A stretch of DNA of 64,000 bases from Spirulina sp. (GTDB lineage: Bacteria; Cyanobacteriota; Cyanobacteriia; Phormidesmidales; Phormidesmidaceae). The notes beneath the pieces were generated by a model, which was not told the DNA's origin, ran no database searches, and saw nothing but the letters and a program-made list of their open reading frames with translations. Where the stretch lies: positions 32,001-96,000 of the forward strand of contig JBIPSI010000015.1 in assembly GCA_044070495.1 (NCBI GenBank), given 5' to 3'. Each line of letters opens with the position of its first letter. Position 1 is the first letter of the stretch. The position numbers and the translations under genes were made by a program. Shown here piece after piece: positions 1-64,000 of the stretch.

Positions 1-210
1 AAATCTGGGGTGGATGTCTGGGATGGACAAAAGATCCGTAAAAACACCCATCAACTTTGGGGATGCTTTTCCCTGATTCCTTGGTTCACCCCTGCATATC
101 CTAGTCAGAAGTGTCTAAGGTCAGAATCTTCGCCTGTGTTTTGGTCGAGGTTCTGCCCCTCCGGCCCATGCGCTGTGGCTTGTTATCCACAACCATAGGC
201 CATATCCGGG

Positions 211-2460
211 ATGTCCACCACGCCCTCCAGCCCTAACGAGATGTTTGGTATGTCTAATCTTGATACCGGATCGCCAGATGTGACCGTCCCATTCCCCTTG
301 TCCATGGCGGATCTACCGGGGGCCAACCCTGGCCTAGGACTCGAACCCAGGCATGACCTCCCTGGGGGATCCGAGGGGGCCTGGTGGGCGACGGAGGCAG
401 CGGTGATTGTCCCGTCGCAAGTCTCACCCGTGGCCCTTGGGGAGGGTGTTCTGGCCGATTTCGTGAATTCATTTTCCTGGCTATCGCCCCTAGAGGGTCA
501 GACCGATGATCAGGGGCTGGCTTGGGGGCTGTCCGCCGCCGAGGCGTTAGGTCAATCTCAGCTAACGATTCCAGCCGGACTAGCCCCAGCGGTTGATGCG
601 GCCATCACCCATCTCGCCCAGTTTCGGCAAACGGATACCTGGGCCACCGATCTAACCCTGGCCTTTGGCGATGAGTGGGAGGTTGGCCACGCCGAGCACT
701 GGTTGGATAGTCTTCTGCAAGCCTCCGCTTGGCCCACCATCACCCTGCTGCCCCTGGCCGATCTCAAGGCCTACGGGGCCTACGCCCCCGACCTAGATCG
801 CCTGTTCCTAGCCCAGGAGGTGGTGGATTCTCCGGCCCTCCATTCCCTGGCGGTTGATGTGCTGCTGGAGGAGGTGGGGCACTGGCTGGATCATCGGCTT
901 AACCCCACCGATTCCCCTGGAGATGAAGGGGAACGCTTCAGCGCCCTGGTTCAGCAGCGGGTTCTGCCACCCTCAGAAATCGCTCCCATCCAGGCCGAGA
1001 ACGACTGGGCTACCCTGGTTTGGCAGGGGCAGACCTGGGCTGTGGAACAATCGGCGGCCCCTGGAATCTTCACCGTCGGAGCCTCTGGCCAAGTGAATGT
1101 GGAGTTTCTCTTTGATAGCGGCGCGTACCAAGGGGAAGTGGGGATATTCAGCCTGACGGGCCTGGAGACCCTCGCACCTGGATCGCCAGAGTTCATTGCC
1201 GCCGCCGTGCAGCGTGCCCTCAGCAACTCTAGCCAGGGCCGTGTGGTGATTTCTACCGCTGGCGAAGGGGCCAGCCTGAGTGGCGAACTGGGGGAGCGCA
1301 ACTACAACGCGGGGACTTCCCTAGGGCCAAAGTCCTTCGCCTTTCAGCCCAACGATACCCTGGCGCTCATCTTGGTGCCCAATGGTACCTTCCAAGCCGT
1401 GGCCAGCAACCCCGCTGTTGAGGGTAATCTTCGCCCCCTCTTTTCCCTCGCCGCCGCCAATCCCCTCGGTCGCGATCACTACGGGGCGATGACCACCAAC
1501 GCCAACGGCCTAGTTCTGGGCCTTGAGGATCTACGCTTCGATGGCAACTCCGATGCCGACTTTAACGATGTCATCCTCAAAATCGAAGGCATCACGGGGC
1601 AGCTTCCCGCCCTCGATAGCCTGGTGCAAAGTCGCCAAACCTGGCTGACCAGCCCCCTCGGTCGCGATCTGTTTAGCATCACCCCCATCAATCCCGTTGA
1701 CCCTAGCGATCCTGGGACGCCTGATCCCCCTGGGACACCCCTGCCCCCGGTTGCTCCCCTACCGCCTACCCCTGGCCTCACCGTCGCCATCAATTCAGAG
1801 GTCGTGAAGTTCTCTCCTGGCGTTACCGAAGCCCAACTCATCGCCAGCGGGGCCGCCCGTATTAGCCTCGGTAGCCAAACCCTCTACATTGGTACGGATC
1901 AGGTCTCAGCCATTAATCAAAACCCGATCCTGGCCAGCTTCGATGCCGTGAACCCTGCCAACAACTGGATCCGCGCCGACTATGAAGCCACCGGAGCCGA
2001 TGGTCGCGGCAATGGCTTGGCCGTTACTCCCTCCGGGGAAGTCTATGCCTTCTTCTCCGTCGATGGCACCCAAGGCACTCCCGATCAAGATTTCCGTCGT
2101 GCCAGCACCGCCGCCGAACAAGCCTGGTTGCGGAGCTACGGCCAGGGCGGTGGGCCAAAGGTATCAGTGATTGGCAAAATTGATCCCGCCACGGGCAGCC
2201 TCGTCGCCGCCGCCTACCTGTCGGCCATCCTCAGCAATGGCAACAGCAACAGCCTCACGATCACCGGATTAGCGGTGCAGCCCAACGGCAATTTGCGAAT
2301 CAGCGCCCAGTCCTTCTTTGCCCCCCGGCAGCCCAATGGTCAGGCCATGATCCTAGACAGCGACCCCACCACCCCAGACACCTCTCCCTTCCCCTACTTC
2401 ATCGAGATCACCCCTGACCTCAGACGCGTGGTCAGCACCGCTGCCGTGGGGTGGATTTAA
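211..2460 (+). CDS. Modular cyanobacterial protein with DUF4114-like domain
   Basis: Motif GLEDLRFDGNSDADFNDVILKI typical of DUF4114; N-terminal LLEEVGHWLD...DSPGDEG module seen in large cyanobacterial surface proteins; Pro-rich linker before a C-terminal domain. Confidence 0.7.
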   Translation: MSTTPSSPNEMFGMSNLDTGSPDVTVPFPLSMADLPGANPGLGLEPRHDLPGGSEGAWWATEAAVIVPSQVSPVALGEGVLADFVNSFSWLSPLEGQTDDQGLAWGLSAAEALGQSQLTIPAGLAPAVDAAITHLAQFRQTDTWATDLTLAFGDEWEVGHAEHWLDSLLQASAWPTITLLPLADLKAYGAYAPDLDRLFLAQEVVDSPALHSLAVDVLLEEVGHWLDHRLNPTDSPGDEGERFSALVQQRVLPPSEIAPIQAENDWATLVWQGQTWAVEQSAAPGIFTVGASGQVNVEFLFDSGAYQGEVGIFSLTGLETLAPGSPEFIAAAVQRALSNSSQGRVVISTAGEGASLSGELGERNYNAGTSLGPKSFAFQPNDTLALILVPNGTFQAVASNPAVEGNLRPLFSLAAANPLGRDHYGAMTTNANGLVLGLEDLRFDGNSDADFNDVILKIEGITGQLPALDSLVQSRQTWLTSPLGRDLFSITPINPVDPSDPGTPDPPGTPLPPVAPLPPTPGLTVAINSEVVKFSPGVTEAQLIASGAARISLGSQTLYIGTDQVSAINQNPILASFDAVNPANNWIRADYEATGADGRGNGLAVTPSGEVYAFFSVDGTQGTPDQDFRRASTAAEQAWLRSYGQGGGPKVSVIGKIDPATGSLVAAAYLSAILSNGNSNSLTITGLAVQPNGNLRISAQSFFAPRQPNGQAMILDSDPTTPDTSPFPYFIEITPDLRRVVSTAAVGWI

Positions 2461-2665
2461 AGCACCAGCCCTAACGCTACGGAATCACGACACCCCCTAG
2501 AATCCCTCGCCTTAGGCCACATCCGCACCCCAGACCTCCGATTCCCAAAAGGCAGGCTGTAGGCACGGCACAGTCTACACGGCTATACGTCGGCAACCCC
2601 CTGATCGGTGGGATGAGCCGCAAGGCACCGCTGGGGAATTGGGTGTAGCCAGGCCGGATTTCGTA

Positions 2666-4918
2666 TTAGAAATAGAGCAGTAGATTAAGGCCGGGGATGG
2701 TGCGGGAGAGCGTCCAGAGTAGTAGGGCGGTGTAGAGCAGCCCTAGGCCCCATTGATACCAGACCAAGGCGGTGACCAGACCGGGAACGTTTTGGTCGCG
2801 TAGGCGGATGTCGTTGAAGCCGAATTTGAGCCAGTTGTTGAGGCTGAAGTCGAGATAATTCAGCCAGTTCCAGCGGCGGTCTAGGAGGATGGGGGTGTAG
2901 CGATCTTTGAAAAAGGGAAATTTGGGAATCACAGGCAGGCGGGCGATCAGGAGGCGCAGTTGGCGCATACTGCCGTCTTCTAGCAGGTAGCTTTCGTGAA
3001 TTTGGTCGTGGAAGCGGCCTTGTTTGAGCAGGAGGGCGATCAGCAGCAGGGGCACCGGGAAGATCAGCAGCCCTAGGCATAGCAGGGTGAACTGGGGATA
3101 GTCGGCGGAACGCAGCAGGTTATTCAGTCCCAGGATCAGCAGCAGGCCACCGCTTCCGCCTAACCACAATCCTTCACTGAGGGGCGGCAGAATGGGAGTG
3201 GGCGTGCGACGACGGTAGCGATCCACAAACCAAACCATGGCGGCAAAGACGGGAATGGTCACTAGACCGATGCCGAAGATCAGCCCAAAGCTGGTGCCAT
3301 AGTGGCTAAGCACAATCAACACCGCTAGGATGACCCACCGTAGGGCAAGGGTCAATCGTCCCCCCAGGGCGTTTTGGCGGCGCGTTAGAACGTGGTCTCG
3401 CACCTTGACGTAGGCCGCGAGGTCGATACCTTTGACGTTCAGGATATCGTCCACCCCTAGAAAGGGTTTTTCCTGGCGATAGGCAATGAGGGCCGCTGCC
3501 TGGGATTCTTTAAATCCAGCCTTGATCAGGGCCGCTAGGGAGGCATGGTTGAGGTCGGCTCCGATCAGTTGGCGCTGCCAGTCCTTGAGGCGTAGGCGTT
3601 CGGTGGTGTAGGCGATGCGGTTGGCGTCGCTGATTTGTTCCAACTGGCGGAAGTTGCGCTCTAGGTTGCGCAGCAGGGTTTCGTTGCCAGCCAACTGCGG
3701 TACCGAAAAGGCTCGTCCGATGCGCCCTGGGCTGCCCAGAATGCGGGTCTGCTCGACGCTAAATTCCATCCCGGCCACATTGAGGTAGGCGGTGGGCTGA
3801 AACAGGGTATCGCCAAAGTCGGCCTCTGGCCCCAGCAGCACGTTACGCAGATTGACGGGAGCACCAAACCGAGCCTGACGCAAAATGAGCGGCGCTTCAA
3901 AGCGGGCCTCGGTAAAGAAGAGGGCTTGGTCGAAGCGATCCCGCAGGAAAAAGGCGGTGCCCTGCCAGAGGGTGCGGGCAAAGTCGGCGGTGCCCTGCCA
4001 CTGGATGCGGCTAAAGTTCAAATCTCCCATCAACTGGCTGCCGCTGAAGTTGGCGTTGGTCTTAAATTCTGCCCCCTGAAAGTTGGCCCCCTGGCGAAAG
4101 AATCCCTGATCAAACCGGGCTGGGGCAAAGAAAATGGCGCTTTTGGCCTGTACCCGCCCCCGAAAGTCGGCCCCGACGAGGTTCACCTCTCGGTTAAACC
4201 GCGCCCCAGAGAGGTAGACCTCCTGATTAAACACCGCCCCCTGGGCCAAAATGCGTCCCAAAACGTAGGTTTCACCCGCCGTAAAGCTCCCCTCAAACCG
4301 GGTTTGCACCGCCAGCAACGGCCCTCGAACCAGGTAAATTTCCTGGGGGGTACTGTCGGCCTGAATCAGCAGCGATTGGGATAGGCGGCTCAGTTGGGAC
4401 AACCGCTGCCGATCCCGCTTCAGTTGCGACAGCCCCTCTGGACTGAGCAGGGGGGCTAGGGTTTCGCCGTAGAGGGGTTCCCGCTGGCCCAGTTGTTGCA
4501 GGTCAAAATCGCCCTGCACAATGGCATAGCTGAGGTCGAGGACGGGGGGCGTGGCGGGCCGCTGGAGGCCGTTGCTCAGCAGCCGATAGAAACTGGTGGC
4601 AAAGTCTGGGTCGGTTTTGAGGTCGATGGTGAAGGAGCGCAGATCAATTACCGTGCGCCCCTCCCGCTGTAGAGGATTAGCCACCCGCTGCCGCAACACC
4701 TCCGCCGTCAATACCGGATGGGCCGAGACCCCATTGGCCGCCATCGCCACGGGCATGAATAGCATTTGCCCCAGCAAAATCGCCATCGCCCCAAGCCCCA
4801 TCAGTGCCCCCAGTCGTAGGGGGCACGTCCGCACAAAGCGCCTAGGAAACCACGGCAAACCTAGGGGGAAACCTTGGGGAAAAACGGACACAGCAACAGA
4901 ACCGCAACGGGTGCCCAA
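2666..4918 (-). CDS. Pentapeptide-repeat membrane protein with helix-hairpin-helix domain
   Basis: A(D/N)F-type pentapeptide repeats (ANFQGAEFKTNANFSGS), ComEA-like HhH segment (DLNHASLAAL...PFLGVDDILNVKGID), several C-terminal TM helices; start codon uncertain. Confidence 0.75.
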   Translation of the reverse strand: MGTRCGSVAVSVFPQGFPLGLPWFPRRFVRTCPLRLGALMGLGAMAILLGQMLFMPVAMAANGVSAHPVLTAEVLRQRVANPLQREGRTVIDLRSFTIDLKTDPDFATSFYRLLSNGLQRPATPPVLDLSYAIVQGDFDLQQLGQREPLYGETLAPLLSPEGLSQLKRDRQRLSQLSRLSQSLLIQADSTPQEIYLVRGPLLAVQTRFEGSFTAGETYVLGRILAQGAVFNQEVYLSGARFNREVNLVGADFRGRVQAKSAIFFAPARFDQGFFRQGANFQGAEFKTNANFSGSQLMGDLNFSRIQWQGTADFARTLWQGTAFFLRDRFDQALFFTEARFEAPLILRQARFGAPVNLRNVLLGPEADFGDTLFQPTAYLNVAGMEFSVEQTRILGSPGRIGRAFSVPQLAGNETLLRNLERNFRQLEQISDANRIAYTTERLRLKDWQRQLIGADLNHASLAALIKAGFKESQAAALIAYRQEKPFLGVDDILNVKGIDLAAYVKVRDHVLTRRQNALGGRLTLALRWVILAVLIVLSHYGTSFGLIFGIGLVTIPVFAAMVWFVDRYRRRTPTPILPPLSEGLWLGGSGGLLLILGLNNLLRSADYPQFTLLCLGLLIFPVPLLLIALLLKQGRFHDQIHESYLLEDGSMRQLRLLIARLPVIPKFPFFKDRYTPILLDRRWNWLNYLDFSLNNWLKFGFNDIRLRDQNVPGLVTALVWYQWGLGLLYTALLLWTLSRTIPGLNLLLYF

Positions 4919-4964
4919 TCAGGATAGGTCAAGAATAACGCTGTGCCTAGCTAGGAACGGAGTG

Positions 4965-6299
4965 CTAGGAACGGGGTTCCAGACGTACCAAGCGACCATT
5001 GGGATCGTCGGTGAGCACGTAAAGGAAGCCATCTGGCCCTTGGCGCACATCCCGAACCCGTTGACCGATGGGGATCTGGCTTTGCGCGATCACCTGGCCC
5101 TGATCATCCACCTCAAGGCGCAGCACCGATTGAGATACCAACCCCCCTGCAAACAGATGCCCCTGCCATTGAGGATAGCGATCTCCCCGATACACCGCTA
5201 GGCCAGAGGGCGCAATGGCGGGCGTCCAATAGAGAACGGGATCGACCATGCCGGGGCGCGATACTTCGCTGGAAATGGGGCCGCCAGAATATTCTTCGCT
5301 GTAGGTGACCACGGGCCAGCCAAAGTTGCCGCCCGCCTGCAAGCGGTTCAGTTCGTCGCCCCCGCGTGAACCGTGCTCGGTGCTCCACAGTTGCCCCGTG
5401 ACCGGATCCAGCGCTACGCCCTGAATGTTGCGGTGGCCATAGCTCCACAGGGCGGGGGCGGCATCGGTCTGATCTACGGGCTGATTTACAGCCTGATCGA
5501 CAAAGGGGTTATCCGCCGGAATGGTGCCGTCCTCCTGAATCCGCACAATGCTGCCGAGGTGGCTTTGCCGATTTTGGGCCTGGTGCCGAATCAGTTCGCC
5601 ATCCAGCCGTAGGGGAGGGTTGCCACCATCGCCAACGGCCACCAGCAGCGTGCCATCGGGCAACCACAGCAGCCGAGAGCCGAAGTGCTGCCCCTGCTCC
5701 TTGTCGCGGTTGGTTTCAAAAATCACCGTCCAATTGGTGAAGGTCTGATCCTCCAGCCGCGCCCGCGCCACCCGCAGCCGATTGGCTTCCCTGGTGCCGT
5801 GGGCGTAGGCGAAATAGACCCAGTTGTTGGCCTCAAACTGAGGGTGGATGGCGATATCCAGCAGCCCACCCTGGCGTTCGGCCAGCACCGGGGCTACCCC
5901 CGCCAAGGGCACCGGATCTAGCACGCCATTCCGCACCCGCCGCACCCGGCCAGGCCGCTCGGTAATTAGCATGGTGCCATCGGGTAGCCACGCCATACCC
6001 CAAGGACGCTCCAGTCCCTCTAGCACCGTCACAGGCTCGACTTCGGTGGATACCAGAGGATTGGGGTCAGCCGCGATGGTGATCGGCGTTGGAGATGCTG
6101 GATTCGTGGCGGACTCTGGAGTGGGACTGGTCTCAGGTTCAACTTCGGATGGAGCCGTAGAGGCCGTATCTTCCGCCGAATCCACGGCATTTAATCCAGG
6201 GAATGCACATCCCCCCAACAGCAGCGCTAGAGCCAGGGCAAACGCCCCTTGCTGCAACCCTCGATCCGTCATCGCAGGCGCACATCGACATTTCACCAT
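4965..6299 (-). CDS. PQQ-dependent sugar dehydrogenase (GSDH/YliI family) lipoprotein
   Basis: GLERPWGMAWLPDG, QGGLLD, HFGSRL, SYGHRNIQG, EHGSRGGDELN motifs; lipobox LLGGC; true start probably a few codons downstream. Confidence 0.9.
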   Translation of the reverse strand: MVKCRCAPAMTDRGLQQGAFALALALLLGGCAFPGLNAVDSAEDTASTAPSEVEPETSPTPESATNPASPTPITIAADPNPLVSTEVEPVTVLEGLERPWGMAWLPDGTMLITERPGRVRRVRNGVLDPVPLAGVAPVLAERQGGLLDIAIHPQFEANNWVYFAYAHGTREANRLRVARARLEDQTFTNWTVIFETNRDKEQGQHFGSRLLWLPDGTLLVAVGDGGNPPLRLDGELIRHQAQNRQSHLGSIVRIQEDGTIPADNPFVDQAVNQPVDQTDAAPALWSYGHRNIQGVALDPVTGQLWSTEHGSRGGDELNRLQAGGNFGWPVVTYSEEYSGGPISSEVSRPGMVDPVLYWTPAIAPSGLAVYRGDRYPQWQGHLFAGGLVSQSVLRLEVDDQGQVIAQSQIPIGQRVRDVRQGPDGFLYVLTDDPNGRLVRLEPRS

Positions 6300-6350
6300 G
6301 GGAAGTACCGCAGATTATCAACAGACCGCCAACAGAGCATTAACGCTTGG

Positions 6351-6935
6351 CTAGAGGAGCTTGGCGGTGGTTTGGGCCAGGGTAGCCCCCAAATTTAGGA
6401 TAGCGTGCCGCTGGGAATCGTCCGTGAGGTGGCCGTTTTCGTTGAACACCTGGTAGGCATTGGGTACCGCCTGCTGAGCGGGAATCACCAGCACCCCTAG
6501 GCCCGTCAAAATTTGGCGCAGGTGATTCAGCCCCCGCAATCCCCCCAATCCACCGGGGGAGGTGGCCATAATTGCCGCCGTTTTGCCCCCAAAGCAGCTC
6601 AGGGCCAAGGGCGCTTCCCCATTGTCGGGACGGGATGCCCAGTCGATCATATTTTTTAAGGCTCCGGTGAGGGAACCGTTGTATTCCGGCGAGGCGATCA
6701 AAAAGCCGTCCGCCGCCTGCATGAGCGCCTTGAGTTTTAAGACCGATTCGGGAAAGCCATGCTCGTCAAACCAGTCTTGGTCGTAGAGAGGCATGGGAAA
6801 GTCCTTGAGGTGCAGCGTGGTAACTTCGGCCCCGGCCTGGGCGGCCCCAGCGGCGGCGACTTGCACCAGCAGCGCATTCAGGGATTTTTTCCGCAAACTG
6901 CCCGAAAATGCCAGTAACTTGGGTTGACGGGTCAT
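6351..6935 (-). CDS. NADPH-dependent FMN reductase
   Basis: GSLRKKSLN, SPEYNGS, LKNMIDWASR, SPGGLGG motifs. Confidence 0.92.
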   Translation of the reverse strand: MTRQPKLLAFSGSLRKKSLNALLVQVAAAGAAQAGAEVTTLHLKDFPMPLYDQDWFDEHGFPESVLKLKALMQAADGFLIASPEYNGSLTGALKNMIDWASRPDNGEAPLALSCFGGKTAAIMATSPGGLGGLRGLNHLRQILTGLGVLVIPAQQAVPNAYQVFNENGHLTDDSQRHAILNLGATLAQTTAKLL

Positions 6936-7086
6936 TGAGATCGTCTCCTAAGCGAGATTGCAATCGAGAGAACAGCAGGTCAACCTCCCACAACGGAGAT
7001 GCCCCTAATGGACAAAACTTTTGAACCCAATCCTGAATTACACCCTCTTAGAGAGGAACTGGGGGTGAAGGCAAAGCGCCTTGCAC

Positions 7087-7650
7087 CTACACAAACAATT
7101 GGGCCATGGTCACTTGAAAACCGGGCAGCAGTGGTGTTGTAAGCGTGTCTTCTATTAACAGAGTATTGACCAGACAGAGTTGGGCCTCGGTGCGGCAATA
7201 TCGCTCCAGGGTTTGATGTTGCCAATTGACAACCCAATATTCCTGCACGCCGTAGCGAGAATACAGCTTGAGCTTCACCTCTTTATCCCGCTGCTCGTTT
7301 AGGGATCCAGGGGAAAGCACTTCTACCATCAGTTCTGGGACAGTGATCAAATGCCCCGCCTCATCCAGACCATTTGCAAGCCGCCCGTGGCTAATCCAAA
7401 CGACATCGGGAATCACGGCATCGGTGGGCGTAAAAATCACTCCCGGAGCTTGAAACGGCTTTCCCAACTGAGTTTGCCGCGACCAAGCCTCTAGCTCAAA
7501 GTGAATGTTTCCGCCTACGCCCTGATGGCGAAGGTGCGGTGCCCTGGTCACGGAGAGTTCTCCGTCAATAATTTCGTAACGCTTCCAGCCGCCGTCATCG
7601 GGCATGGCATCGAGGTCTCGTGTTGTCCAGCGCAGGGAAGGGGAAACCAT
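7087..7650 (-). CDS. Uma2 family endonuclease
   Basis: RYEIIDGEL, PDVVW, PELMVEVLSP, GVQEYWVV motifs. Confidence 0.92.
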   Translation of the reverse strand: MVSPSLRWTTRDLDAMPDDGGWKRYEIIDGELSVTRAPHLRHQGVGGNIHFELEAWSRQTQLGKPFQAPGVIFTPTDAVIPDVVWISHGRLANGLDEAGHLITVPELMVEVLSPGSLNEQRDKEVKLKLYSRYGVQEYWVVNWQHQTLERYCRTEAQLCLVNTLLIEDTLTTPLLPGFQVTMAQLFV

Positions 7651-7763
7651 CGGTTTGGCAGGTCAGCGTACGCCTATTTTAGCCTCGGCTTGGGTTAAAC
7701 GCCGTGATCGGATACCCTAGCGGCTTAACGCGAACTGAGGCGACGAGAGCAAGGCCCAGAGAC

Positions 7764-8000
7764 CTACAACTTGGCGTGGGCACCATCGCAGAAGGGCGGA
7801 TTATTGGTACGCTTGCAGGCACAGAGCGCCACCTTTTTCTGGGCCTCTAGGGTGAACTTCATGGGGGTGAAGTCTGTGCCTTTGTGGCTCCCATCGCAAA
7901 AGGGCTGATTGTCGGATTGGCCGCAGCTACACCAGTAGTAATCGCCCGCTTCTAGGGTGGTGACCACGGGCTTGGTATCGGCAATAACGGGTTCAGACAT
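7764..8000 (-). CDS. CDGSH iron-sulfur domain protein (two CDGSH domains)
   Basis: WCSCGQSDNQPFCDGSH and LCACKRTNNPPFCDGAH. Confidence 0.95.
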   Translation of the reverse strand: MSEPVIADTKPVVTTLEAGDYYWCSCGQSDNQPFCDGSHKGTDFTPMKFTLEAQKKVALCACKRTNNPPFCDGAHAKL

Positions 8001-8134
8001 GGGTATTTTCCTCGGTTAAAAAACGTGATTCGACAACGCCACAATCGGGAGAGATTCCAGGTTTTTTCAGCCTTATAGCAACAACCTGCCCAAACGAGAT
8101 CCAAGGGTTCTTTAGCCTTGCAGCAACAACCTTA

Positions 8135-8284
8135 GCTGATTGCCTGACACATCTCCCATGTAGGTTGGGTGCAGCGGAGCGGAACCCAACACTCGCCGAG
8201 GATTTCGGGCTTGTTGGGTTCTGCTATCGCGCCACCCAACCTACGAGAGACAAGGGGTTTTCGGGATTGTGTCAGTCAGTCAGC
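8135..8284. repeat. MITE-like element enclosing a GTAGGTTGGGT...ACCCAACCTAC REP-like palindrome
   Basis: Imperfect terminal inverted repeats GCTGATTGCCTGACACA / TGTGTCAGTCAGTCAGC, CTTA on both flanks, internal palindrome 8160-8243 also present at 40408 and 41504. Confidence 0.65.
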
Positions 8285-8435
8285 CTTAGGACAGTGCCAA
8301 GGTAGAACCCTGGGATCTTGGCCTAAGGTAATCCGAGGGGTCGTTCCCCCACATCTCCCAAAAAGGTGGACTTTGGCCCCAATGCGACCTTTCTTAGGGA
8401 GGGCTAGGGCGGATTTCCCAGGGGGGGAGCTTGCC

Positions 8436-9140
8436 CTAGGCGGCCATATCAAACAGCAGGAACTCCGTTTCGGCGGCGGTGCTGACTAGGGTGAGATCTT
8501 GCAGGTCTTGGATGGCGGCCCCATCCCCGGCGGTTAGCGCTTGGCCATTGAGTTCCAGCGATCCCTGTGCCACCTGAAGCCACGCGATCCGCCCCTCAGC
8601 GAGGGTGTGGCTCACCTGGTCGCCTTCGCCCAGCAAGGCGCTGTAGAGGCTGACATCCTGGTGAATGGTCACCGATCCATCGCGGCCATCCTGGGAACCA
8701 ATCAGGCGCAGACGGCCCTGCTTTTCGGAGGGGTCAATATAAATTTGTTCGTAGCCCGGATCGATGCCGTTGGTGGCAGGAAGCAGCCAAATTTGCAGCA
8801 AATGCACCGGGTCGGTTTCCGAGGCATTGAACTCGCTGTGCATAATGCCCGTCCCCGCCGACATCCGCTGCACATCCCCAGGGCGAATGATGGATCCGTT
8901 GCCAATGCTGTCCTTGTGCTCCAGGGATCCGGCCAGCACGTAGGTGACAATCTCCATATCCCGGTGACCGTGGGTGCCAAAGCCTTGGCTGGGGCTAATT
9001 TTGTCTTCGTTGATCACCCGCAGCGGCCCAAACCCCATGTGCCGAGGATCGTAGTAATTGCTGAAGGAAAAAGAATGGCGAGTATCCAACCAGCCAAAGT
9101 TGGCCGCGCCTCGCTCGTTAGACGGACGGATCGTAATCAT
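8436..9140 (-). CDS. Pirin family protein (YhhW-like)
   Basis: [38 protein letters not shown] motifs. Confidence 0.95.
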
Positions 9141-9235
9141 GACGACACCTCCTAAAAAAATTGGGGCGAATGTGTTTGCCCTGCTATTACCCTAGACTGA
9201 ATCCTCAAAAAAGACAATAATCAATTTTATGGACT

Positions 9236-9260
9236 AATTGTCTCTAAAATAAAGACAATT
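9236..9260. promoter_or_regulatory. Palindromic operator between divergent pirin and LysR genes
   Basis: Perfect inverted repeat AATTGTCT-N9-AGACAATT plus an extra AGACAAT half-site at ~9212. Confidence 0.55.
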
Positions 9261-9278
9261 CTGTATTGGCCCTTCCCT

Positions 9279-9307
9279 GTACGGGCGCACAGCAGTGCGC
9301 CCCAACC
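9279..9307. repeat. Short REP-like palindrome (GGGCGCAC-NGCA-GTGCGCCC)
   Basis: Near-identical copy at 18837-18864. Confidence 0.7.
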
Positions 9308-9334
9308 ATCCCCCATTCCCACGATCCAATCTCT

Positions 9335-10222
9335 ATGGACAAATTCGAGAGCATTCGCGCCTTTACCCAAGTGGTGGAATCCGGTGGCTTTGCCGCCGCC
9401 GCCCGCCAAATGGGCTTATCCCGTTCGGCGGTCAACAAACTGGTGATCAACCTAGAAGACGACCTACAAACCCAACTGCTGCACCGCACTACCCGGCGAG
9501 TTTCAACGACGGCGGCGGGGCGAGCCTTCTATGAGCGCTGCGTCAACATTCTGGCGGATTTGGAGGAGGCCGAACTGGCCCTATCCCGCTTGCAGGAGGA
9601 ACCCAGGGGAAACCTGCGGGTGAATGCGCCCATGACCTTTGGAACGCTCCACCTTGGCCCGCTTTTAGTGGACTTTATGGCTCAATATCCCGATTTACAG
9701 GTGGAACTGAGCCTCAATGACCGTTTCATCGACCCCATTGATGAGGGCTTTGATGTCACAGTCCGCATCGCCCCAGACCCCGGTGCAGTCAGCCTCATTG
9801 CCCACCCCCTGGCCCCCTGCCCCATGGTGATTTGCGCGGCCCCCACCTACCTCCAGCGATGGGGCACCCCAACCCAACCCACCGACCTCGAACACCACGC
9901 CTGCCTCCACTACGGCCATCGTTCCCAGGACAATGTGTGGACGCTGACAGATGCCCACCAGGGGCCAACGGTGGTGTCTGTCCATGGCCCCCTTTGCTGT
10001 AACAACGGTGAGGTGCTAACCCAAGCCGCCTTGGCAGGGTTAGGCATTGTGTTGATACCTCGGTTTATTGTGGAAAATGCCCTTCAACAAGGACAATTGC
10101 AGCCAATCTTGACGAATTTTTGCCCCCCAGCAAGCCAAATCTATGCCCTCTATCCCGTCAATCGGCACCTATCAGTCAAGGTAAAAGCACTGATTGAGTT
10201 TCTAAAGAAGCGGTTGGCCTAG
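9335..10222 (+). CDS. LysR family regulator (CrgA/DmlR-like)
   Basis: MDKFESIRAF...GFAAAARQMGLSRSAV HTH; LRVNAPMTFG; divergent from pirin; ATG at 9335 preferred over the ORF-track start. Confidence 0.93.
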   Translation: MDKFESIRAFTQVVESGGFAAAARQMGLSRSAVNKLVINLEDDLQTQLLHRTTRRVSTTAAGRAFYERCVNILADLEEAELALSRLQEEPRGNLRVNAPMTFGTLHLGPLLVDFMAQYPDLQVELSLNDRFIDPIDEGFDVTVRIAPDPGAVSLIAHPLAPCPMVICAAPTYLQRWGTPTQPTDLEHHACLHYGHRSQDNVWTLTDAHQGPTVVSVHGPLCCNNGEVLTQAALAGLGIVLIPRFIVENALQQGQLQPILTNFCPPASQIYALYPVNRHLSVKVKALIEFLKKRLA

Positions 10223-10296
10223 AATCCTTAGCCGTCGTCCCCTAAGTTGAATAAGGTGAACTTTGCCCCATGGCATTCAGCTTTTAAGGACTGCTC

Positions 10297-10872
10297 CTAC
10301 CCCCAAACCTCCGTCAGGGAGAGGACAAAACCCGGCAGCACGTCCTCCCCAGAAAGATGTTCCGGCTGGTTGAGGTATTCTGTGGGTCGGCCAAAACGAT
10401 AGATTTGCACTCGTTTTTCTTGGGGATCAATCAACCAGCCCAGGCGCACGCCACAATCCCGGTATTCGGCCATTTTGCGCTCTAGGGTCATCAGCTTATC
10501 GGTAGCAGACCGTAGCTCAATCACAAAATCCGGGGCTAGGGGCAAAAACCGGGCCGGATCGGGGGCAATGGCCTCAATCCGGGATTTTTCCACCCAGGCC
10601 ACATCCGGTGAACGATCCGCCCCATTGGGCATCGAGAATCCGGTGGAAGAGTCGAACACGACGCCGAGCTGGGATTGGCGATTCCAAAGGGTGACGTTGG
10701 TCGTGAGGTCGGCGTTGCGTTTGCCAGATTCCCATCCGGTCGGGGGCATAAGGATCAACTCTCCGGTGCTGCTGCGTTCTAGGCGCAGGTCTTGGTTGAC
10801 TTTGCACAACTCATAGAACTGCTCATGGGTGAGCCGCACCACGGGGTCGAGGGTTAGGGTTAGGGTTGTCAT
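10297..10872 (-). CDS. Uma2 family endonuclease
   Basis: GELILMPPTG, FDSSTGF, RSPDVAW, APDFVIELRS, GVRLGWLIDP motifs. Confidence 0.93.
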   Translation of the reverse strand: MTTLTLTLDPVVRLTHEQFYELCKVNQDLRLERSSTGELILMPPTGWESGKRNADLTTNVTLWNRQSQLGVVFDSSTGFSMPNGADRSPDVAWVEKSRIEAIAPDPARFLPLAPDFVIELRSATDKLMTLERKMAEYRDCGVRLGWLIDPQEKRVQIYRFGRPTEYLNQPEHLSGEDVLPGFVLSLTEVWG

Positions 10873-10984
10873 GGCACCGAGGGCGCAAGGATATCCCTAA
10901 TCTAGCAAGCGGGATGGGGAAAAGCGTTACTATCAGCAGAGAACGGTTTGTCAGGGCTAGAATTTGAGGAAATAGAGGTGAAGC

Positions 10985-11230
10985 ATGGTTCAAGTCACCG
11001 TCAATGTGCCAGAAGAGTTTTTAGCCGACCGTGATGCCAACACCTTAGCTCAACAGATGCAACTCGCGGCGGCGATCTATTGGTATGCCCGTGGGGAAGT
11101 CTCTATGGGCAAAGCGGCTGAGTTTGCGGGGCTAGATCGTCCTCAGTTTCTGGATATCTTGGCCCACGAAAAAATCGATGTTTTTCAGGTTGACTTTGAT
11201 GACCTAGCCGAAGAGCTATCCTGTGACTAA
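10985..11230 (+). CDS. UPF0175 family protein (putative antitoxin)
   Basis: LAAAIYWYARGEVSMGKAAEFAGL motif; overlaps the downstream PIN gene. Confidence 0.85.
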   Translation: MVQVTVNVPEEFLADRDANTLAQQMQLAAAIYWYARGEVSMGKAAEFAGLDRPQFLDILAHEKIDVFQVDFDDLAEELSCD

Positions 11231-11723
11231 TGCCGCTTTACCGCCTGTTATTAACACCTCGCCCTTGATTTTCTTGACCAAGGCAGACCTACTCTCCCTG
11301 CTGCAAGTTCGATATGTCACGGTTTTGGTGCCCACCATCGTCGTTCAAGAGATCCAGCAATATGGGCCACTCGACACCACGGCCCAGACAATCCAAAGAA
11401 CGGACTGGCTGACTATCGTTGAAGCCCCACCGACTGCTTCCGCACTACAAGCCTGTAATCTTGATGCCGGAGAAGCCTCCGTATTAGCCTGGGCCTATAC
11501 CCATCCCACCACCGAGGCTATCTTGGATGATCTGGCAGGTCGCCGTTGCGCCAGCAAGCTCAACATCCCAATCCGGGGAACCCTCGGTCTAGTGCTAGCC
11601 GCCAAGCAGCAGGGGCAGATTGCAGAAGCGAAGCCCTTGATTCTCAAACTCCGGCAAACTGGCATGTACTTGAGTGATCGGGTGATTCAAAAAGCACTGG
11701 CTCTAGTGCAGGAGGCCCTGTAG
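11223..11723 (+). CDS. DUF3368 PIN-domain protein (putative toxin)
   Basis: VINTSPLIFL, LDAGEASV, LDDLAGRR, GTLGLVL motifs. Confidence 0.88.
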   Translation: MTNAALPPVINTSPLIFLTKADLLSLLQVRYVTVLVPTIVVQEIQQYGPLDTTAQTIQRTDWLTIVEAPPTASALQACNLDAGEASVLAWAYTHPTTEAILDDLAGRRCASKLNIPIRGTLGLVLAAKQQGQIAEAKPLILKLRQTGMYLSDRVIQKALALVQEAL

Positions 11724-11890
11724 TCTCCTACACTCTCGGCACACTTGCCATATTTAGACAGAGTGACCGTCTTTATTACCGTGGAGTTATATGCTTAGCC
11801 CTTTTGGGAGATGACCTATTGCCGATGCCCTCTGAGGCTACTTAAGCAAGTCACGCACACAATCATGCGTCCGTGTGCTAAGTTGAGATT

Positions 11891-12085
11891 GCTGGCAGAT
11901 AGTCAGCTACCGCTTACGCCATAACTCGGCAGCGTAACAACTTAACCAGTCAATCCGTTGTTAACGAGATAACGGCTGGCACAAGAGAGTGATGAGGAGT
12001 TTATCCTGCCTCTCGTCTTCACAAAGTGAAGCTACTTACGGGGAACCGTTGTCATTCGCTTAGTTTAATAAGCTTTGATTGGTTT
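11891..12085 (+). ncRNA. Candidate structured non-coding RNA or leader of unknown family
   Basis: Six consecutive hairpins and a 10-bp long-range helix (11944-11953 with 12075-12084); no ORF; possible extended -10 TGCTAAGTT just upstream. Confidence 0.4.
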
Positions 12086-12143
12086 TTTGCCTTTAAGGAG
12101 TGTGCCTATTAAAAAATAGGTTTGAATTTAATTTGTTTTTCTT

Positions 12144-12172
12144 AGCACTTTGTCTCGGCAAGGTGCTTTTTT
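12144..12172 (+). terminator. Intrinsic terminator upstream of small ORF
   Basis: Stem AGCACTTTG / CAAGGTGCT followed by a T-run. Confidence 0.65.
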
Positions 12173-12193
12173 ATTTTTTAAGGAGTTTAAGTC

Positions 12194-12409
12194 ATGGGAT
12201 ATTGCTCTTGTCAGGAAGATGCTGATTACTCAAAAGATGATTTCTTGAATAGTAATGGCTGGGAAACACGAGAGGAGAAGCAGGCTCGAATTAGCCAATT
12301 AGCTAGGGATTTATGTGCTCGAAATGAGAAGAAAAGAGGTGTTAACTTGAAAGCGTCATCATTTGGCAACATGCCTTCCTTTGATTCTTGGTCACAGAAG
12401 TGGTCATGA
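12194..12409 (+). CDS. Hypothetical 71-aa protein
   Basis: Strong RBS (AAGGAG) 8 nt before ATG; no recognisable family. Confidence 0.5.
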   Translation: MGYCSCQEDADYSKDDFLNSNGWETREEKQARISQLARDLCARNEKKRGVNLKASSFGNMPSFDSWSQKWS

Positions 12410-12596
12410 TCATGATGTAGTTACCCCTGAGGCTAGTGAGGTAAGTCGGTCGCATTGAAATCATGAGGTTTCTGCGCACTAGACTATACCTCACCAGGCA
12501 GGGAAAGGCTGTAGGCGCTGTTGGTTTTATATATCCTGTGATTGCACCCCAGTCTCTTGGCATACTAGAGGCGCTGGCGATTTGTGTTTCTGCCCT

Positions 12597-15197
12597 ATGG
12601 TGTCCGATCCGCAACCGACTTCACCCGACTGGGGGCGCTTGCAACGGGCGCTCTCGGTGGAGGCTGAGAGCGGCTTTAACGACCTGGTGGGCAAACAGCA
12701 GACCTTCAGCGAATTTTTGCGAGACAGTTTGCAACAGCCGCCGGGGGTGTTGCCGCCGGATCAGCAGCGATCTTGGCAGGATTTGGCCCAAAAGTATAGC
12801 GACTATGGGGATTTGGGCTTTGCCCAGCGGCAGCATTTGGTGGCGGAAACGCGGCGATTTTTGTATGGCACCCAGCGGTTGCTAGAGCAGTTCAGTAAGA
12901 CGAAGGCTCAGCGGGGGCGGGGAAGTGGGGTTGGTGAGGATGGTGAGGGGGGTGATGCGGCAGCGGGGGGGGCTAGATCGGGCGGAGTTTCTGCCCAGGT
13001 GGGATCGCGGCAATCGTCCACCACGGCGACTTCAGGGGCCAAACGTAGCCCTAAGACAGCCCAGGTGGCGGCGGCTAGTCCTAGCAGTTCTGGCTTTGGG
13101 TTGGATCAGCCCCTCACCTACCTGAAGGGCATCGGCCCCAAGAACAGCGAGCGACTGGCCAAACTGGGCCTGTTCACCGTGCAGGATGTGCTTTATTACT
13201 ATCCCCGCGACCACATCAACTATGCCCAGCAGGTCAAAATTCGCGACCTGGTGCCGGGGGAGACCGTGACCATTGTGGGCACGGTGCGGCGAGTGAATTG
13301 TTTTACCAGTCCGCGCAACAAAAAGCTGACCATTTTTGAGCTGCAACTGTCGGACGGCAGCGCCAGCCTAAAGCTGAATCGGTTTTACCCCGGCAACCGC
13401 TACGCTACGCCCAGTTGGCAGCAGCAGCAAAAGCGCCAGTATCCCCAGGGGGCGGTGGTGGCGGCATCGGGCCTGGTAAAGGAGGGCAAGTATGGCATGA
13501 CACTGGAGGATCCGCACCTAGAGGTGTTGGACAGCCTCAGCGACCGCATCGAATCCCTCACCATTGGGCGGCTGGTGCCCGTCTATGCACTGACGGAGGG
13601 GGTAACGGCTGACCTGGTGCGGAAGGTGGTGGTGGCCTCGTTGCCAGCGGTGCCGTTGTTGAAGGATCCGCTGCCTGTGGATGTGCGGCAGCGGCAGGGC
13701 TTGGTGGCGTTGGATAAAGCCATCGCCCAAATCCATTTCCCTGACGACGAAGAAAACCTGACCCAGGCCCGCCGCCGCTTGGTGTTTGACGAATTCTTCT
13801 ATCTGCAACTGGGCCTCTTGCGTCGTCGGCAGCAGCAGCGCCAGCAGCAAACCGCCATCACCCTAGCCCCCACCGGGGAGTTGATTGAACGGTTCTACGG
13901 CATCCTGCCCTTTAAGTTAACGGACGCTCAACAGCGGGTGGTGAATGATATTTTGGCCGACTTGCAGCAGCCCATCCCCATGAATCGCCTGGTGCAGGGG
14001 GATGTGGGTTCCGGCAAAACCGTGGTGGCGGTGGTGGCGATGTTGGCGGCGATTCAGGCGGGCTACCAGGCGGCGTTGATGGCCCCCACGGAAGTCCTCG
14101 CCGAGCAGCACTATCGCAAACTGGTGGACTGGTTCAACCAACTGCATTTGACAGTGGAACTGCTAACCGGATCGACCCGTGCCGCCAAACGTCGCAAGCT
14201 CCTGGGCGAACTGGCCACCGGGGAACTGAACGTCCTCGTCGGCACCCACGCCCTGATTGAAGACCCGGTGCAGTTCTGTAGCCTGGGCCTGGTCAGCATC
14301 GACGAACAGCACCGCTTTGGCGTACAGCAAAGGGCGCGACTGATGCAAAAAGGGGCCAATCCCCATGTGCTCACCCTCACCGCCACCCCCATCCCCCGCA
14401 CCCTGTCGCTGACCCTGCACGGGGATTTGGACGTGAGCCAGATCGACGAACTGCCCCCCGGACGCAAGGCCATCCAAACCACCCTGCTCACCAACCAAGA
14501 CCGCACCCACGCCTACGACCTAATGCGGCGAGAAATTGCCCAGGGTCGCCAGGTCTACGTGGTGCTGCCCCTGGTGGAGGAATCGGAAAAGCTCGACCTC
14601 AAATCCGCCGTGGACGAGCACCAGCGCCTTGCGGAGGCAATTTTTCCTGAGTTCACCGTCGGTCTGCTCCACGGCAAAATGTCCTCCGCCGAAAAGGACG
14701 CGGCCATCACCGCCTTCCGCAATCGGGAGACTCACATTCTCGTTTCCACGACCGTGGTGGAAGTGGGCGTAGACGTACCCAACGCCTCGGTGATGCTGAT
14801 CGAACACGCCGAACGGTTTGGTCTGTCGCAACTGCACCAGCTCCGGGGGCGGGTCGGTCGTGGGGCGGCGCAATCCTTCTGTTTATTGCTCAGCAGCAGC
14901 AAAAGTGAAAATGCCCTGCAACGGTTGCGGGTGCTAGAGCAATCCCAGGACGGCTTCTTTATTGCGGAAATGGATCTGCGTTTCCGGGGGCCGGGAGAAG
15001 TGTTGGGTACTCGTCAATCCGGCCTGCCTGACCTGGCCCTGGCGAGCTTGATCGAAGATCAGGACGTACTCATGCTGGCCCGTGAAGCGGCGGAAGCTTT
15101 ATTGAATGAAGATCCTACCCTTTCCCGCTGGCCTCGGTTGGCCCAGGAACTCCAACGCCGCTACGACAAATTTATGGGCGGGGCGATTATGACGTAA
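12597..15197 (+). CDS. recG: ATP-dependent DNA helicase RecG
   Basis: RRRLVFDEF, MNRLVQGDVGSGKT, DEQHRFG, TATPIPRT, QLHQLRGRVGRG, RGPGE motifs; cyanobacterial N-terminal extension. Confidence 0.97.
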   Translation: MVSDPQPTSPDWGRLQRALSVEAESGFNDLVGKQQTFSEFLRDSLQQPPGVLPPDQQRSWQDLAQKYSDYGDLGFAQRQHLVAETRRFLYGTQRLLEQFSKTKAQRGRGSGVGEDGEGGDAAAGGARSGGVSAQVGSRQSSTTATSGAKRSPKTAQVAAASPSSSGFGLDQPLTYLKGIGPKNSERLAKLGLFTVQDVLYYYPRDHINYAQQVKIRDLVPGETVTIVGTVRRVNCFTSPRNKKLTIFELQLSDGSASLKLNRFYPGNRYATPSWQQQQKRQYPQGAVVAASGLVKEGKYGMTLEDPHLEVLDSLSDRIESLTIGRLVPVYALTEGVTADLVRKVVVASLPAVPLLKDPLPVDVRQRQGLVALDKAIAQIHFPDDEENLTQARRRLVFDEFFYLQLGLLRRRQQQRQQQTAITLAPTGELIERFYGILPFKLTDAQQRVVNDILADLQQPIPMNRLVQGDVGSGKTVVAVVAMLAAIQAGYQAALMAPTEVLAEQHYRKLVDWFNQLHLTVELLTGSTRAAKRRKLLGELATGELNVLVGTHALIEDPVQFCSLGLVSIDEQHRFGVQQRARLMQKGANPHVLTLTATPIPRTLSLTLHGDLDVSQIDELPPGRKAIQTTLLTNQDRTHAYDLMRREIAQGRQVYVVLPLVEESEKLDLKSAVDEHQRLAEAIFPEFTVGLLHGKMSSAEKDAAITAFRNRETHILVSTTVVEVGVDVPNASVMLIEHAERFGLSQLHQLRGRVGRGAAQSFCLLLSSSKSENALQRLRVLEQSQDGFFIAEMDLRFRGPGEVLGTRQSGLPDLALASLIEDQDVLMLAREAAEALLNEDPTLSRWPRLAQELQRRYDKFMGGAIMT

Positions 15198-15411
15198 TCC
15201 TAAATCCGGCTTGGTTGCCCCCGGCATCAGCGGACGAGGAAACCTCGCCCCTACGATTTGTCGGCTTGGGAATCGGGGGTTTCTGATTCGGATTTTGTAT
15301 GGGGCAAATTGCTACGACGAAGGAGAAAAACGACCACCCCAACGGTCTCAAGAACCGAGAAGATGGTCGTCCTGTGCTGCCTTGCAATCGGCGGCGATCT
15401 GCGGACGTGGC

Positions 15412-18400
15412 CTACTCCGGCTTTTGTTCCGGCATCATGCACTTGTCGGAGTCGCAGCCAGCGGGGCCAGCTTCAATCAGGTCTCCGGCATCGTACAGGG
15501 CCAGGGCCGAGTGGAAGTCTGCCGTGCCGCGACGGGCTTCCACCTTCTGACTTTCGGCCTCGTAGGTGGCCTTGTCAATCGGCTCGAAGGGCAGACGGGG
15601 GAAGGTTTGCAGGTCGTCGAACCGAGCCAGCAGCGCCGCCGAAATGTAGCCCTCGTCGTTTTGGATAGCCTGGTAGATCCGCTCGCCCAGGACTTCCAGT
15701 TCCGGCTCCCGAAATTCGATGGTGGCCGAGGTGTTGTGGGTGGTGTAGTGCTTCTGCACCTGCATGTAAAAGTCGAACTGGGCCGCCGCCGTGAATTTTT
15801 CGATGGCGATTTCGTCGGCACCGGGCAGGTTGGCCCAGGGCACTTCTACGGGAATTTCCACCAGCCACTCGGTACAGCGCGGGTCGAAGGGGTCGTTCAG
15901 CAGGTTGCCGTTCTCGTCCTTGTCGGACTGGGAGGGCACCACGGAATAGCCGTAATCAATACAGGCCATGGCCACCGGGTCATTCTTGCGGAAGGTGATC
16001 CGCCGCAAAAAGCGCTGGGCCTTGGGCGGGTGCCAGCCCGGAGATGCCCCCGTCAGCAGGGATTTTGTTCCCGCAGGCTGCACGGTGGTACAGCGGTTGG
16101 GCCGCTTCAGCCCGTGGCGGTCGCAATAGTCCCACACCACCCGATGAACGATGTCCTTCCAGCGGCTCAGGTAGGCTTGCTCCTTTTGCTTGAACTCCAG
16201 CCCTTGCATGGTGTCGGGACGGCCCGCCTCCCACCAGCGCAGCCAGTCTACGCCGAACGCCTGCACAAAGAAGTCGAACAGCCCGGTGAAGGACACGCCC
16301 ACAATCGGGTCTTCCAATCGCGACTGCTGGTAACGCGGCTCGTTAAATTGGTGATTCAACAGCACCGCCACCGACAGCGCCGCCGCCGTAAAGGCATCCT
16401 CTTGATCCTGAAGGTTGCTAGGATCAAGCTGGTTCAAATGTACCTCTGAAAGGTTGCAGTGAAAGTTGGATCCAAGAATCTCGCCGCAATTGTGAGCGAC
16501 TAGACCATTGGCATCGAACCGGGCAGGGCCAGGGACGGTACAGTCGTAGACCGCTTCCACGCCATCGGGCACAACGCTGGACACCGTAGCCGTAAACCGT
16601 TCCCGGTTGGGGCGACGCTTGTACTGCCCCAACACCTCAGCCAACTTTGCAGCCTTAGCGGGTTCTTGGAAACCGATTAGCTCGGCAAAAACCTGAAGGT
16701 TGTCGTTGGCGATCACCAATTCATGCTGAGTTTGGCAGAAATAGGGGGCAGGTTCCCGGTTGGCATCGGGCAGATCACGATAGCCCTCGGTTCGCCGCTC
16801 TTGGTAAAGCGTGGACACAATGCCCAAACGACCCAGCATCCGCTGTACCGCTTGCAGGTTAGCCAGATTGCTTTGGGCCAGCCGCACGCTAATCCCCTTA
16901 GCCTGACTACCCTGGACGCTGCCATCGGCATCAAACAACCCTTGCAAGAAGCCCTGGTAGAACTCGTAGCTGCCCTGTTCAACGGCGGTGGTGATCACCT
17001 TATGGCCGGGGGCAAGGCCAAATTCTGCCGCGAGGCTAGCCAATCCCGCCGAGTTCACCACCCGATGCTTGAGTTGGCGGTGATAGTGGGCCGCTGCGGT
17101 GCGGCGTTCGTAGCCCACGGTGGTTTGCAAGAGGGCAATGGCGTGCTCGCTCATCGCTTCCTGGGATTCCCCCCAGAAGCGCAGCAGGGCCGAGTCATTC
17201 CACTGGGTTTTGGCCAAGCTGCCGTCACCTACCAAATTCCCCAGCAACCAACCCGCTTCCCTGGTGCCTTGCCCGTCCCAGGGTTGTAGCCCCCGGTGGT
17301 TGTGCAGCAGGATGCGATCTCCCGGTTGAAGGGTTTCAGCTTCTACCCATTCGGTGTATTGAGCCTTTTGGGTTTGTGCCGTTACTTTCAGAACCTTGTG
17401 GTTCCCGGTCAAACGAAGGTTGTGCCCCTCGGCGGTGCTGAGCTTGAGGACAGGTTTGGTGCCGGAATAGAAGAAGCCCTCGGCGGTGGTGCTGAACAGT
17501 TCGCCATTGACGTAGGTACTGTGCTGCTGACCGATCAGCTCCTTCACCTGACGGGGGCCATCGCCCGTATGCACCCAGGTATCCGCCGTTACGCAGGGGT
17601 TCAGACCGTAGCGGTCATCGGCTCCGGCCCGCCGCTTGGCCTCCCCGGCCCACTGAATTGCGCCCTCGCCGGAATAAAACTGCTTCCGTACCGAGTCTAC
17701 ACAATCCTGAAGGCTAGGCTTTTCGTGGAAGACGCGGGTGTGATTGGCCATCCGCAGTACGTCTCGTTCGGGGTCGATGCGCCAGTTGCCCTCGGAATCC
17801 TGCTGCCAGAGGTTATCCTTGGCCCCAGCCGCTAGGTCGTCGCTGCTGTCGAATTGGCGCATCCCGGCACTGCGTCTGATGTTACCCGCCACCACACAGG
17901 CAGCGGCTTCATCAATCAGCAGACAGCATTCTACGGAATTGAGCTGGCGACCGAGGGCTTTGTTGAGGATATTGGCGCAGCGGTCGTACAGCAGCGATAG
18001 GCGGATGGGGTTGGCGACGCCACCGAAGCCCTTAAGTTTTTCGCCAGCGGGGCGCACGTCGCTGAGGTCGATGGTGACTTCGACGGTGTCGGTGAAGCGC
18101 TCGTCGGTAGAGAGTTCCAGCAGGGTTTGGTAAGACTGCACCCAGCCCTGGCGGCTGTCGCCTACTCGGATGTTGACCTGATTGCCGTCGATGGCAACTT
18201 CGGTGATTTCGCGACGGTCGGCGGCGGGGGTGGTGCCAATGTCGCCGCCCATGGTGACGTTGAGGCGGTTACGGATGGCGGGAATTTGGTTGATGTATTT
18301 GGGTTCTAGAATTGCCCCGGTGCCGCAGCCCATCATGGCCAAGTCCATCATCAGGCCAAAGGCGCGCCAGTCCACCACGTTGGTGCTGGTGCAGTTGTAG

Positions 18401-18702
18401 GCTCCCGAAAAATTCTCAGGCTGTTTGCTCCAGGCGGTGCCGCCCACCCACAGCCAACGCCCCGAAGGAAGGGCTTTTACCTGGCGCTGCATTCGGTTCA
18501 GCAGGGCCATCTCTTCGTCGGTGAGGTTGCCCAGTTCCTTCAGCCCCTCCAGGGTGCGGTCACAGACCTGATCCCAGGTTTCCCGTTGACCGGGCACCAC
18601 CTCGCCTCGACGGCTGTAGGTGCGATAGAACACCGGAAATGCGGCAGGTGCGGCTTCGGGAAACGGCCCTTGCTGCCGAATACGGGGGACTTCTTGAACC
18701 AT
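15412..18702 (-). CDS. nrdJ: Adenosylcobalamin-dependent (class II) ribonucleotide reductase, intein-containing
   Basis: VFYRTYSR, PSGRWLW, YNC, VVAGNIRRSA, GLNP/CGEI, TTVQPAGT, C-terminal CDSDKC. Confidence 0.95.
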   Translation of the reverse strand: MVQEVPRIRQQGPFPEAAPAAFPVFYRTYSRRGEVVPGQRETWDQVCDRTLEGLKELGNLTDEEMALLNRMQRQVKALPSGRWLWVGGTAWSKQPENFSGAYNCTSTNVVDWRAFGLMMDLAMMGCGTGAILEPKYINQIPAIRNRLNVTMGGDIGTTPAADRREITEVAIDGNQVNIRVGDSRQGWVQSYQTLLELSTDERFTDTVEVTIDLSDVRPAGEKLKGFGGVANPIRLSLLYDRCANILNKALGRQLNSVECCLLIDEAAACVVAGNIRRSAGMRQFDSSDDLAAGAKDNLWQQDSEGNWRIDPERDVLRMANHTRVFHEKPSLQDCVDSVRKQFYSGEGAIQWAGEAKRRAGADDRYGLNPCVTADTWVHTGDGPRQVKELIGQQHSTYVNGELFSTTAEGFFYSGTKPVLKLSTAEGHNLRLTGNHKVLKVTAQTQKAQYTEWVEAETLQPGDRILLHNHRGLQPWDGQGTREAGWLLGNLVGDGSLAKTQWNDSALLRFWGESQEAMSEHAIALLQTTVGYERRTAAAHYHRQLKHRVVNSAGLASLAAEFGLAPGHKVITTAVEQGSYEFYQGFLQGLFDADGSVQGSQAKGISVRLAQSNLANLQAVQRMLGRLGIVSTLYQERRTEGYRDLPDANREPAPYFCQTQHELVIANDNLQVFAELIGFQEPAKAAKLAEVLGQYKRRPNRERFTATVSSVVPDGVEAVYDCTVPGPARFDANGLVAHNCGEILGSNFHCNLSEVHLNQLDPSNLQDQEDAFTAAALSVAVLLNHQFNEPRYQQSRLEDPIVGVSFTGLFDFFVQAFGVDWLRWWEAGRPDTMQGLEFKQKEQAYLSRWKDIVHRVVWDYCDRHGLKRPNRCTTVQPAGTKSLLTGASPGWHPPKAQRFLRRITFRKNDPVAMACIDYGYSVVPSQSDKDENGNLLNDPFDPRCTEWLVEIPVEVPWANLPGADEIAIEKFTAAAQFDFYMQVQKHYTTHNTSATIEFREPELEVLGERIYQAIQNDEGYISAALLARFDDLQTFPRLPFEPIDKATYEAESQKVEARRGTADFHSALALYDAGDLIEAGPAGCDSDKCMMPEQKPE
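16489..17595 (-). mobile_element. Intein with LAGLIDADG homing endonuclease in nrdJ (369 aa)
   Basis: Starts CVTADT, block B LTGNH, ends VAHN followed by C; LLGNLVGDGS and FLQGLFDADGS motifs; removal restores NPCGE. Confidence 0.95.
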
Positions 18703-18763
18703 GGGAGTAGCCTTTTGGGGGTGGATTAACACGCTATGACCAGTGACTCATCATAGCGAATAA

Positions 18764-18821
18764 TCCTCGGATATAGCGTGTCCCCACGATACAGAACCCT
18801 ACATGACGCTAAATCTAGCCC
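18764..18821. promoter_or_regulatory. Putative tandem NrdR boxes upstream of nrdJ
   Basis: ACGCTAAATCTAGCCC (18806-18821) fits the conserved NrdR-box positions; weaker box at 18764-18779, 42 bp apart. Confidence 0.55.
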
Positions 18822-18897
18822 TTGCCAGCAGCACTATACGGGCGCACCGCAGTGCGCCCCAACCCTCGACTCTGATCCCATCCCCATCCCCTAGTCC

Positions 18898-19629
18898 CTA
18901 GACTCCCTGGGGCGTTTCTTGCCAGAGTTGGGTGGTTTGGCGCAGGCTGCGGTAGTCGCCGTTGCCGATGATCAAGTGGTCGAGGACGGGGGTGGCGAGG
19001 ATTTGTGCACCCTGGAGCAGTTGGCGGGTGAGGGAAAGGTCTTCAGGACTGGGGTCGAGGTTGCCGCTGGGGTGGTTGTGGGCGACGATGCAGCGCACCG
19101 CTCCGTGGCGGATCACTTCTTTGAAGATTTCGCGGGGGTGGGCGAGGGTTTCGGTGGCGGTGCCGATGGTGATCACTTTGGTGCCCAGCAGGCGGTGGCG
19201 GATATCCAAAAGCACCACGGCGAAGCGTTCCTGGGTTTGCCACATCAGGTCGTGGCTGAGGGCGGCGGCGGCAATGGCGGGGTCGTCTACCACGGTTTTT
19301 TCGGGGGGGATGGCCTGGAGGACTCGTTTACCCAGTTCGATGGCGGCGATGATGGTGGTTGCTTTGGCAGGGCCAACCCCGGAGATTTTTGTGAGGTCGT
19401 GGGCGGTCATGTCGCGCATGGCGGAGAGGGGATCCCGCTGGCTTTGGCCCATCTCCTGCAAAATTAACTGTCCTAGACCCACCGCCGAAAGTTTGCCGGG
19501 GCCTTGCCCGGTTCCCAGTAAAATAGCGAGTAGTTCTGCTGTGGATAGGCTTTTGGAGCCGTAGGACAACAGCCGCTCGCGAGGGCGGTCGCTGGACGGC
19601 ATATCCAATACTCGAACGTGGTAAGTCAT
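18898..19629 (-). CDS. radC: RadC family (JAB/MPN domain) protein
   Basis: [37 protein letters not shown] motifs. Confidence 0.95.
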
Positions 19630-19946
19630 ACTGAAGTGCACCTCTGATCCCTAGACCATGGGTGTTATGGCCCAAGGGTAGTCAGCCCAGATCCAGGGTT
19701 CAGGTCACCATTCAGGGGTTGAGGTTACGCCAATTGGCTAGCCTAATACCAAATCCGAATAGAAAACCCCCTAAACGAATTGAGGCTTCGACAAGCTCAG
19801 CCGGAGCGGGATCAGCATTTGAATCGGGGGTAACAACCAGGATTTGGTATAAAGCGTTATCTCGTCCGATTTACCGCTATTGAGACAACGACCAATTTGC
19901 ACGTCTTAGTGATTCATCTACCCCAGTTTCCATTACCGAGGACGCC

Positions 19947-20372
19947 ATGGTTGCCCCTGACCCCACCGCCACCGATATCACCGCGATTCGTAAGCGATTG
20001 AATCAATTTAGCTGCCTTAGAACGCCCCCCGAACTCAGCCCAGCGGAACGGGATCAGGTGTGCCAAGATTTGGCCACCTTCAACGATCTTTCCGATTACC
20101 AAACTCTGGGAATTTGTGCGGGTTCTTTAACCGAGGCCAAGACGGCAATGGAGGCATTTTTGAAGGCGTTAGGGGTCACCGTCAACTTAGATTTGCCCGC
20201 ACGGGAAGGGGCTGTTTACCTCAAGTTCAATACCCTCAAAGGGGCTTGGTATTTAGATGATTACAGCGGCCAGTCTCGCGGCGTGTTGATTACCTTCCAC
20301 AGTTCCGAACCCGAATACGAGGAACTGGTGGGCACCTACGGGCCTTTTTCCTTTAATCTGTTCGACGCTTAG
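19947..20372 (+). CDS. DUF1824-like conserved cyanobacterial protein
   Basis: SDYQTLGICA, VYLKFN, YSGQSRGVLI, TYGPF motifs. Confidence 0.75.
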   Translation: MVAPDPTATDITAIRKRLNQFSCLRTPPELSPAERDQVCQDLATFNDLSDYQTLGICAGSLTEAKTAMEAFLKALGVTVNLDLPAREGAVYLKFNTLKGAWYLDDYSGQSRGVLITFHSSEPEYEELVGTYGPFSFNLFDA

Positions 20373-20400
20373 CAGGGTTGAACGGCCTAGGGGCGCACAA

Positions 20401-21597
20401 TTAGGGGTGCACAATGCCGATCTCCACCCGCTGATTACGGGCCTCGGTGCCGGGGGCATCCCCCACCGCCAGGGGTCGAGTTTTGCCATAGCCCAGGGCC
20501 AGCCAGCGGCTATTGGTGTCCTCCAGTTGGGACGCTAGGTAAGCCTGCACCGCCAGCGATTGCTGAAAGGTCAACTGACGGGCTTCTTCGGCCCCCAGAT
20601 CGCCATCGGTGTGGCTACCCACTAAAAAGGTGACGGCCCCGTAGCGGCGTAGATCGGGCACGATGGCATCCAGCAGTTGTTGTCCGGCGGGGGTAAGCAG
20701 GCTGCCACCGGGTTCAAACAGCAGGGCGCTGGGCAGGGCAATCCGATCACTCACCAGGGGAAAGGGTGGCTCAGTATGGGGGGCGGCGGCATGACGACCT
20801 AGGCCATCGTTATCGGGCGGAGTCGTGGTTTCTGGCGTTGCTGGGTCAGCGGTGGTTGGATCGGGCGTTGCTTCACCAGTTGTTTCTGCGCCAGTCGTCC
20901 CTTCGTCAGCGGGGTCTGCGTCAGGATTTTCCCCATCGGGATTAGTCTCCGTCGCAGCATCAGGGGATGACTCCGTGGGGGCACCGTCGGCAATGGTCGG
21001 TTCTGGTTCCTGGGATGTGGCGGCTTGCTGGGCCAGTTGTTGCAGACGATCCGACAAGTCCCCCGTTCCCGTTTGGCCTGTTTGCTGCTCTAGTTCGGTG
21101 AGTCGATTCTCTAGACGGGTCAACTCCTGCTGAAGGGCGACCACCTCCTGGCTGAGGGCGGAGGGGATAGGTGGGGTGTCCTCTGGGGCTACGGTTTGGG
21201 TATCAGCAGGATCCGTGGGCGCATTGGGCACTGGAGCCACGGTCGTTTCTGTCCCCTGCCACCACTGGGGCAACTGTCGCACCTTACGCACCGTTTGGCT
21301 GGTTTGCCGCATTACCCGTTCCTGAATGGGGGGATTGGGGTTCCGGGAGGGCCACACCTGGGCCACTAGCAGGCCAGCAATCCAGCCTATGCTGATGCTC
21401 ATCCCCAAAATCAGCAGCCGTACTATCAGCGTCCACAACCGCTGAAGCAAACCAGGGGGGGACGGTTCTGGCGGGGGCGGGGCAGGCGTAGGGCTACCCT
21501 GGGCCGCCGCTGCACTGGGTGTCGATGGGGTCGGATCGGTGGCAGGTCGCGAGGTCTCGGAGGAATCGGTCATACCAGGGGGATCGGGTTGCAGCAT
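20401..21597 (-). CDS. OmpA/MotB C-terminal domain membrane protein
   Basis: N-terminal TM, coiled coil, acidic linker, then LPSALLF...SHTD...GYGKTRP...NQRVEI; start uncertain. Confidence 0.8.
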   Translation of the reverse strand: MLQPDPPGMTDSSETSRPATDPTPSTPSAAAAQGSPTPAPPPPEPSPPGLLQRLWTLIVRLLILGMSISIGWIAGLLVAQVWPSRNPNPPIQERVMRQTSQTVRKVRQLPQWWQGTETTVAPVPNAPTDPADTQTVAPEDTPPIPSALSQEVVALQQELTRLENRLTELEQQTGQTGTGDLSDRLQQLAQQAATSQEPEPTIADGAPTESSPDAATETNPDGENPDADPADEGTTGAETTGEATPDPTTADPATPETTTPPDNDGLGRHAAAPHTEPPFPLVSDRIALPSALLFEPGGSLLTPAGQQLLDAIVPDLRRYGAVTFLVGSHTDGDLGAEEARQLTFQQSLAVQAYLASQLEDTNSRWLALGYGKTRPLAVGDAPGTEARNQRVEIGIVHP

Positions 21598-21686
21598 GAA
21601 ACAGCTTAGCAAATGCCCTTCCCAGAATTTCCCTGGATTAGCGGTAGGGTAAACACCGCCCACCATCCCACAACCAAAGCCGATAC

Positions 21687-23213
21687 CTACTGGGGCCAGC
21701 CATCCCAGGGGCTGACTTCAATCACGCCATTGGAGGTGAAAACCACGCGAAAGTCGGCCTGATCTTCACTGGCGGCACGGGAGGAAACTAGGCTGGGTAG
21801 GGGGGTATCCTCGGCCAGCAGCAGGGCGTCGGTGTTAATGGCTTCGTAGCCTACCACGTTGCCCTCGGCATCCAACCGCACCTGATAGATCAAATCAGCG
21901 CTGGGGTTCGGCAGGTCGCTCTCGCTGAGCCGCGCCCGTAGATCTTGGTTCAGGCGGCGGATGCGATCTCCATTGGTGATTTTGTTGTCCAGGGTTTCTA
22001 GGGTTTGGGGGGCGCTATCCAATGCCGACCGGGGCTGGTTGCCTGCGGTCTCGGTTGACGCTGAATCGGCCTGATTAACTTCATCCTCCCCGTCATCGGT
22101 GGCGGCATTCTCTGGATTTCCATCCTCAGCGGGATCCCCCTCAGAACCTTCCGCCGCCTCGGTGGCGTTGTCTTCGGCAGTCGAGGGTTCGTCGGTGGAA
22201 CTGTCCTCAGCGGCCTGCCGTTCGTCCTCGGTGGCCAGGGCAGGATCCCAAACCTCTACCTCTACTTGGCCATCGGGGGTGAAGCGGGCGAGGAACTGGG
22301 CCACCGCCTGCCGAGGGGCTTCAGCATCCACCGCAGGCACGGCGAGACGCGCCAGGGGAGTGCTGTCCACAGCCTCTAGGGCAGCATCGTTTTCGTACTT
22401 GTAGCCTAGGACATCCCCGGTTTCTGAGACCACGACTCGGTAGATCAAGATGTCGCTGGGGGCGTTATCGGTAGACCAGCCCTCCTGTAACCGCTGCCGC
22501 AGTTGTCGCCGCAGGGTCGTCAGGGTTACCGCATCGGTGATGGCGGGGGAATCTGCCCAGGTGTCTGCCCCCTCGGCTGCGGCCTCAGCATCCAGAACCT
22601 CGGAGGTTTCACCACCGCGCTCAATGCGGCTGGGATCAAATTCGGGCGGGGGCACAAAGAACAGGGCCAACCCCGCCGCCACGAGGGCTGCGGCTCCTAC
22701 CACGGCGGGGGCCGACCGCTTGGCCATGGGTTCAGCGGGTTTCACCAGACGACGCGACACCGCCTGGAACTGGGCCTTCAGGTCGGGTAGGGTTTGGCTG
22801 TCGGCCAAGAGTTGATCCACGGCCTCCATCAGGTCGTAGAACTGCACCGTGGTCAGCGGAATATCCAACGGAGCCAAAGCCTCGGCCTCAACGGTGGGTT
22901 CGCCTCCGGGCTGCTGGCGCACAATCAGGTGATGCACGGAGCCTTCCCCCGGCTTCACATCCACCAGGGGTGCGTTGGCCGACGTAGGGCGGGGCACACC
23001 GCTGAGTAACTGCTGCCCGTAGGCGCTAACGGCGGCCACTAGGCCATCTAAAAACTCGCGCCCCCCGGTGAGGGTGGTATCGGTCACGCCCGGAAACTGG
23101 CATTCGGCGTTCATCAACACCGTCATAGGGGAGTAGGGATCGGTGGCAACGGATTCGATCCCCTCTAGCACCAGGTTGCAGTAGGGCAGGGTGTACTGAC
23201 GTTTAACGGTCAT
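21687..23213 (-). CDS. DUF4335-like protein
   Basis: RQYTLPYCNLVLEG, GGREFL, QFYDLMEAVDQ N-terminus; one TM; duplicated C-terminal domain. Confidence 0.75.
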   Translation of the reverse strand: MTVKRQYTLPYCNLVLEGIESVATDPYSPMTVLMNAECQFPGVTDTTLTGGREFLDGLVAAVSAYGQQLLSGVPRPTSANAPLVDVKPGEGSVHHLIVRQQPGGEPTVEAEALAPLDIPLTTVQFYDLMEAVDQLLADSQTLPDLKAQFQAVSRRLVKPAEPMAKRSAPAVVGAAALVAAGLALFFVPPPEFDPSRIERGGETSEVLDAEAAAEGADTWADSPAITDAVTLTTLRRQLRQRLQEGWSTDNAPSDILIYRVVVSETGDVLGYKYENDAALEAVDSTPLARLAVPAVDAEAPRQAVAQFLARFTPDGQVEVEVWDPALATEDERQAAEDSSTDEPSTAEDNATEAAEGSEGDPAEDGNPENAATDDGEDEVNQADSASTETAGNQPRSALDSAPQTLETLDNKITNGDRIRRLNQDLRARLSESDLPNPSADLIYQVRLDAEGNVVGYEAINTDALLLAEDTPLPSLVSSRAASEDQADFRVVFTSNGVIEVSPWDGWPQ

Positions 23214-23815
23214 ACCACCTCTCCATCAAACAAACTACTCCACAGCCGCTGGGTGCCCAAAATGCCGGAGCAGAGCAGCAATTGTTCCAACAACTGCATG
23301 GCCAATTCATCCAGCCGCTCGTCGGTGCTGTAAACAATCACCCCGGCCCGACGCGGGTTCATGCGGGCGCGGAAGTGGGTGCGAAAGCGCTGGAGATAGT
23401 CGGCCAGCCGCAGATGATGATCGAGGGACAGCCCCCGGTCGCGCAACTGCTGATAGCCCGTGAGCAACTGCCGCATCAGCACCGTCAACCGTCGCGCTAG
23501 GTTACCAATGATGGCCACCATGGCCTTGGCTTCCTCTAGGGTCATGGGCCGACGCTGGCTGTAGCGGCGCATGGGATTGGTGCTACGCAGCAGCCACAGG
23601 TTCACCCGCCCCTTGACCACGGGATCCAAGCCCAGGTCTTGGGCCACCGCCAACATGGCTTCACTGCCACCCAAATCCAGCGCTTCAATGGCAAGCAGCA
23701 TCAGGTCAATCTGGGTGCGGGCGCGGCGGGGACATTCTTGGCTGGGCAACTCTGGGGTTGGCAGCGTGTCCAACATGAGGGGTAATGAGGATCCTGGCGG
23801 GCTATCTACTGGCAT
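23210..23815 (-). CDS. DUF3038-like protein
   Basis: IDLMLLAIEAL, RVNLWLLRSTNPMRR, RLWSSLFDGE; overlaps the DUF4335 gene start. Confidence 0.8.
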   Translation of the reverse strand: MPVDSPPGSSLPLMLDTLPTPELPSQECPRRARTQIDLMLLAIEALDLGGSEAMLAVAQDLGLDPVVKGRVNLWLLRSTNPMRRYSQRRPMTLEEAKAMVAIIGNLARRLTVLMRQLLTGYQQLRDRGLSLDHHLRLADYLQRFRTHFRARMNPRRAGVIVYSTDERLDELAMQLLEQLLLCSGILGTQRLWSSLFDGEVV

Positions 23816-24146
23816 TCAGGTTTGCTCTGCACGTTACTTGAGTGAACTTAAGGAACACGTTAACCCGCCCACGGCATCGACACCGGACGGCTTAGCCCAA
23901 GGCTGTCAGCCAGCATTGTATCAAAACACGGTTTATCCCATAGCGCTGGGGTGATGGCTATCCTCAAACCTGGCTTATATCCAACCGCCCTACCATGGAC
24001 GTAACTACCCTCTCCAGGTTCCAAGGGGCATCGACCCATCTGCACGTAGAACAAATCCTGGCAATACCGATCCACAGATGTCCTAGGAAGCTTGATCCGG
24101 GGCAAAACTAGTGCCTCTGCCTTGCCCTCGGATGAACCAATCCTGG

Positions 24147-26603
24147 CTAGTTACCCGCTTGACTGCCCATCGCCTCGATGTACCACTGGCCATCCTGGCG
24201 GACGAGGGTGTATTCCATGGTGAGGCGGTCATCGTAGGAGGCCGTGGTATTTTCAACGCCATACTCAAATAGCCGAGCCGTTTCCTGTACCTCCGCCACC
24301 ACCTGAAGCCGATCCGCCGTGGGATCGTCGGGGGTGACGGACTGCACCTCAACGGCGTGCTCGTATTCCCAGTACCAATTTTCCTGGGGGGCAGCGGCGG
24401 CTCGACGTTGCCATTGGTTTAGCACGGGGCCAGTCAGGATCTCCGACAGGCCATCGGCCCGATAGTCTTGCCCCATGGCGGCTCGCTTGGTTTCTAGCCA
24501 GGTTTCAATCACCTGCTGGGCCATGCTGGCCACCCCAATCTGTTCATCGGGGCCGGGGGCGCTGGGAATCTCCACAGCGGGTTCCGCCAGGCTGAGTTCC
24601 AGCGGTCGGCCCTCCAGCCTAGGGCCTGCCATGGCCCCCGTCAGCCAGCCTACGGTGCGAGCCGTCGCAAATCCCAAGGCTCCCAAGCTGGCCAACCCCA
24701 CGAGTCCCACCAAGGCCAGCCGTCCCCAGCGGGGGGAAGACGACCGACGCGGGATAGGGTCAACCTGAGTCACCGTGGCCGAGGGATCCTCAGCCGTGAG
24801 GGCTAAGGCCGCCGCTGTGCTGGGCTTGGGTGGTTTAGACCGGGACGGCTTAGGGGGCGGGGAAGACGGCGGGGCCTTGGTGGAGGGCTGCAACTGACCG
24901 TCGGGGGAAAGCTGCGCCACACGCTCGGCCACGGAGGGTTCTCGATCCGTCGAGACAGACACCCGCTGGGCTGGGCTGGGGGAGGGAGAAACCGCAACCC
25001 TCGTCGGAGACGGATTGGCGGGCACCGCCCCCACCGAGGCCGCACCAACGGCCTTGACCACGGGGCGCGAACGACCATTGCGGGATGCCGGAACTGCGGC
25101 CCCCGCCGGACTGTGGCCATTGCGACTGTGGGCAGCGGTGGCAGGGGCACTAAACCCGTTCGTGGTAGGGGGCGGGACTGTACGGCTAGGGGACGTTGGG
25201 GTGGTTAGGGAAGGCGCATGGATGGGCAGAGAACCCTCCACCGTGGGGATGCCCGATCCAGCCTCGGCGGCGTCACGGCCTTCCCAGGCGGTTTCTGGCC
25301 CCGGCACCATCGCCTCCAGGTAGCTCTGAACTTGGGGATCGGCAAAGTAGTCCTTGAGCGTGGCCTCTTGATCTTTGAAATCCCGGAAATGGGGGAACAG
25401 TTCGTCCTTCAGCCAGCGCTCGGTGTAGAGACACAGACCGGGCAATAAATCGGGGGAATTGCGGGAATGTTCCCGGATGTAGGCCAAAGGTTCGTACTCT
25501 TGGCTGAACTCTAGGGCGCGGTTGGCCTCCTCGGTTTGGCCCAACAGCATGGCGCACACCGCCTGCTCCAAATGCACATCCTGCTGACTGGCGAGGCCCA
25601 TCAACAACTGCTTGGCACGGCGCACTAGGGCAGGTTGATGACGGGCAAACCCCCGTGCCAGCAGGGCATACACCGTTAAATAGGTGGCCACCGGGGAGGG
25701 CCGACGGGCCTCATGCTCGAATAATTCCTGCTGCTCGGAGGCGGTTAGATAATCCCGCAACTGCTGGATGAAACGCAGAAAATCGTCAATCCCCAGCCCT
25801 GAAAGGTCGTCTTCGGTACCCTCAATGCCGCCCCGATCCTCCAGCATGGATTTCAGGAGTTTCAATCCCTGCCGCCGTTCGCGGGTTTGATCCAGGGGGC
25901 GAGCCAGCAATTCTAGAATGCGGTAGGGACGAAGTTTGTAGAGTTCCGTCTGAATTTCAGCCCGCAACGTCGGAAAGCGATTTTCCTTAGCCAGCAGTTC
26001 ATGGCCCGTTTCTAAGGATTCCGCCGCCGTTTCGTACTGCCGCTGCTGCCACTGTTCGCGTCCCAGTTCCAGGCAGGCTAGGGCCAGGGTGAGCACCACA
26101 TCTCCCTGCACTAGAGTTGGGTCGCCAAGCTGGCCGTCGGCAAGGCTACCGCTGCCGCTGCTGAGGTAGGGCCGCCCCAGGTGAATCACTTGCTCATACT
26201 CACCCAGTTCCAGCAAAATCAGCAGCGCCCCTGCAAACTGATCCGGCTCAATTTCGATCTGGTTACCCGCTGCTTCCCCGGCCCCAGGCTCGGTGGCTAA
26301 GGAACGCAGCGCCGCTTCTCCTAAGTCAGAGCGAACCTCTAACCCCGCCGCTGGACTAGCCTCTAGGGCCGAATCAGCATAGGCGTAGGCCAAAAAACGG
26401 CTGTCGTAGTCGCGGCGATGGTTGGGATCGGACAACACCCCGTAGGCGTCGTCAATGAGCTGCTTTCGGGCCGCAATAGCCACCTCCGAAAACTCGCGCC
26501 GAGGAAGCTGCACACCCCGATCTCGGTGGGCTTGCTGGAGCTGATCAGCCGTGGCCTGGATCGGTAATCCTAGAATTCGGTAATAATCTAATGGAACGTG
26601 CAC
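24147..26603 (-). CDS. ftn2: Cell division protein Ftn2/ZipN (ARC6 homologue)
   Basis: N-terminal J-like PLDYYRILG, LPGLCLYTERWL, TM, C-terminal IMS (DUF4101) domain. Confidence 0.92.
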   Translation of the reverse strand: MHVPLDYYRILGLPIQATADQLQQAHRDRGVQLPRREFSEVAIAARKQLIDDAYGVLSDPNHRRDYDSRFLAYAYADSALEASPAAGLEVRSDLGEAALRSLATEPGAGEAAGNQIEIEPDQFAGALLILLELGEYEQVIHLGRPYLSSGSGSLADGQLGDPTLVQGDVVLTLALACLELGREQWQQRQYETAAESLETGHELLAKENRFPTLRAEIQTELYKLRPYRILELLARPLDQTRERRQGLKLLKSMLEDRGGIEGTEDDLSGLGIDDFLRFIQQLRDYLTASEQQELFEHEARRPSPVATYLTVYALLARGFARHQPALVRRAKQLLMGLASQQDVHLEQAVCAMLLGQTEEANRALEFSQEYEPLAYIREHSRNSPDLLPGLCLYTERWLKDELFPHFRDFKDQEATLKDYFADPQVQSYLEAMVPGPETAWEGRDAAEAGSGIPTVEGSLPIHAPSLTTPTSPSRTVPPPTTNGFSAPATAAHSRNGHSPAGAAVPASRNGRSRPVVKAVGAASVGAVPANPSPTRVAVSPSPSPAQRVSVSTDREPSVAERVAQLSPDGQLQPSTKAPPSSPPPKPSRSKPPKPSTAAALALTAEDPSATVTQVDPIPRRSSSPRWGRLALVGLVGLASLGALGFATARTVGWLTGAMAGPRLEGRPLELSLAEPAVEIPSAPGPDEQIGVASMAQQVIETWLETKRAAMGQDYRADGLSEILTGPVLNQWQRRAAAAPQENWYWEYEHAVEVQSVTPDDPTADRLQVVAEVQETARLFEYGVENTTASYDDRLTMEYTLVRQDGQWYIEAMGSQAGN

Positions 26604-27104
26604 AGTTCATATTCCCCAGCAGCGAATTCACCCGAAATAGTATCGAAAAAGCCTAGATTGCGATCCCCTCAGCCTTACCTTTGCCCAGTCCCCCATTGCC
26701 CCTTCCACGCTGACTCGAAACACCCAAGACACCACAGTTTAGACCCAGCCTAGCGTGTCTAGCGCTTACATCTATTAAAATCCGAAGTTTATATCATAGG
26801 CTCCGAATAATAGCTAGGGGTGATCACCCCTCTTTTAGCCCTTTCCAGGGCACATCGTCAACTCAGCAGCAGGCCCCCAAGCCCCCATCCTAATCCTGGA
26901 TTTGCCGCCAGTCAGGCTGGCAAGGCTCGCTAAGCGTAGCCAAGGAACAGGCTGAATTTGCTTTTAATGCGGTTCCCCCATCGGTATGATAGGAGCAGTT
27001 TTGGGCATCCCCTGGGCGCTGGCCCTCGCTAGGCCACTTTGTGGGGGTACCTTTTTCGGTATATTCAAGTGTTGGACATCGCAGCGTAGGACCCAGCAAA
27101 ACCC

Positions 27105-28133
27105 ATGGTTCAAGAACGGACATTACCCCAGTTTCAGGCTCCAGCGGCTTCTATCTCTAGCGAGGAAGGGCTGAGGCTGTACGAAGACATGATTTTGGGT
27201 CGCTTCTTTGAAGACAAGTGCGCCGAAATGTACTATCGGGGCAAAATGTTTGGGTTTGTCCACCTCTATAACGGCCAGGAAGCGGTGTCCAGCGGGGTGA
27301 TCAAGTCCATGCGCCCCGACGACTACGTGTGCAGCACCTACCGCGACCACGTCCACGCCCTCAGTGCCGGGGTGCCCGCCCAGAATGTGATGGCCGAACT
27401 GTTCGGTAAGGAAACGGGCTGTAGCCGGGGCCGGGGTGGTTCCATGCACTTATTTTCTGGGGAACACAACTTGCTGGGGGGCTTTGCCTTCATCGGCGAA
27501 GGGATTCCCGTCGCCCTAGGAGCCGCCTTCCAAACCCACTACCGCCGCGTCGCCCTAGGGGATGCCAGTGCCGACCAAGTCACCGCCTGCTTCTTTGGCG
27601 ATGGCACCACCAACAACGGCCAATTTTTTGAATGCTTGAACATGGCGGCGCTGTGGAAGCTGCCGATTCTATTCGTGGTGGAAAACAACAAATGGGCGAT
27701 TGGCATGGCCCACGAACGCGCCACCTCCCAGCCGGAAATCTACAAAAAAGCCTCGGTGTTTGGAATGCCCGGATATGAAGTAGACGGCATGGATGTGATG
27801 GCGGTGCGCTCCATTGCCCAAGAAGCCGTGGCCCGTGCCCGCGCTGGCGAAGGCCCCACCCTGATCGAAGCTCTCACCTACCGCTTCCGGGGGCACTCCC
27901 TCGCCGACCCCGACGAACTGCGCTCCAAGGCCGAAAAAGAAGAATGGCTGGCCCGCGACCCCATCAAGCGCTTTGAAGCCTACCTGCTAGAGCAAAACCT
28001 CGCCGACGAAGCCACCCTAAAAGGCGTACGGAATCGCATCCAAACCACCATCGACGACGCCCTCACCTTTGCCGAAGAAAGCCCCGAACCCAGCCCCGAC
28101 GATCTGTACAAGTACATCTTCGCCGACAGCTAA
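27105..28133 (+). CDS. pdhA: Pyruvate dehydrogenase E1 alpha subunit
   Basis: [21 protein letters not shown]...NN TPP motif, [12 protein letters not shown]. Confidence 0.98.
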
Positions 28134-28139
28134 CCTCCC

Positions 28140-28238
28140 GTAGGGTAGGCAATGCCCACCTCTGAGCAGGCGTTTGGATTATGGGGGGCCGTGCCCACCC
28201 TACGATTATTGGATCATGGGGGGCCGTGCCCACCCTAC
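28140..28238. repeat. Cluster of GTAGGGTGGGCA-type REP-like palindromes
   Basis: Three units of (GTAG)GGTGGGCA.TGCCCACC(CTAC); family also at 40286, 44298 and 54475. Confidence 0.75.
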
Positions 28239-28275
28239 GTTTTTTTAACTTCACCCAAGCAACGACACCGAAACC

Positions 28276-29259
28276 ATGGCAGAAACTCTCCTATTTAACG
28301 CCCTGCGCGAGGCCATCGACGAAGAAATGGGCCGCGACGAAACCGTTTTTGTGCTGGGCGAAGATGTCGGCCAATACGGCGGTTCCTATAAGGTCACGAA
28401 AGACCTCTACGACAAGTACGGTGAATTTCGGGTGCTGGATACCCCCATCGCCGAAAACAGCTTTACCGGAATGGCCGTAGGTGCCGCGATGACCGGATTG
28501 CGACCCATCATCGAAGGCATGAACATGGGCTTTTTGCTGCTGGCCTTCAACCAAATTGCCAACAATGCCGGGATGCTGCGCTACACCTCCGGCGGCAACT
28601 TCAAAATTCCCATGGTGATCCGTGGCCCCGGTGGCGTGGGTCGGCAGCTAGGGGCCGAACATTCCCAGCGGCTCGAAGCCTATTTCCAAGCCGTACCTGG
28701 TCTCAAAATCGTGGCCTGCTCCACCCCCTACAACGCCAAGGGGCTGCTAAAATCCGCCATCCGCGACGACAATCCGGTGCTGTTCTTCGAGCACGTCCTC
28801 CTCTACAACCTGAAGGAAGACCTGCCCAACCACGAGTACCTGGTGCCCCTGGATAAGGCCGAAATCGTCCGCCCCGGCAAAGATGTCACCATCCTCACCT
28901 ATTCCCGGATGCGCCACCACGTCACCCAGGCGGTGAAGGGTTTAGTGGCCAAGGGCTTTGACCCAGAGGTGATCGACCTGATTTCCCTCAAGCCCCTAGA
29001 CTTTGAGACCATCGGCGCTTCCATCAAGAAAACCCACCGGGTGATCGTGGTGGAAGAATGTATGCGGACGGGCGGCATCGGTGCAGAAATCATCGCCTCC
29101 ATCAACGACCGTTTCTTTGACGAGCTAGATGCCCCGGTGCTGCGGCTGTCTTCCCAAGATATCCCCACCCCCTACAACGGCAAGCTAGAAAGCCTGACCA
29201 TCGTTCAACCCAAGCAAATCGAAGCCGCCGTTGAGAACATGCTGGCGCTGAAGGTTTAG
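28276..29259 (+). CDS. pdhB: Pyruvate dehydrogenase E1 beta subunit
   Basis: [34 protein letters not shown] motifs. Confidence 0.98.
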
Positions 29260-29342
29260 GCGCGGTTACGGCCCAGCCGTTGGCCCTCACCCCCAGGGAT
29301 GCTACCGCTGATCCGCAATCAGACCTATCCATACCAGCCTGA

Positions 29343-29453
29343 GGGATCCCCCTAAGTCCCCCTTAGAAAGGGGGACTTTGAAGCTAGTTCCTCCCTTTCT
29401 AAGGGGGACTTTGACTCCGGTTCCCCCCTTTCTAAGGGGGGCTAGGGGGGATC
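29343..29453. repeat. CCCCCTT/AAGGGGG palindromic dispersed repeat
   Basis: GATCCCCCTAAGTCCCCCTT...AAGGGGGGCTAGGGGGGATC; second copy at 44134-44210. Confidence 0.8.
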
Positions 29454-29573
29454 AACACCCAGGTCAAATTAAGATAGAAACTGATGGATAAGCGACCATT
29501 CCCAGAAGGCTAGGAGCGCCGGAAAGACTCTCTATCTCCGAATTCCCCATTCGTCCTGTTACCCCCCTGATCC

Positions 29574-31034
29574 ATGGCAAAGTATCAAGCTTGGTTAGCA
29601 CTGATTTTGGCATTGGCCATCGGGGCCGTGACGCTGATTGCCAATTCGCTGCTGGCGGAAAATCCGCTGTTTCCAACGTCCCTGGGGTTAGACCTGCGCG
29701 GAGGCTCCCAACTCACCATTCAGGTACAGCCCACCGCCGCCATTCCCACTATCACCGAGCGAGAAATGGAAGCGGTGCAGAGCGTGGTGGAGGGTCGGGT
29801 CAACGGGCTGGGGGTTTCCGAGGCCATCGTGCAGCAGTTGGGTAACGATCAGCTTTTGGTGCAGTTGCCAGGGATTAACGACCCCCAGCAGGCAGAACGG
29901 GTGCTAGGCGGTACGGCCCAGCTAGAGTTCCGTGCCCAAAGCCCCGGCACCGAGCAGCAGCTTTTGGTGGAAACCGAAATTTTGCAGGAACACCTGGCTG
30001 ACCTGGCCCAAATCCAGGACAACCTGCCCCCCACCGGAGCCATTGACGACGACACCCAGGCAGAAATCGACGCCATCCAGGCCGACATCACCACCAGCGA
30101 AGCCGCCATCCTGGCTCTGTTTGAACCCAGCGAACTGAAGGGCGACAAGCTCACCGATGCCCTAGCCCGTCCCGGCAACGGCACCCAGTGGGAAGTGGTG
30201 ATTGAGTTCAATGCCGAAGGGGCGAATGACTTTGCTGAACTGACCAAATCCGTGGCAGGGACAGGCCGGGGGCTGGGGATTTTCCTGGATAACCGCCTGC
30301 TCAGCGCCCCACGGGTGGATGTGCAGTACGCCGAAACCGGGATCTCTGGCGGTAATGCGGTGATTTCCGGCAACTTTGATGCGGTGTCGGCCCGTGACCT
30401 GGAAATTCAACTGCGTGGCGGTGCCCTGCCCCTGCCTGTGGAAGTGGTGGAAAACCGCACCGTTGGCCCCACCCTAGGCCGCGACAGCATCCAGCGCAGC
30501 CTCTATGCCGCCCTGGTCGGTCTCGCTTTGGTGCTGGTGTATATGGCGGTGTACTACCGTCTGCCGGGGGTTTTGGCCGATATCGCCCTAGTGGTCTACG
30601 CCCTGCTCACCTGGGCGGCCTTCGTGATGCTGGGGGTTACCCTGACGCTGCCGGGGATTGCTGGATTTATCCTCAGCATTGGTATGGCGGTGGATGCCAA
30701 CGTGCTGATCTTTGAGCGCACCCGTGAGGAACTGCGCTCCGGCAAAACCCTGTATCGTTCTGTGGAATCAGGCTTTTATCGGGCTTTTTCCAGCATTCTC
30801 GACAGCAACGTCACCACGGTGATTTCCTGCTTGGCGCTGTTTTTCTTTGGGGCGGGCCTGGTCAAGGGCTTTGCCCTCACTCTGGGGCTGGGGGTGTTGG
30901 TCAGCATGTTCACAGCCTTTACCTGCACCCGCACCCTGCTGTTTGTGGCCCTAGGGATGCCCCAATTCCGCAAACCCGAATGGTTTTACCCCGGCATTAG
31001 CCGCCTGACTGCCCCCCGGAGCGCAACCCCATGA
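29574..31034 (+). CDS. secD: Protein translocase subunit SecD
   Basis: [42 protein letters not shown]. Confidence 0.98.
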
Positions 31035-32032
31035 ACCTACACATCAACCGACAACGCAAGCTGTGGTGGAGCCTCTCGGCCCTGGTGATTGGCCTAGGGA
31101 TCGTGGCCATGGCCATCTCCTGGCAGCAGTTTGGTGCGCCCCTGCGGCCCGGTCTGGATTTTGTCGGCGGCACCCGGCTTCAGCTCACCCACGCCTGCAC
31201 CCTCACCGAAAGCTGCACCGAGGAAATTTCCCTCGACGACGTGCGCCAGGTGTTGGCGGATCAGGGGCTAGAATCCAGCAGCCTGCAACTACTGGGGCAG
31301 GATCGACAAACCCTCTCCATCCGCACCAAAAACCTGAATGTGGACGAACGATCCACCCTGCAACGCAACCTCGAAGAGACCGTCGGCCCCTTCGACATCA
31401 ACTCCACCCAGATCGACTCGGTGGGGCCAGTGATTGGGCGGCAGCTTTTGGCCTCTGGGCTGCTGGCGTTGCTGGTGTCCTTTGCGGGCATCGTCGCCTA
31501 CCTGAGCCTGCGGTTTAAGCTCGACTACGCCGTTTTTGCCATCGTCGCCCTGGCCCACGATGTCCTGATTACCATGGGCGTGTTTGCCCTCCTGGGGTTG
31601 GTGTTGGGGGTAGAAATCGACAGCCTCTTCATCGTGGCCCTGCTCACCGTCGTGGGCTTCTCGGTGAACGATACGGTGGTGATCTACGACCGCATCCGCG
31701 AAAACCTGAAGCTGCACCCCGAACGGCACATCAGCGACGTGGTGGATGAATCGGTGAACCAAACCCTGGCCCGATCCGTCAACACCACCCTTACCACTAC
31801 CCTGCCCCTGTTGGCCATTGTGCTATTTGGGGGCCAAACCCTGAAATTCTTTGCCCTGGCGATGATTGTGGGCTTTTTGGCCGGGGTCTACTCTAGTATC
31901 TTTGTGGCCAGCACCCTGTTGACGCTATGGCGCGAACGCAGCGGCCAAGCCTACGGCAGCGGTGGAGACACCCCAACGGATGACGCCACCACCGACCCCG
32001 ATGCTCCTACTGCCGCCGCCGAGCAGGTCTAG
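31031..32032 (+). CDS. secF: Protein translocase subunit SecF
   Basis: [38 protein letters not shown]. Confidence 0.98.
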
Positions 32033-32069
32033 CCCTGGGCTATTTTTTCACCCCCAAGGGGCCTATCCC

Positions 32070-32453
32070 GTGACCCTTGATCCTCACCATCAGCGCCAAA
32101 TCGAACGTCTGCGGGTCATTCTGATTCGTCGATGGTGGCTAACCAGTGTGCTCCTCTGGCTGACGGTGGGCAGCCTCAGCCTGTGGAGCCTGCGGGGGGA
32201 ATGGGTCTATATCCGGCAGTACTTTACCTGGACGGCAGTGCGCTATGCCCTAGCCTACAACCGCCTCGCCGCCATCGGCCTGGGCCTGTGCGTGGGCCTC
32301 ACGGTGGCGCTGTTGGTGTCCGAAAGCCGCCACATTCTCTTTGGCCTTAGCCGCACCGAGTACGAACGCCTCGACCATCTGCGCCAGCGTATTGAACAAC
32401 AGGGGGAACGCCATCCCCTGTGGCCCGCCCTGCACCAGCGTCGCCAGAAATGA
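32070..32453 (+). CDS. Hypothetical small membrane protein
   Basis: Two hydrophobic segments; GTG start at 32070 inferred; follows secF. Confidence 0.65.
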   Translation: MTLDPHHQRQIERLRVILIRRWWLTSVLLWLTVGSLSLWSLRGEWVYIRQYFTWTAVRYALAYNRLAAIGLGLCVGLTVALLVSESRHILFGLSRTEYERLDHLRQRIEQQGERHPLWPALHQRRQK

Positions 32454-32472
32454 TCCCCTCGCCCTTCTGGCC

Positions 32473-32736
32473 CTAGTCCATCGGAGTCACTTGCCGGAGA
32501 ACGGTATCGGGCAGCTTGTTGGGGGCCGGACTCACCTCAATCATCCGAATGCTGTACATCGGCAGCATCACCAGACGATCCTCCAGTTCCAGCGCCACCA
32601 TGTTGGATTCCATCATGGTTTTGACGCGGCTGGCCATTTGCAACATCGTCGTCTGCTGGCTGTTGAGGCCATAGGTTTGCACCGTGCCATCGTTGAAGGT
32701 GACGGTGATGTGGGCAATGGGGGTAGAATCGGTCAT
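32473..32736 (-). CDS. Hypothetical 87-aa protein
   Basis: Clean ORF with protein-like composition, convergent with the previous gene. Confidence 0.65.
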   Translation of the reverse strand: MTDSTPIAHITVTFNDGTVQTYGLNSQQTTMLQMASRVKTMMESNMVALELEDRLVMLPMYSIRMIEVSPAPNKLPDTVLRQVTPMD

Positions 32737-33016
32737 GGTTAGGAGCCTTCCGTAGAAAGAAAACGCGCAAGTACGGGAAATGGCTCAAGAATAGCGAGAA
32801 ATTGCGGCCTTGGCGACGCTTTGCCCGAAAAGTTCCCACCGCCTCTAGGGGGGTGGGCAGCATAGATAACCCTTCTCCGCTGGCCGCTATCCCGAAACTA
32901 TTTTTGGCCGCATACACTAGGGGCTAGATCCATCCTGTGGAGGCTGTCCCGATGATTACCGAATTTTCATGCTCGTTATCAGGAACAGGAAATTATTGTG
33001 GAAATAGAAACTGGGG

Positions 33017-34006
33017 TAAGTAGGTGACTCTAAATAAACGTAGTCTTCCTAGATCGTAAGGAACTTAGAGTTAGCTTGACGATTCGAGGCAAAACTAAAG
33101 CGTTTGAGCGTGTAGCCTGCCTGGGTTCCTCTACGGTTCAATCCACGAATCACACCCATCGCTAAGTCATAGGTATCCTCAAACATCGCACCTCGAATCT
33201 CATGGGCTTTGATCGGATGTACGTAGCACTGGTGAGGCTGCCGACGACTAAGCCATAGCTCATGTCTCGTCCCGGTTCCTAAAGCCCCAGAACACTCAGT
33301 CGTCGACTGCGCTTCGCCGCCTGCTCTTGGCACTTTTGGGTGCCCATTAACGACCAACTGTAGCTGACGGGACCCCAGCTATCAAAGCCCGATTCATCGA
33401 GGTACTTGAGCCGAATATAACCGTCTCGTGCCGCCTGGTGTAGGAGGTCTAAGTCAGCCTGTTTCCGGGCTCGCAGCACCAGGTCTTGGCGGCAGTGATG
33501 GCTGTGCCGGGTGCGTTTCCATCGATAGCTTTTTTTGAGTAAGCGTCTCAGGTGGCTTCGGCTGAGGCTGATGCCCTGAACCTCGGCCAGATGCTCCACC
33601 AGTTGACGACGATTAACAGTGCGCTCCTCTGTCAAGAGATGCTGCGCCAATGCGCTCATCACCGCTGGGGTACAGTGTGACGGACGACCTGGGCGACGAC
33701 TATCCCATAACCCATAGAGCCCCTCCCGCTGCCAACGATGAATCGCCCTGCGGGCCGTGGCGACTTGCCAGCCCAGATATTCAGCAATTTGGTCAGGGGT
33801 CCATCCCCGATGGCTTAACCTCAGCGCTTCAGCCCGGTCTTTGGTGCGTTGAGGCACGCCAGACGCCCCTCGCAACTCTTGCAGGGTGCGATCTTCCTCT
33901 ACACTCAGTTCCACTCGTAAGGGGGGCGTTGGCATCGCTGGAACAACCTCGATGGGGGCTCTTCAGCATACCTCCATCGCTACGTTTAATTCCGTCTACC
34001 TACTTA
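33017..34006 (-). mobile_element. IS630-family insertion sequence, degenerate
   Basis: Terminal inverted repeats TAAGTAGGT...TAAACGTAG at both ends, TA at each boundary, transposase remnant inside. Confidence 0.88.
33049..33935 (-). pseudogene. IS630 transposase pseudogene
   Basis: HTH region and YLDESGF present; in-frame TAG at 33279-33281; segment with the second D and the E of DDE missing near 33215; C-terminal remnant in another frame. Confidence 0.85.
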
Positions 34007-34312
34007 CTGGGACTCCAAAACGCTGTATGAGAGATTTCTTAGGTTGGGGACCTTGCTACGAGGCGAGCGTCTAGGATAATAATAAAGATAAGTTTATGAA
34101 AAGGTTAAGCCCTGGGCCTCAGGGCTAGTTTTAGGTTTCTGAATTGCCAATAAACTCACTGTTCTAGGCCGCATTGGAGCATGGATGTTCTCCAGATTTC
34201 ACCATAGAGTCCCATGGGCGTTTCCTAGAACTAGCCTTGATACCCTGAGGTATTAATAAAAACTAATACTAGGGAGCTAAACCTAAATTGTTGTTAGTTA
34301 ATTTTTTTGAAA

Positions 34313-35071
34313 ATGCCTAAATATCTCAGTCGCTTGGCCTCTAGCCAGGATTCAGAATCTATTGACTCACAAAGGGAAGGAATTGTCGAAAATGACTCTG
34401 AAGAAAATATGTTAAAGGGATCTCAGGACAGGGTGGCAATCCCTTCGCAATCACGAAGTTCCCTAGCTAAAGTCCTTTTTCTTCTCAGCCCAGCGTTTCT
34501 TGCCTTAGGCTTAGTAGCTACCTTACATTATTGGAAAGATATTCCGATACGATCCCTGACGGCGGATCCAGCCGCTATTGTAGGGCAATCTTTCCACTTG
34601 GGATTTCTATCTCAACTCGGTATTTTTCTGTGGTCAGCCATGGCTACAATTTGTTTTCTAACTGCCACGGTGTTAAAGATTCAGCCTGCATTCAGGTATT
34701 CCTATAAATTCTTTGTGTGGTCTGGCTGCTTGACACTGTGCCTAGGCCTGGATGATGTTTTTTTGCTTCACGAGGAGTTTTTCCCATTTTATTTGGGAAT
34801 TTCAGAGAAGTTAATCTATGCCTTATATGCTGGGTTCGTTACGGTTTATCTATGGCAATTTAAGCGGCTTATCCGGCGTACAGACTACACGTTTTTAGCG
34901 ATTGCATTTATCTGTTTTGCCCTGTCAATCGGCCTGGATATTCTAGAGTTGCCCTATATGAACCCCTACTTCTTTGAGGATGGGTTTAAGTTCCTTGGGT
35001 TGATGGCGTGGTTAGTTTACTTTTGGCAGACGGCCACTACTCTTCTGCGAAGTCACTACGCCCGACCCTAG
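34313..35071 (+). CDS. Hypothetical integral membrane protein
   Basis: About six to seven hydrophobic segments, LDDVFLLHE and EDGFK motifs; AT-richer than flanks. Confidence 0.7.
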   Translation: MPKYLSRLASSQDSESIDSQREGIVENDSEENMLKGSQDRVAIPSQSRSSLAKVLFLLSPAFLALGLVATLHYWKDIPIRSLTADPAAIVGQSFHLGFLSQLGIFLWSAMATICFLTATVLKIQPAFRYSYKFFVWSGCLTLCLGLDDVFLLHEEFFPFYLGISEKLIYALYAGFVTVYLWQFKRLIRRTDYTFLAIAFICFALSIGLDILELPYMNPYFFEDGFKFLGLMAWLVYFWQTATTLLRSHYARP

Positions 35072-35442
35072 AAGGCGGAGGGAGATAGCCTAAGCTAGGA
35101 CAGAAAGGCAGAAGTATGAAAGCGGAAGGCAAAAGGGGATCCTCTTTCTGCCGGGGCTGCGCTTTTCGAGAATAGGGGGCTATTTCTGCCGTTGAGTACT
35201 AGGCCCCCACAAGTCGCTAGCTTCTGCACTTGGCCCAATCTGGACTTACTATGGGCCAAACAAGGCTGTGACATTTCGATAAGGAGTCTTGCGAATTTAT
35301 CGATACAAACGACGGCATTTACACTAAACTTAGGCGGCAATGGGTCAGGGAATGGTTATGGTATGGGCAACTGTCCCCCATCTTGGCCGAAAGCGTGCTA
35401 ACTTTTAGTACACGTGTCTTATGTCCGAGGCACCCCTAGCGA

Positions 35443-38400
35443 ATGCACATTAAGCGCGTCGAGTTGTCCCACTTCAAGTCCTTTGGTGGCACAACCCAGG
35501 TTCCCCTATTGCCTGGGTTTACGGTCATCTCTGGGCCAAATGGGTCTGGCAAATCGAATATTTTGGATGCGCTGCTGTTTGGCCTAGGGCTAGCCAGTTC
35601 TAAGGGAATGCGGGCGGATCGGTTGCCGGATTTGGTCAACCAAGGCCAGATGAGTCGCCGCACTACCTCCGAGGCCAGCGTTACCGTCACCTTTGATCTG
35701 AGTGATGTGCCGCCGGAGTTCTTTTTAAAAGATGCGGCGGATTTAATGGAGGAAGCCCACCGCGCCGCCAGTGAGGCGGATGGCAATGGTGACGGTTCAG
35801 CGGCCAGCGGAGCCAACGGCCAGAACGGCAACGGCAAAAAAAACGGTAATGGTAACGGATCTACAGCGGATTCACGACTGGTACCCCTGGCCATCAATCA
35901 CGAGTGGAGCGTGACCCGGCGGCTGCGCGTCACCAGCCAAGGCACCTACACCTCGAACTACTACATCAACGGCGAACCCTGCACTCTCAACGACCTGCAC
36001 GAGCAGTTGCAGCGCTTCCACATCTATCCCGAAGGCTACAACGTGGTGCTCCAGGGGGATGTCACCAGCATCATTTCCATGAACTCGCGGGAGCGGCGGC
36101 AGATCATCGACGAACTGGCCGGGGTGGCTTCCTTTGACCGCAAAATTGATCAGGCTAGGGGCAAGCTGGATGCGGTGCGCGAACATGAAGACCGCTTTCG
36201 CATTGTGGAGCGCGAACTGCAAACCCAGCTAGAGCGACTGGCTCAGGATCGTCAGAAAGCCGAAAAGTACCAAAAACTGCGGGCCACCTTCCAGGACAAA
36301 AGCCAGTGGGAGGCGGTGCTGGTGTGGCGGCAGCAGCAGCGGCAGATTGATCAACTCCAGCAGGCCATCGCCAAGGGCGAAACCGAGGCGACAAACCTGG
36401 CCCAGGCCATCACCCAGGCGGATCAGGCCGTGGTGGCCCTAGAGGCGGAATTGGCCACCCTCAACGCCCGCATTCGCGCCATGGGGGAAGACGAACACCT
36501 GGCCCTACAGGCCAAGGTGGCCACCCACGAGGCCGAACTGCGCCAGTTGCAGCGCCAGGAACAGGAGACTCGCACTGCCGCCAACCAAGCCTCAGCCCAA
36601 TTGCGGGACACGGAAATTGCCCTACAACAGCACCAGCGCACCCTAGCCCAGCTTCAGCGGGAGATTGAGGAGCAGTCTACGCGGGAAATCGTCACCCTCA
36701 CTCAGTCCAGGGATCAGGTGCAGCAGACCCTAGAGGAACGGCGACAGGCCACCAATGAGATTGCTTCGGCCTCCCAGGCTTGGGTGCAGCAGCAAACGGA
36801 ACTGCGCCATGCCATCGAAACCCTGCAATCAGCCCTAGAACCCCAGCGGGCCGAGCAAATTCGCCTGCAAGAACGGCGGCACCAGCTAGAGCAGCAAATT
36901 CAGGTGCAGCAGGGGCAACTGACGGCTCTCCAGGCCGAGGATGTCCTCGGTGGTGGAACGGCCCCCGACCTCAGCCAGCAGCTAGAGCGGGCCAAGGCCG
37001 AAATTCAGGCCACCGCCGAGAAAATTTCCGCCGCCGAAGCGGAACTTGCGGTGCAGCGGGAAACCCAAACCCGTCTGCTCAAAGAACAACGGGACAAGCA
37101 GCGCCAACTGGACAAGCTAGAGGCCCAAACCCAGGCCATGCAGGAAAGCCAGGGCACCCAGGCTACCAAGCTACTGCTGGATAGCGGCATTAAGGGCATT
37201 GAGGGACTGGTGGCGCAACTGGGCAAGGTGGAACCCCGCTATCAGGTCGCCCTAGAGGTGGCGGCGGGGGCGCGGCTGGGTTATTTAGTGGTCGCCAATG
37301 ATAAGGTCGCGGCGCAGGGGATTGATTTCCTCAAGCAGCGGCGGGCTGGACGGGTGACGTTTTTGCCGTTGAACAAAATCCGTGCCCCAAAATTCACCCC
37401 CGTACCGGACTGGAAGCGTCCCGACGGCTTTTTGGACTATGCCGCTGACCTGATCGACTGTGACCCCCGCTACCGCGACATTTTCGCCTACACCTTCGGC
37501 AGCACCGTGGTGTTTGACCGTCTGGAGATGGCGCGGCAGCATTTGGGCGATTTTCGCATCGTTACCCTGGATGGCGAAGTGCTAGAAACCAGCGGCGCGA
37601 TGACCGGGGGCAGCCTCAACCAGCGCTCCGGTAGTCTGCATTTTGGCACCGTAGAACCCGCTGAATCCGAGGAAGCCCAGGCCCTCCGGCAGCGGCTCAG
37701 CGACATTGACGTACTGCTAGAACGGTGCGAACGCAACCTGCAAACCACCTCTACCACCCTGCAAACCCTCACCCAAAGCCTGATTACCCAGCGGCAGCAG
37801 TACCGGGAAATGCAGCTTCAGGGCGAACAGCAGCAGACCCAGCAGCAACAGCTTGCCCAACGCCGCAGCCAAATTCAAACCCAGCTTCAGCAGGCCCAGC
37901 AGGAGTTTGCCGCCGCCGAAACCCGTCTTCAAGAGATCGCTAGGGTGTTGCCGACCCAGGAATCCGAAATTGCCCAAAAACGGTCGGAATTAGAGGTCTT
38001 AGAGCAATCCCAGACCCACAGTGAATGGCAAACTGCCCAGGCCGCCGTGCGCCAGCTAGAGCAACAATTGGCCGAGCGCCAAGCGGCCCTACAACAGGCG
38101 GAACGACACATCCAAACCCGCCAAAACCAGCGCCAACAGCTAGAGATCACTATCCAGCAGGCCCAGCAGACCATCGTCACCATCCGCCAACAGCAGGGGG
38201 AACGGGAGCAAGCGCTGGCCCAAATCAAACAGCAGCAGGAGGGGCTGAACCAGGAAATCGCCCAACTGCGGCAGGCCATGGCGGTGCTGGACCAAACCCT
38301 CGCCGCCGAAAAGGCCAACCGTGACCAATTAGAAGCCCGCCTGAGAGACCAACGCACCCAAAAACAACAGCAGGAATGGCAGCGGCAAAAGTTGCTCGAA

Positions 38401-39165
38401 ACCCAGCAGGAGCGGCGACAACAACTCACCGAAGCCCAAACTCTGTGCCAGCTTCAGGCTCAAGAACTGCCCGACCCGCTGCCGGAAATCCCCCCCGACA
38501 CTGACCTAGAGGAACTGCGAAAGGAACTACGTTCTCTCCAGCGACGGATGGAAGCCCTGGAGCCTGTCAACATGCTGGCCCTGGAGGAATACAACCGCAC
38601 CGAAGAACGCCTCAACGACCTGAGCGACAAGCTCTCCACCCTAGAGGAAGAGCGCACCGAACTGCTGCTGCGAGTGGAAACCTTTACCACCCTGCGGCGC
38701 AAGGCGTTCCAGGAAGCCTACGATGCCGTGGACAAAAACTTCCAGACCATCTTTGCCGAACTCTCCGACGGCGATGGCCACCTGCAACTGGAGGATCCCG
38801 AAGACCCCTTCAACGGCGGCCTGAATCTGGTGGCCCACCCCAAGGGCAAACCCGTGCGACGGCTGGCCTCCATGTCTGGGGGAGAAAAATCCCTGACGGC
38901 CCTCAGCTTCATCTTCGCCCTCCAGCGCTATCGGCCCTCCCCCTTCTACGCCTTCGACGAGGTGGATATGTTCCTGGATGGGGCCAACGTGGAGCGGCTA
39001 TCCCGCATGATTAAGCACCAAGCCGAACAGGCCCAGTTCATTGTCGTGAGTCTGCGCCGCCCCATGATCGAAGCCTCCCAACGCACCATCGGCGTTACCC
39101 AGGCGCGAGGGGCTTACACCCAAGTGCTGGGCATTGACCTAGAAACCCAAAGTGCCGCGCCGTAG
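35443..39165 (+). CDS. smc: Chromosome segregation protein SMC
   Basis: GPNGSGKSN, VLQGD, coiled coils, hinge GRVTFLPL / GAMTGG, MSGGEKS, FDEVD. Confidence 0.98.
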   Translation: MHIKRVELSHFKSFGGTTQVPLLPGFTVISGPNGSGKSNILDALLFGLGLASSKGMRADRLPDLVNQGQMSRRTTSEASVTVTFDLSDVPPEFFLKDAADLMEEAHRAASEADGNGDGSAASGANGQNGNGKKNGNGNGSTADSRLVPLAINHEWSVTRRLRVTSQGTYTSNYYINGEPCTLNDLHEQLQRFHIYPEGYNVVLQGDVTSIISMNSRERRQIIDELAGVASFDRKIDQARGKLDAVREHEDRFRIVERELQTQLERLAQDRQKAEKYQKLRATFQDKSQWEAVLVWRQQQRQIDQLQQAIAKGETEATNLAQAITQADQAVVALEAELATLNARIRAMGEDEHLALQAKVATHEAELRQLQRQEQETRTAANQASAQLRDTEIALQQHQRTLAQLQREIEEQSTREIVTLTQSRDQVQQTLEERRQATNEIASASQAWVQQQTELRHAIETLQSALEPQRAEQIRLQERRHQLEQQIQVQQGQLTALQAEDVLGGGTAPDLSQQLERAKAEIQATAEKISAAEAELAVQRETQTRLLKEQRDKQRQLDKLEAQTQAMQESQGTQATKLLLDSGIKGIEGLVAQLGKVEPRYQVALEVAAGARLGYLVVANDKVAAQGIDFLKQRRAGRVTFLPLNKIRAPKFTPVPDWKRPDGFLDYAADLIDCDPRYRDIFAYTFGSTVVFDRLEMARQHLGDFRIVTLDGEVLETSGAMTGGSLNQRSGSLHFGTVEPAESEEAQALRQRLSDIDVLLERCERNLQTTSTTLQTLTQSLITQRQQYREMQLQGEQQQTQQQQLAQRRSQIQTQLQQAQQEFAAAETRLQEIARVLPTQESEIAQKRSELEVLEQSQTHSEWQTAQAAVRQLEQQLAERQAALQQAERHIQTRQNQRQQLEITIQQAQQTIVTIRQQQGEREQALAQIKQQQEGLNQEIAQLRQAMAVLDQTLAAEKANRDQLEARLRDQRTQKQQQEWQRQKLLETQQERRQQLTEAQTLCQLQAQELPDPLPEIPPDTDLEELRKELRSLQRRMEALEPVNMLALEEYNRTEERLNDLSDKLSTLEEERTELLLRVETFTTLRRKAFQEAYDAVDKNFQTIFAELSDGDGHLQLEDPEDPFNGGLNLVAHPKGKPVRRLASMSGGEKSLTALSFIFALQRYRPSPFYAFDEVDMFLDGANVERLSRMIKHQAEQAQFIVVSLRRPMIEASQRTIGVTQARGAYTQVLGIDLETQSAAP

Positions 39166-39205
39166 CGGTTTGCTCCGAACCCTCGGCCATGGGGAGGGAT
39201 CTCCC

Positions 39206-40261
39206 CTAGAACGCCATAACCTGAATGAGGGTGAGGCTGGTGAGGGCTAAAAACAGCCAGGACAGCCCCGCCAGCAGCAGCGGTTTGAGGCCCAGGTTCA
39301 CCAGCTTAGACAGGTAGGTTTCTAGACCCATGGCGGCGAGGGCCATACAGAGCAGGACTTGGTTGACCTGGGCCACGGCAGCCTTGAGGGCGGTGGGAAA
39401 AATCTGCAAACTATTCAGCAGTACCAATCCAGCAAAAAACAATACAAACCAGGGAATCGGTAGGGTTTTGGGTGAACCGCCATGGGCTTGAGATCCCCGC
39501 GCCTGCCAGCCTAGACCCAACAGAATCGGCACAATCAACAGCACGCGGGAGAGCTTGGCCACGGTGGCGATGTCGCCGCTGGCGGTGCTGTGCTGAAAGG
39601 CGGTGGCAATCACCTGGGCGACTTCGTGGATAGAAGCTCCGCACCAGAGGCCAAAGGTTTCGGGCGAAAGCTGTCCCAATCCTGCGATTAGGGGATAACT
39701 CACCATGGCCAGGGTGCCGAATCCGGTGATGGTGGCGATGGCGTAGGTCATGTCTTCTTCGGAACCATCCACCACGGCATTGGTGGCCACGATGGCCGAG
39801 GCCCCACAGATGGAGGTGCCCGCCGCAATCAGCCGCGTCAGTTTGGGGTTCACCTGCAACCGCTTGCCTAACCAGGTTGTGAGGTAAAAGGTGCTGACGG
39901 TGCTGGAGACAATAATCGTTAACCCCACAGGGCCAACGGCCAAAATTTCCGCCATGCTGAGCCGCAAGCCCAACAAAATTACCGCCAGCCGCAGAACGCG
40001 CTTCATCGCCAGTTGAATGCCGGGACGATAGACCCCAGGCAGGGGAACCAGTTGACGCACCGCAATCCCCAACAGCACCGCCACCAGCAAGGGGTTCAGC
40101 AGCTTGATCCCCGCACTATGGCTGAGGTGGCCAATTCCCAACGCCAGGGCCGCCAATAATCCCGTCAACCCCAGACCGGGAAGCCAAGCCTTCAATTGGG
40201 CTGTCCAGGAGAGAGAGGCCGAAGCCGGAGATGGAATATCCGTTTTTGCAGAAACTTTCAT
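39206..40261 (-). CDS. YeiH/UPF0324 family membrane protein (putative sulfate exporter)
   Basis: LRLAVILLG, GTSICGASA, GASIHEVAQV, KLSRV, PWF motifs. Confidence 0.92.
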   Translation of the reverse strand: MKVSAKTDIPSPASASLSWTAQLKAWLPGLGLTGLLAALALGIGHLSHSAGIKLLNPLLVAVLLGIAVRQLVPLPGVYRPGIQLAMKRVLRLAVILLGLRLSMAEILAVGPVGLTIIVSSTVSTFYLTTWLGKRLQVNPKLTRLIAAGTSICGASAIVATNAVVDGSEEDMTYAIATITGFGTLAMVSYPLIAGLGQLSPETFGLWCGASIHEVAQVIATAFQHSTASGDIATVAKLSRVLLIVPILLGLGWQARGSQAHGGSPKTLPIPWFVLFFAGLVLLNSLQIFPTALKAAVAQVNQVLLCMALAAMGLETYLSKLVNLGLKPLLLAGLSWLFLALTSLTLIQVMAF

Positions 40262-40285
40262 GGTTCAGTCCTTGAGGGGAAAGCA

Positions 40286-40568
40286 GTAGGGTGGGCACTG
40301 CCCACCATTGGGCTGGGATTGCTCTGGGATTCTGTATCGCCAGAGTGTAGGTTGATCGGCGCGAAGAGCAGTGGGGTGGGCAGTGCCCACCATTGGGCTG
40401 AGAGAGGTAGGTTGGGTGGCGCGAAGCAGAACCCAACACAATCGGCGCTTGAATTGGGGCACAAGTCCGGATTGAGGACTGGGTTTCGCGTCGTCTTTTA
40501 CTCAACCGATAAAGCTGGAGATAGCGTAGGCTCTGGGGTTGGGTTTCACTTCGTTTCACCCAACCTAC
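40286..40568. repeat. Composite cluster of REP-like palindromes
   Basis: Two GGTGGGCA.TGCCCACC units and a GTAGGTTGGGT...CCCAACCTAC pair. Confidence 0.75.
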
Positions 40569-40673
40569 GAATCTAGAACCTCGGTTTCTCAGCCATAAAG
40601 CCAGTCATCTCGACAGAGCAGCAACCCAGCAACCGGGGTTCTGTGTTGCGTTTCGTCTAAAGGACTTGTGGGC

Positions 40674-41402
40674 CTAAACCACAATAGCCAGCAGGGAAAA
40701 CACCAGCAGTAAGGCCATCACCATGCGGCGAAAGTGGGCTTCGTTGACGCGCTTAAAGCAGAACTGACCTAGCAGCAGCCCCATCGCAAAGACGGGAACA
40801 AAGCTCAGGAAAAGCTGCCATACGGCGATGGACAAAATGCCGCCGAGCCAAAAGGAAACCAGGGCTGTGGTCTGGGTGAAGGCAAAAAAGATAATGAAAT
40901 TGGCCCGATTCGCCGCCGCCGCATTGTTGCCCGACATGGAGTACAGCACAACGGGCGGGCCACCAATTCCGGCAAGGCCAGTCAGGAATCCGCTGACGGC
41001 TCCGACCAGAGAGGTCAAGGACACATGGGCGCGGTTGTAGTGGCTTTTGCCCGACCACAGCAGCAGCACAAAGCTGAGGATCAACCCGCCAATCAGCCGC
41101 CGCATTAGCACAGGCTCTAGCAGGGAGAGAAAGTGCGCCCCCACCGGAACCATGATCATGGCACTGAGCACTAGGGGCAACACCTCGCGCCACAGGGTTT
41201 TGGGAATAGCGGCGGGTACCAGCCCCGCTCCGGCAATCATCTCCAGCAAAAGCACCGTGGCCACCACCTGCTGGGGTGGAAAGAACAGGCTGAGGGCAGG
41301 GGCGAGGATCATGGCGGAGCCAAACCCGGAGAAGCCACGGGTAAATCCGGCAATGGCCACAATGCCCCAACTCACCAGCCAAACCCCGATGCCCATAATC
41401 AT
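40674..41402 (-). CDS. Sulfite exporter TauE/SafE family protein
   Basis: AGFTRGFSGFG, GFLTGLAGIGGPPVV motifs, about eight TMs. Confidence 0.9.
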   Translation of the reverse strand: MIMGIGVWLVSWGIVAIAGFTRGFSGFGSAMILAPALSLFFPPQQVVATVLLLEMIAGAGLVPAAIPKTLWREVLPLVLSAMIMVPVGAHFLSLLEPVLMRRLIGGLILSFVLLLWSGKSHYNRAHVSLTSLVGAVSGFLTGLAGIGGPPVVLYSMSGNNAAAANRANFIIFFAFTQTTALVSFWLGGILSIAVWQLFLSFVPVFAMGLLLGQFCFKRVNEAHFRRMVMALLLVFSLLAIVV

Positions 41403-41503
41403 CCTCTGCCAGACGGAACATTAGAAAAGGATCCCCACGGTATCAGCTTAGTAACAGGAGTGAGGTGGAGTAGGGATCCAAATACTTCAAAACCTAGGAG
41501 CTT

Positions 41504-41581
41504 GTAGGTTGGGTGGCGCGATAGCAGAACCCAACATAGGGGCTGCGGCTGTTGGGTTTCGCTTCGCTGCACCCAACCTAC
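41504..41581. repeat. GTAGGTTGGGT...ACCCAACCTAC REP-like palindrome
   Basis: Same family as 8160-8243. Confidence 0.8.
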
Positions 41582-41588
41582 GAGTGGG

Positions 41589-42695
41589 CTACAAGTTGGC
41601 CGTTGCCAAGGCTGGGGCTGGCTCCACCTTGGCCCCAAAGGTGGCGTTTAACCCCTGGGCAATGTTGCCGAAAATTTGGCTGAGGGGGGCATCGGGTTCA
41701 CAGAGGGGCAGGGGCACTCCGGCATCGCCCTGGGCGCAGACACGGGGGTCGATGGGCACCTGGCCCCAGAGGGGAACCGAGAGTTCCGCCGCCATTTGGG
41801 CACCGCCACCGCTGCCAAAGATGGGGGTAGGTTCGCCGCAGTGGCCGCAGAGGAGGTAGCTCATGTTTTCCACCAGGCCCAGCACGGGCACCCCCACCTG
41901 GCGGAACATATGGACGCTGCGCCGCACGTCGGAAATGGCCACCTGCTGGGGGGTCGTCACCATCACCACGCCGCAGATGGGGCTTTCTTGGACGATGGTA
42001 ATCTGGGCGTCGCCCGTGCCGGGGGGCAGGTCAATCAGCAGATAGTCCAACTCGCCCCACTCCACATCATGGAGAAACTGGGTGATGATTTTGTGCATCA
42101 CCGGGCCACGCCACGCCAAGGGATGATCCCGTTCCGCCAGCAGCCCCACGGACATGAGCTTGATGCCGTGGGCCTCTAGGGGTCGGAACCGCTGCCCGGT
42201 GGGGGTGTCGATCACCTGCACCTGGGATTGGCCCAGGCCGAGCATTTGGGGCACATTGGGGCCGTAGATGTCGGCATCCAATAAACCTACCTTGGCCCCG
42301 GTTTTGGCTAGGGCAGCGGCTAGGTTCACCGCCGTGGTGGATTTGCCCACACCCCCTTTGCCACTGGAAACCGCCAGGGTGGTGCGTACCCCCGGAATGG
42401 TGCAGAGTTCGGCGTAGGCTTTTTTGCACCAGGGCAGTTGCGCCAGGGTAGTTTGCACCTGGTCTTGCAGGGCCAACTGGTGCCGCCCCACATACAGCCG
42501 CAGATAGACGTAATCGCCCACCACCCGCAGGTTTCGCACCATGCCCAGGCTCACCAAGTCGGTGCCCAGGGTGGGTTCTTTGAGGGTTTTTAGCAGGGCC
42601 ACCACCTCGGATTTACGATTCAATTCCTCAGGGCTGGGGGGCGCTTCGGCGGGGGCAGCATCGGCCCGATGGAAGGGAGAGGTGTGGCTAGACAT
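41589..42695 (-). CDS. Mrp/NBP35 (ApbC) iron-sulfur cluster carrier
   Basis: N-terminal DUF59-like region, GKGGVGKS, DADIYGP, WRGP, DLPPGTGD, ENMS.LLCGHC; ATG overlaps the HEAT gene stop. Confidence 0.93.
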   Translation of the reverse strand: MSSHTSPFHRADAAPAEAPPSPEELNRKSEVVALLKTLKEPTLGTDLVSLGMVRNLRVVGDYVYLRLYVGRHQLALQDQVQTTLAQLPWCKKAYAELCTIPGVRTTLAVSSGKGGVGKSTTAVNLAAALAKTGAKVGLLDADIYGPNVPQMLGLGQSQVQVIDTPTGQRFRPLEAHGIKLMSVGLLAERDHPLAWRGPVMHKIITQFLHDVEWGELDYLLIDLPPGTGDAQITIVQESPICGVVMVTTPQQVAISDVRRSVHMFRQVGVPVLGLVENMSYLLCGHCGEPTPIFGSGGGAQMAAELSVPLWGQVPIDPRVCAQGDAGVPLPLCEPDAPLSQIFGNIAQGLNATFGAKVEPAPALATANL

Positions 42696-43665
42696 TGGAG
42701 GTCTCCGGCATAGACTTCTGGATGGTGTCGATGGCCCGCTGGGAGAAAATCCGCACGTCCATATCGGGATCGTGGAGGGTTTGGCTGAGGGCGGGCAGGG
42801 CATCGGGGTTGGAAAGCTTGCCTAGGGCGGTGGCCGCATCCCGGCGCACATCGGAGTAGTCGTCGGTGAGCGCTTTGATCAGGGCAGGCATGGCCCGTTC
42901 ATCCGCCACCTTTTGCAGAGCACGGGCGGTAAACTTCCGCACCTGCCATTCCGGGTCTTCCATCGCCTGCACCAGGGCGGGGATAGACTCAGCATTCGCC
43001 AGCAAGTCCAAGGACTGAGCCGCATTGCGCCGCACCTGCCAATCGCCATCGTTGGTCAGCAATTCACAGAGTAGAGGTACCACGCCCTCATCACTGAGGT
43101 GTCCCAGGGTGAGGGTCGTTGACCGTCGCACCGCCTCAGCGGGATCCTTCGCCAGGGCTAACGCAGGTTCGCAACGCACCACCTGGTTCAGGTAGCGCAG
43201 GGTGGTGACAGCGGCCTCCCGCAGGTCAGGATTTTCCGACTCGAAGAAGGGCAAAATGAAGGGCAACGCCTGGGCATCGTGGATTTTCCGCAGCAGCACC
43301 AGCACGTTCAGTTGGGCGTGAACGTTGCCCGTTTGCAGCAAATCCAGCAGCTTCATCAGGTCGTTGGTAGACACCAACTCCTTCAGGGCCGATAGCGCCT
43401 CATGGCGGACATTCTCATGGACCGAACCCAAACAATCCATCAGCGGATTAATCGCCACCGGATTAGCAAATTCCCACAGGCTGGTGATGGCAATTTCCTG
43501 CACCATGGGGCTTTCGTCGTACAGCGCCCCAATCAACGGTTCGATAGCATCTTCATCGCCCAGGTGTTGCAGGGTTTTTACCGCCACCAAACGCTCATCG
43601 AGTTCGGACGATTTCAACATTTCAACCCATTGGGCAACTTCGGGATCCATATCCGTGGAATACAT
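42688..43665 (-). CDS. HEAT-repeat (PBS-lyase-like) protein
   Basis: Repeated LxxALxDxxxxVRxxAAxAL units. Confidence 0.92.
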   Translation of the reverse strand: MYSTDMDPEVAQWVEMLKSSELDERLVAVKTLQHLGDEDAIEPLIGALYDESPMVQEIAITSLWEFANPVAINPLMDCLGSVHENVRHEALSALKELVSTNDLMKLLDLLQTGNVHAQLNVLVLLRKIHDAQALPFILPFFESENPDLREAAVTTLRYLNQVVRCEPALALAKDPAEAVRRSTTLTLGHLSDEGVVPLLCELLTNDGDWQVRRNAAQSLDLLANAESIPALVQAMEDPEWQVRKFTARALQKVADERAMPALIKALTDDYSDVRRDAATALGKLSNPDALPALSQTLHDPDMDVRIFSQRAIDTIQKSMPETSNV

Positions 43666-43709
43666 AAGGCAGGTGTCCTAAATGACGGCAAGGAAAAGGA
43701 GCAGAAAAG

Positions 43710-43803
43710 AGGGAACAGGGGATAGGGAACAGGGGATAGGGAACAGCAAGAGAAATCTATCTGTCACCTGTCACCTGTCACCTGCCACCTGTCACCTGTT
43801 ACC
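43710..43803. repeat. Heptamer tandem repeats (STRR-like)
   Basis: Alternating GGAACAG/GGGATAG units, then six TGTCACC-like units. Confidence 0.8.
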
Positions 43804-44026
43804 TAAGCAAGAAGGGAATTTGTACCGTAATAGCACCCGTCGGGCATTCCTTTTCGCAGGGTAGGCAGAACCAGCACTCGTCGTATTTCATGTAGGCTTT
43901 GCCCGTTTCGGGGTTTTTCACCAGCACATCCAAAGGGCAAACTTCAATGCAGGCGACACATTTTTCAAGGCATTTGGATTCGTCCACAATCACTGGGACA
44001 TCCACACGCTGAGTTGTCAAAGCCAT
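43799..44026 (-). CDS. 2x[4Fe-4S] ferredoxin, AprB-like
   Basis: CLEKCVACIEVCP and ECWFCLPCEKECP. Confidence 0.92.
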   Translation of the reverse strand: MALTTQRVDVPVIVDESKCLEKCVACIEVCPLDVLVKNPETGKAYMKYDECWFCLPCEKECPTGAITVQIPFLLR

Positions 44027-44067
44027 AGCAAAAGTCCTGAGATTTAATAAGGGTGAATAAGGTCTTT

Positions 44068-44319
44068 CCGGCTCCCCTCTCCTCCCTGGGCTACTAAGTA
44101 CACACATCTTGTTCTCATGCCGTCATACCTGGGGGATCCCCCTAAATCCCCCTTGGAAAGGGGGACTTTGACTCCGATCCCCCCCTTAAAAAGGGGGGCT
44201 AGGGGGGATCAACCCTAGGAACTAAGCGGAATAGAGGCTTATGTATAAGCGGCAGCCTTCCTGGGAGAGGGGGTGGGGGTGAGGTGAGGGATTGTCATGG
44301 TGGGCAGTGCCCACCCTAC
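44068..44319. repeat. Nested repeat complex between flavoprotein and ferredoxin genes
   Basis: CCCCTCTCC/GGAGAGGGG repeat split by a ~167-bp element that itself contains the CCCCCTT palindrome; GGTGGGCAGTGCCCACC unit at the end. Confidence 0.7.
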
Positions 44320-44322
44320 GGT

Positions 44323-46026
44323 TTACCGTACGGCGACGTCGTAGACTTCTTCCTTCAAATTCACGTCTACGATGTAGGGTTCTACGACCCGCTTAAACAG
44401 TTCCATTTCGCCGTTTTCGCCCTTCTTCAGGTTGACGTGGCAGAACCATTCGGCATCGTTCTTTTCGGGATAATCCAGCCGATAGTGGTAGAGGCCCCAG
44501 CGGGTTTCTTTGCGGAAGAGGGAGGCACGGGCGGCCATTTCGGCGCAGTCGCGGATGAAGTGGACTTCCATGCAGCGCATCAGTTCGTGGGGATCGCTGG
44601 CACCCATCACGTTCAGGTCGCTTTCGTAGGCCACAAACTTTTCGAGGCCAATGTCCATCTTGTGGGGCGACTTGGGCGGTTGCAGATAGTCGTTCACCAG
44701 GCGGCGCAGCTTGTATTCCACCTGGGTATGGGGTACGCCGTTGGGCTGGTTCAGCGGGCGATAGATGCGCTCCTGCTCGGCGGAGAGGAAGTCGGCATCG
44801 GGTTCCACATGCTCTAGATCGCGCACGTAGTCCATGGCGTTTTCCCCGGCAATGCGGCCATAGACGAAGGCCCCAATCATGTAGTTGTGGGGCACACTGG
44901 CCATATCGCCAGCGGCATAGAGACCGGGCACCGTGGTTTCGGCCCGCTCGTTCACCCACACCCCAGAGGCGCTGTGGCCGCTGCACAGGCCAATTTCGGA
45001 GATGTTCATTTCCACGCCGTGGGTGCGGTAGTTTTCGCCCCGGCCTTCGTGGAAGCGCCCCCGGCTGGGACGCTCGTTGTCCCACAGCACCCGCTCGATT
45101 TCGGAAATCGTGTCGTCGTCCAGGTGGTACATCTTCAGGTGGACGGGGCCTTTGCCGGAGTTCAGCTCTTTGAAGACCTCCAGCATCATTTGGCCACTCC
45201 AGTAGTCGCAGCTAATGAAGCGGTGACCCTCGGCGTTGGCGGTGTAGGCTCCGAAGGGGCTGGCCACGTAGGCGCAGGCGGGGCCGTTGTAGTCCTTAAT
45301 CAGCGGGTTGATCTGGAAGCATTCGATGTTGGTCAGTTCCGCCCCGGCATGGTAGGCCATGGAGTAGCCATCCCCGGCGTTGGTGGGGTTTTCGTAGGTG
45401 CCGTAGAGGTAGCCGGAGGCAGGCAGACCCAACCGACCGCAGGCTCCGGTACAAAGCACGACGGCCTTGGCTTGAATTACCACCATATTGCCGTTGCGGA
45501 CATCCAGGCCCACCGCCCCGGTGACGCGACCATTTTGCACCATCACGCGGGTGGCCATGACGCGGTTGGTAACATTGACCTTATGGCGCTTCACCTGGCG
45601 AGCGAGGATTTTTTTCAGATCCTTACCTTCAGGCATGGGCAGCACGTATTTGCCGACCCGGTGAACCTGCTTGAGGTCGTAGTTGCCTTCGTGATCTTTT
45701 TGAAATTTGACCCCCCAGCTTTCCAGTTCTTGAATCACCTCAAAGCCTAAACGTCCGGTTTCGTAAACGGCTTTTTGGTTCACAATGCCGTCGTTGGCAA
45801 TGGTGATTTCACGAACGTATTGCTCTGGGGTAGAATTGCCGGGAATCACAGCGGTATTGACGCCATCCATGCCCATGGCAATGGCACCACTGCGACGAAT
45901 ATTGGCCTTTTCCAAAATCAACACATCGCTTTCGGGGCTGGCCTGCTTTGCTTTAATGGCGGCCATGGTGCCAGCGGTTCCACCACCGACTACCAAAAAA
46001 TCCGTTTTCAGATACTGAATATTCAC
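44323..46026 (-). CDS. Fumarate reductase/succinate dehydrogenase-superfamily flavoprotein, AprA-like
   Basis: VVGGGTAG, EKANIRRSGAIA (no covalent-FAD His), NAGDG, GLYAAGD, RKETRWG...RLDYP; GTG start with GAGGA RBS. Confidence 0.9.
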   Translation of the reverse strand: MNIQYLKTDFLVVGGGTAGTMAAIKAKQASPESDVLILEKANIRRSGAIAMGMDGVNTAVIPGNSTPEQYVREITIANDGIVNQKAVYETGRLGFEVIQELESWGVKFQKDHEGNYDLKQVHRVGKYVLPMPEGKDLKKILARQVKRHKVNVTNRVMATRVMVQNGRVTGAVGLDVRNGNMVVIQAKAVVLCTGACGRLGLPASGYLYGTYENPTNAGDGYSMAYHAGAELTNIECFQINPLIKDYNGPACAYVASPFGAYTANAEGHRFISCDYWSGQMMLEVFKELNSGKGPVHLKMYHLDDDTISEIERVLWDNERPSRGRFHEGRGENYRTHGVEMNISEIGLCSGHSASGVWVNERAETTVPGLYAAGDMASVPHNYMIGAFVYGRIAGENAMDYVRDLEHVEPDADFLSAEQERIYRPLNQPNGVPHTQVEYKLRRLVNDYLQPPKSPHKMDIGLEKFVAYESDLNVMGASDPHELMRCMEVHFIRDCAEMAARASLFRKETRWGLYHYRLDYPEKNDAEWFCHVNLKKGENGEMELFKRVVEPYIVDVNLKEEVYDVAVR

Positions 46027-46153
46027 TTAACCACGTCCTCAGCTTAAACGGCAGTGAAATTGAAATCTTGGTCGATTTATCAAGGCTAGGGATGACCTTT
46101 AGGGCTATCGATAATCGCCCTCGTTTCTACGCCTCGTGTATGCAGTGTAGGAG

Positions 46154-46239
46154 AGTCTAAAATGACCATCAATACAGTTTGTAACGATGGCTACGGTTTG
46201 ATCATCACAGGCTTCTATACACTCATAAAAAATATCTAT
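46154..46239 (-). promoter_or_regulatory. Putative NtcA-activated promoter with upstream LysR-type box
   Basis: GTA-N8-TAC at 46181-46194, TAGACT 21 nt downstream on the minus strand, ATAA-N7-CTAT at 46225-46239. Confidence 0.6.
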
Positions 46240-46482
46240 CAATCCTTGAAAGCTTGATGTGTGCTGAATCCTCAGTCTCTTTGGGCTGGGTCATTGGGAG
46301 CAAATTCCTCTAGAATGGAGGCATCAAACTCGCCCTTGAATCAAGATTGGGCTATCTCAAACCATGAAGGTAAAATTTGATTCGTGAGTTGATGGATAGA
46401 TGGATTTTAGAATTACGTAGGATGCGTTAGCCTTGACCTAGGGTACGACAACATTATTCAGCGTTGATTGGCTTCGATAATC

Positions 46483-46669
46483 TAGTCTCAATAGATCACA
46501 AACATGCTCTCTTGCCGTAACCCAGCCCTCACCCTAAATCCCTCTCCCAAGATGGGAGAGGGACTTTGAAGAGCTTCCGGCTCCCCTCTCCTCCCTGGGA
46601 GAGGGGTTGGGGGTGTAGCTTGCTTCCCGTTAGGGTGGGCTGCGGGAACTTTGTGATCTACGGAGTCTA
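46483..46669. repeat. MITE-like element enclosing CCCTCTCCC/GGGAGAGGG repeats
   Basis: Imperfect 20-bp terminal inverted repeats TAGTCTCAATAGATCACAAA / TTTGTGATCTACGGAGTCTA, TA at both ends. Confidence 0.7.
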
Positions 46670-46797
46670 AAAAATTCATTTAATTCATCCTGATAACTTC
46701 CTATCAATTTAATTGCATTCAGTTTTGAGGTCTGTATTTAAGGTTAAATTTCGACCTGCATTGAGTTCCTTCCTACGCGCCCAAGACGCATCATGCC

Positions 46798-48837
46798 GTG
46801 GAAATCTATCAGCTTAAAGTTTTCCTAGAAGTGGCCCGCTGTCTCAGCTTCACCGAAGCCGCCGACACCCTAAATTTGACCCAGCCCGCCGTCAGCGCCA
46901 AGATCAAATCCCTAGAAGCTGAGTTAGAAACGCCGCTCTTTCATCGTTTGGGCCGACGAGTTGAACTCACCGAGATAGGGAATTACTTACTGGCCGAAGG
47001 GCCGCAACTGCTGGAGATGGAGCAGCGCCTCAAGGCCGAAATTGAGGAAATTAAGCAGGGAAAGCACAGTGCCCTAACCATCGGTGGTATGGCCGATGTG
47101 ATGGATCACTGGTTGCCGTCGGTGCTGTACGACTATCGGCGACTGCACCCAGCGGTGCAGACCCGCTGTGTGCAGTTCACTTCGGCGGAGGAATTGTATC
47201 GAGCAATTAAATCTGGGGAGGTAGATTTGGGAATTTCAGACCTCAGCTATGCCACCTTTGACGATTTAGCTGAAACGGCGATTGATTCGGTTCACTATTC
47301 CTTGGCCGTTTCCTCCAGCCACCGTTTAGCCCAACAACCCTGGTTGAGTTTACAAGAATTAAAGGATGAATCTTGGGTGCTGCTGCCGGAGGGTTCGCCC
47401 AGCCGCATTATGCTGCAAAAACGAATGCAGGAATTGGGGCTAGAACTGTCGGATTTTGCCCATGTGGAAGTGGTGGATTCCCTCAGTCAGGTGCGTACTT
47501 ATCTGATGCAGGGGCATTACCTCGGCTTTGTGTCCGATTTTGAGCTGCATTTAGAAAGTCAGGCTGGGCTAATTCGCCATGTGCCCCTAGAGGAATTTGC
47601 CCTAGGAAGTCCGCTTTTCTTACTCATGGCCAAGCGCCTGAATCGTGCCCTAGAATCTTCTGTACCCGGAGGATCTTCCCGGTCTAGCCTAGAAGCTGTG
47701 CGGCAGTTTGTGACGCTACTCAAAACGCGCCAAACGAGCCGTTCCCCGTTATTAGCAACCTCATCATATCCCCTAGCTCCCTCCCAGCCCGCTGCCACCA
47801 TGGCTAGGGTGCCCCAATTCCAAGCGCCCAACTTTTTGGTGCGTTCGGTTTCCCCTGGCAACACAGATACGATTCGCCTCACCATTGGCACCCAAAATCG
47901 CACCATTCAAACCATTACCGCTGGGCTAATTATTCAGCGGTTGGGCCTTCTGGAACACTTTTTGCCCCGCCACGGACGCTACAGCGGCACCCGCTACCAA
48001 ATCCGCTGGGCCGACTATAGCTCCGGTGCGCCCATTGTGGAGGGGCTGCAAACCCAACAGATTGATATCGGCATATTGGGAGACTATCCCCTACTGCTCA
48101 GCGCCCTCCCCGGTGCGGACAATCCAGCCTGCACCCGGCTGATTAGCTTTGTGGCCAGCAACCCCGACGGCACCGGAAACGACATCATCGTGCCCCACCA
48201 GTCCTCGTTGCACTGCATCGAAGACCTGGCCGGACGGGTGATTGCGGTGCCCTTTGGTTCGGCGGCCCACGGCATGGTGATGCGCTCCCTGCACCACTGC
48301 GACCTACTAGATGCCGTCACCCTCACCACCATTGATGCCTGCAACCAGTGCACCCGCCGCCCTTCTGGTTCCGCCAATCACGCCATCGACGGCTACGCCT
48401 ACTTCGCCCCCTTCCACGAAATTGCCAAACATAAGGGGCAATTTCGGCGGCTGTTGTCCCACCAACTCGATGGCCTGCCCACCTTCCACGGGGTGGTGAT
48501 TCGCGACGAACTGGCCGATCAGTATCCCGAAATTGCCGTGGCCTACCTGCGGGCACTCCTCGCCGCCCAGTATTGGTACGCCACCCAGCCCATCGCCCCC
48601 ACCTTGGTTAGCCGCTGGGTGAATATGGATGCCGCCATCGTCAGCAAAACCCTGCTGTCGGGTACAGGGGATTCCTTGGATGTGGTGTATCGCCCCGAAA
48701 CCCAACTGCGGGCCGACTGGCTCCAGGCTCACATTCAAGCGCTCAGCCAAATTGCGGGGCAAGAAACCCTGGGCCACATCAACCTAGAGGGCTGGATGCA
48801 ACCCGAATTTCTCGCCGCCGCCGTCGCCGCCCTTTAG
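46798..48837 (+). CDS. LysR regulator fused to an ABC substrate-binding-like domain
   Basis: SFTEAADTLNLTQPAVS HTH plus LysR substrate domain, then a ~320-aa domain aligning by eye with the SBP at 50754-52265. Confidence 0.9.
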   Translation: MEIYQLKVFLEVARCLSFTEAADTLNLTQPAVSAKIKSLEAELETPLFHRLGRRVELTEIGNYLLAEGPQLLEMEQRLKAEIEEIKQGKHSALTIGGMADVMDHWLPSVLYDYRRLHPAVQTRCVQFTSAEELYRAIKSGEVDLGISDLSYATFDDLAETAIDSVHYSLAVSSSHRLAQQPWLSLQELKDESWVLLPEGSPSRIMLQKRMQELGLELSDFAHVEVVDSLSQVRTYLMQGHYLGFVSDFELHLESQAGLIRHVPLEEFALGSPLFLLMAKRLNRALESSVPGGSSRSSLEAVRQFVTLLKTRQTSRSPLLATSSYPLAPSQPAATMARVPQFQAPNFLVRSVSPGNTDTIRLTIGTQNRTIQTITAGLIIQRLGLLEHFLPRHGRYSGTRYQIRWADYSSGAPIVEGLQTQQIDIGILGDYPLLLSALPGADNPACTRLISFVASNPDGTGNDIIVPHQSSLHCIEDLAGRVIAVPFGSAAHGMVMRSLHHCDLLDAVTLTTIDACNQCTRRPSGSANHAIDGYAYFAPFHEIAKHKGQFRRLLSHQLDGLPTFHGVVIRDELADQYPEIAVAYLRALLAAQYWYATQPIAPTLVSRWVNMDAAIVSKTLLSGTGDSLDVVYRPETQLRADWLQAHIQALSQIAGQETLGHINLEGWMQPEFLAAAVAAL

Positions 48838-48847
48838 AGATTACCTA

Positions 48848-49672
48848 TCAACAGGCTTCCATGCTTTTCATGGTTTCTTCGCGGATGCAGTCGAATACCT
48901 GGCGATGGAGGTCAATGAAATCCTGGGAAAGGGTGTCGTCAAAGTGTCGCGGACGGGGCAAATGGACCGGGATTTCTGACTTGATTCGGCCTGGGTGAAC
49001 GCCCATGGTGCAAATGCGATCACCGAGGAAAATGGCTTCTTCGATGTCGTGGGTGACAAAAATCACGGTGGTTTTCAGATCGTCCCAAATGCTCAGCAAA
49101 AGCTCTTGCATCATGTGGCGAGTTTGGGCATCTAGGGCAGCAAAGGGTTCGTCCATCAACAACACCGAGGGCGAATTCACCAAGGCTCGAATAATACTGG
49201 CCCGCTGCTGCATTCCTCCCGAAAGCTGATGGGGGTAGCTATTGCGGTGTTTGTACAGCCCTACCCGATTCAGGTAATCATTTACCCGCTCGGTACGTTC
49301 CGCCTTAGAAACCCCTTGAATTCTTAGGCCCATTTCCACATTTTGAAAGGTGGTCTTCCAGGGTAATAGGGAATACTGCTGGAACACAAAGCCCCGATCT
49401 GCTCCAGGGCGGGTAATCGGCGTTTGATCGACCAAAACATAGCCACTAGAGGGCTTAATAAACCCAGCAATCACATTCAGAAGGGTAGATTTACCGCAGC
49501 CCGATGGCCCCAGCAAGCAGACAAATTCTCCGGGCTGAATGGAAAGTTGAATCGAATCTAGTACGCAATTTTCGTACTGTTTTCGGCGATAGACCACCGA
49601 CAAACCTTCGACCTGTACCGATCCCTTTAGGGTGGCTCGTTGGTCTTGTTCAATTTGATGCATCGTAACCAT
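48848..49672 (-). CDS. ABC transporter ATPase (NrtD/SsuB/TauB type)
   Basis: GPSGCGKST, VFQQYSLLPW, LSGGMQQR, DEPFAALD, VTHD. Confidence 0.95.
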   Translation of the reverse strand: MVTMHQIEQDQRATLKGSVQVEGLSVVYRRKQYENCVLDSIQLSIQPGEFVCLLGPSGCGKSTLLNVIAGFIKPSSGYVLVDQTPITRPGADRGFVFQQYSLLPWKTTFQNVEMGLRIQGVSKAERTERVNDYLNRVGLYKHRNSYPHQLSGGMQQRASIIRALVNSPSVLLMDEPFAALDAQTRHMMQELLLSIWDDLKTTVIFVTHDIEEAIFLGDRICTMGVHPGRIKSEIPVHLPRPRHFDDTLSQDFIDLHRQVFDCIREETMKSMEAC

Positions 49673-49724
49673 AAACTCTCCTTGCTAATCAGTCCTAACT
49701 AGTCCGTGGGTTAGTTGTTGATCG

Positions 49725-50573
49725 TTAGCTCTGTTTTTTGATCACCCGCCAAGGCATGAGGGCGCGGGTCGCCTGATCTACCGCCCAGGAGCTAAAGGCT
49801 CCCATAAAGCCAATCAGCAGCATTCCCATCACAATGGGCGGATAGTTGGAGGTAACGTAGGATTCCCAAGTGATGTAGCCAATCCCATAACGTCCTGCCA
49901 AAATTTCGGCGGTTACTAAGCAAAACCAGGCATTACCCATACCAATCGTGAGGCCGCTGGCGATGCTAGGCATGGAGCCTGGAATTACAATGTCCTTAAA
50001 AATGTGCCAGGGATTGGCCCCTAAACATTGCCCTACTCGAATGAGAACAGTATCTCCAAGGGTACTTTCTACGCCCTTAATTGTACTGATCAAGATTGGA
50101 AAAAATGCACCGATAAAGGTGATGTAAACCATGCCGCTTTCAGCATTGGGAAACATCAAAATAGCCAGAGGAATCCAGGCCACGGCTGGAATCGGACGCA
50201 GAATTTCGAGGGGCGGCATCGTCAGATCTTCTACAACCTCAAACCAGCCCACTAAAACTCCTAATAGAACTCCTAAAACAGAGGCAATGGCATAGCCGAT
50301 TAAAACCCTCTGGATGCTAGACCAAAAATGTATCCAGGGGCTATTGGTAACAAATTTAGTCGTTGCCTTTAGAACCTCCCAAGGAGAAGGAAGAAACTGA
50401 AAGTTGATGAAGAAATTGAAGTTGATGCTGCTGAGAATTTGCCAAATACCAAAGAACAACACCAGCGATAGGGCTTGACGTAGGGGCCGATTACCCAACA
50501 CCGTCTTTGTCGCCACCGAACCGACCTGAGCCACCCACCCCATAGGATTTGGCTTGGACACCGTAACTGCCAT
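49725..50573 (-). CDS. ABC transporter permease (NrtB/SsuC/TauC type)
   Basis: LRPIPAVAWIPL, AWFCLVTAE motifs. Confidence 0.95.
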   Translation of the reverse strand: MAVTVSKPNPMGWVAQVGSVATKTVLGNRPLRQALSLVLFFGIWQILSSINFNFFINFQFLPSPWEVLKATTKFVTNSPWIHFWSSIQRVLIGYAIASVLGVLLGVLVGWFEVVEDLTMPPLEILRPIPAVAWIPLAILMFPNAESGMVYITFIGAFFPILISTIKGVESTLGDTVLIRVGQCLGANPWHIFKDIVIPGSMPSIASGLTIGMGNAWFCLVTAEILAGRYGIGYITWESYVTSNYPPIVMGMLLIGFMGAFSSWAVDQATRALMPWRVIKKQS

Positions 50574-50753
50574 TATTTTCCTCCCAAACTACTGTGGGGT
50601 CAGGCCCCTAGGGCCACTGTACGGGGACACTATCTCCGTAGTCTGTGTATTCTGCGTCACCGAAAAGACGACCTTCATGCGGGGCAGACATTCGCCTCAG
50701 CCACCCCAAAGACCTGACCTAATAGACCATCGAACGACCGACCTTAACCTGAC

Positions 50754-52265
50754 CTAGCGAGTGCCTACGAGGGCAGGCTGCTGCGCGTAGAGGCTCTGCA
50801 ATTCCCGGAAGGCCGTCAGGGTTCCCCCAGTTTGAGACGCGTAGGCTTGGGCATCAGACTCTAGCAAAAAGGCCGCTACCTCATCACCATTGCTGACAAA
50901 GTAGGAGTTTTCAGCAAACAGTTTCCAGCCATTGTTGTGGTCATGCACAAACATGGCATTGGCCGCTTGGCCTTCCGCCTGGAGTGCCGTCAACGCCTTC
51001 ACCATATTGGCAATGGAGGCAAAGTTCGTGACCGTTTCCTCACCCTGTACCCAATATTGGGCGGCCTTTTTCGGGTCTTCAATGGCTTCTCCGGTTAGGG
51101 CATCTTCCCCCGTAATTTCGTAGGATTCAGCGGTGGCGATGACATCATCGTAGTTCAGTCCCATTTCCTCAATGGCGGTGCGGAGAAAGCCGTCATCAAT
51201 CCAGTTCACAACTTCGCTTGGATCGACGGGGTTTTCAATCCTGCCAAGGCTAGTTAGGGTGGCGATACTATTCTTGAGTGCATCCATTTGTACATCGCCA
51301 ATGGTGGGATTAAGGGCCTGCAACCCAGAGGGGCCAAGGAACATATAGACCACCTCTTTTTCAATGCCAGACCACTCTTGAATTTGGGCTGAAATTCCCT
51401 CAGGATCTTCCCGGAACATTTGGTTGGCTTCTAGCACCGCCTTCAGGTAGGCCACCACAATTTCGGGATGTTCTTCGGCAAAGTCAGACCGTACGGTGAT
51501 GCCATGGAGCGTGGGGACGCCCGTTTGAGCACCATCAAAAATCTTCTTGGCAAAGCCCCGAAAAGGAAACAATTCACCGAAGGGGACAAAGTTGGCGTGG
51601 GCATCGATTTGCCCGGTGCGTAGGCTAGATCCACCCACTTCGGGGGCTTGGCTAATCAGGTTGACATCGGTTTCGGGGTCTAGTCCGGCATCGCTAAGGG
51701 CCTTCAGCATCATCCCGTGGGCGGCTGAACCAAAGGGAACTGACACCGTTCCACCCTTCAGATCCGCGAGAGATGTCACCTCGCTATCCTTGGGCACCAT
51801 CACCGCATTACCTGCGCCATTGGGACTGTAGGCCAAGGTGCCAATGAAAATCGCGTCGGAATCCTGGGCTTCCTGGGCAAATTTGATCAGGTTAATCACC
51901 GCCGGAAAGTCGCCCATTAGGCCAATATCGATTTGATCAGCCAGCATTTTATTGGTGATCGGTGGCCCAGAGGTATAGCTAGACCATTGGATGTCGTACT
52001 CGACTCCGGCATATTCGCCATCCTTAGGCAGGTGCTTTTCTAGCAGCTCTAGTTCGCGTACAGCCGCTCCACCAACTGCTGTATTAATCACCTGATCTTG
52101 GGTGCCAATGGCGATACGAATGACCTTGCCAGAATTACCTGAAGACGCTGATTCTTCGCCTTCTGCTGGAACATTTGCTGTAGAGCAAGCACCTACAAAA
52201 AGCATAGATGCCGTTAGAAAACCAGCCGTAATTTTTTGCCGAGACCAACCCATTAAGCTCATCAT
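50754..52265 (-). CDS. ABC substrate-binding lipoprotein (SsuA/NrtA type) with C-terminal extra domain
   Basis: Lipobox FVGAC, SGPP...IDIGLMGDFP, VPFGSAAH; start at 52265 inferred from RBS. Confidence 0.92.
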   Translation of the reverse strand: MMSLMGWSRQKITAGFLTASMLFVGACSTANVPAEGEESASSGNSGKVIRIAIGTQDQVINTAVGGAAVRELELLEKHLPKDGEYAGVEYDIQWSSYTSGPPITNKMLADQIDIGLMGDFPAVINLIKFAQEAQDSDAIFIGTLAYSPNGAGNAVMVPKDSEVTSLADLKGGTVSVPFGSAAHGMMLKALSDAGLDPETDVNLISQAPEVGGSSLRTGQIDAHANFVPFGELFPFRGFAKKIFDGAQTGVPTLHGITVRSDFAEEHPEIVVAYLKAVLEANQMFREDPEGISAQIQEWSGIEKEVVYMFLGPSGLQALNPTIGDVQMDALKNSIATLTSLGRIENPVDPSEVVNWIDDGFLRTAIEEMGLNYDDVIATAESYEITGEDALTGEAIEDPKKAAQYWVQGEETVTNFASIANMVKALTALQAEGQAANAMFVHDHNNGWKLFAENSYFVSNGDEVAAFLLESDAQAYASQTGGTLTAFRELQSLYAQQPALVGTR

Positions 52266-52324
52266 TAATTCATCTCCCTCAACGTTTGTCAGCCCTATTA
52301 AATCCATCGAATTTGGTGTGGGAC

Positions 52325-52385
52325 TGTAAATAGAGATACATCTTTTGTGAATCCTGCCTTTTATCCATAAAAGTAATCTTTGGAT
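52325..52385 (-). promoter_or_regulatory. Putative NtcA site with upstream LysR-type box
   Basis: Perfect TGTA-N8-TACA at 52325-52340; ATCCATAA-N7-CTTTGGAT at 52363-52385. Confidence 0.65.
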
Positions 52386-52412
52386 TAATTTTATTTTTTT
52401 ATCTATGGCTAA

Positions 52413-52443
52413 TATTCGTTGATTGATGGATAATCAACGAATA
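52413..52443. other. Perfect 12-bp inverted repeat upstream of the ABC operon
   Basis: TATTCGTTGATT-N7-AATCAACGAATA. Confidence 0.5.
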
Positions 52444-52649
52444 CCTACAGTCTGCTGATCGATCAGGCCGATGGTTGAGAGGGTGCTAATACTGGAGTAG
52501 TCTGACGGCGGGGCGTGAATGAGGTCGAGGAGCCATCGTTCACGCGAGGCGACCCATGGGGCAGACCGTAGCGAGTATCAGCAAAACGGCCAAGACCAAG
52601 GAGTCGCTACGCTAGCCTATTCCTAGGGAGATAGGGCCTTGGCCTCGGC

Positions 52650-52684
52650 AAAATAGCCGCCCATCCCGTGGAGAAATGAGCGGC
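52650..52684 (-). terminator. Putative terminator downstream of tRNA-Ser
   Basis: Minus-strand stem GCCGCTCAT / ATGGGCGGC followed by TATTTT. Confidence 0.5.
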
Positions 52685-52770
52685 CCCCAGATCTGAGGTT
52701 TGAGTAGGCGTTTTATACATTAGGGGCTTATCCGCACCCTATCTAAGCGGCCAAAAGCCTTGAACGTCAA

Positions 52771-52857
52771 CGGAGAGGGAGGGATTCGAACCCTCGTTAG
52801 GTTTGACCCTAAAACAGATTTCGAGTCTGCCGCATTCAACCACTCTGCCACCTCTCC
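52771..52857 (-). tRNA. tRNA-Ser (CGA)
   Basis: GGAGAGG acceptor stem, anticodon arm GCAGA-CTCGAAA-TCTGT, long variable arm, GGTTCGAATCC T-arm; CCA not encoded. Confidence 0.97.
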
Positions 52858-52985
52858 TGGTGGTGAGTGATATTTTACCCTCTGATTAGGTCTTTCCGGT
52901 GGAAATTCTGTGGGAAATTCCTATCAGAGGGCGTTGTACCCCCTGAACTTCTTGGTGTTGGCGACCTAGTTTCTATGGAGCCAGA

Positions 52986-53312
52986 TTAAAGGGCCAGCAG
53001 TTGATCGAGGGCGTCGAGGGCCTCGCAGGGAGGAGAAGAGGCCGAGGTGGTGGGCAGGCCACCGTAGACAGGGACGGTTTGGCCGTAGGTTGCTCTCCCC
53101 TCAGCCAGGGATCGTGGCGGCCAAGGGGACGGGCTAGGGCGACCATGGAGGTAGTCGTCGCAGTATTTGCGAAAGACGGCTTCCACAGCGGCACGGGCAT
53201 TTTTGAGACCCCACTCGGCGGCGATGCGCTCGGCTTTTTCCAGCACATCGGGGCTGAGTCGAACTTTGTTGTCGGCCCTAGTGGGGGCGGTTTCACGGAT
53301 AACGTTGGCCAT
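52986..53312 (-). CDS. Small ParR-like (ribbon-helix-helix-like) protein
   Basis: KVRLSPDVLEKAERIAAEWGLKNARAAVEAVFRKY strand-helix-helix pattern; starts 2 nt after the ParM-like stop. Confidence 0.65.
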   Translation of the reverse strand: MANVIRETAPTRADNKVRLSPDVLEKAERIAAEWGLKNARAAVEAVFRKYCDDYLHGRPSPSPWPPRSLAEGRATYGQTVPVYGGLPTTSASSPPCEALDALDQLLAL

Positions 53313-53314
53313 GG

Positions 53315-54373
53315 CTAGATCTCTCCGGCGGTGAGCAACAAGCCGCGCACGTTGGCAAATTGGGGGTCGCCCATGACGGCAAACAGGGGGTGGCCCTGGA
53401 GGCGGTCGGCAATTAGGTGGGAGCCGCCGCCGGTGACCAAAAAGCGGGTGACGCGGGGCATGTAGGGGGTGTATTGGGCCTTCACGGTTTGGAAAATGCC
53501 CTTAAACCAGGGGTCAAGGTATTCGTCAAGCCAGTCGGCCCAAGCAAGATCAGTGTCGGCGTAGGTGTGATCGACGCGGAAGCCATCCATGACAATGCAG
53601 GGGTCGGCGCTGCTGCCCAGGACATCGGTGAGGCGACGGTCGAAGCTGATGGCAACGGCCAGTTCGTAGGTGCCGCCCCGATCTAGGATGTTTTCGTCAA
53701 TCACTTCGCTGTCGGCATCCACCAATCGGGTGAGCCAAGTGCCGCCGCCAATGTCGATGACGATGGTGTAGCCGTGGTCGGGAATTTGGCCCTGAGCCTT
53801 GGCATAGTAGTAGGCTCCCATGCCTTCGCGCTCCACCGTCACGCTTTCGACGATGACGCGGAAGTCGAGGCCGTTGCGGTTAAATTCGTGCAGACCCAAC
53901 AGCTCGGTCTGAATTGCGTCCCCGTTGCGCAGGGGGTCGGGGGTGGAGGCCAGCAGGTTAAGGCCGTATTCTGTGACGCCTCCCGCCAGCGGTTCTAGGC
54001 AGGCGTAGAGGTGCAGGCGGGCCAGATCCACCTTGTTTTCGATCACCGTTTGCTGCTGCCGACGGTATTTATAGGACTGCGCTCCAAAGTGGTAGCGGCG
54101 GCCATCGGGCAGTTCAATCAACGGCGAAGCATCGGAATAGCTAACGGCATCGCGCCCCTGGGGCAGTTGGTAGCGCACGGATCGAATCGCCTTGGGATGA
54201 CGCTGGCCATTGCAGAATTTGAGGTCATAGTTGCCAGCATCCAGGGCCAGAATGGGCGTGGTGGCCAAGGGTTGGACGGTGCGGGTTTTGGTGGCCGCTT
54301 TTTTGGCGGTGGTTGTACGACCGCTGGCCGCAGCGGTGGTTGAAGAAACACTGGTGGAAACAGTGGTAGTCAT
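53315..54373 (-). CDS. ParM/StbA family actin-like ATPase
   Basis: LDAGNYDLK, EREGMGA, IDIGGGT, VTGGGSH, QFANVRG actin-fold motifs. Confidence 0.9.
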   Translation of the reverse strand: MTTTVSTSVSSTTAAASGRTTTAKKAATKTRTVQPLATTPILALDAGNYDLKFCNGQRHPKAIRSVRYQLPQGRDAVSYSDASPLIELPDGRRYHFGAQSYKYRRQQQTVIENKVDLARLHLYACLEPLAGGVTEYGLNLLASTPDPLRNGDAIQTELLGLHEFNRNGLDFRVIVESVTVEREGMGAYYYAKAQGQIPDHGYTIVIDIGGGTWLTRLVDADSEVIDENILDRGGTYELAVAISFDRRLTDVLGSSADPCIVMDGFRVDHTYADTDLAWADWLDEYLDPWFKGIFQTVKAQYTPYMPRVTRFLVTGGGSHLIADRLQGHPLFAVMGDPQFANVRGLLLTAGEI

Positions 54374-54420
54374 AGGGCTTGTGTTGTGGGACGACAGGGG
54401 GGACGGCTGTCCCCATAAGT

Positions 54421-54450
54421 ACACTTGAATTACTTTAGTTTACTTGTACT
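54421..54450. promoter_or_regulatory. Three imperfect ~10-bp direct repeats upstream of the parM-like gene
   Basis: ACACTTGAAT TACTTTAGTT TACTTGTACT. Confidence 0.4.
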
Positions 54451-54473
54451 ATTCTGGCAAGCCCTAAATCTTG

Positions 54474-56906
54474 CTAGGGTGGGCAGTGCCCACCCTGCGG
54501 GGTCTGGTGCTGATCTAGCCAGGTAGTGAGGGGAGGAATGACTGGACAGGGGCGGGCTGCTTGCAGGTTGTCGGGTTTGCTCCAGGTGAAGGGGGCTTGC
54601 TGGGCGGCGGAGAGCCACAGCAGCCGTTTGGCGCGGGTCATGGCGACGTAGAGGAGGCGGTATTCTTCGGCGGTTTTGAGGGCTTTGGCCTGATCCCAAG
54701 CGGCGAGGGTGTCGGGGATGGGGGCGTTGGTGTAGGTCGTAAGGCTGGGATCTGAGGGTGTTTGAGGGGTGCTGAATGGATTCGTGATTCCCTGATTCGT
54801 GTGGGTTTGATTTCCGTGGACAGGATCGATGTGGGATTGGTGGGCGTGGGCGCGGATTTGGGCGCGGGCCACTTCGGACAGTGAAAAGTCGCCCAGGAAC
54901 TTGGTTTGGGGCGGCACCCACAGTTCGCCGGGGATGGTTTTTTCGTGCAGAAAGGGCAGAAACACCACGTCCCAATCTAGCCCCTTGGCCTTGTGCATGG
55001 TGATGATCGTGACCTGGCCGGGGCGGGTGTAGATCGAGTCGGTGTCCTCGGTTTCCACCGCCGTGAAGCGCTCGGAGCCGACGATCTCTTGCAGGACTTC
55101 GATGGCGGCGGTGAGGGTATTGTTTTGGCTAATCTGCTGGCTGACGCGGGCCGCAAGCTTGTCGGCGGTGGCCAGTTCGCTTTGGTTGTAGCCCAGGGTT
55201 AGCCCCAAAAAGGGAAACAGGCTGTAGGGCGACAGTTCCAACCGGGCGCGGAGCAGGCCCGTACAGAAGCGGCGGGCGGTGCGGGCGGCGTCGGTATTGG
55301 GGGGCGTATCCAGGGGGCCGGGGTAGAGGAACTGCTCTGGGGCTTGGGCCAAGAGGTTGAGGTCTTGGGTGGGCACCCGCTGGCGATCCACCAGTACCCG
55401 CAGGGCTTCCTTGAGGGCATCGGGGGAATGGGGCCGATCAATAAACCGCATCAGGGCCAGCATGTCCTCCGGCACTTGGGTTTGCCGATCCTGGTCGCCC
55501 ACGTCGTAGATGGGCAATCCGAGGGCAGCCAAATCTACCCCTACCTCCTCCGCATCCCGCAACCGTTGGGCGACGTACTGCCCCTGGCGACCCTCCCGCA
55601 CCAAAATGGCAAAGCTGAGGTCAGGATTTTCGACAAATGCCTCCTGCACCCGCTGGGCAATCAGGCGCACGGAATCCTGGATGGTGGGCGGCGTGTGAAC
55701 TTCCAGGCCCGCACCGAGGGCTTCTGGGTTGGCGTTGGGTTGGGGGTCGTCTACGGGGACGGGGTGGATAGCCTGATCTCGAAAGGGCACGATATCACCT
55801 ATCACCTGGGTACGGTTGGCCCAATTCAGCAGACGGTTGGCGGCTTCCATAATCAGGGCGGTGCTGCGTCCCGCCTGATCCATGGTGACAAGGTGATCCT
55901 GGCGGCGGCAGATTTCACAAAACTGGTTAAAGAAAACCGGGTCGGCGGGGGTGAAGGTGGAGTTAATCGCCTGGTTGGGGTCGCCCACCCGCACTAGGTT
56001 CGGTTCGGCATCGGGATCGTCGGGGTTGCCCGCCAGCAGGGTCAGCAACCGAGTTTGCAGGGGCGAAGAATCCTGGGCCTCGTCCTCAAATACGGCAAAC
56101 ACGCGAGCCTGCCAAAAGCGCAGGGTAGTCGGATCCGCCAGGGTACGCAGGGCGGCGAGGATCATGTCGTCGTAGTCGATGAAGCTGCGCTCCTGCATCA
56201 GGGCTTGGTAGCGCTCGTAGAGTCCGGCGGCAATGGCAAGGATGTCGTAATCGACTTGGCCCTCGGTGTAACGATGGTCGAGGGATTGAGCCAATTCCAT
56301 CACCTGATCAGGCAGTAGGCCAGAACTCTTGGCCTCCCGAATCACCGTATCCGCCAAGCTGGGCAACACCTCCGTCCGCAACACCGACTGCCGCCGCAGA
56401 ATCTCGGTTTCCTCCCCATCCAACTGCGCCCCCTCCAGCAACCGTTGGTACAGGGCCGGATTCGCCCCAATCCACTGCTCCACGGCATGGCGAACCAGCC
56501 GATGATTTTGGGCCGGAGACACCAGGGTGAGGCTATCTAAACTGAGGTTAGATAGCTCTGGGTTGCGGGTAGCAATGGTGAGGGCCAGCCCGTGCAGAGT
56601 AGAGACCGTGAAACTGGTCTGGGGTAGCTTCAGGCGTTTCAAATGGCCGCGCACCTTGGCCTTGAGGTTCGCCGCTGCGGAACGGGTAAAGGTCACCAAC
56701 ACCAACTGGCGGTTCAAATGCAGTTGATAGCGGGCGATGGTCAACGCCGCCGCCGCCGCCATCCCCGTCGATTTGCCCGAACCGGGCACCGCCGACACCG
56801 CCAAACTGCCCCCCGCCCAGTCGGCCAGTTCCCGCTGCCCCTGGCGCAGGCTGGCGTAGATATCCTGGAGGATCGTCTCTCGGTCGGGGGCATCAGTACA
56901 CATCAT
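54474..56906 (-). CDS. UvrD/REP-like ATP-dependent helicase
   Basis: AVPGSGKS, TFTRSAA, DEAQD, VGDPNQAI, TMHKAKGLDWD, EEYRLLYVAMTRAK. Confidence 0.93.
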   Translation of the reverse strand: MMCTDAPDRETILQDIYASLRQGQRELADWAGGSLAVSAVPGSGKSTGMAAAAALTIARYQLHLNRQLVLVTFTRSAAANLKAKVRGHLKRLKLPQTSFTVSTLHGLALTIATRNPELSNLSLDSLTLVSPAQNHRLVRHAVEQWIGANPALYQRLLEGAQLDGEETEILRRQSVLRTEVLPSLADTVIREAKSSGLLPDQVMELAQSLDHRYTEGQVDYDILAIAAGLYERYQALMQERSFIDYDDMILAALRTLADPTTLRFWQARVFAVFEDEAQDSSPLQTRLLTLLAGNPDDPDAEPNLVRVGDPNQAINSTFTPADPVFFNQFCEICRRQDHLVTMDQAGRSTALIMEAANRLLNWANRTQVIGDIVPFRDQAIHPVPVDDPQPNANPEALGAGLEVHTPPTIQDSVRLIAQRVQEAFVENPDLSFAILVREGRQGQYVAQRLRDAEEVGVDLAALGLPIYDVGDQDRQTQVPEDMLALMRFIDRPHSPDALKEALRVLVDRQRVPTQDLNLLAQAPEQFLYPGPLDTPPNTDAARTARRFCTGLLRARLELSPYSLFPFLGLTLGYNQSELATADKLAARVSQQISQNNTLTAAIEVLQEIVGSERFTAVETEDTDSIYTRPGQVTIITMHKAKGLDWDVVFLPFLHEKTIPGELWVPPQTKFLGDFSLSEVARAQIRAHAHQSHIDPVHGNQTHTNQGITNPFSTPQTPSDPSLTTYTNAPIPDTLAAWDQAKALKTAEEYRLLYVAMTRAKRLLWLSAAQQAPFTWSKPDNLQAARPCPVIPPLTTWLDQHQTPQGGHCPP

Positions 56907-57180
56907 CGTGGGAGCCAAGATTTAACAACAAAATTGATTGCCCTTGTGACTCTGCATCATCACCCACAAACTCAAACAAAATTCTCAGCTTGTAATCAAT
57001 TGAAGCTGACCAGATTCCAGCTAAATCTCCTGTTAATTTATGGGTCTGCAAACTAGGATGAAAAGGGTCTTCAGCGAGTTGATTTAGTGTTCTTTCAATC
57101 GCAGGACGCAAATCCGGGTTACGTTTGACTAACCGCTTCAAGGCTCTCAACGATTTGGGAGTCCAGCCAATTTGCCTCAT
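56893..57180 (-). CDS. Type II TA toxin, RelE/YafQ-like mRNA interferase
   Basis: DPFHPSLQTHKLTG, LRILF, GSHDDVY. Confidence 0.88.
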   Translation of the reverse strand: MRQIGWTPKSLRALKRLVKRNPDLRPAIERTLNQLAEDPFHPSLQTHKLTGDLAGIWSASIDYKLRILFEFVGDDAESQGQSILLLNLGSHDDVY

Positions 57181-57395
57181 TTGTCTAACTCAGCCATGAA
57201 GTCAGCAACGGTGCCAAATGTTACTTGTCCCTGAGCATATTCCTGCCGAACTTCAGTAATCTCACTCATCAATACTTTTCGTCGTTGCTCGATGAGGCGC
57301 TTTTGAAGAAGTTCGAGTAGAGCTTCCTGATCATTCAATGACAAGGTTTCAATTGTTTCAATTGCCTTCTGAAAAGTAGAGGATTGTTCAGGCAT
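57177..57395 (-). CDS. Putative antitoxin
   Basis: 72-aa acidic-tailed protein overlapping the toxin start by 4 nt. Confidence 0.75.
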   Translation of the reverse strand: MPEQSSTFQKAIETIETLSLNDQEALLELLQKRLIEQRRKVLMSEITEVRQEYAQGQVTFGTVADFMAELDK

Positions 57396-57524
57396 AGTAG
57401 TACTCCAAAATGCGTTAAGTTAATTGCACTGTTCTTGATTGACAGCAGCTAGGGTTTTGACCCGAAGTTGGGCATCATTAAGGGTAGGAGCAAAATCTGT
57501 CATGGGGTTTCTCTCTGCATAGAA

Positions 57525-57758
57525 TCAACCAACCTCATCTAGCTCAGGAATATATTCAGCTTCGTAATTTTCAATTAAGACACCAATCACATCCATCATT
57601 GAAGCAAGGGGATGGGTCTCATCTTCACCGACCTGATCAATTAAACCATCTAGCAATTCAACTAACTGCTCATATTGTTGCTCGGTGTGCGGAACAAAAA
57701 CAGTCCTGGCAATTGAATTCCAGGCTCTAATTGTGTTGTCCAGATCGAGACTTAGCAT
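57525..57758 (-). CDS. HigA-like antitoxin N-terminal domain without HTH
   Basis: EQQYEQLVELLDGLID...HPLASMMDVIGVLIENYE; overlaps the higB stop. Confidence 0.7.
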   Translation of the reverse strand: MLSLDLDNTIRAWNSIARTVFVPHTEQQYEQLVELLDGLIDQVGEDETHPLASMMDVIGVLIENYEAEYIPELDEVG

Positions 57759-58045
57759 AATTTCTTCCACCTCTTTTCGTCATATTCTGCATGAGTCAAC
57801 ACAGCCCGAATGTAAACCTTTCTTCGATTGTAGTGAATTGCTGCAATGAGCCTAACCTGATTGCCTCCAATATTGAAAACTGTCAACTTTCCAACCTGAT
57901 CAGCCGATGGAAATAATTCACGTAACTCAACAAATGACGAAAACTTGTTCTGCTTAATAAGTCTGTACCATTGAGCTAGAGCGTTCTTGACCTCTGGATG
58001 AAGTTTGGCAAATTCGTTAAGCCGCCTACGAGTAATCACATGCAT
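57752..58045 (-). CDS. higB: HigB family toxin
   Basis: MHVIT, FPSADQVG, VFNIGGN.VRLI, LTHAEYD. Confidence 0.9.
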   Translation of the reverse strand: MHVITRRRLNEFAKLHPEVKNALAQWYRLIKQNKFSSFVELRELFPSADQVGKLTVFNIGGNQVRLIAAIHYNRRKVYIRAVLTHAEYDEKRWKKLC

Positions 58046-58117
58046 ATTAATTCGTCCATATTCACTTTGCCATCGGTTCTCCCCGCCACCTTCCTATTTC
58101 CTAGCTCCTGATACCTT

Positions 58118-59845
58118 TTATCCTTCTCCCAGCCGCAACACTTTGGGATGATAGGCATACAACGATTCTCGGTGGCCAACGCTGATGTAGGTGGTGCCTG
58201 TGTGCTGAAGGTGGTCGTAGAGCTGGGCTTCGTTGGCGAGGTCGAGGGCGCTGGTGGCTTCATCCAAAATGGCGAAGGCGGGCTGGTTCAGCAAAAGGCG
58301 GGCAAAGGTGAGCCGCTGTTGTTCCCCTAGAGACAGCACATCACCCCATTCTTCTACGGCTTCAAAGCCGCCAAAACGTTCGGCTAGGTCGGCCAGGTTA
58401 ACCTTCTCTAGGGCCGCTTGCAGGGTGGTGTCGTCCACATCGGGGCTGGCGTGGGGATAGAGGAGTTGATCCCGCAGGGAACCGAGGATCATGTAGGGCT
58501 TTTGGGGCAAAAACAGCACGTTATCTAAGTCTGGGCGCTGGATGGTGCCGCTGCCGGATTGCCACAGTCCCGCAATGGCCCGCAGGAGAGAACTTTTGCC
58601 GCAGCCGCTTGGCCCCACAATCAGCAATCCAGCTTGGGCGGGCACCTCTAGGGAGAGGTGTTGGATCAGGGTGCGCTGGTAGTTGGGGGTTTGTAGGGTG
58701 AGGTTTTCGAGGGCGATGCGGTTGCTGGGTTTTAGGGTGATGAGGGGTTTTTCGGAATGGGACGGATCTTGATGGGTGGATTCCGTTTCTGGCTCGGCCA
58801 ATGGCTCTGCCTCGACCCTCTGATCGGTGGCCAATTCTTCGTGATTGAGGGCTTCGGCAAAGCTGTATAAACGGTCGATGCCTGCGCCAAAGGAGGTCAG
58901 TTCTTGGAAACGGGCCACGATGATATTGAGGGAGAAAAACACCCGCACAAAGGCCCCCTGGGCTTCGGAGACTTTGCCTACTTCCAAATCTCCTGAAAAC
59001 ACCGCTGGCGCTACGACTATGGCAGGCAGCACAAAGGGGATAAACTCGTAGGCATTGGTGAGGGCGTTAAGATTGAGTTCCCAGATAATGAGGCGCTTGA
59101 AGTTCTCAAAGGCTTCTAAAAAGCGGTTATTCACCTGGCTAGCTTCCTGGGCTTCTCCTCGATAAAAGGCGATGGCCTCAGCATTTTCACGAATGCGAAC
59201 CAGGCTAAAACGAAAGTTTGCTTCCTTTTTAAGCTGCTGGAAATTTAGTCGTACTAAGGGTTGCCCGAAAATTAGCACCGTCACCAACGTACCCAGCAGG
59301 GCATAGAGCACCAAAAATCCGACTAAACTTTTAGAAATGCCCAACAGTACACCGCTGAAAGCAATTACTTGCAACACCGAACTCACCACCACCAGCAACA
59401 GGGCGAGGGATTGCTGGGTGAAGTTTTTGACGTCTTCGGCGATACGTTGGTCGGGGTTGTCAATGTCGGGTTGAAATTGCTGAATATTGTAAAAGGCGCG
59501 ATCTCGAAAATAATCTGCCACAAACCGTCCCGTCAGCCAGCGCCGCCACTCTAAGCCCAGCCGCTTTTGCAGATAGTCGTACCCGGCCAGCAGGGGCGCA
59601 TAGGCCACCAGCACCGCAATGAACACCCACACCGTTTCCCAAAAGCGGGCCTCATCCTGGGCAGAGAGGGCCGAAATTAGCACCCCCCGCTTGTTGTTGA
59701 GCACCACACTCAGTCCGGTGTAGCCCAGCAAGAAGACGGCGATCAGCAGCAGCAGCCCCCCCGCTTTCCACTTTTCTTCCCCCAGCCAGTAGGTTTTTGC
59801 AATCGTCCAAAACCGCCGAAAGCCCGTCAGGTTAAATCGTTCCAT
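58118..59845 (-). CDS. ABC transporter ATP-binding/permease (ABCD/YddA-like)
   Basis: DNPDQRIAED, EANFR...RENAEAIAFY, GPSGCGKSS, LSLGEQQR, DEATSALD, SVGH; RBS before ATG 59845. Confidence 0.93.
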   Translation of the reverse strand: MERFNLTGFRRFWTIAKTYWLGEEKWKAGGLLLLIAVFLLGYTGLSVVLNNKRGVLISALSAQDEARFWETVWVFIAVLVAYAPLLAGYDYLQKRLGLEWRRWLTGRFVADYFRDRAFYNIQQFQPDIDNPDQRIAEDVKNFTQQSLALLLVVVSSVLQVIAFSGVLLGISKSLVGFLVLYALLGTLVTVLIFGQPLVRLNFQQLKKEANFRFSLVRIRENAEAIAFYRGEAQEASQVNNRFLEAFENFKRLIIWELNLNALTNAYEFIPFVLPAIVVAPAVFSGDLEVGKVSEAQGAFVRVFFSLNIIVARFQELTSFGAGIDRLYSFAEALNHEELATDQRVEAEPLAEPETESTHQDPSHSEKPLITLKPSNRIALENLTLQTPNYQRTLIQHLSLEVPAQAGLLIVGPSGCGKSSLLRAIAGLWQSGSGTIQRPDLDNVLFLPQKPYMILGSLRDQLLYPHASPDVDDTTLQAALEKVNLADLAERFGGFEAVEEWGDVLSLGEQQRLTFARLLLNQPAFAILDEATSALDLANEAQLYDHLQHTGTTYISVGHRESLYAYHPKVLRLGEG

Positions 59846-60181
59846 CGGGTGGTCACCTCTCCTTAGGCCAGCAGCGTACTGGATTGATTGTACAAAGCGG
59901 CCCAGCCCTTCACCCAGAAGACTCTGGTGGACTGACAAAACTTGCGGGAACCCAGATTCGCCAAAGGGTCAGGAGACCTCCCCCTACATGAATCCAATAG
60001 GGTAGGGGCGCGGTTTCCGTGTCCGACGCAGGATCTCTTGTCAGTCCACCAGCAGAAAACCTGTCGCCGTCCCCCAAAATAGGGGGATCTAGCTCAGCCA
60101 GATCCCCCCTATGCACATCCGTCCCCGCGCCGATAGAAACGCCGTTTAGTTTGCCCGACGACGCGACTCAGCCGTGGATAG

Positions 60182-61447
60182 CTAGTCGAAGCGCTCGCGA
60201 GTTCGGATCTCGTCGAGTTGGTTAAAGATGCTGGTGATGCCCAGGATGGGATTGATAATGGCTGTAGCCGCTCCGCCCAAAAGGGTGAGGAAATCGGAGG
60301 TTTGGGTGAGGCCAGAGCGCGACACCACCACGATATCGTTCTCCCGCAGGGCCGGGTTGTTTTCGTCGCTGATGCCGGAGGCCAAATCGACCGAAATGGT
60401 GCGATTGGTAACCGTGCCATCGGCATTAAGCCGGATAAAGGCGACTTCGCCAGTCTGGGCACGGGGATCATCAAAGCCCCCCGCCGCCAAAATGGCCTGG
60501 TTTAGGGTCGCGTTGGGGCGAATGGTAACTCGGCCTGGGGCGCGTACCTCACCCACCACATCCACTTCCACCAGGTTGGGGGAGAAGTTGGCATCGGCCA
60601 GGGCTTGGGCTTCCTCAGGGTTGAGGGCCGATGCCGTGGGTACAACTACGGTATCCCCGTCCCGCAGCAGCAGGTTTTGGGCTTGGCTACCGTCCTCTAG
60701 GAGAGCAAAGAAGTCAATGGGAATGACTTGATCGGGGCCATTCAACTGGGGACGACGTACCTCAATATTGCGAATGTTGGCCAGTTGGGTAATGCCCCCT
60801 GCCGCTTGAATCGCCTGCACCACCGTACGCAGTTCGTTAGGGTTGGGCTGAATGCCGTCAGGGGCTTGCCCTGGGCCTGTGGTGTAGGCCCCCGGTCGCC
60901 GCACTTCACCCACCACCGCCACCCGCATGGGACGAGGGGTAAACAGGGTTAACGTCACCTCCGGCTCACGGATGAATTCGGAATAACGCTGCTCCACCGC
61001 CTGGGATGCCTCCGTCAGGTCTAATCCCCGCACAGATACCCGTCCAATCCAGGGCAGGTTGATGGTGCCGTCTACTAGGACGTTGTACAGGTTGTCGGAG
61101 ACGAGGCGGTTACCGCTTTGGTCGTTGGTTAACTCTGGCACATTAAAAATATCGAAGCGCACCACATCCCCTGGCCCCAGAACGTAGGCATCGTTATCGG
61201 CTTCGTTAATCAGAGCGGCATTGTTGGGCCAAGGCGATGGGGTGCCAAAGGCAGGATCCGTAGGGGAGAAGGGCTGGGAGTCTGCCGCTGAGTTGGCGGG
61301 GGAAAGGGGCTGGGAATCGGCGTTGGCAAAATCGGGAGACTCATGGGTTAGCCCCTGGGCCAACAGCGGCGTGGCATAGCTCGATAGCAGCCCCAGGGCA
61401 ATCAAAGAACTCAGTGCGGCACGATAGGTAGAAAACATAGCAACCAT
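60182..61447 (-). CDS. Polysaccharide export protein (Wza/SLBB family)
   Basis: YVLGPGD, DGTINLPWIG, VVGEVRRPG, repeated SLBB units. Confidence 0.92.
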   Translation of the reverse strand: MVAMFSTYRAALSSLIALGLLSSYATPLLAQGLTHESPDFANADSQPLSPANSAADSQPFSPTDPAFGTPSPWPNNAALINEADNDAYVLGPGDVVRFDIFNVPELTNDQSGNRLVSDNLYNVLVDGTINLPWIGRVSVRGLDLTEASQAVEQRYSEFIREPEVTLTLFTPRPMRVAVVGEVRRPGAYTTGPGQAPDGIQPNPNELRTVVQAIQAAGGITQLANIRNIEVRRPQLNGPDQVIPIDFFALLEDGSQAQNLLLRDGDTVVVPTASALNPEEAQALADANFSPNLVEVDVVGEVRAPGRVTIRPNATLNQAILAAGGFDDPRAQTGEVAFIRLNADGTVTNRTISVDLASGISDENNPALRENDIVVVSRSGLTQTSDFLTLLGGAATAIINPILGITSIFNQLDEIRTRERFD

Positions 61448-61812
61448 TTGAATAACGCTCTAAACACCACAAGTTAAGGACTAGAGACCGGTGCAGATCT
61501 AGCAAGCCTGTCTTAGTAAAACCCATTTGTTTTCTGGGGCAACCTCCCGGTCTAACGTCAACGTTGAATAGCTCTAGAATCAGCGTGGTCAGAGGCGGTG
61601 ACCATCGCCCCTGGGTTACCGATTTGCACCGCCCCAGGCTCCCTGAAACCCGACCAACTCCGCCAAGGTGCCCAATCCCCTGGCAATGGAGGTTACGCCT
61701 TGGTCAAACAAGCTTTGCCCAGGGGCCATTTGAGGGGGTCTGTCACCACGCCGATACCGAGGCCTAAGAACGCATCTCGAAGCATCCTAGGCGATTTTGG
61801 CCGAGAAATCAC

Positions 61813-62802
61813 TTAGTTAAACTTGTAGTAAACATTATCTTTATGAAAAAGCGCCTGAATGCGACGGCTTAGGATGCCGGGAAAGCGCTGGAACAACACG
61901 GCGATAAACCCAGGGTAAGCGGAAACCTGGCCTAGGGCTTGGGCGTACTTCTTGCCTTTAAGGGGTTCAACCACGCTGTAGTAGTCTCGATATTTAGCCG
62001 TTTCCCTGAGTTTGAAGGCCAGAGCCTTGGCCAGATTGGGATGGCTGGCCAAGTACGATTGGTGCTCCGCCATGAAGCGGGTAATCGCCTCACATTCCTG
62101 GTCAAGGCGTAGGGTAATTTTCGTGCTGGAGGTCAGGGCTCCTTCGCGGCAACGATAGTAGTAGTAGGGCTTTGGCAGCAGCCAAAAATTGGCTCCATTG
62201 ACGAGACAGTCGAGGGCAATCCAAAAGTCTTGACTGACGATAATTTCAGGCCGGTAGGCCACGCTGTGATCGCAGAGAAACTGGCGCTTAAATATGGGTT
62301 TACTAAAGCCTAGCTTTAGCCCTCTCTGGCTTTCCACATCAGACTTTACGAAGTCTACCGGGCGGACATAGATGGGCTGGGTGCAAGTCGTTCCGCCCCA
62401 AGCCAGCAGCGTGGTTCTGGGTTGATTATGGCCATCCTCCACGATATAAAGATCGTCGGCGACCATGTCGGCCCCTTGGGCTTGGGCAAGGTTAACGAGG
62501 CGCTCCAAACGACCGGGAGCATACCAATCATCGGAATCAAGCACCGCCACCCAATCGCCGTGGGACTCCCGGATGGCTCGATTGCGGGAGGCTCCAGCCC
62601 CCATATTGTGGTCATTCTTAAACAGCTTTACCCGATTATCGGTAATTGACCTCACCACGGAGACGGTTTTATCGGTGGATCCATCATCCACCACCACCAC
62701 CTCAAAGTTCTGCCAGGTTTGATCGAGAACGGATCGGATCGCTTTCTCAATGTAGGCCTCGGTATTGTAGGCCGGGATGATCACCGATACGACTGGATTC
62801 AT
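61813..62802 (-). CDS. Glycosyltransferase family 2
   Basis: VSVIIPAYN, VDDGSTD, LDSDD. Confidence 0.95.
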   Translation of the reverse strand: MNPVVSVIIPAYNTEAYIEKAIRSVLDQTWQNFEVVVVDDGSTDKTVSVVRSITDNRVKLFKNDHNMGAGASRNRAIRESHGDWVAVLDSDDWYAPGRLERLVNLAQAQGADMVADDLYIVEDGHNQPRTTLLAWGGTTCTQPIYVRPVDFVKSDVESQRGLKLGFSKPIFKRQFLCDHSVAYRPEIIVSQDFWIALDCLVNGANFWLLPKPYYYYRCREGALTSSTKITLRLDQECEAITRFMAEHQSYLASHPNLAKALAFKLRETAKYRDYYSVVEPLKGKKYAQALGQVSAYPGFIAVLFQRFPGILSRRIQALFHKDNVYYKFN

Positions 62803-63319
62803 GGTTGGTACACCCTAGGTTCGGGGAACAATTATCGATACCGGAACTGGTCACCAGATGGAACTTCCATAGGCCGTTTGGTCATCACCCTAGCGCTATT
62901 TTGGCCCAGTGCCTACTATCTTAGGGACGACATGGTTGTTCCTAAGTGGTGTGCCCTGTGTTTACAGGTCTTGATTTAATCGTTGTGTTTTTAGTGGTGG
63001 GGCTGATTTTCTACGCTACCAGTGCCGATGGGGGTGGGTCGGAATTCAAGCCAGAACCCCTGACCTGGATGGTGGTGGTGGTGGTGGTGGGCATGATTTT
63101 GATGTCGTTGATGTGATGCGGTGGTGGGGATGGGGCGCAGGGGGTGGCTTGAAGTTATGACAAAGCCTTAAGTTTATTGAAAAAAACAATGGGTCGTTGG
63201 CCAAGGGTGGGCTTTCCAGTACAATTGCGTCCCAAAAGCCACGCAGTTGTCCACACCCTGCTCCCGCAGCGGACTTGACAGGATAAAGCCCTTTACCTTA
63301 CCCCCGTTAGGACGTTCCT

Positions 63320-64000
63320 ATGACCTCCGTTGTCCCCCGCCCCACGGATGACTCCCGCCTGAACCAACTGCCCGAGTCGGTACGGGCACACCTGCAAGAG
63401 CGCTTCCAGCTTGTGGTTCCGGCCTCGACGACTGCGACGCCCCCCCGACTTTCCCACCCTCACCCGTCTGCCCCTGTGCCCCCACGCCCCGCCAGCCCAA
63501 AAGCCAAGCCCCATTCCCACCCCGCGACCGCCGGGGATGCCAAGGCTCCGGCCTCGGCCATAGTTAGCCTAGATAGGGTAGAAAAAATTTATCCCAACGG
63601 CAGTACAGCCCTCACCGACGTGAGTTTAACGGTGAACCAGGGCGACTTTTTGTTTGTGACGGGGCCATCGGGATCGGGAAAATCCACTCTCCTGAAACTT
63701 CTCTACGGCTACGAGCGCCCCACGAGCGGGGAAATTTTGGTGGCCAACGAACCTATCGCCAAGCTGCGGGGCAACCAACTGGCGATGATGCGTCGCCGCA
63801 TTGGGGTAGTGTTTCAAGACTACAAACTGATCCCTCGCCGCACCGTGGCCGAAAACGTGGCCTTTGTGCTGTGGGCGCAGGGCTTCACCCGCAAGGAGGT
63901 GCATCGCCGCCTGTGGCCAGCCCTGAAAATGGTGGGGCTGCAAAACAAAGCCCAGTGCTTCCCGGAGGAGCTTTCCGGGGGCGAACAACAGCGGGTTAGC
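63320..64000 (+). CDS. ftsE: Cell division ATP-binding protein FtsE (3' truncated by window)
   Basis: Read manually, not in the ORF track: Pro-rich N-terminus, then FLFVTGPSGSGKSTLLKLL, RRRIGVVFQDYKLI, LSGGEQQR. Confidence 0.9.
   Translation, partial: MTSVVPRPTDDSRLNQLPESVRAHLQERFQLVVPASTTATPPRLSHPHPSAPVPPRPASPKAKPHSHPATAGDAKAPASAIVSLDRVEKIYPNGSTALTDVSLTVNQGDFLFVTGPSGSGKSTLLKLLYGYERPTSGEILVANEPIAKLRGNQLAMMRRRIGVVFQDYKLIPRRTVAENVAFVLWAQGFTRKEVHRRLWPALKMVGLQNKAQCFPEELSGGEQQRVS

Follow-up and report, generated by a model that had tools for sequence, protein, structure and literature searches.

The question raised by this locus is what a cyanobacterium gains from ten clustered genes in which an importer, a reductase-like flavoprotein and two exporter-family membrane proteins are brought together. 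The cluster (positions 39206-52340) lies in a 64,000-nucleotide stretch of Spirulina sp. DNA, referred to here as the window, and comprises YeiH, TauE, Mrp/ApbC, HEAT, ferredoxin, flavoprotein and LysR genes together with the ATPase, permease and SBP genes of an ABC importer (Table 1). A sequence-only reading had proposed that this cassette takes up a sulfur compound, cleaves it and exports the sulfur anion in order to obtain nitrogen. All ten genes that it listed were recovered by ORF and profile searches, and the motifs it quoted, RSGA in the flavoprotein and ECWxC in the ferredoxin, are both present. In agreement with its claim, a profile scan of window ORFs of at least 100 aa found no sat, qmo or membrane-anchor families. 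A literature search yielded no characterisation of such a cassette.

Table 1. Features of the cassette and its upstream regions, by position in the window.
Feature	Position	Strand	Evidence
YeiH/PSE-family membrane transporter, putative sulfate or sulfo-anion exporter	39206..40261	-	PF03601 259 bits
TauE/SafE (TSUP) family transporter	40674..41402	-	PF01925 102.9 bits, cutoff 32.6
Mrp/ApbC/NBP35-type Fe-S cluster carrier ATPase	41589..42695	-	PF10609 322.9 bits, FeS_assembly_P
HEAT-repeat protein	42688..43665	-	HEAT_2 212.9 bits
AprB-like 2x[4Fe-4S] ferredoxin, short, without AprB tail	43799..44029	-	8 Cys, ECWFC motif
AprA/PAPS-reductase-like FAD flavoprotein	44323..46026	-	NF006131 (PRK08275), FAD_binding_2 + Succ_DH_flav_C
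GTAN8TAC palindrome upstream of flavoprotein operon	46181..46194	.	in ~75-bp conserved block
LysR regulator fused to SBP-like sensor domain (putatively cytoplasmic)	46798..48837	+	HTH_1 + LysR_substrate residues 1-280, NMT1_2 408-595
ABC ATPase, NitT/TauT type	48848..49672	-	ABC_tran 118.5 bits
ABC permease, NitT/TauT type	49725..50573	-	BPD_transp_1
Lipoprotein SBP, SsuA/TauA-like core + C-terminal NosL-like domain	50754..52265	-	TIGR01728 130.9 bits, cutoff 163.5
NtcA-type promoter, importer operon	52297..52340	-	TGTATCTCTATTTACA, box 52326-52339, -10-like TTTAAT 52297-52302

The flavoprotein belongs to NCBIfam family NF006131/PRK08275 (1007.6 bits, cutoff 587), and the remaining models follow in the order NF005331 (328 bits, cutoff 557), aprA (204, cutoff 641.75), SdhA (159) and NadB (118); the SdhA/FrdA models, with cutoffs of 541-933, give 57-164 bits. 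Among solved structures the flavoprotein comes closest to a methanogen PAPS reductase (8a8o_A, 249.8 bits, E 4.1e-73, residues 1-552), with AprA (161 bits), SdhA (85) and NadB (64) next in the PDB. In the tree, the NF006131 clade has 99% support and stands beside the AprA-like NF005331 group, with NadB and AsfA outside. Profiles, PDB matches and tree thus bear out the earlier claim of AprA/AprB likeness: the flavoprotein and the ferredoxin are APS/PAPS-reductase-like, and the flavoprotein does not group with true SdhA or NadB. The family is highly constrained, with 235 of 567 positions near-invariant among 83 sequences from three phyla. The segment NIRRSGAIAMG aligns with ERSGAVAQG of AprA and IRSGCLAAG of 8A8O, and because the motif is RSGA, not RSH, the histidine for covalent FAD attachment is absent; the GTG start retains the GGGTAG dinucleotide fold. 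In the 8A8O/AprA alignment Asn-A74 (N57), His-A398 (H351) and His-A446 (H380) have retained equivalents, while Trp-A234 corresponds to Tyr211, Tyr-A95 to Glu73, and Arg-A265 to Leu242, which is invariant across the family. According to excerpts of the paper from which the AprA residue roles were taken (PMC2211403), Arg-A265 belongs to a set of four residues responsible for activating the sulfate group. Owing to the substitutions at Arg-A265 and Tyr-A95, the N5-sulfite mechanism of AprA may not carry over to this enzyme. Two specific identities were rejected, namely APS or PAPS reductase (Leu at the Arg-A265 position, PAPS loop not kept) and AsfA (about 25% identity, 23-31% for primer-defined asfA genes, separate branch).

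The ferredoxin, in which DECWFCLPCE compares with ACWECYSC of AprB, finds its best PDB matches in AprB (3gyx_B, E 4.5e-10, and 1jnr_B), with 8a8o_C at 6.3e-6, and is 73-97% identical across cyanobacterial loci. Its start is most likely M27, since the upstream codons fall in a repeat and a near-identical plasmid gene is 228 nt long. For Mrp, the ORF is open to 42803 and the start is most likely M37; the plasmid orthologue is annotated as 1107 nt, and in most cyanobacterial loci the gene comes after HEAT. Probably a subunit of the flavoprotein or a partner in its maturation, the HEAT protein aligns with the C-terminal stretch (positions 610-896) of NF010374/PRK13800, the model for the fused actinobacterial protein, on which a 925-aa flavoprotein-HEAT fusion (P0122) scores 1585 bits. 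Synteny agrees with the notion of a functional unit, as linkage of the flavoprotein, ferredoxin, HEAT and importer genes extends over cyanobacteria, 33 actinobacterial loci, where flavoprotein and HEAT form one fused protein, and 3 proteobacterial records. The conserved core contains no other catabolic enzyme, which means that the useful product must arise in one cleavage step.

The best PDB matches of the SBP are SsuA (2x26, 3e4r) and TauA (6ssy), CmpA reaching merely 24 bits. Its NosL-like domain scores 28.4 bits on PF05573, and 4 of 5 long SBPs of other lineages score 19.6-25.8 bits. The nearest NCBIfam models are SaoA and the taurine and nitrate ATPases for the ATPase, and SaoP, NtrB, TauC and SsuC for the permease, all below cutoff. 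For the SBP, the ATG at 52265 is the most likely start, judging from the SD sequence GAGGGAG 8 nt upstream. A dedicated regulator had been noted and is present, yet it is more than a LysR protein: its 679 aa fuse a LysR domain to a C-terminal SBP-like domain that shares 35% identity with the SBP of the importer (E 1e-54). The gene is divergent from the flavoprotein operon, and full-length homologues occur in 20 cyanobacterial loci; outside cyanobacteria the cassette regulator is of the GntR/UTRA type, without a nitrogen signal.

NtcA boxes had been invoked; the cluster contains two GTAN8TAC boxes, and the assignment holds better for that of the importer than for that of the flavoprotein operon. 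In 10 of 12 cyanobacterial sequences, the window included, the importer promoter carries a full TGTA-N8-TACA 72-86 nt before the start, and in all 10 an A/T-rich hexamer (-10) lies 21-24 nt on, with flanks that are not conserved. Although GTAN8TAC occurs at chance level in the whole window (4 found, 3.74 expected), this conservation makes the importer box credible. The flavoprotein-operon box is kept in the window and in four other loci (L001, L002, L003 and L005), but no conserved -10 element stands at the NtcA spacing. At least one box lies within 350 bp upstream in 13 of 47 cyanobacterial loci, a density of 0.88 per kb versus 0.185 per kb overall. A Crp/Fnr-family regulator adjoins the cassette in two relatives and could be the GTAN8TAC binder.

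The two exporter-family genes are present as had been described. Of the 20 cyanobacterial loci that carry the LysR-SBP regulator, 12 have a YeiH homologue beside the cassette, versus 1 of the 28 that lack it. Among 81 loci compared, only 7 have TauE adjoining the cassette (L001, L002, L003, L006, L018, L023 and L081). The YeiH gene scores 194.9 bits on TIGR00698, below the cutoff of 232.6, and export of sulfite or sulfate by either protein is a putative function read from family names; the TauE/SafE name reportedly stems from sulfite and sulfoacetate export when taurine serves as nitrogen source. As to neighbouring genes, six marine cyanobacterial loci, two of them from Prochlorococcus, have an amidase of the allophanate-hydrolase type (520-585 bits, cutoff 487) next to the cassette, and none was found in the window's own genome. 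In one of these loci (L010) a nitrile hydratase cluster comes after the amidase, which may belong to that cluster instead.

These observations are best accommodated, with a confidence that stays somewhat below even, by a nitrogen-regulated unit for uptake, cleavage and export built around a relative of the APS/PAPS reductases, which probably lets the cell draw nitrogen from a small sulfur-bearing compound. Under nitrogen demand NtcA would switch on the SsuA-like importer, probably helped by the LysR regulator, whose SBP-like domain may sense the same ligand intracellularly, and a small sulfo-anion would be brought in. Reduced ferredoxin would pass electrons to the flavoprotein-ferredoxin pair, with the HEAT protein as its putative bound partner and Mrp presumably loading its Fe-S clusters. 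The enzyme would then split an X-SO3 bond reductively into sulfite and the X moiety, the latter serving as nitrogen supply, and surplus sulfur anion would leave through TauE and YeiH. As AprA-type chemistry moves SO3 to the flavin N5, a group that leaves readily is to be expected as X, bonded through N, O or S and not through carbon, and an N-SO3 compound of the sulfamate type would best fit the nitrogen control. Co-conservation, the NtcA-type promoter, the co-occurrence of YeiH with LysR-SBP and the marine amidase loci lend this uptake-cleave-export reading partial support, in addition to the enzyme family itself; the replacement of Arg-A265, the seldom adjacent TauE and the sulfur-gene context in other organisms count against it.

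That last context suggests a different prize. Genes for sulfur scavenging of the ssuD/sfnB kind surround the cassette in Nostoc, in Cupriavidus and at some further loci, which for Nostoc and Cupriavidus speaks for sulfur over nitrogen: an SsuD-like luciferase-family monooxygenase lies within 10 kb in 8 of 84 loci, an SfnB/DszC-like acyl-CoA dehydrogenase homologue in 5 of 84, and NtaA/DmoA with a second SsuA-type SBP beside the cassette of Cupriavidus L084. The cassette could thus be a sulfur-scavenging module in which an organosulfonate or sulfate ester is taken in and the sulfite released feeds sulfite reductase, the exporters being overflow or detoxification valves only. The SBP, closest to SsuA and TauA, fits such a role, and excerpts of the DiSCo paper (PMC8477390) propose sulfur assimilation for a related AprAB-like complex. 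This explanation is nevertheless rather unlikely, as the importer promoter conserved in cyanobacteria of this kind is NtcA-type and not a sulfur signal, and YeiH and TauE lie in or beside the operon. Moreover, marine Prochlorococcus carries the cassette, and seawater is rich in sulfate.

Nitrogen control would also suit an oxidative flavoprotein of the NadB/SdhA kind, which would deaminate or dehydrogenate an imported aminosulfonate (taurine, cysteate), pass electrons out via ferredoxin and keep the nitrogen, while TauE/YeiH export the carbon-sulfonate skeleton without C-S or N-S cleavage. L-aspartate oxidase is in the same superfamily, Arg-A265 is lost, a second TauA-like SBP adjoins the cassette in Prochlorococcus and Halomicronema, and the naming of TauE/SafE would agree. 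This scheme, taken as a whole, is improbable: the family is much nearer to APS/PAPS reductases than to NadB, the HPT-motif His of SdhA/FrdA is replaced by Asn240, amine oxidation would be oddly matched with an AprB-like ferredoxin of low potential as acceptor, and no enzyme that handles sulfoacetaldehyde is present, Xsc having no match above cutoff in the window's own genome. Still less probable is some other small nitrogen-bearing anion as substrate, with TauE/YeiH as general anion transporters. Nitrate and cyanate are likewise cargo of NitT/TauT importers under NtcA, none of the SBP and transporter models reaches its curated cutoff, and the sulfate-binding Arg of AprA is missing; however, four independent parts (SsuA/TauA-like SBP, Apr/PAPSR-like enzyme, TauE and YeiH) point to sulfo-anions, as do ssu-like neighbour genes in other lineages. 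The database name, succinate dehydrogenase/fumarate reductase flavoprotein, is borne by RefSeq and JGI homologues and agrees with the two Pfam domains, but hardly any credence can be given to it in view of the RSGA motif, the low SdhA/FrdA scores, the lack of SdhB, SdhC and SdhD nearby, and a linkage with ABC importer genes that spans three phyla.

In its regulation the cassette resembles the NtcA-activated operons that pair a LysR co-activator with a NitT/TauT importer, such as nirA-nrtABCD-narB with NtcB, and cynABDS. In these too, TGTA-N8-TACA with a -10 box ~22 nt on lies upstream of the importer, with a LysR gene alongside; the window differs in its SsuA/TauA-like SBP with an extra NosL-like domain, in the second, SBP-like domain of its regulator, and in an enzyme that is Apr-like, not a molybdo- or sirohaem reductase. 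The asfRABC arylsulfonate-utilisation cluster of Pseudomonas putida S-313, as described in excerpts (PMC4267179, PMC2864759), likewise combines a fumarate-reductase-family flavoprotein and a ferredoxin (AsfAB) with an SsuA-like SBP, a divergent LysR gene and the use of sulfonated compounds. Published asfA primers, however, fail to match the window family, and the genes they define share no NCBIfam model with it and form a separate long branch.

Dissimilatory AprBA (PDB 1JNR/2FJA, 3GYX; residue roles from excerpts of PMC2211403) has the same fold and cofactors, and AprB, with Trp in CWxC, is the closest solved relative of the ferredoxin. In the window flavoprotein, by contrast, the aprA score is far below cutoff, the capping-domain region with the adenine clamp does not align, Val-A273, Gly-A274 and Leu-A278 are replaced along with Arg-A265 and Tyr-A95, and sat and qmo are not nearby. 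Features are also shared with the 'AprAB-like complex' that the DiSCo paper (PMC8477390) describes from Clostridia and other organisms, for which the excerpts report a truncated AprB-like partner, capping-domain gaps, nitT/tauT ABC transporter neighbours and a proposed non-dissimilatory role. On our reading this group appears to be NF005331, the sister clade at ~31-35% identity; NF006131 forms a clade of its own, much more strongly conserved and made up of aerobes and phototrophs, in which the partners are HEAT and either Mrp or DUF971 proteins. The nearest structural counterpart is MtPAPSR of Methanothermococcus thermolithotrophicus (PDB 8A8O), in which, according to excerpts of Jespersen & Wagner 2023 (PMC10322725), an alpha subunit with non-covalent FAD joins a short beta subunit that carries a pair of [4Fe-4S] clusters. 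It differs in its partners (ATP sulfurylase, APS kinase and PAP phosphatase versus importer, HEAT and Mrp), in keeping Arg where the window flavoprotein has Leu242, and in the PAPS-specific Lys120/Arg121/Ser122, which become K126, Y127 and V128 with only the Lys kept; the window protein also falls short of the NF005331 cutoff. The two systems nonetheless share the alpha/beta architecture, a flavoprotein subunit that aligns over its full length, the RSG motif, the Asn-A74 and His-A398 equivalents and a beta subunit without the long AprB tail.

All ten genes that the sequence-only reading had placed between 39206 and 52340 are present in the window, and the motifs it quoted, RRSGA in the flavoprotein and ECWFC in the ferredoxin, are confirmed. 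The regulator described there as dedicated is also present, with the correction that it consists of a LysR domain fused to a domain resembling a substrate-binding protein (SBP), the latter being 35% identical (E 1e-54) to the SBP of the neighbouring ABC importer. The importer SBP ends in a NosL-like domain that recurs in four of five long SBPs, namely those of Acinetobacter, Paraburkholderia, Prochlorococcus and Pseudanabaena, and is absent from that of Cupriavidus. The ferredoxin, Mrp and SBP genes most likely start downstream of their longest-ORF starts. The RefSeq model of a 97%-identical flavoprotein on a Leptolyngbya sp. BL0902 plasmid (L081) has its start codon 20 codons further downstream than the one adopted here, and thereby loses the dinucleotide-binding motif GGGTAG; with that motif included, the alignment begins at residue 1 in the comparison with 8A8O, the PAPS reductase (MtPAPSR) of Methanothermococcus thermolithotrophicus. 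Both exporters belong to their Pfam families (TauE/SafE and YeiH), with the YeiH subfamily model scoring 194.9 bits against a cutoff of 232.6, and their cargo and direction of transport are predicted only. An Rfam scan of 38000-54000 gave a tRNA alone above the gathering score and no riboswitch.

Features of the cassette, its surroundings in the window and two compared loci
Feature	Location	Strand
YeiH/PF03601 transporter	within 39206-52340	minus
TauE/SafE transporter	within 39206-52340	minus
Mrp/ApbC Fe-S carrier	within 39206-52340	minus
HEAT-repeat protein	within 39206-52340	minus
Small 2x[4Fe-4S] ferredoxin	within 39206-52340	minus
FAD flavoprotein, 567 aa	44323-46026	minus
Regulator, 679 aa	divergently transcribed	plus
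ABC ATPase, permease and SBP (517-aa ORF)	beyond the regulator	minus
Repeat with 20-nt inverted ends	46483-46669
Repeat copies of high depth	46525-46615
Other short palindromic repeats	44066-44090, 44256-44281, 40282-40438, 41501-41584
tRNA-Ser(CGA), then 108-aa ORF, then 369-aa ORF	52771-54424
IS630-family transposase fragment	33279-33935
Class II ribonucleotide reductase ORF, 1106 aa	15412-18732
Flavoprotein gene on plasmid	L081, 9061-10704
Nitrile hydratase region	L010, 15960-20024

The flavoprotein is a member of the family defined by NF006131 (PRK08275), scoring 1007.6 bits over residues 1-561 against a cutoff of 587; its orthologues P0121 and P0122, the second a 925-aa flavoprotein-HEAT fusion, score 975.7 and 861.1 bits. 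The database name of this family is 'fumarate reductase/succinate dehydrogenase flavoprotein subunit'. Among solved structures, the top match is the alpha subunit of 8A8O (249.8 bits, residues 1-552), followed by the AprA structures at 161, 160 and 121 bits, as against 85 bits for SdhA, 76 for FrdA and 64 for NadB. The best PDB matches of the ferredoxin are the AprB chains 3gyx_B and 1jnr_B. In AprB, eight cysteines hold two [4Fe-4S] clusters, and a tryptophan in the second motif lies on the path to the FAD; the window ferredoxin has the same cysteine pattern (C-x3-C-x2-C-x3-CP and C-W-F-C-x2-C-x3-CP), including this tryptophan.

A search of 1.84 billion representatives recovered a tight group of flavoproteins at 60% identity or more, which includes the HEAT fusion, then a group at about 40%, and then a large group at about 31-35% whose members score above the cutoff of NF005331, the model for 'adenylyl-sulfate reductase subunit alpha'. 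A quick maximum-likelihood tree (IQ-TREE) was built without true AprA, the NF005331 group being the nearest named relative in it. Its twelve members of the family, drawn from cyanobacteria, actinobacteria and proteobacteria, fall into a single clade with a support of 99. This clade is nested in the 40% group, which is in turn sister to the NF005331 group (support 93), and AsfA and the NadB of the window's own genome fall outside. Since the tree and the structure and model rankings all favour the Apr-like side, the likeness to AprA and AprB proposed from sequence is upheld, and the flavoprotein groups with neither SdhA nor NadB.

Resemblance to AprA does not extend to identity. The AprA model TIGR02061 gives 204.1 bits in two stretches, with a cutoff of 641.75. 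According to PMC2211403, the sulfate group in AprA is polarised by Asn-A74 and Trp-A234 together with Arg-A265 as well as His-A398. The equivalents of Asn-A74 (N57, by alignment to structures) and His-A398 (H351, mapped through 8A8O) are kept in the window flavoprotein, as is that of His-A446 (H380), but Trp-A234 is replaced by Tyr211 and Arg-A265 by Leu242, so that the set of four sulfate-binding residues is broken. Elsewhere in the site, Tyr-A95 corresponds to Glu73, the phosphate and ribose contacts Val-A273/Gly-A274 to Ala250/Cys251, and the adenine-clamp residue Leu-A278 to Ala255; the region of Arg-A317, the other residue of the clamp (query residues 272-363), was left unaligned to 1JNR by HMMER. 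A PAPS reductase of the MtPAPSR type fares no better, as NF005331 scores 328.4 bits (cutoff 557) and the PAPSR-specific Lys120/Arg121/Ser122, whose roles are given in PMC10322725, become Lys126/Tyr127/Val128. Judged by model scores and aligned residues, the flavoprotein is thus neither an APS nor a PAPS reductase. The succinate dehydrogenase or fumarate reductase implied by the family name would carry RSH, with the histidine that binds FAD covalently, where the window protein has RSGA, and the best model of that type gives 163.9 bits with a cutoff of 826. For NadB, TIGR00551 gives 117.6 bits (cutoff 452.75), and a true NadB is encoded elsewhere in the same genome (638.4 bits).

When 83 members of the family, drawn from three phyla, are compared, 235 of the 567 positions prove near-invariant, among them Leu242, which is invariant in all 83, and the cysteines C236, C251, C348 and C494, which are likewise invariant in the family and are missing from the AprA-like group. 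Among the six sequences of the 40% group, C236 and C251 occur together in the family's sister, P0131, whereas the other five have neither; this joint presence or absence suggests that they are a functional pair. The cysteines may form a pair of thiols or else provide ligands for an additional metal site.

The genome-contig search for the family returned at least 585 relatives, of which the best 80 loci were compared. In these and in annotated records the cassette genes are linked in cyanobacteria, actinobacteria and proteobacteria, in agreement with the prediction that they would be co-conserved, and flavoprotein and ferredoxin occur together in nearly all of the best 80 loci that are long enough. 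The actinobacterial order, seen in 33 of the best 80 loci, is GntR, ferredoxin, SBP, permease, ATPase and flavoprotein, the last often fused to HEAT. Three annotated proteobacterial records have GntR(UTRA), flavoprotein, ferredoxin, SBP, permease, ATPase and HEAT, followed in two of them by DUF971. Among the matches listed, one cyanobacterial form has the LysR-SBP regulator (20 loci), usually with a long NosL-type SBP importer, and YeiH is found in 12 of these 20 loci as compared with 1 of 28 that lack the regulator. TauE is rarer than YeiH among the loci compared (L001, L002, L003, L006, L081, L018 and L023). A second form, in Nostocales, has a short SBP, and some of its listed loci have SsuD-like and SfnB-like neighbours. 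A GNAT acetyltransferase gene lies directly downstream of the flavoprotein gene in eight Nostocales loci (L013, L031, L032, L033, L035, L037, L042 and L045), the copies being 61-100% identical to one another; from its position, this enzyme could acetylate an amine product in the form of the cassette found among sulfur-scavenging genes.

Carriage is patchy, with the cassette found in 23 of 401 sampled cyanobacterial genomes and in neither of two genomes of the same family. Carriers among the matches listed include Prochlorococcus, Nostoc, Streptomyces, Nocardia, Mycobacterium, rhizobia, Burkholderiaceae and Acinetobacter, and identity within the flavoprotein family is unusually high between phyla (60-65%). 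The 97%-identical copy on the Leptolyngbya plasmid lies beside IS1 genes, and the window cassette abuts a tRNA-Ser gene and plasmid-partition-like genes; together with the patchiness, this is consistent with horizontal transfer. The two ORFs that follow the tRNA have no Pfam or NCBIfam match and appear by eye to encode a partition ATPase of the actin-like (ParM) type and, before it, a small partner that binds DNA. These ParM-like neighbours and the plasmid-borne copy suggest that an integrated element brought the cassette in. Short palindromic repeats crowd the intergenic regions of the cluster, and one, bounded by inverted repeats, resembles a miniature transposable element; it is because of this stretch that the divergent region is as long as 771 bp. 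In RNA-library contigs of a relative, copies of its inner part have a depth of about 10,858. The IS630-family fragment lies just upstream of an SMC gene that flanks the cassette. Farther away, the middle of the class II (B12-dependent) ribonucleotide reductase ORF matches intein-containing proteins, and this ORF probably holds an intein.

NtcA-activated promoters carry GTAN8TAC, or TGTA-N8-TACA in its extended form, and about 22 nt farther downstream a -10 element. The whole window contains four GTAN8TAC sites where 3.74 are expected by chance, and position and conservation must therefore decide. Promoters of the importer were compared in 12 cyanobacterial sequences, the window and loci with an SBP match of at least 55% identity on the plus strand. 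The full motif stands upstream of the SBP gene in ten of them, the window included, and was not found there in the two Prochlorococcus loci. In all ten it lies 72-86 nt before the start, with an A/T-rich hexamer (TTAAAT, TTAATA or TAAATT) 21-24 nt downstream, amid flanking sequence that is not conserved; the predicted site thus has the canonical geometry of NtcA-activated promoters, and the importer transcript is predicted to begin near 52290. Of the NtcA boxes proposed earlier, the one at the importer, at 52326-52339, is therefore retained, and the one on the flavoprotein side, at 46181-46194, is kept, within a 75-bp conserved block, in the near clade only (five sequences), among which the window alone has a -10 at NtcA spacing. 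Boxes upstream of the flavoprotein gene are nevertheless enriched across cyanobacteria (14 in 15.9 kb versus 156 in 843 kb overall, in related loci that are not independent). As an alternative, GTAN8TAC boxes might be bound by a Crp/Fnr-family protein, a gene for which adjoins the cassette in two relatives and has a 72% homologue elsewhere in the window's genome. A scan for sigma-70 and terminator consensus sequences gave counts at or below shuffle expectation. None of the sequence-read runs screened for words of the window exceeded 0.16 of the sampled words. Four RNA-library runs yielded only contigs of relatives, about 90% alike, which span Mrp-HEAT-ferredoxin, the flavoprotein and the ABC genes, and say nothing on transcription, strand, start sites or regulation.

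The conserved core of the cassette is an importer and one redox enzyme with no further catabolic step, so a single reaction would have to release the useful product. In AprA, as set out in PMC2211403, flavin N5 receives SO3 from a good leaving group, and sulfite is then released; a transfer of this type would be a plausible step for sulfo groups linked through N, O or S and an implausible one for C-sulfonates. An imported compound that yielded both nitrogen and sulfite in one cleavage would explain the nitrogen-controlled importer, the exporters, the amidase neighbours and the sulfur-scavenging contexts in which the near-invariant same enzyme occurs in other organisms. Uptake, reductive cleavage and export in the service of nitrogen supply is a tentative reading of the gene content, held at somewhat less than even odds. 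The simplest candidate substrate would be a sulfamate-type N-SO3 compound, although an N-S substrate as such is judged rather unlikely. A similarly low probability is given to a ferredoxin-driven sulfamate-type (N-SO3) reductase, which would split the N-S bond into ammonium (or an amine) and sulfite, and in which the invariant cysteines may act as a thiol relay or hold a third Fe-S cluster. Both the missing Arg-A265 and the presence of these four cysteines are a warning that the enzyme may not follow the chemistry of AprA.

Among the matches listed, an amidase gene adjoins the cassette in six marine cyanobacterial loci, directly after Mrp in L010, L015 and L016, and beside a second, TauA-like SBP in two Prochlorococcus loci and Halomicronema. 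With 520-585 bits it exceeds the cutoff (487) of the allophanate-hydrolase subfamily model, but it corresponds to the N-terminal domain only. Downstream of cassette and amidase, the marine MAG locus L010 encodes a SUMF1/EgtB-like protein, a CobW-type GTPase and the beta and alpha subunits and accessory proteins of a nitrile hydratase, a candidate second nitrogen-scavenging unit; the L010 amidase may belong to this cluster instead. The window's own genome has no allophanate hydrolase or Xsc above cutoff, and no true AprA.

No characterisation of the cassette was found in the literature searched, subscription journals being outside its reach, and this widespread and highly conserved family is annotated as a succinate dehydrogenase subunit. 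If an N-SO3 reductase is indeed encoded, it would be a new reaction class, and its substrate a previously unknown source of nitrogen (and sulfur) on which cyanobacteria, Prochlorococcus among them, and many actinobacteria and proteobacteria of soil could draw. Identification of the substrate would define a new branch of the APS-reductase enzyme family, name a nutrient linking the nitrogen and sulfur cycles and correct thousands of annotations, and, thanks to the conserved NtcA-type promoter, a cyanobacterium can be used to test the question directly.

Compared with the APS reductase complex, the window ferredoxin is much shorter (76 aa from M27, versus 150-166 aa for AprB) and ends 7 residues past its last cluster motif, whereas AprB has a long C-terminal tail that wraps AprA. 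The asfRABC genes, whose products comprise a LysR regulator, an SBP and a reductase/ferredoxin, are required for the use of arylsulfonate sulfur according to PMC4267179 and PMC2864759. For the asfA primers listed in the PMC9694294 supplement, no primer-pair site at up to 5 mismatches occurs in the flavoprotein and ferredoxin genes of either the window or the compared loci L001-L084. A scan with the forward primer returned 118 stretches, of which 80 loci were compared, and the asfA-bearing genes in 42 of these 80 are only 23-31% identical to the window flavoprotein. Three asfA genes have no NCBIfam model in common with the family and form a separate long branch in the tree. The AsfAB system and the present cassette are therefore parallel in architecture but belong to different families.
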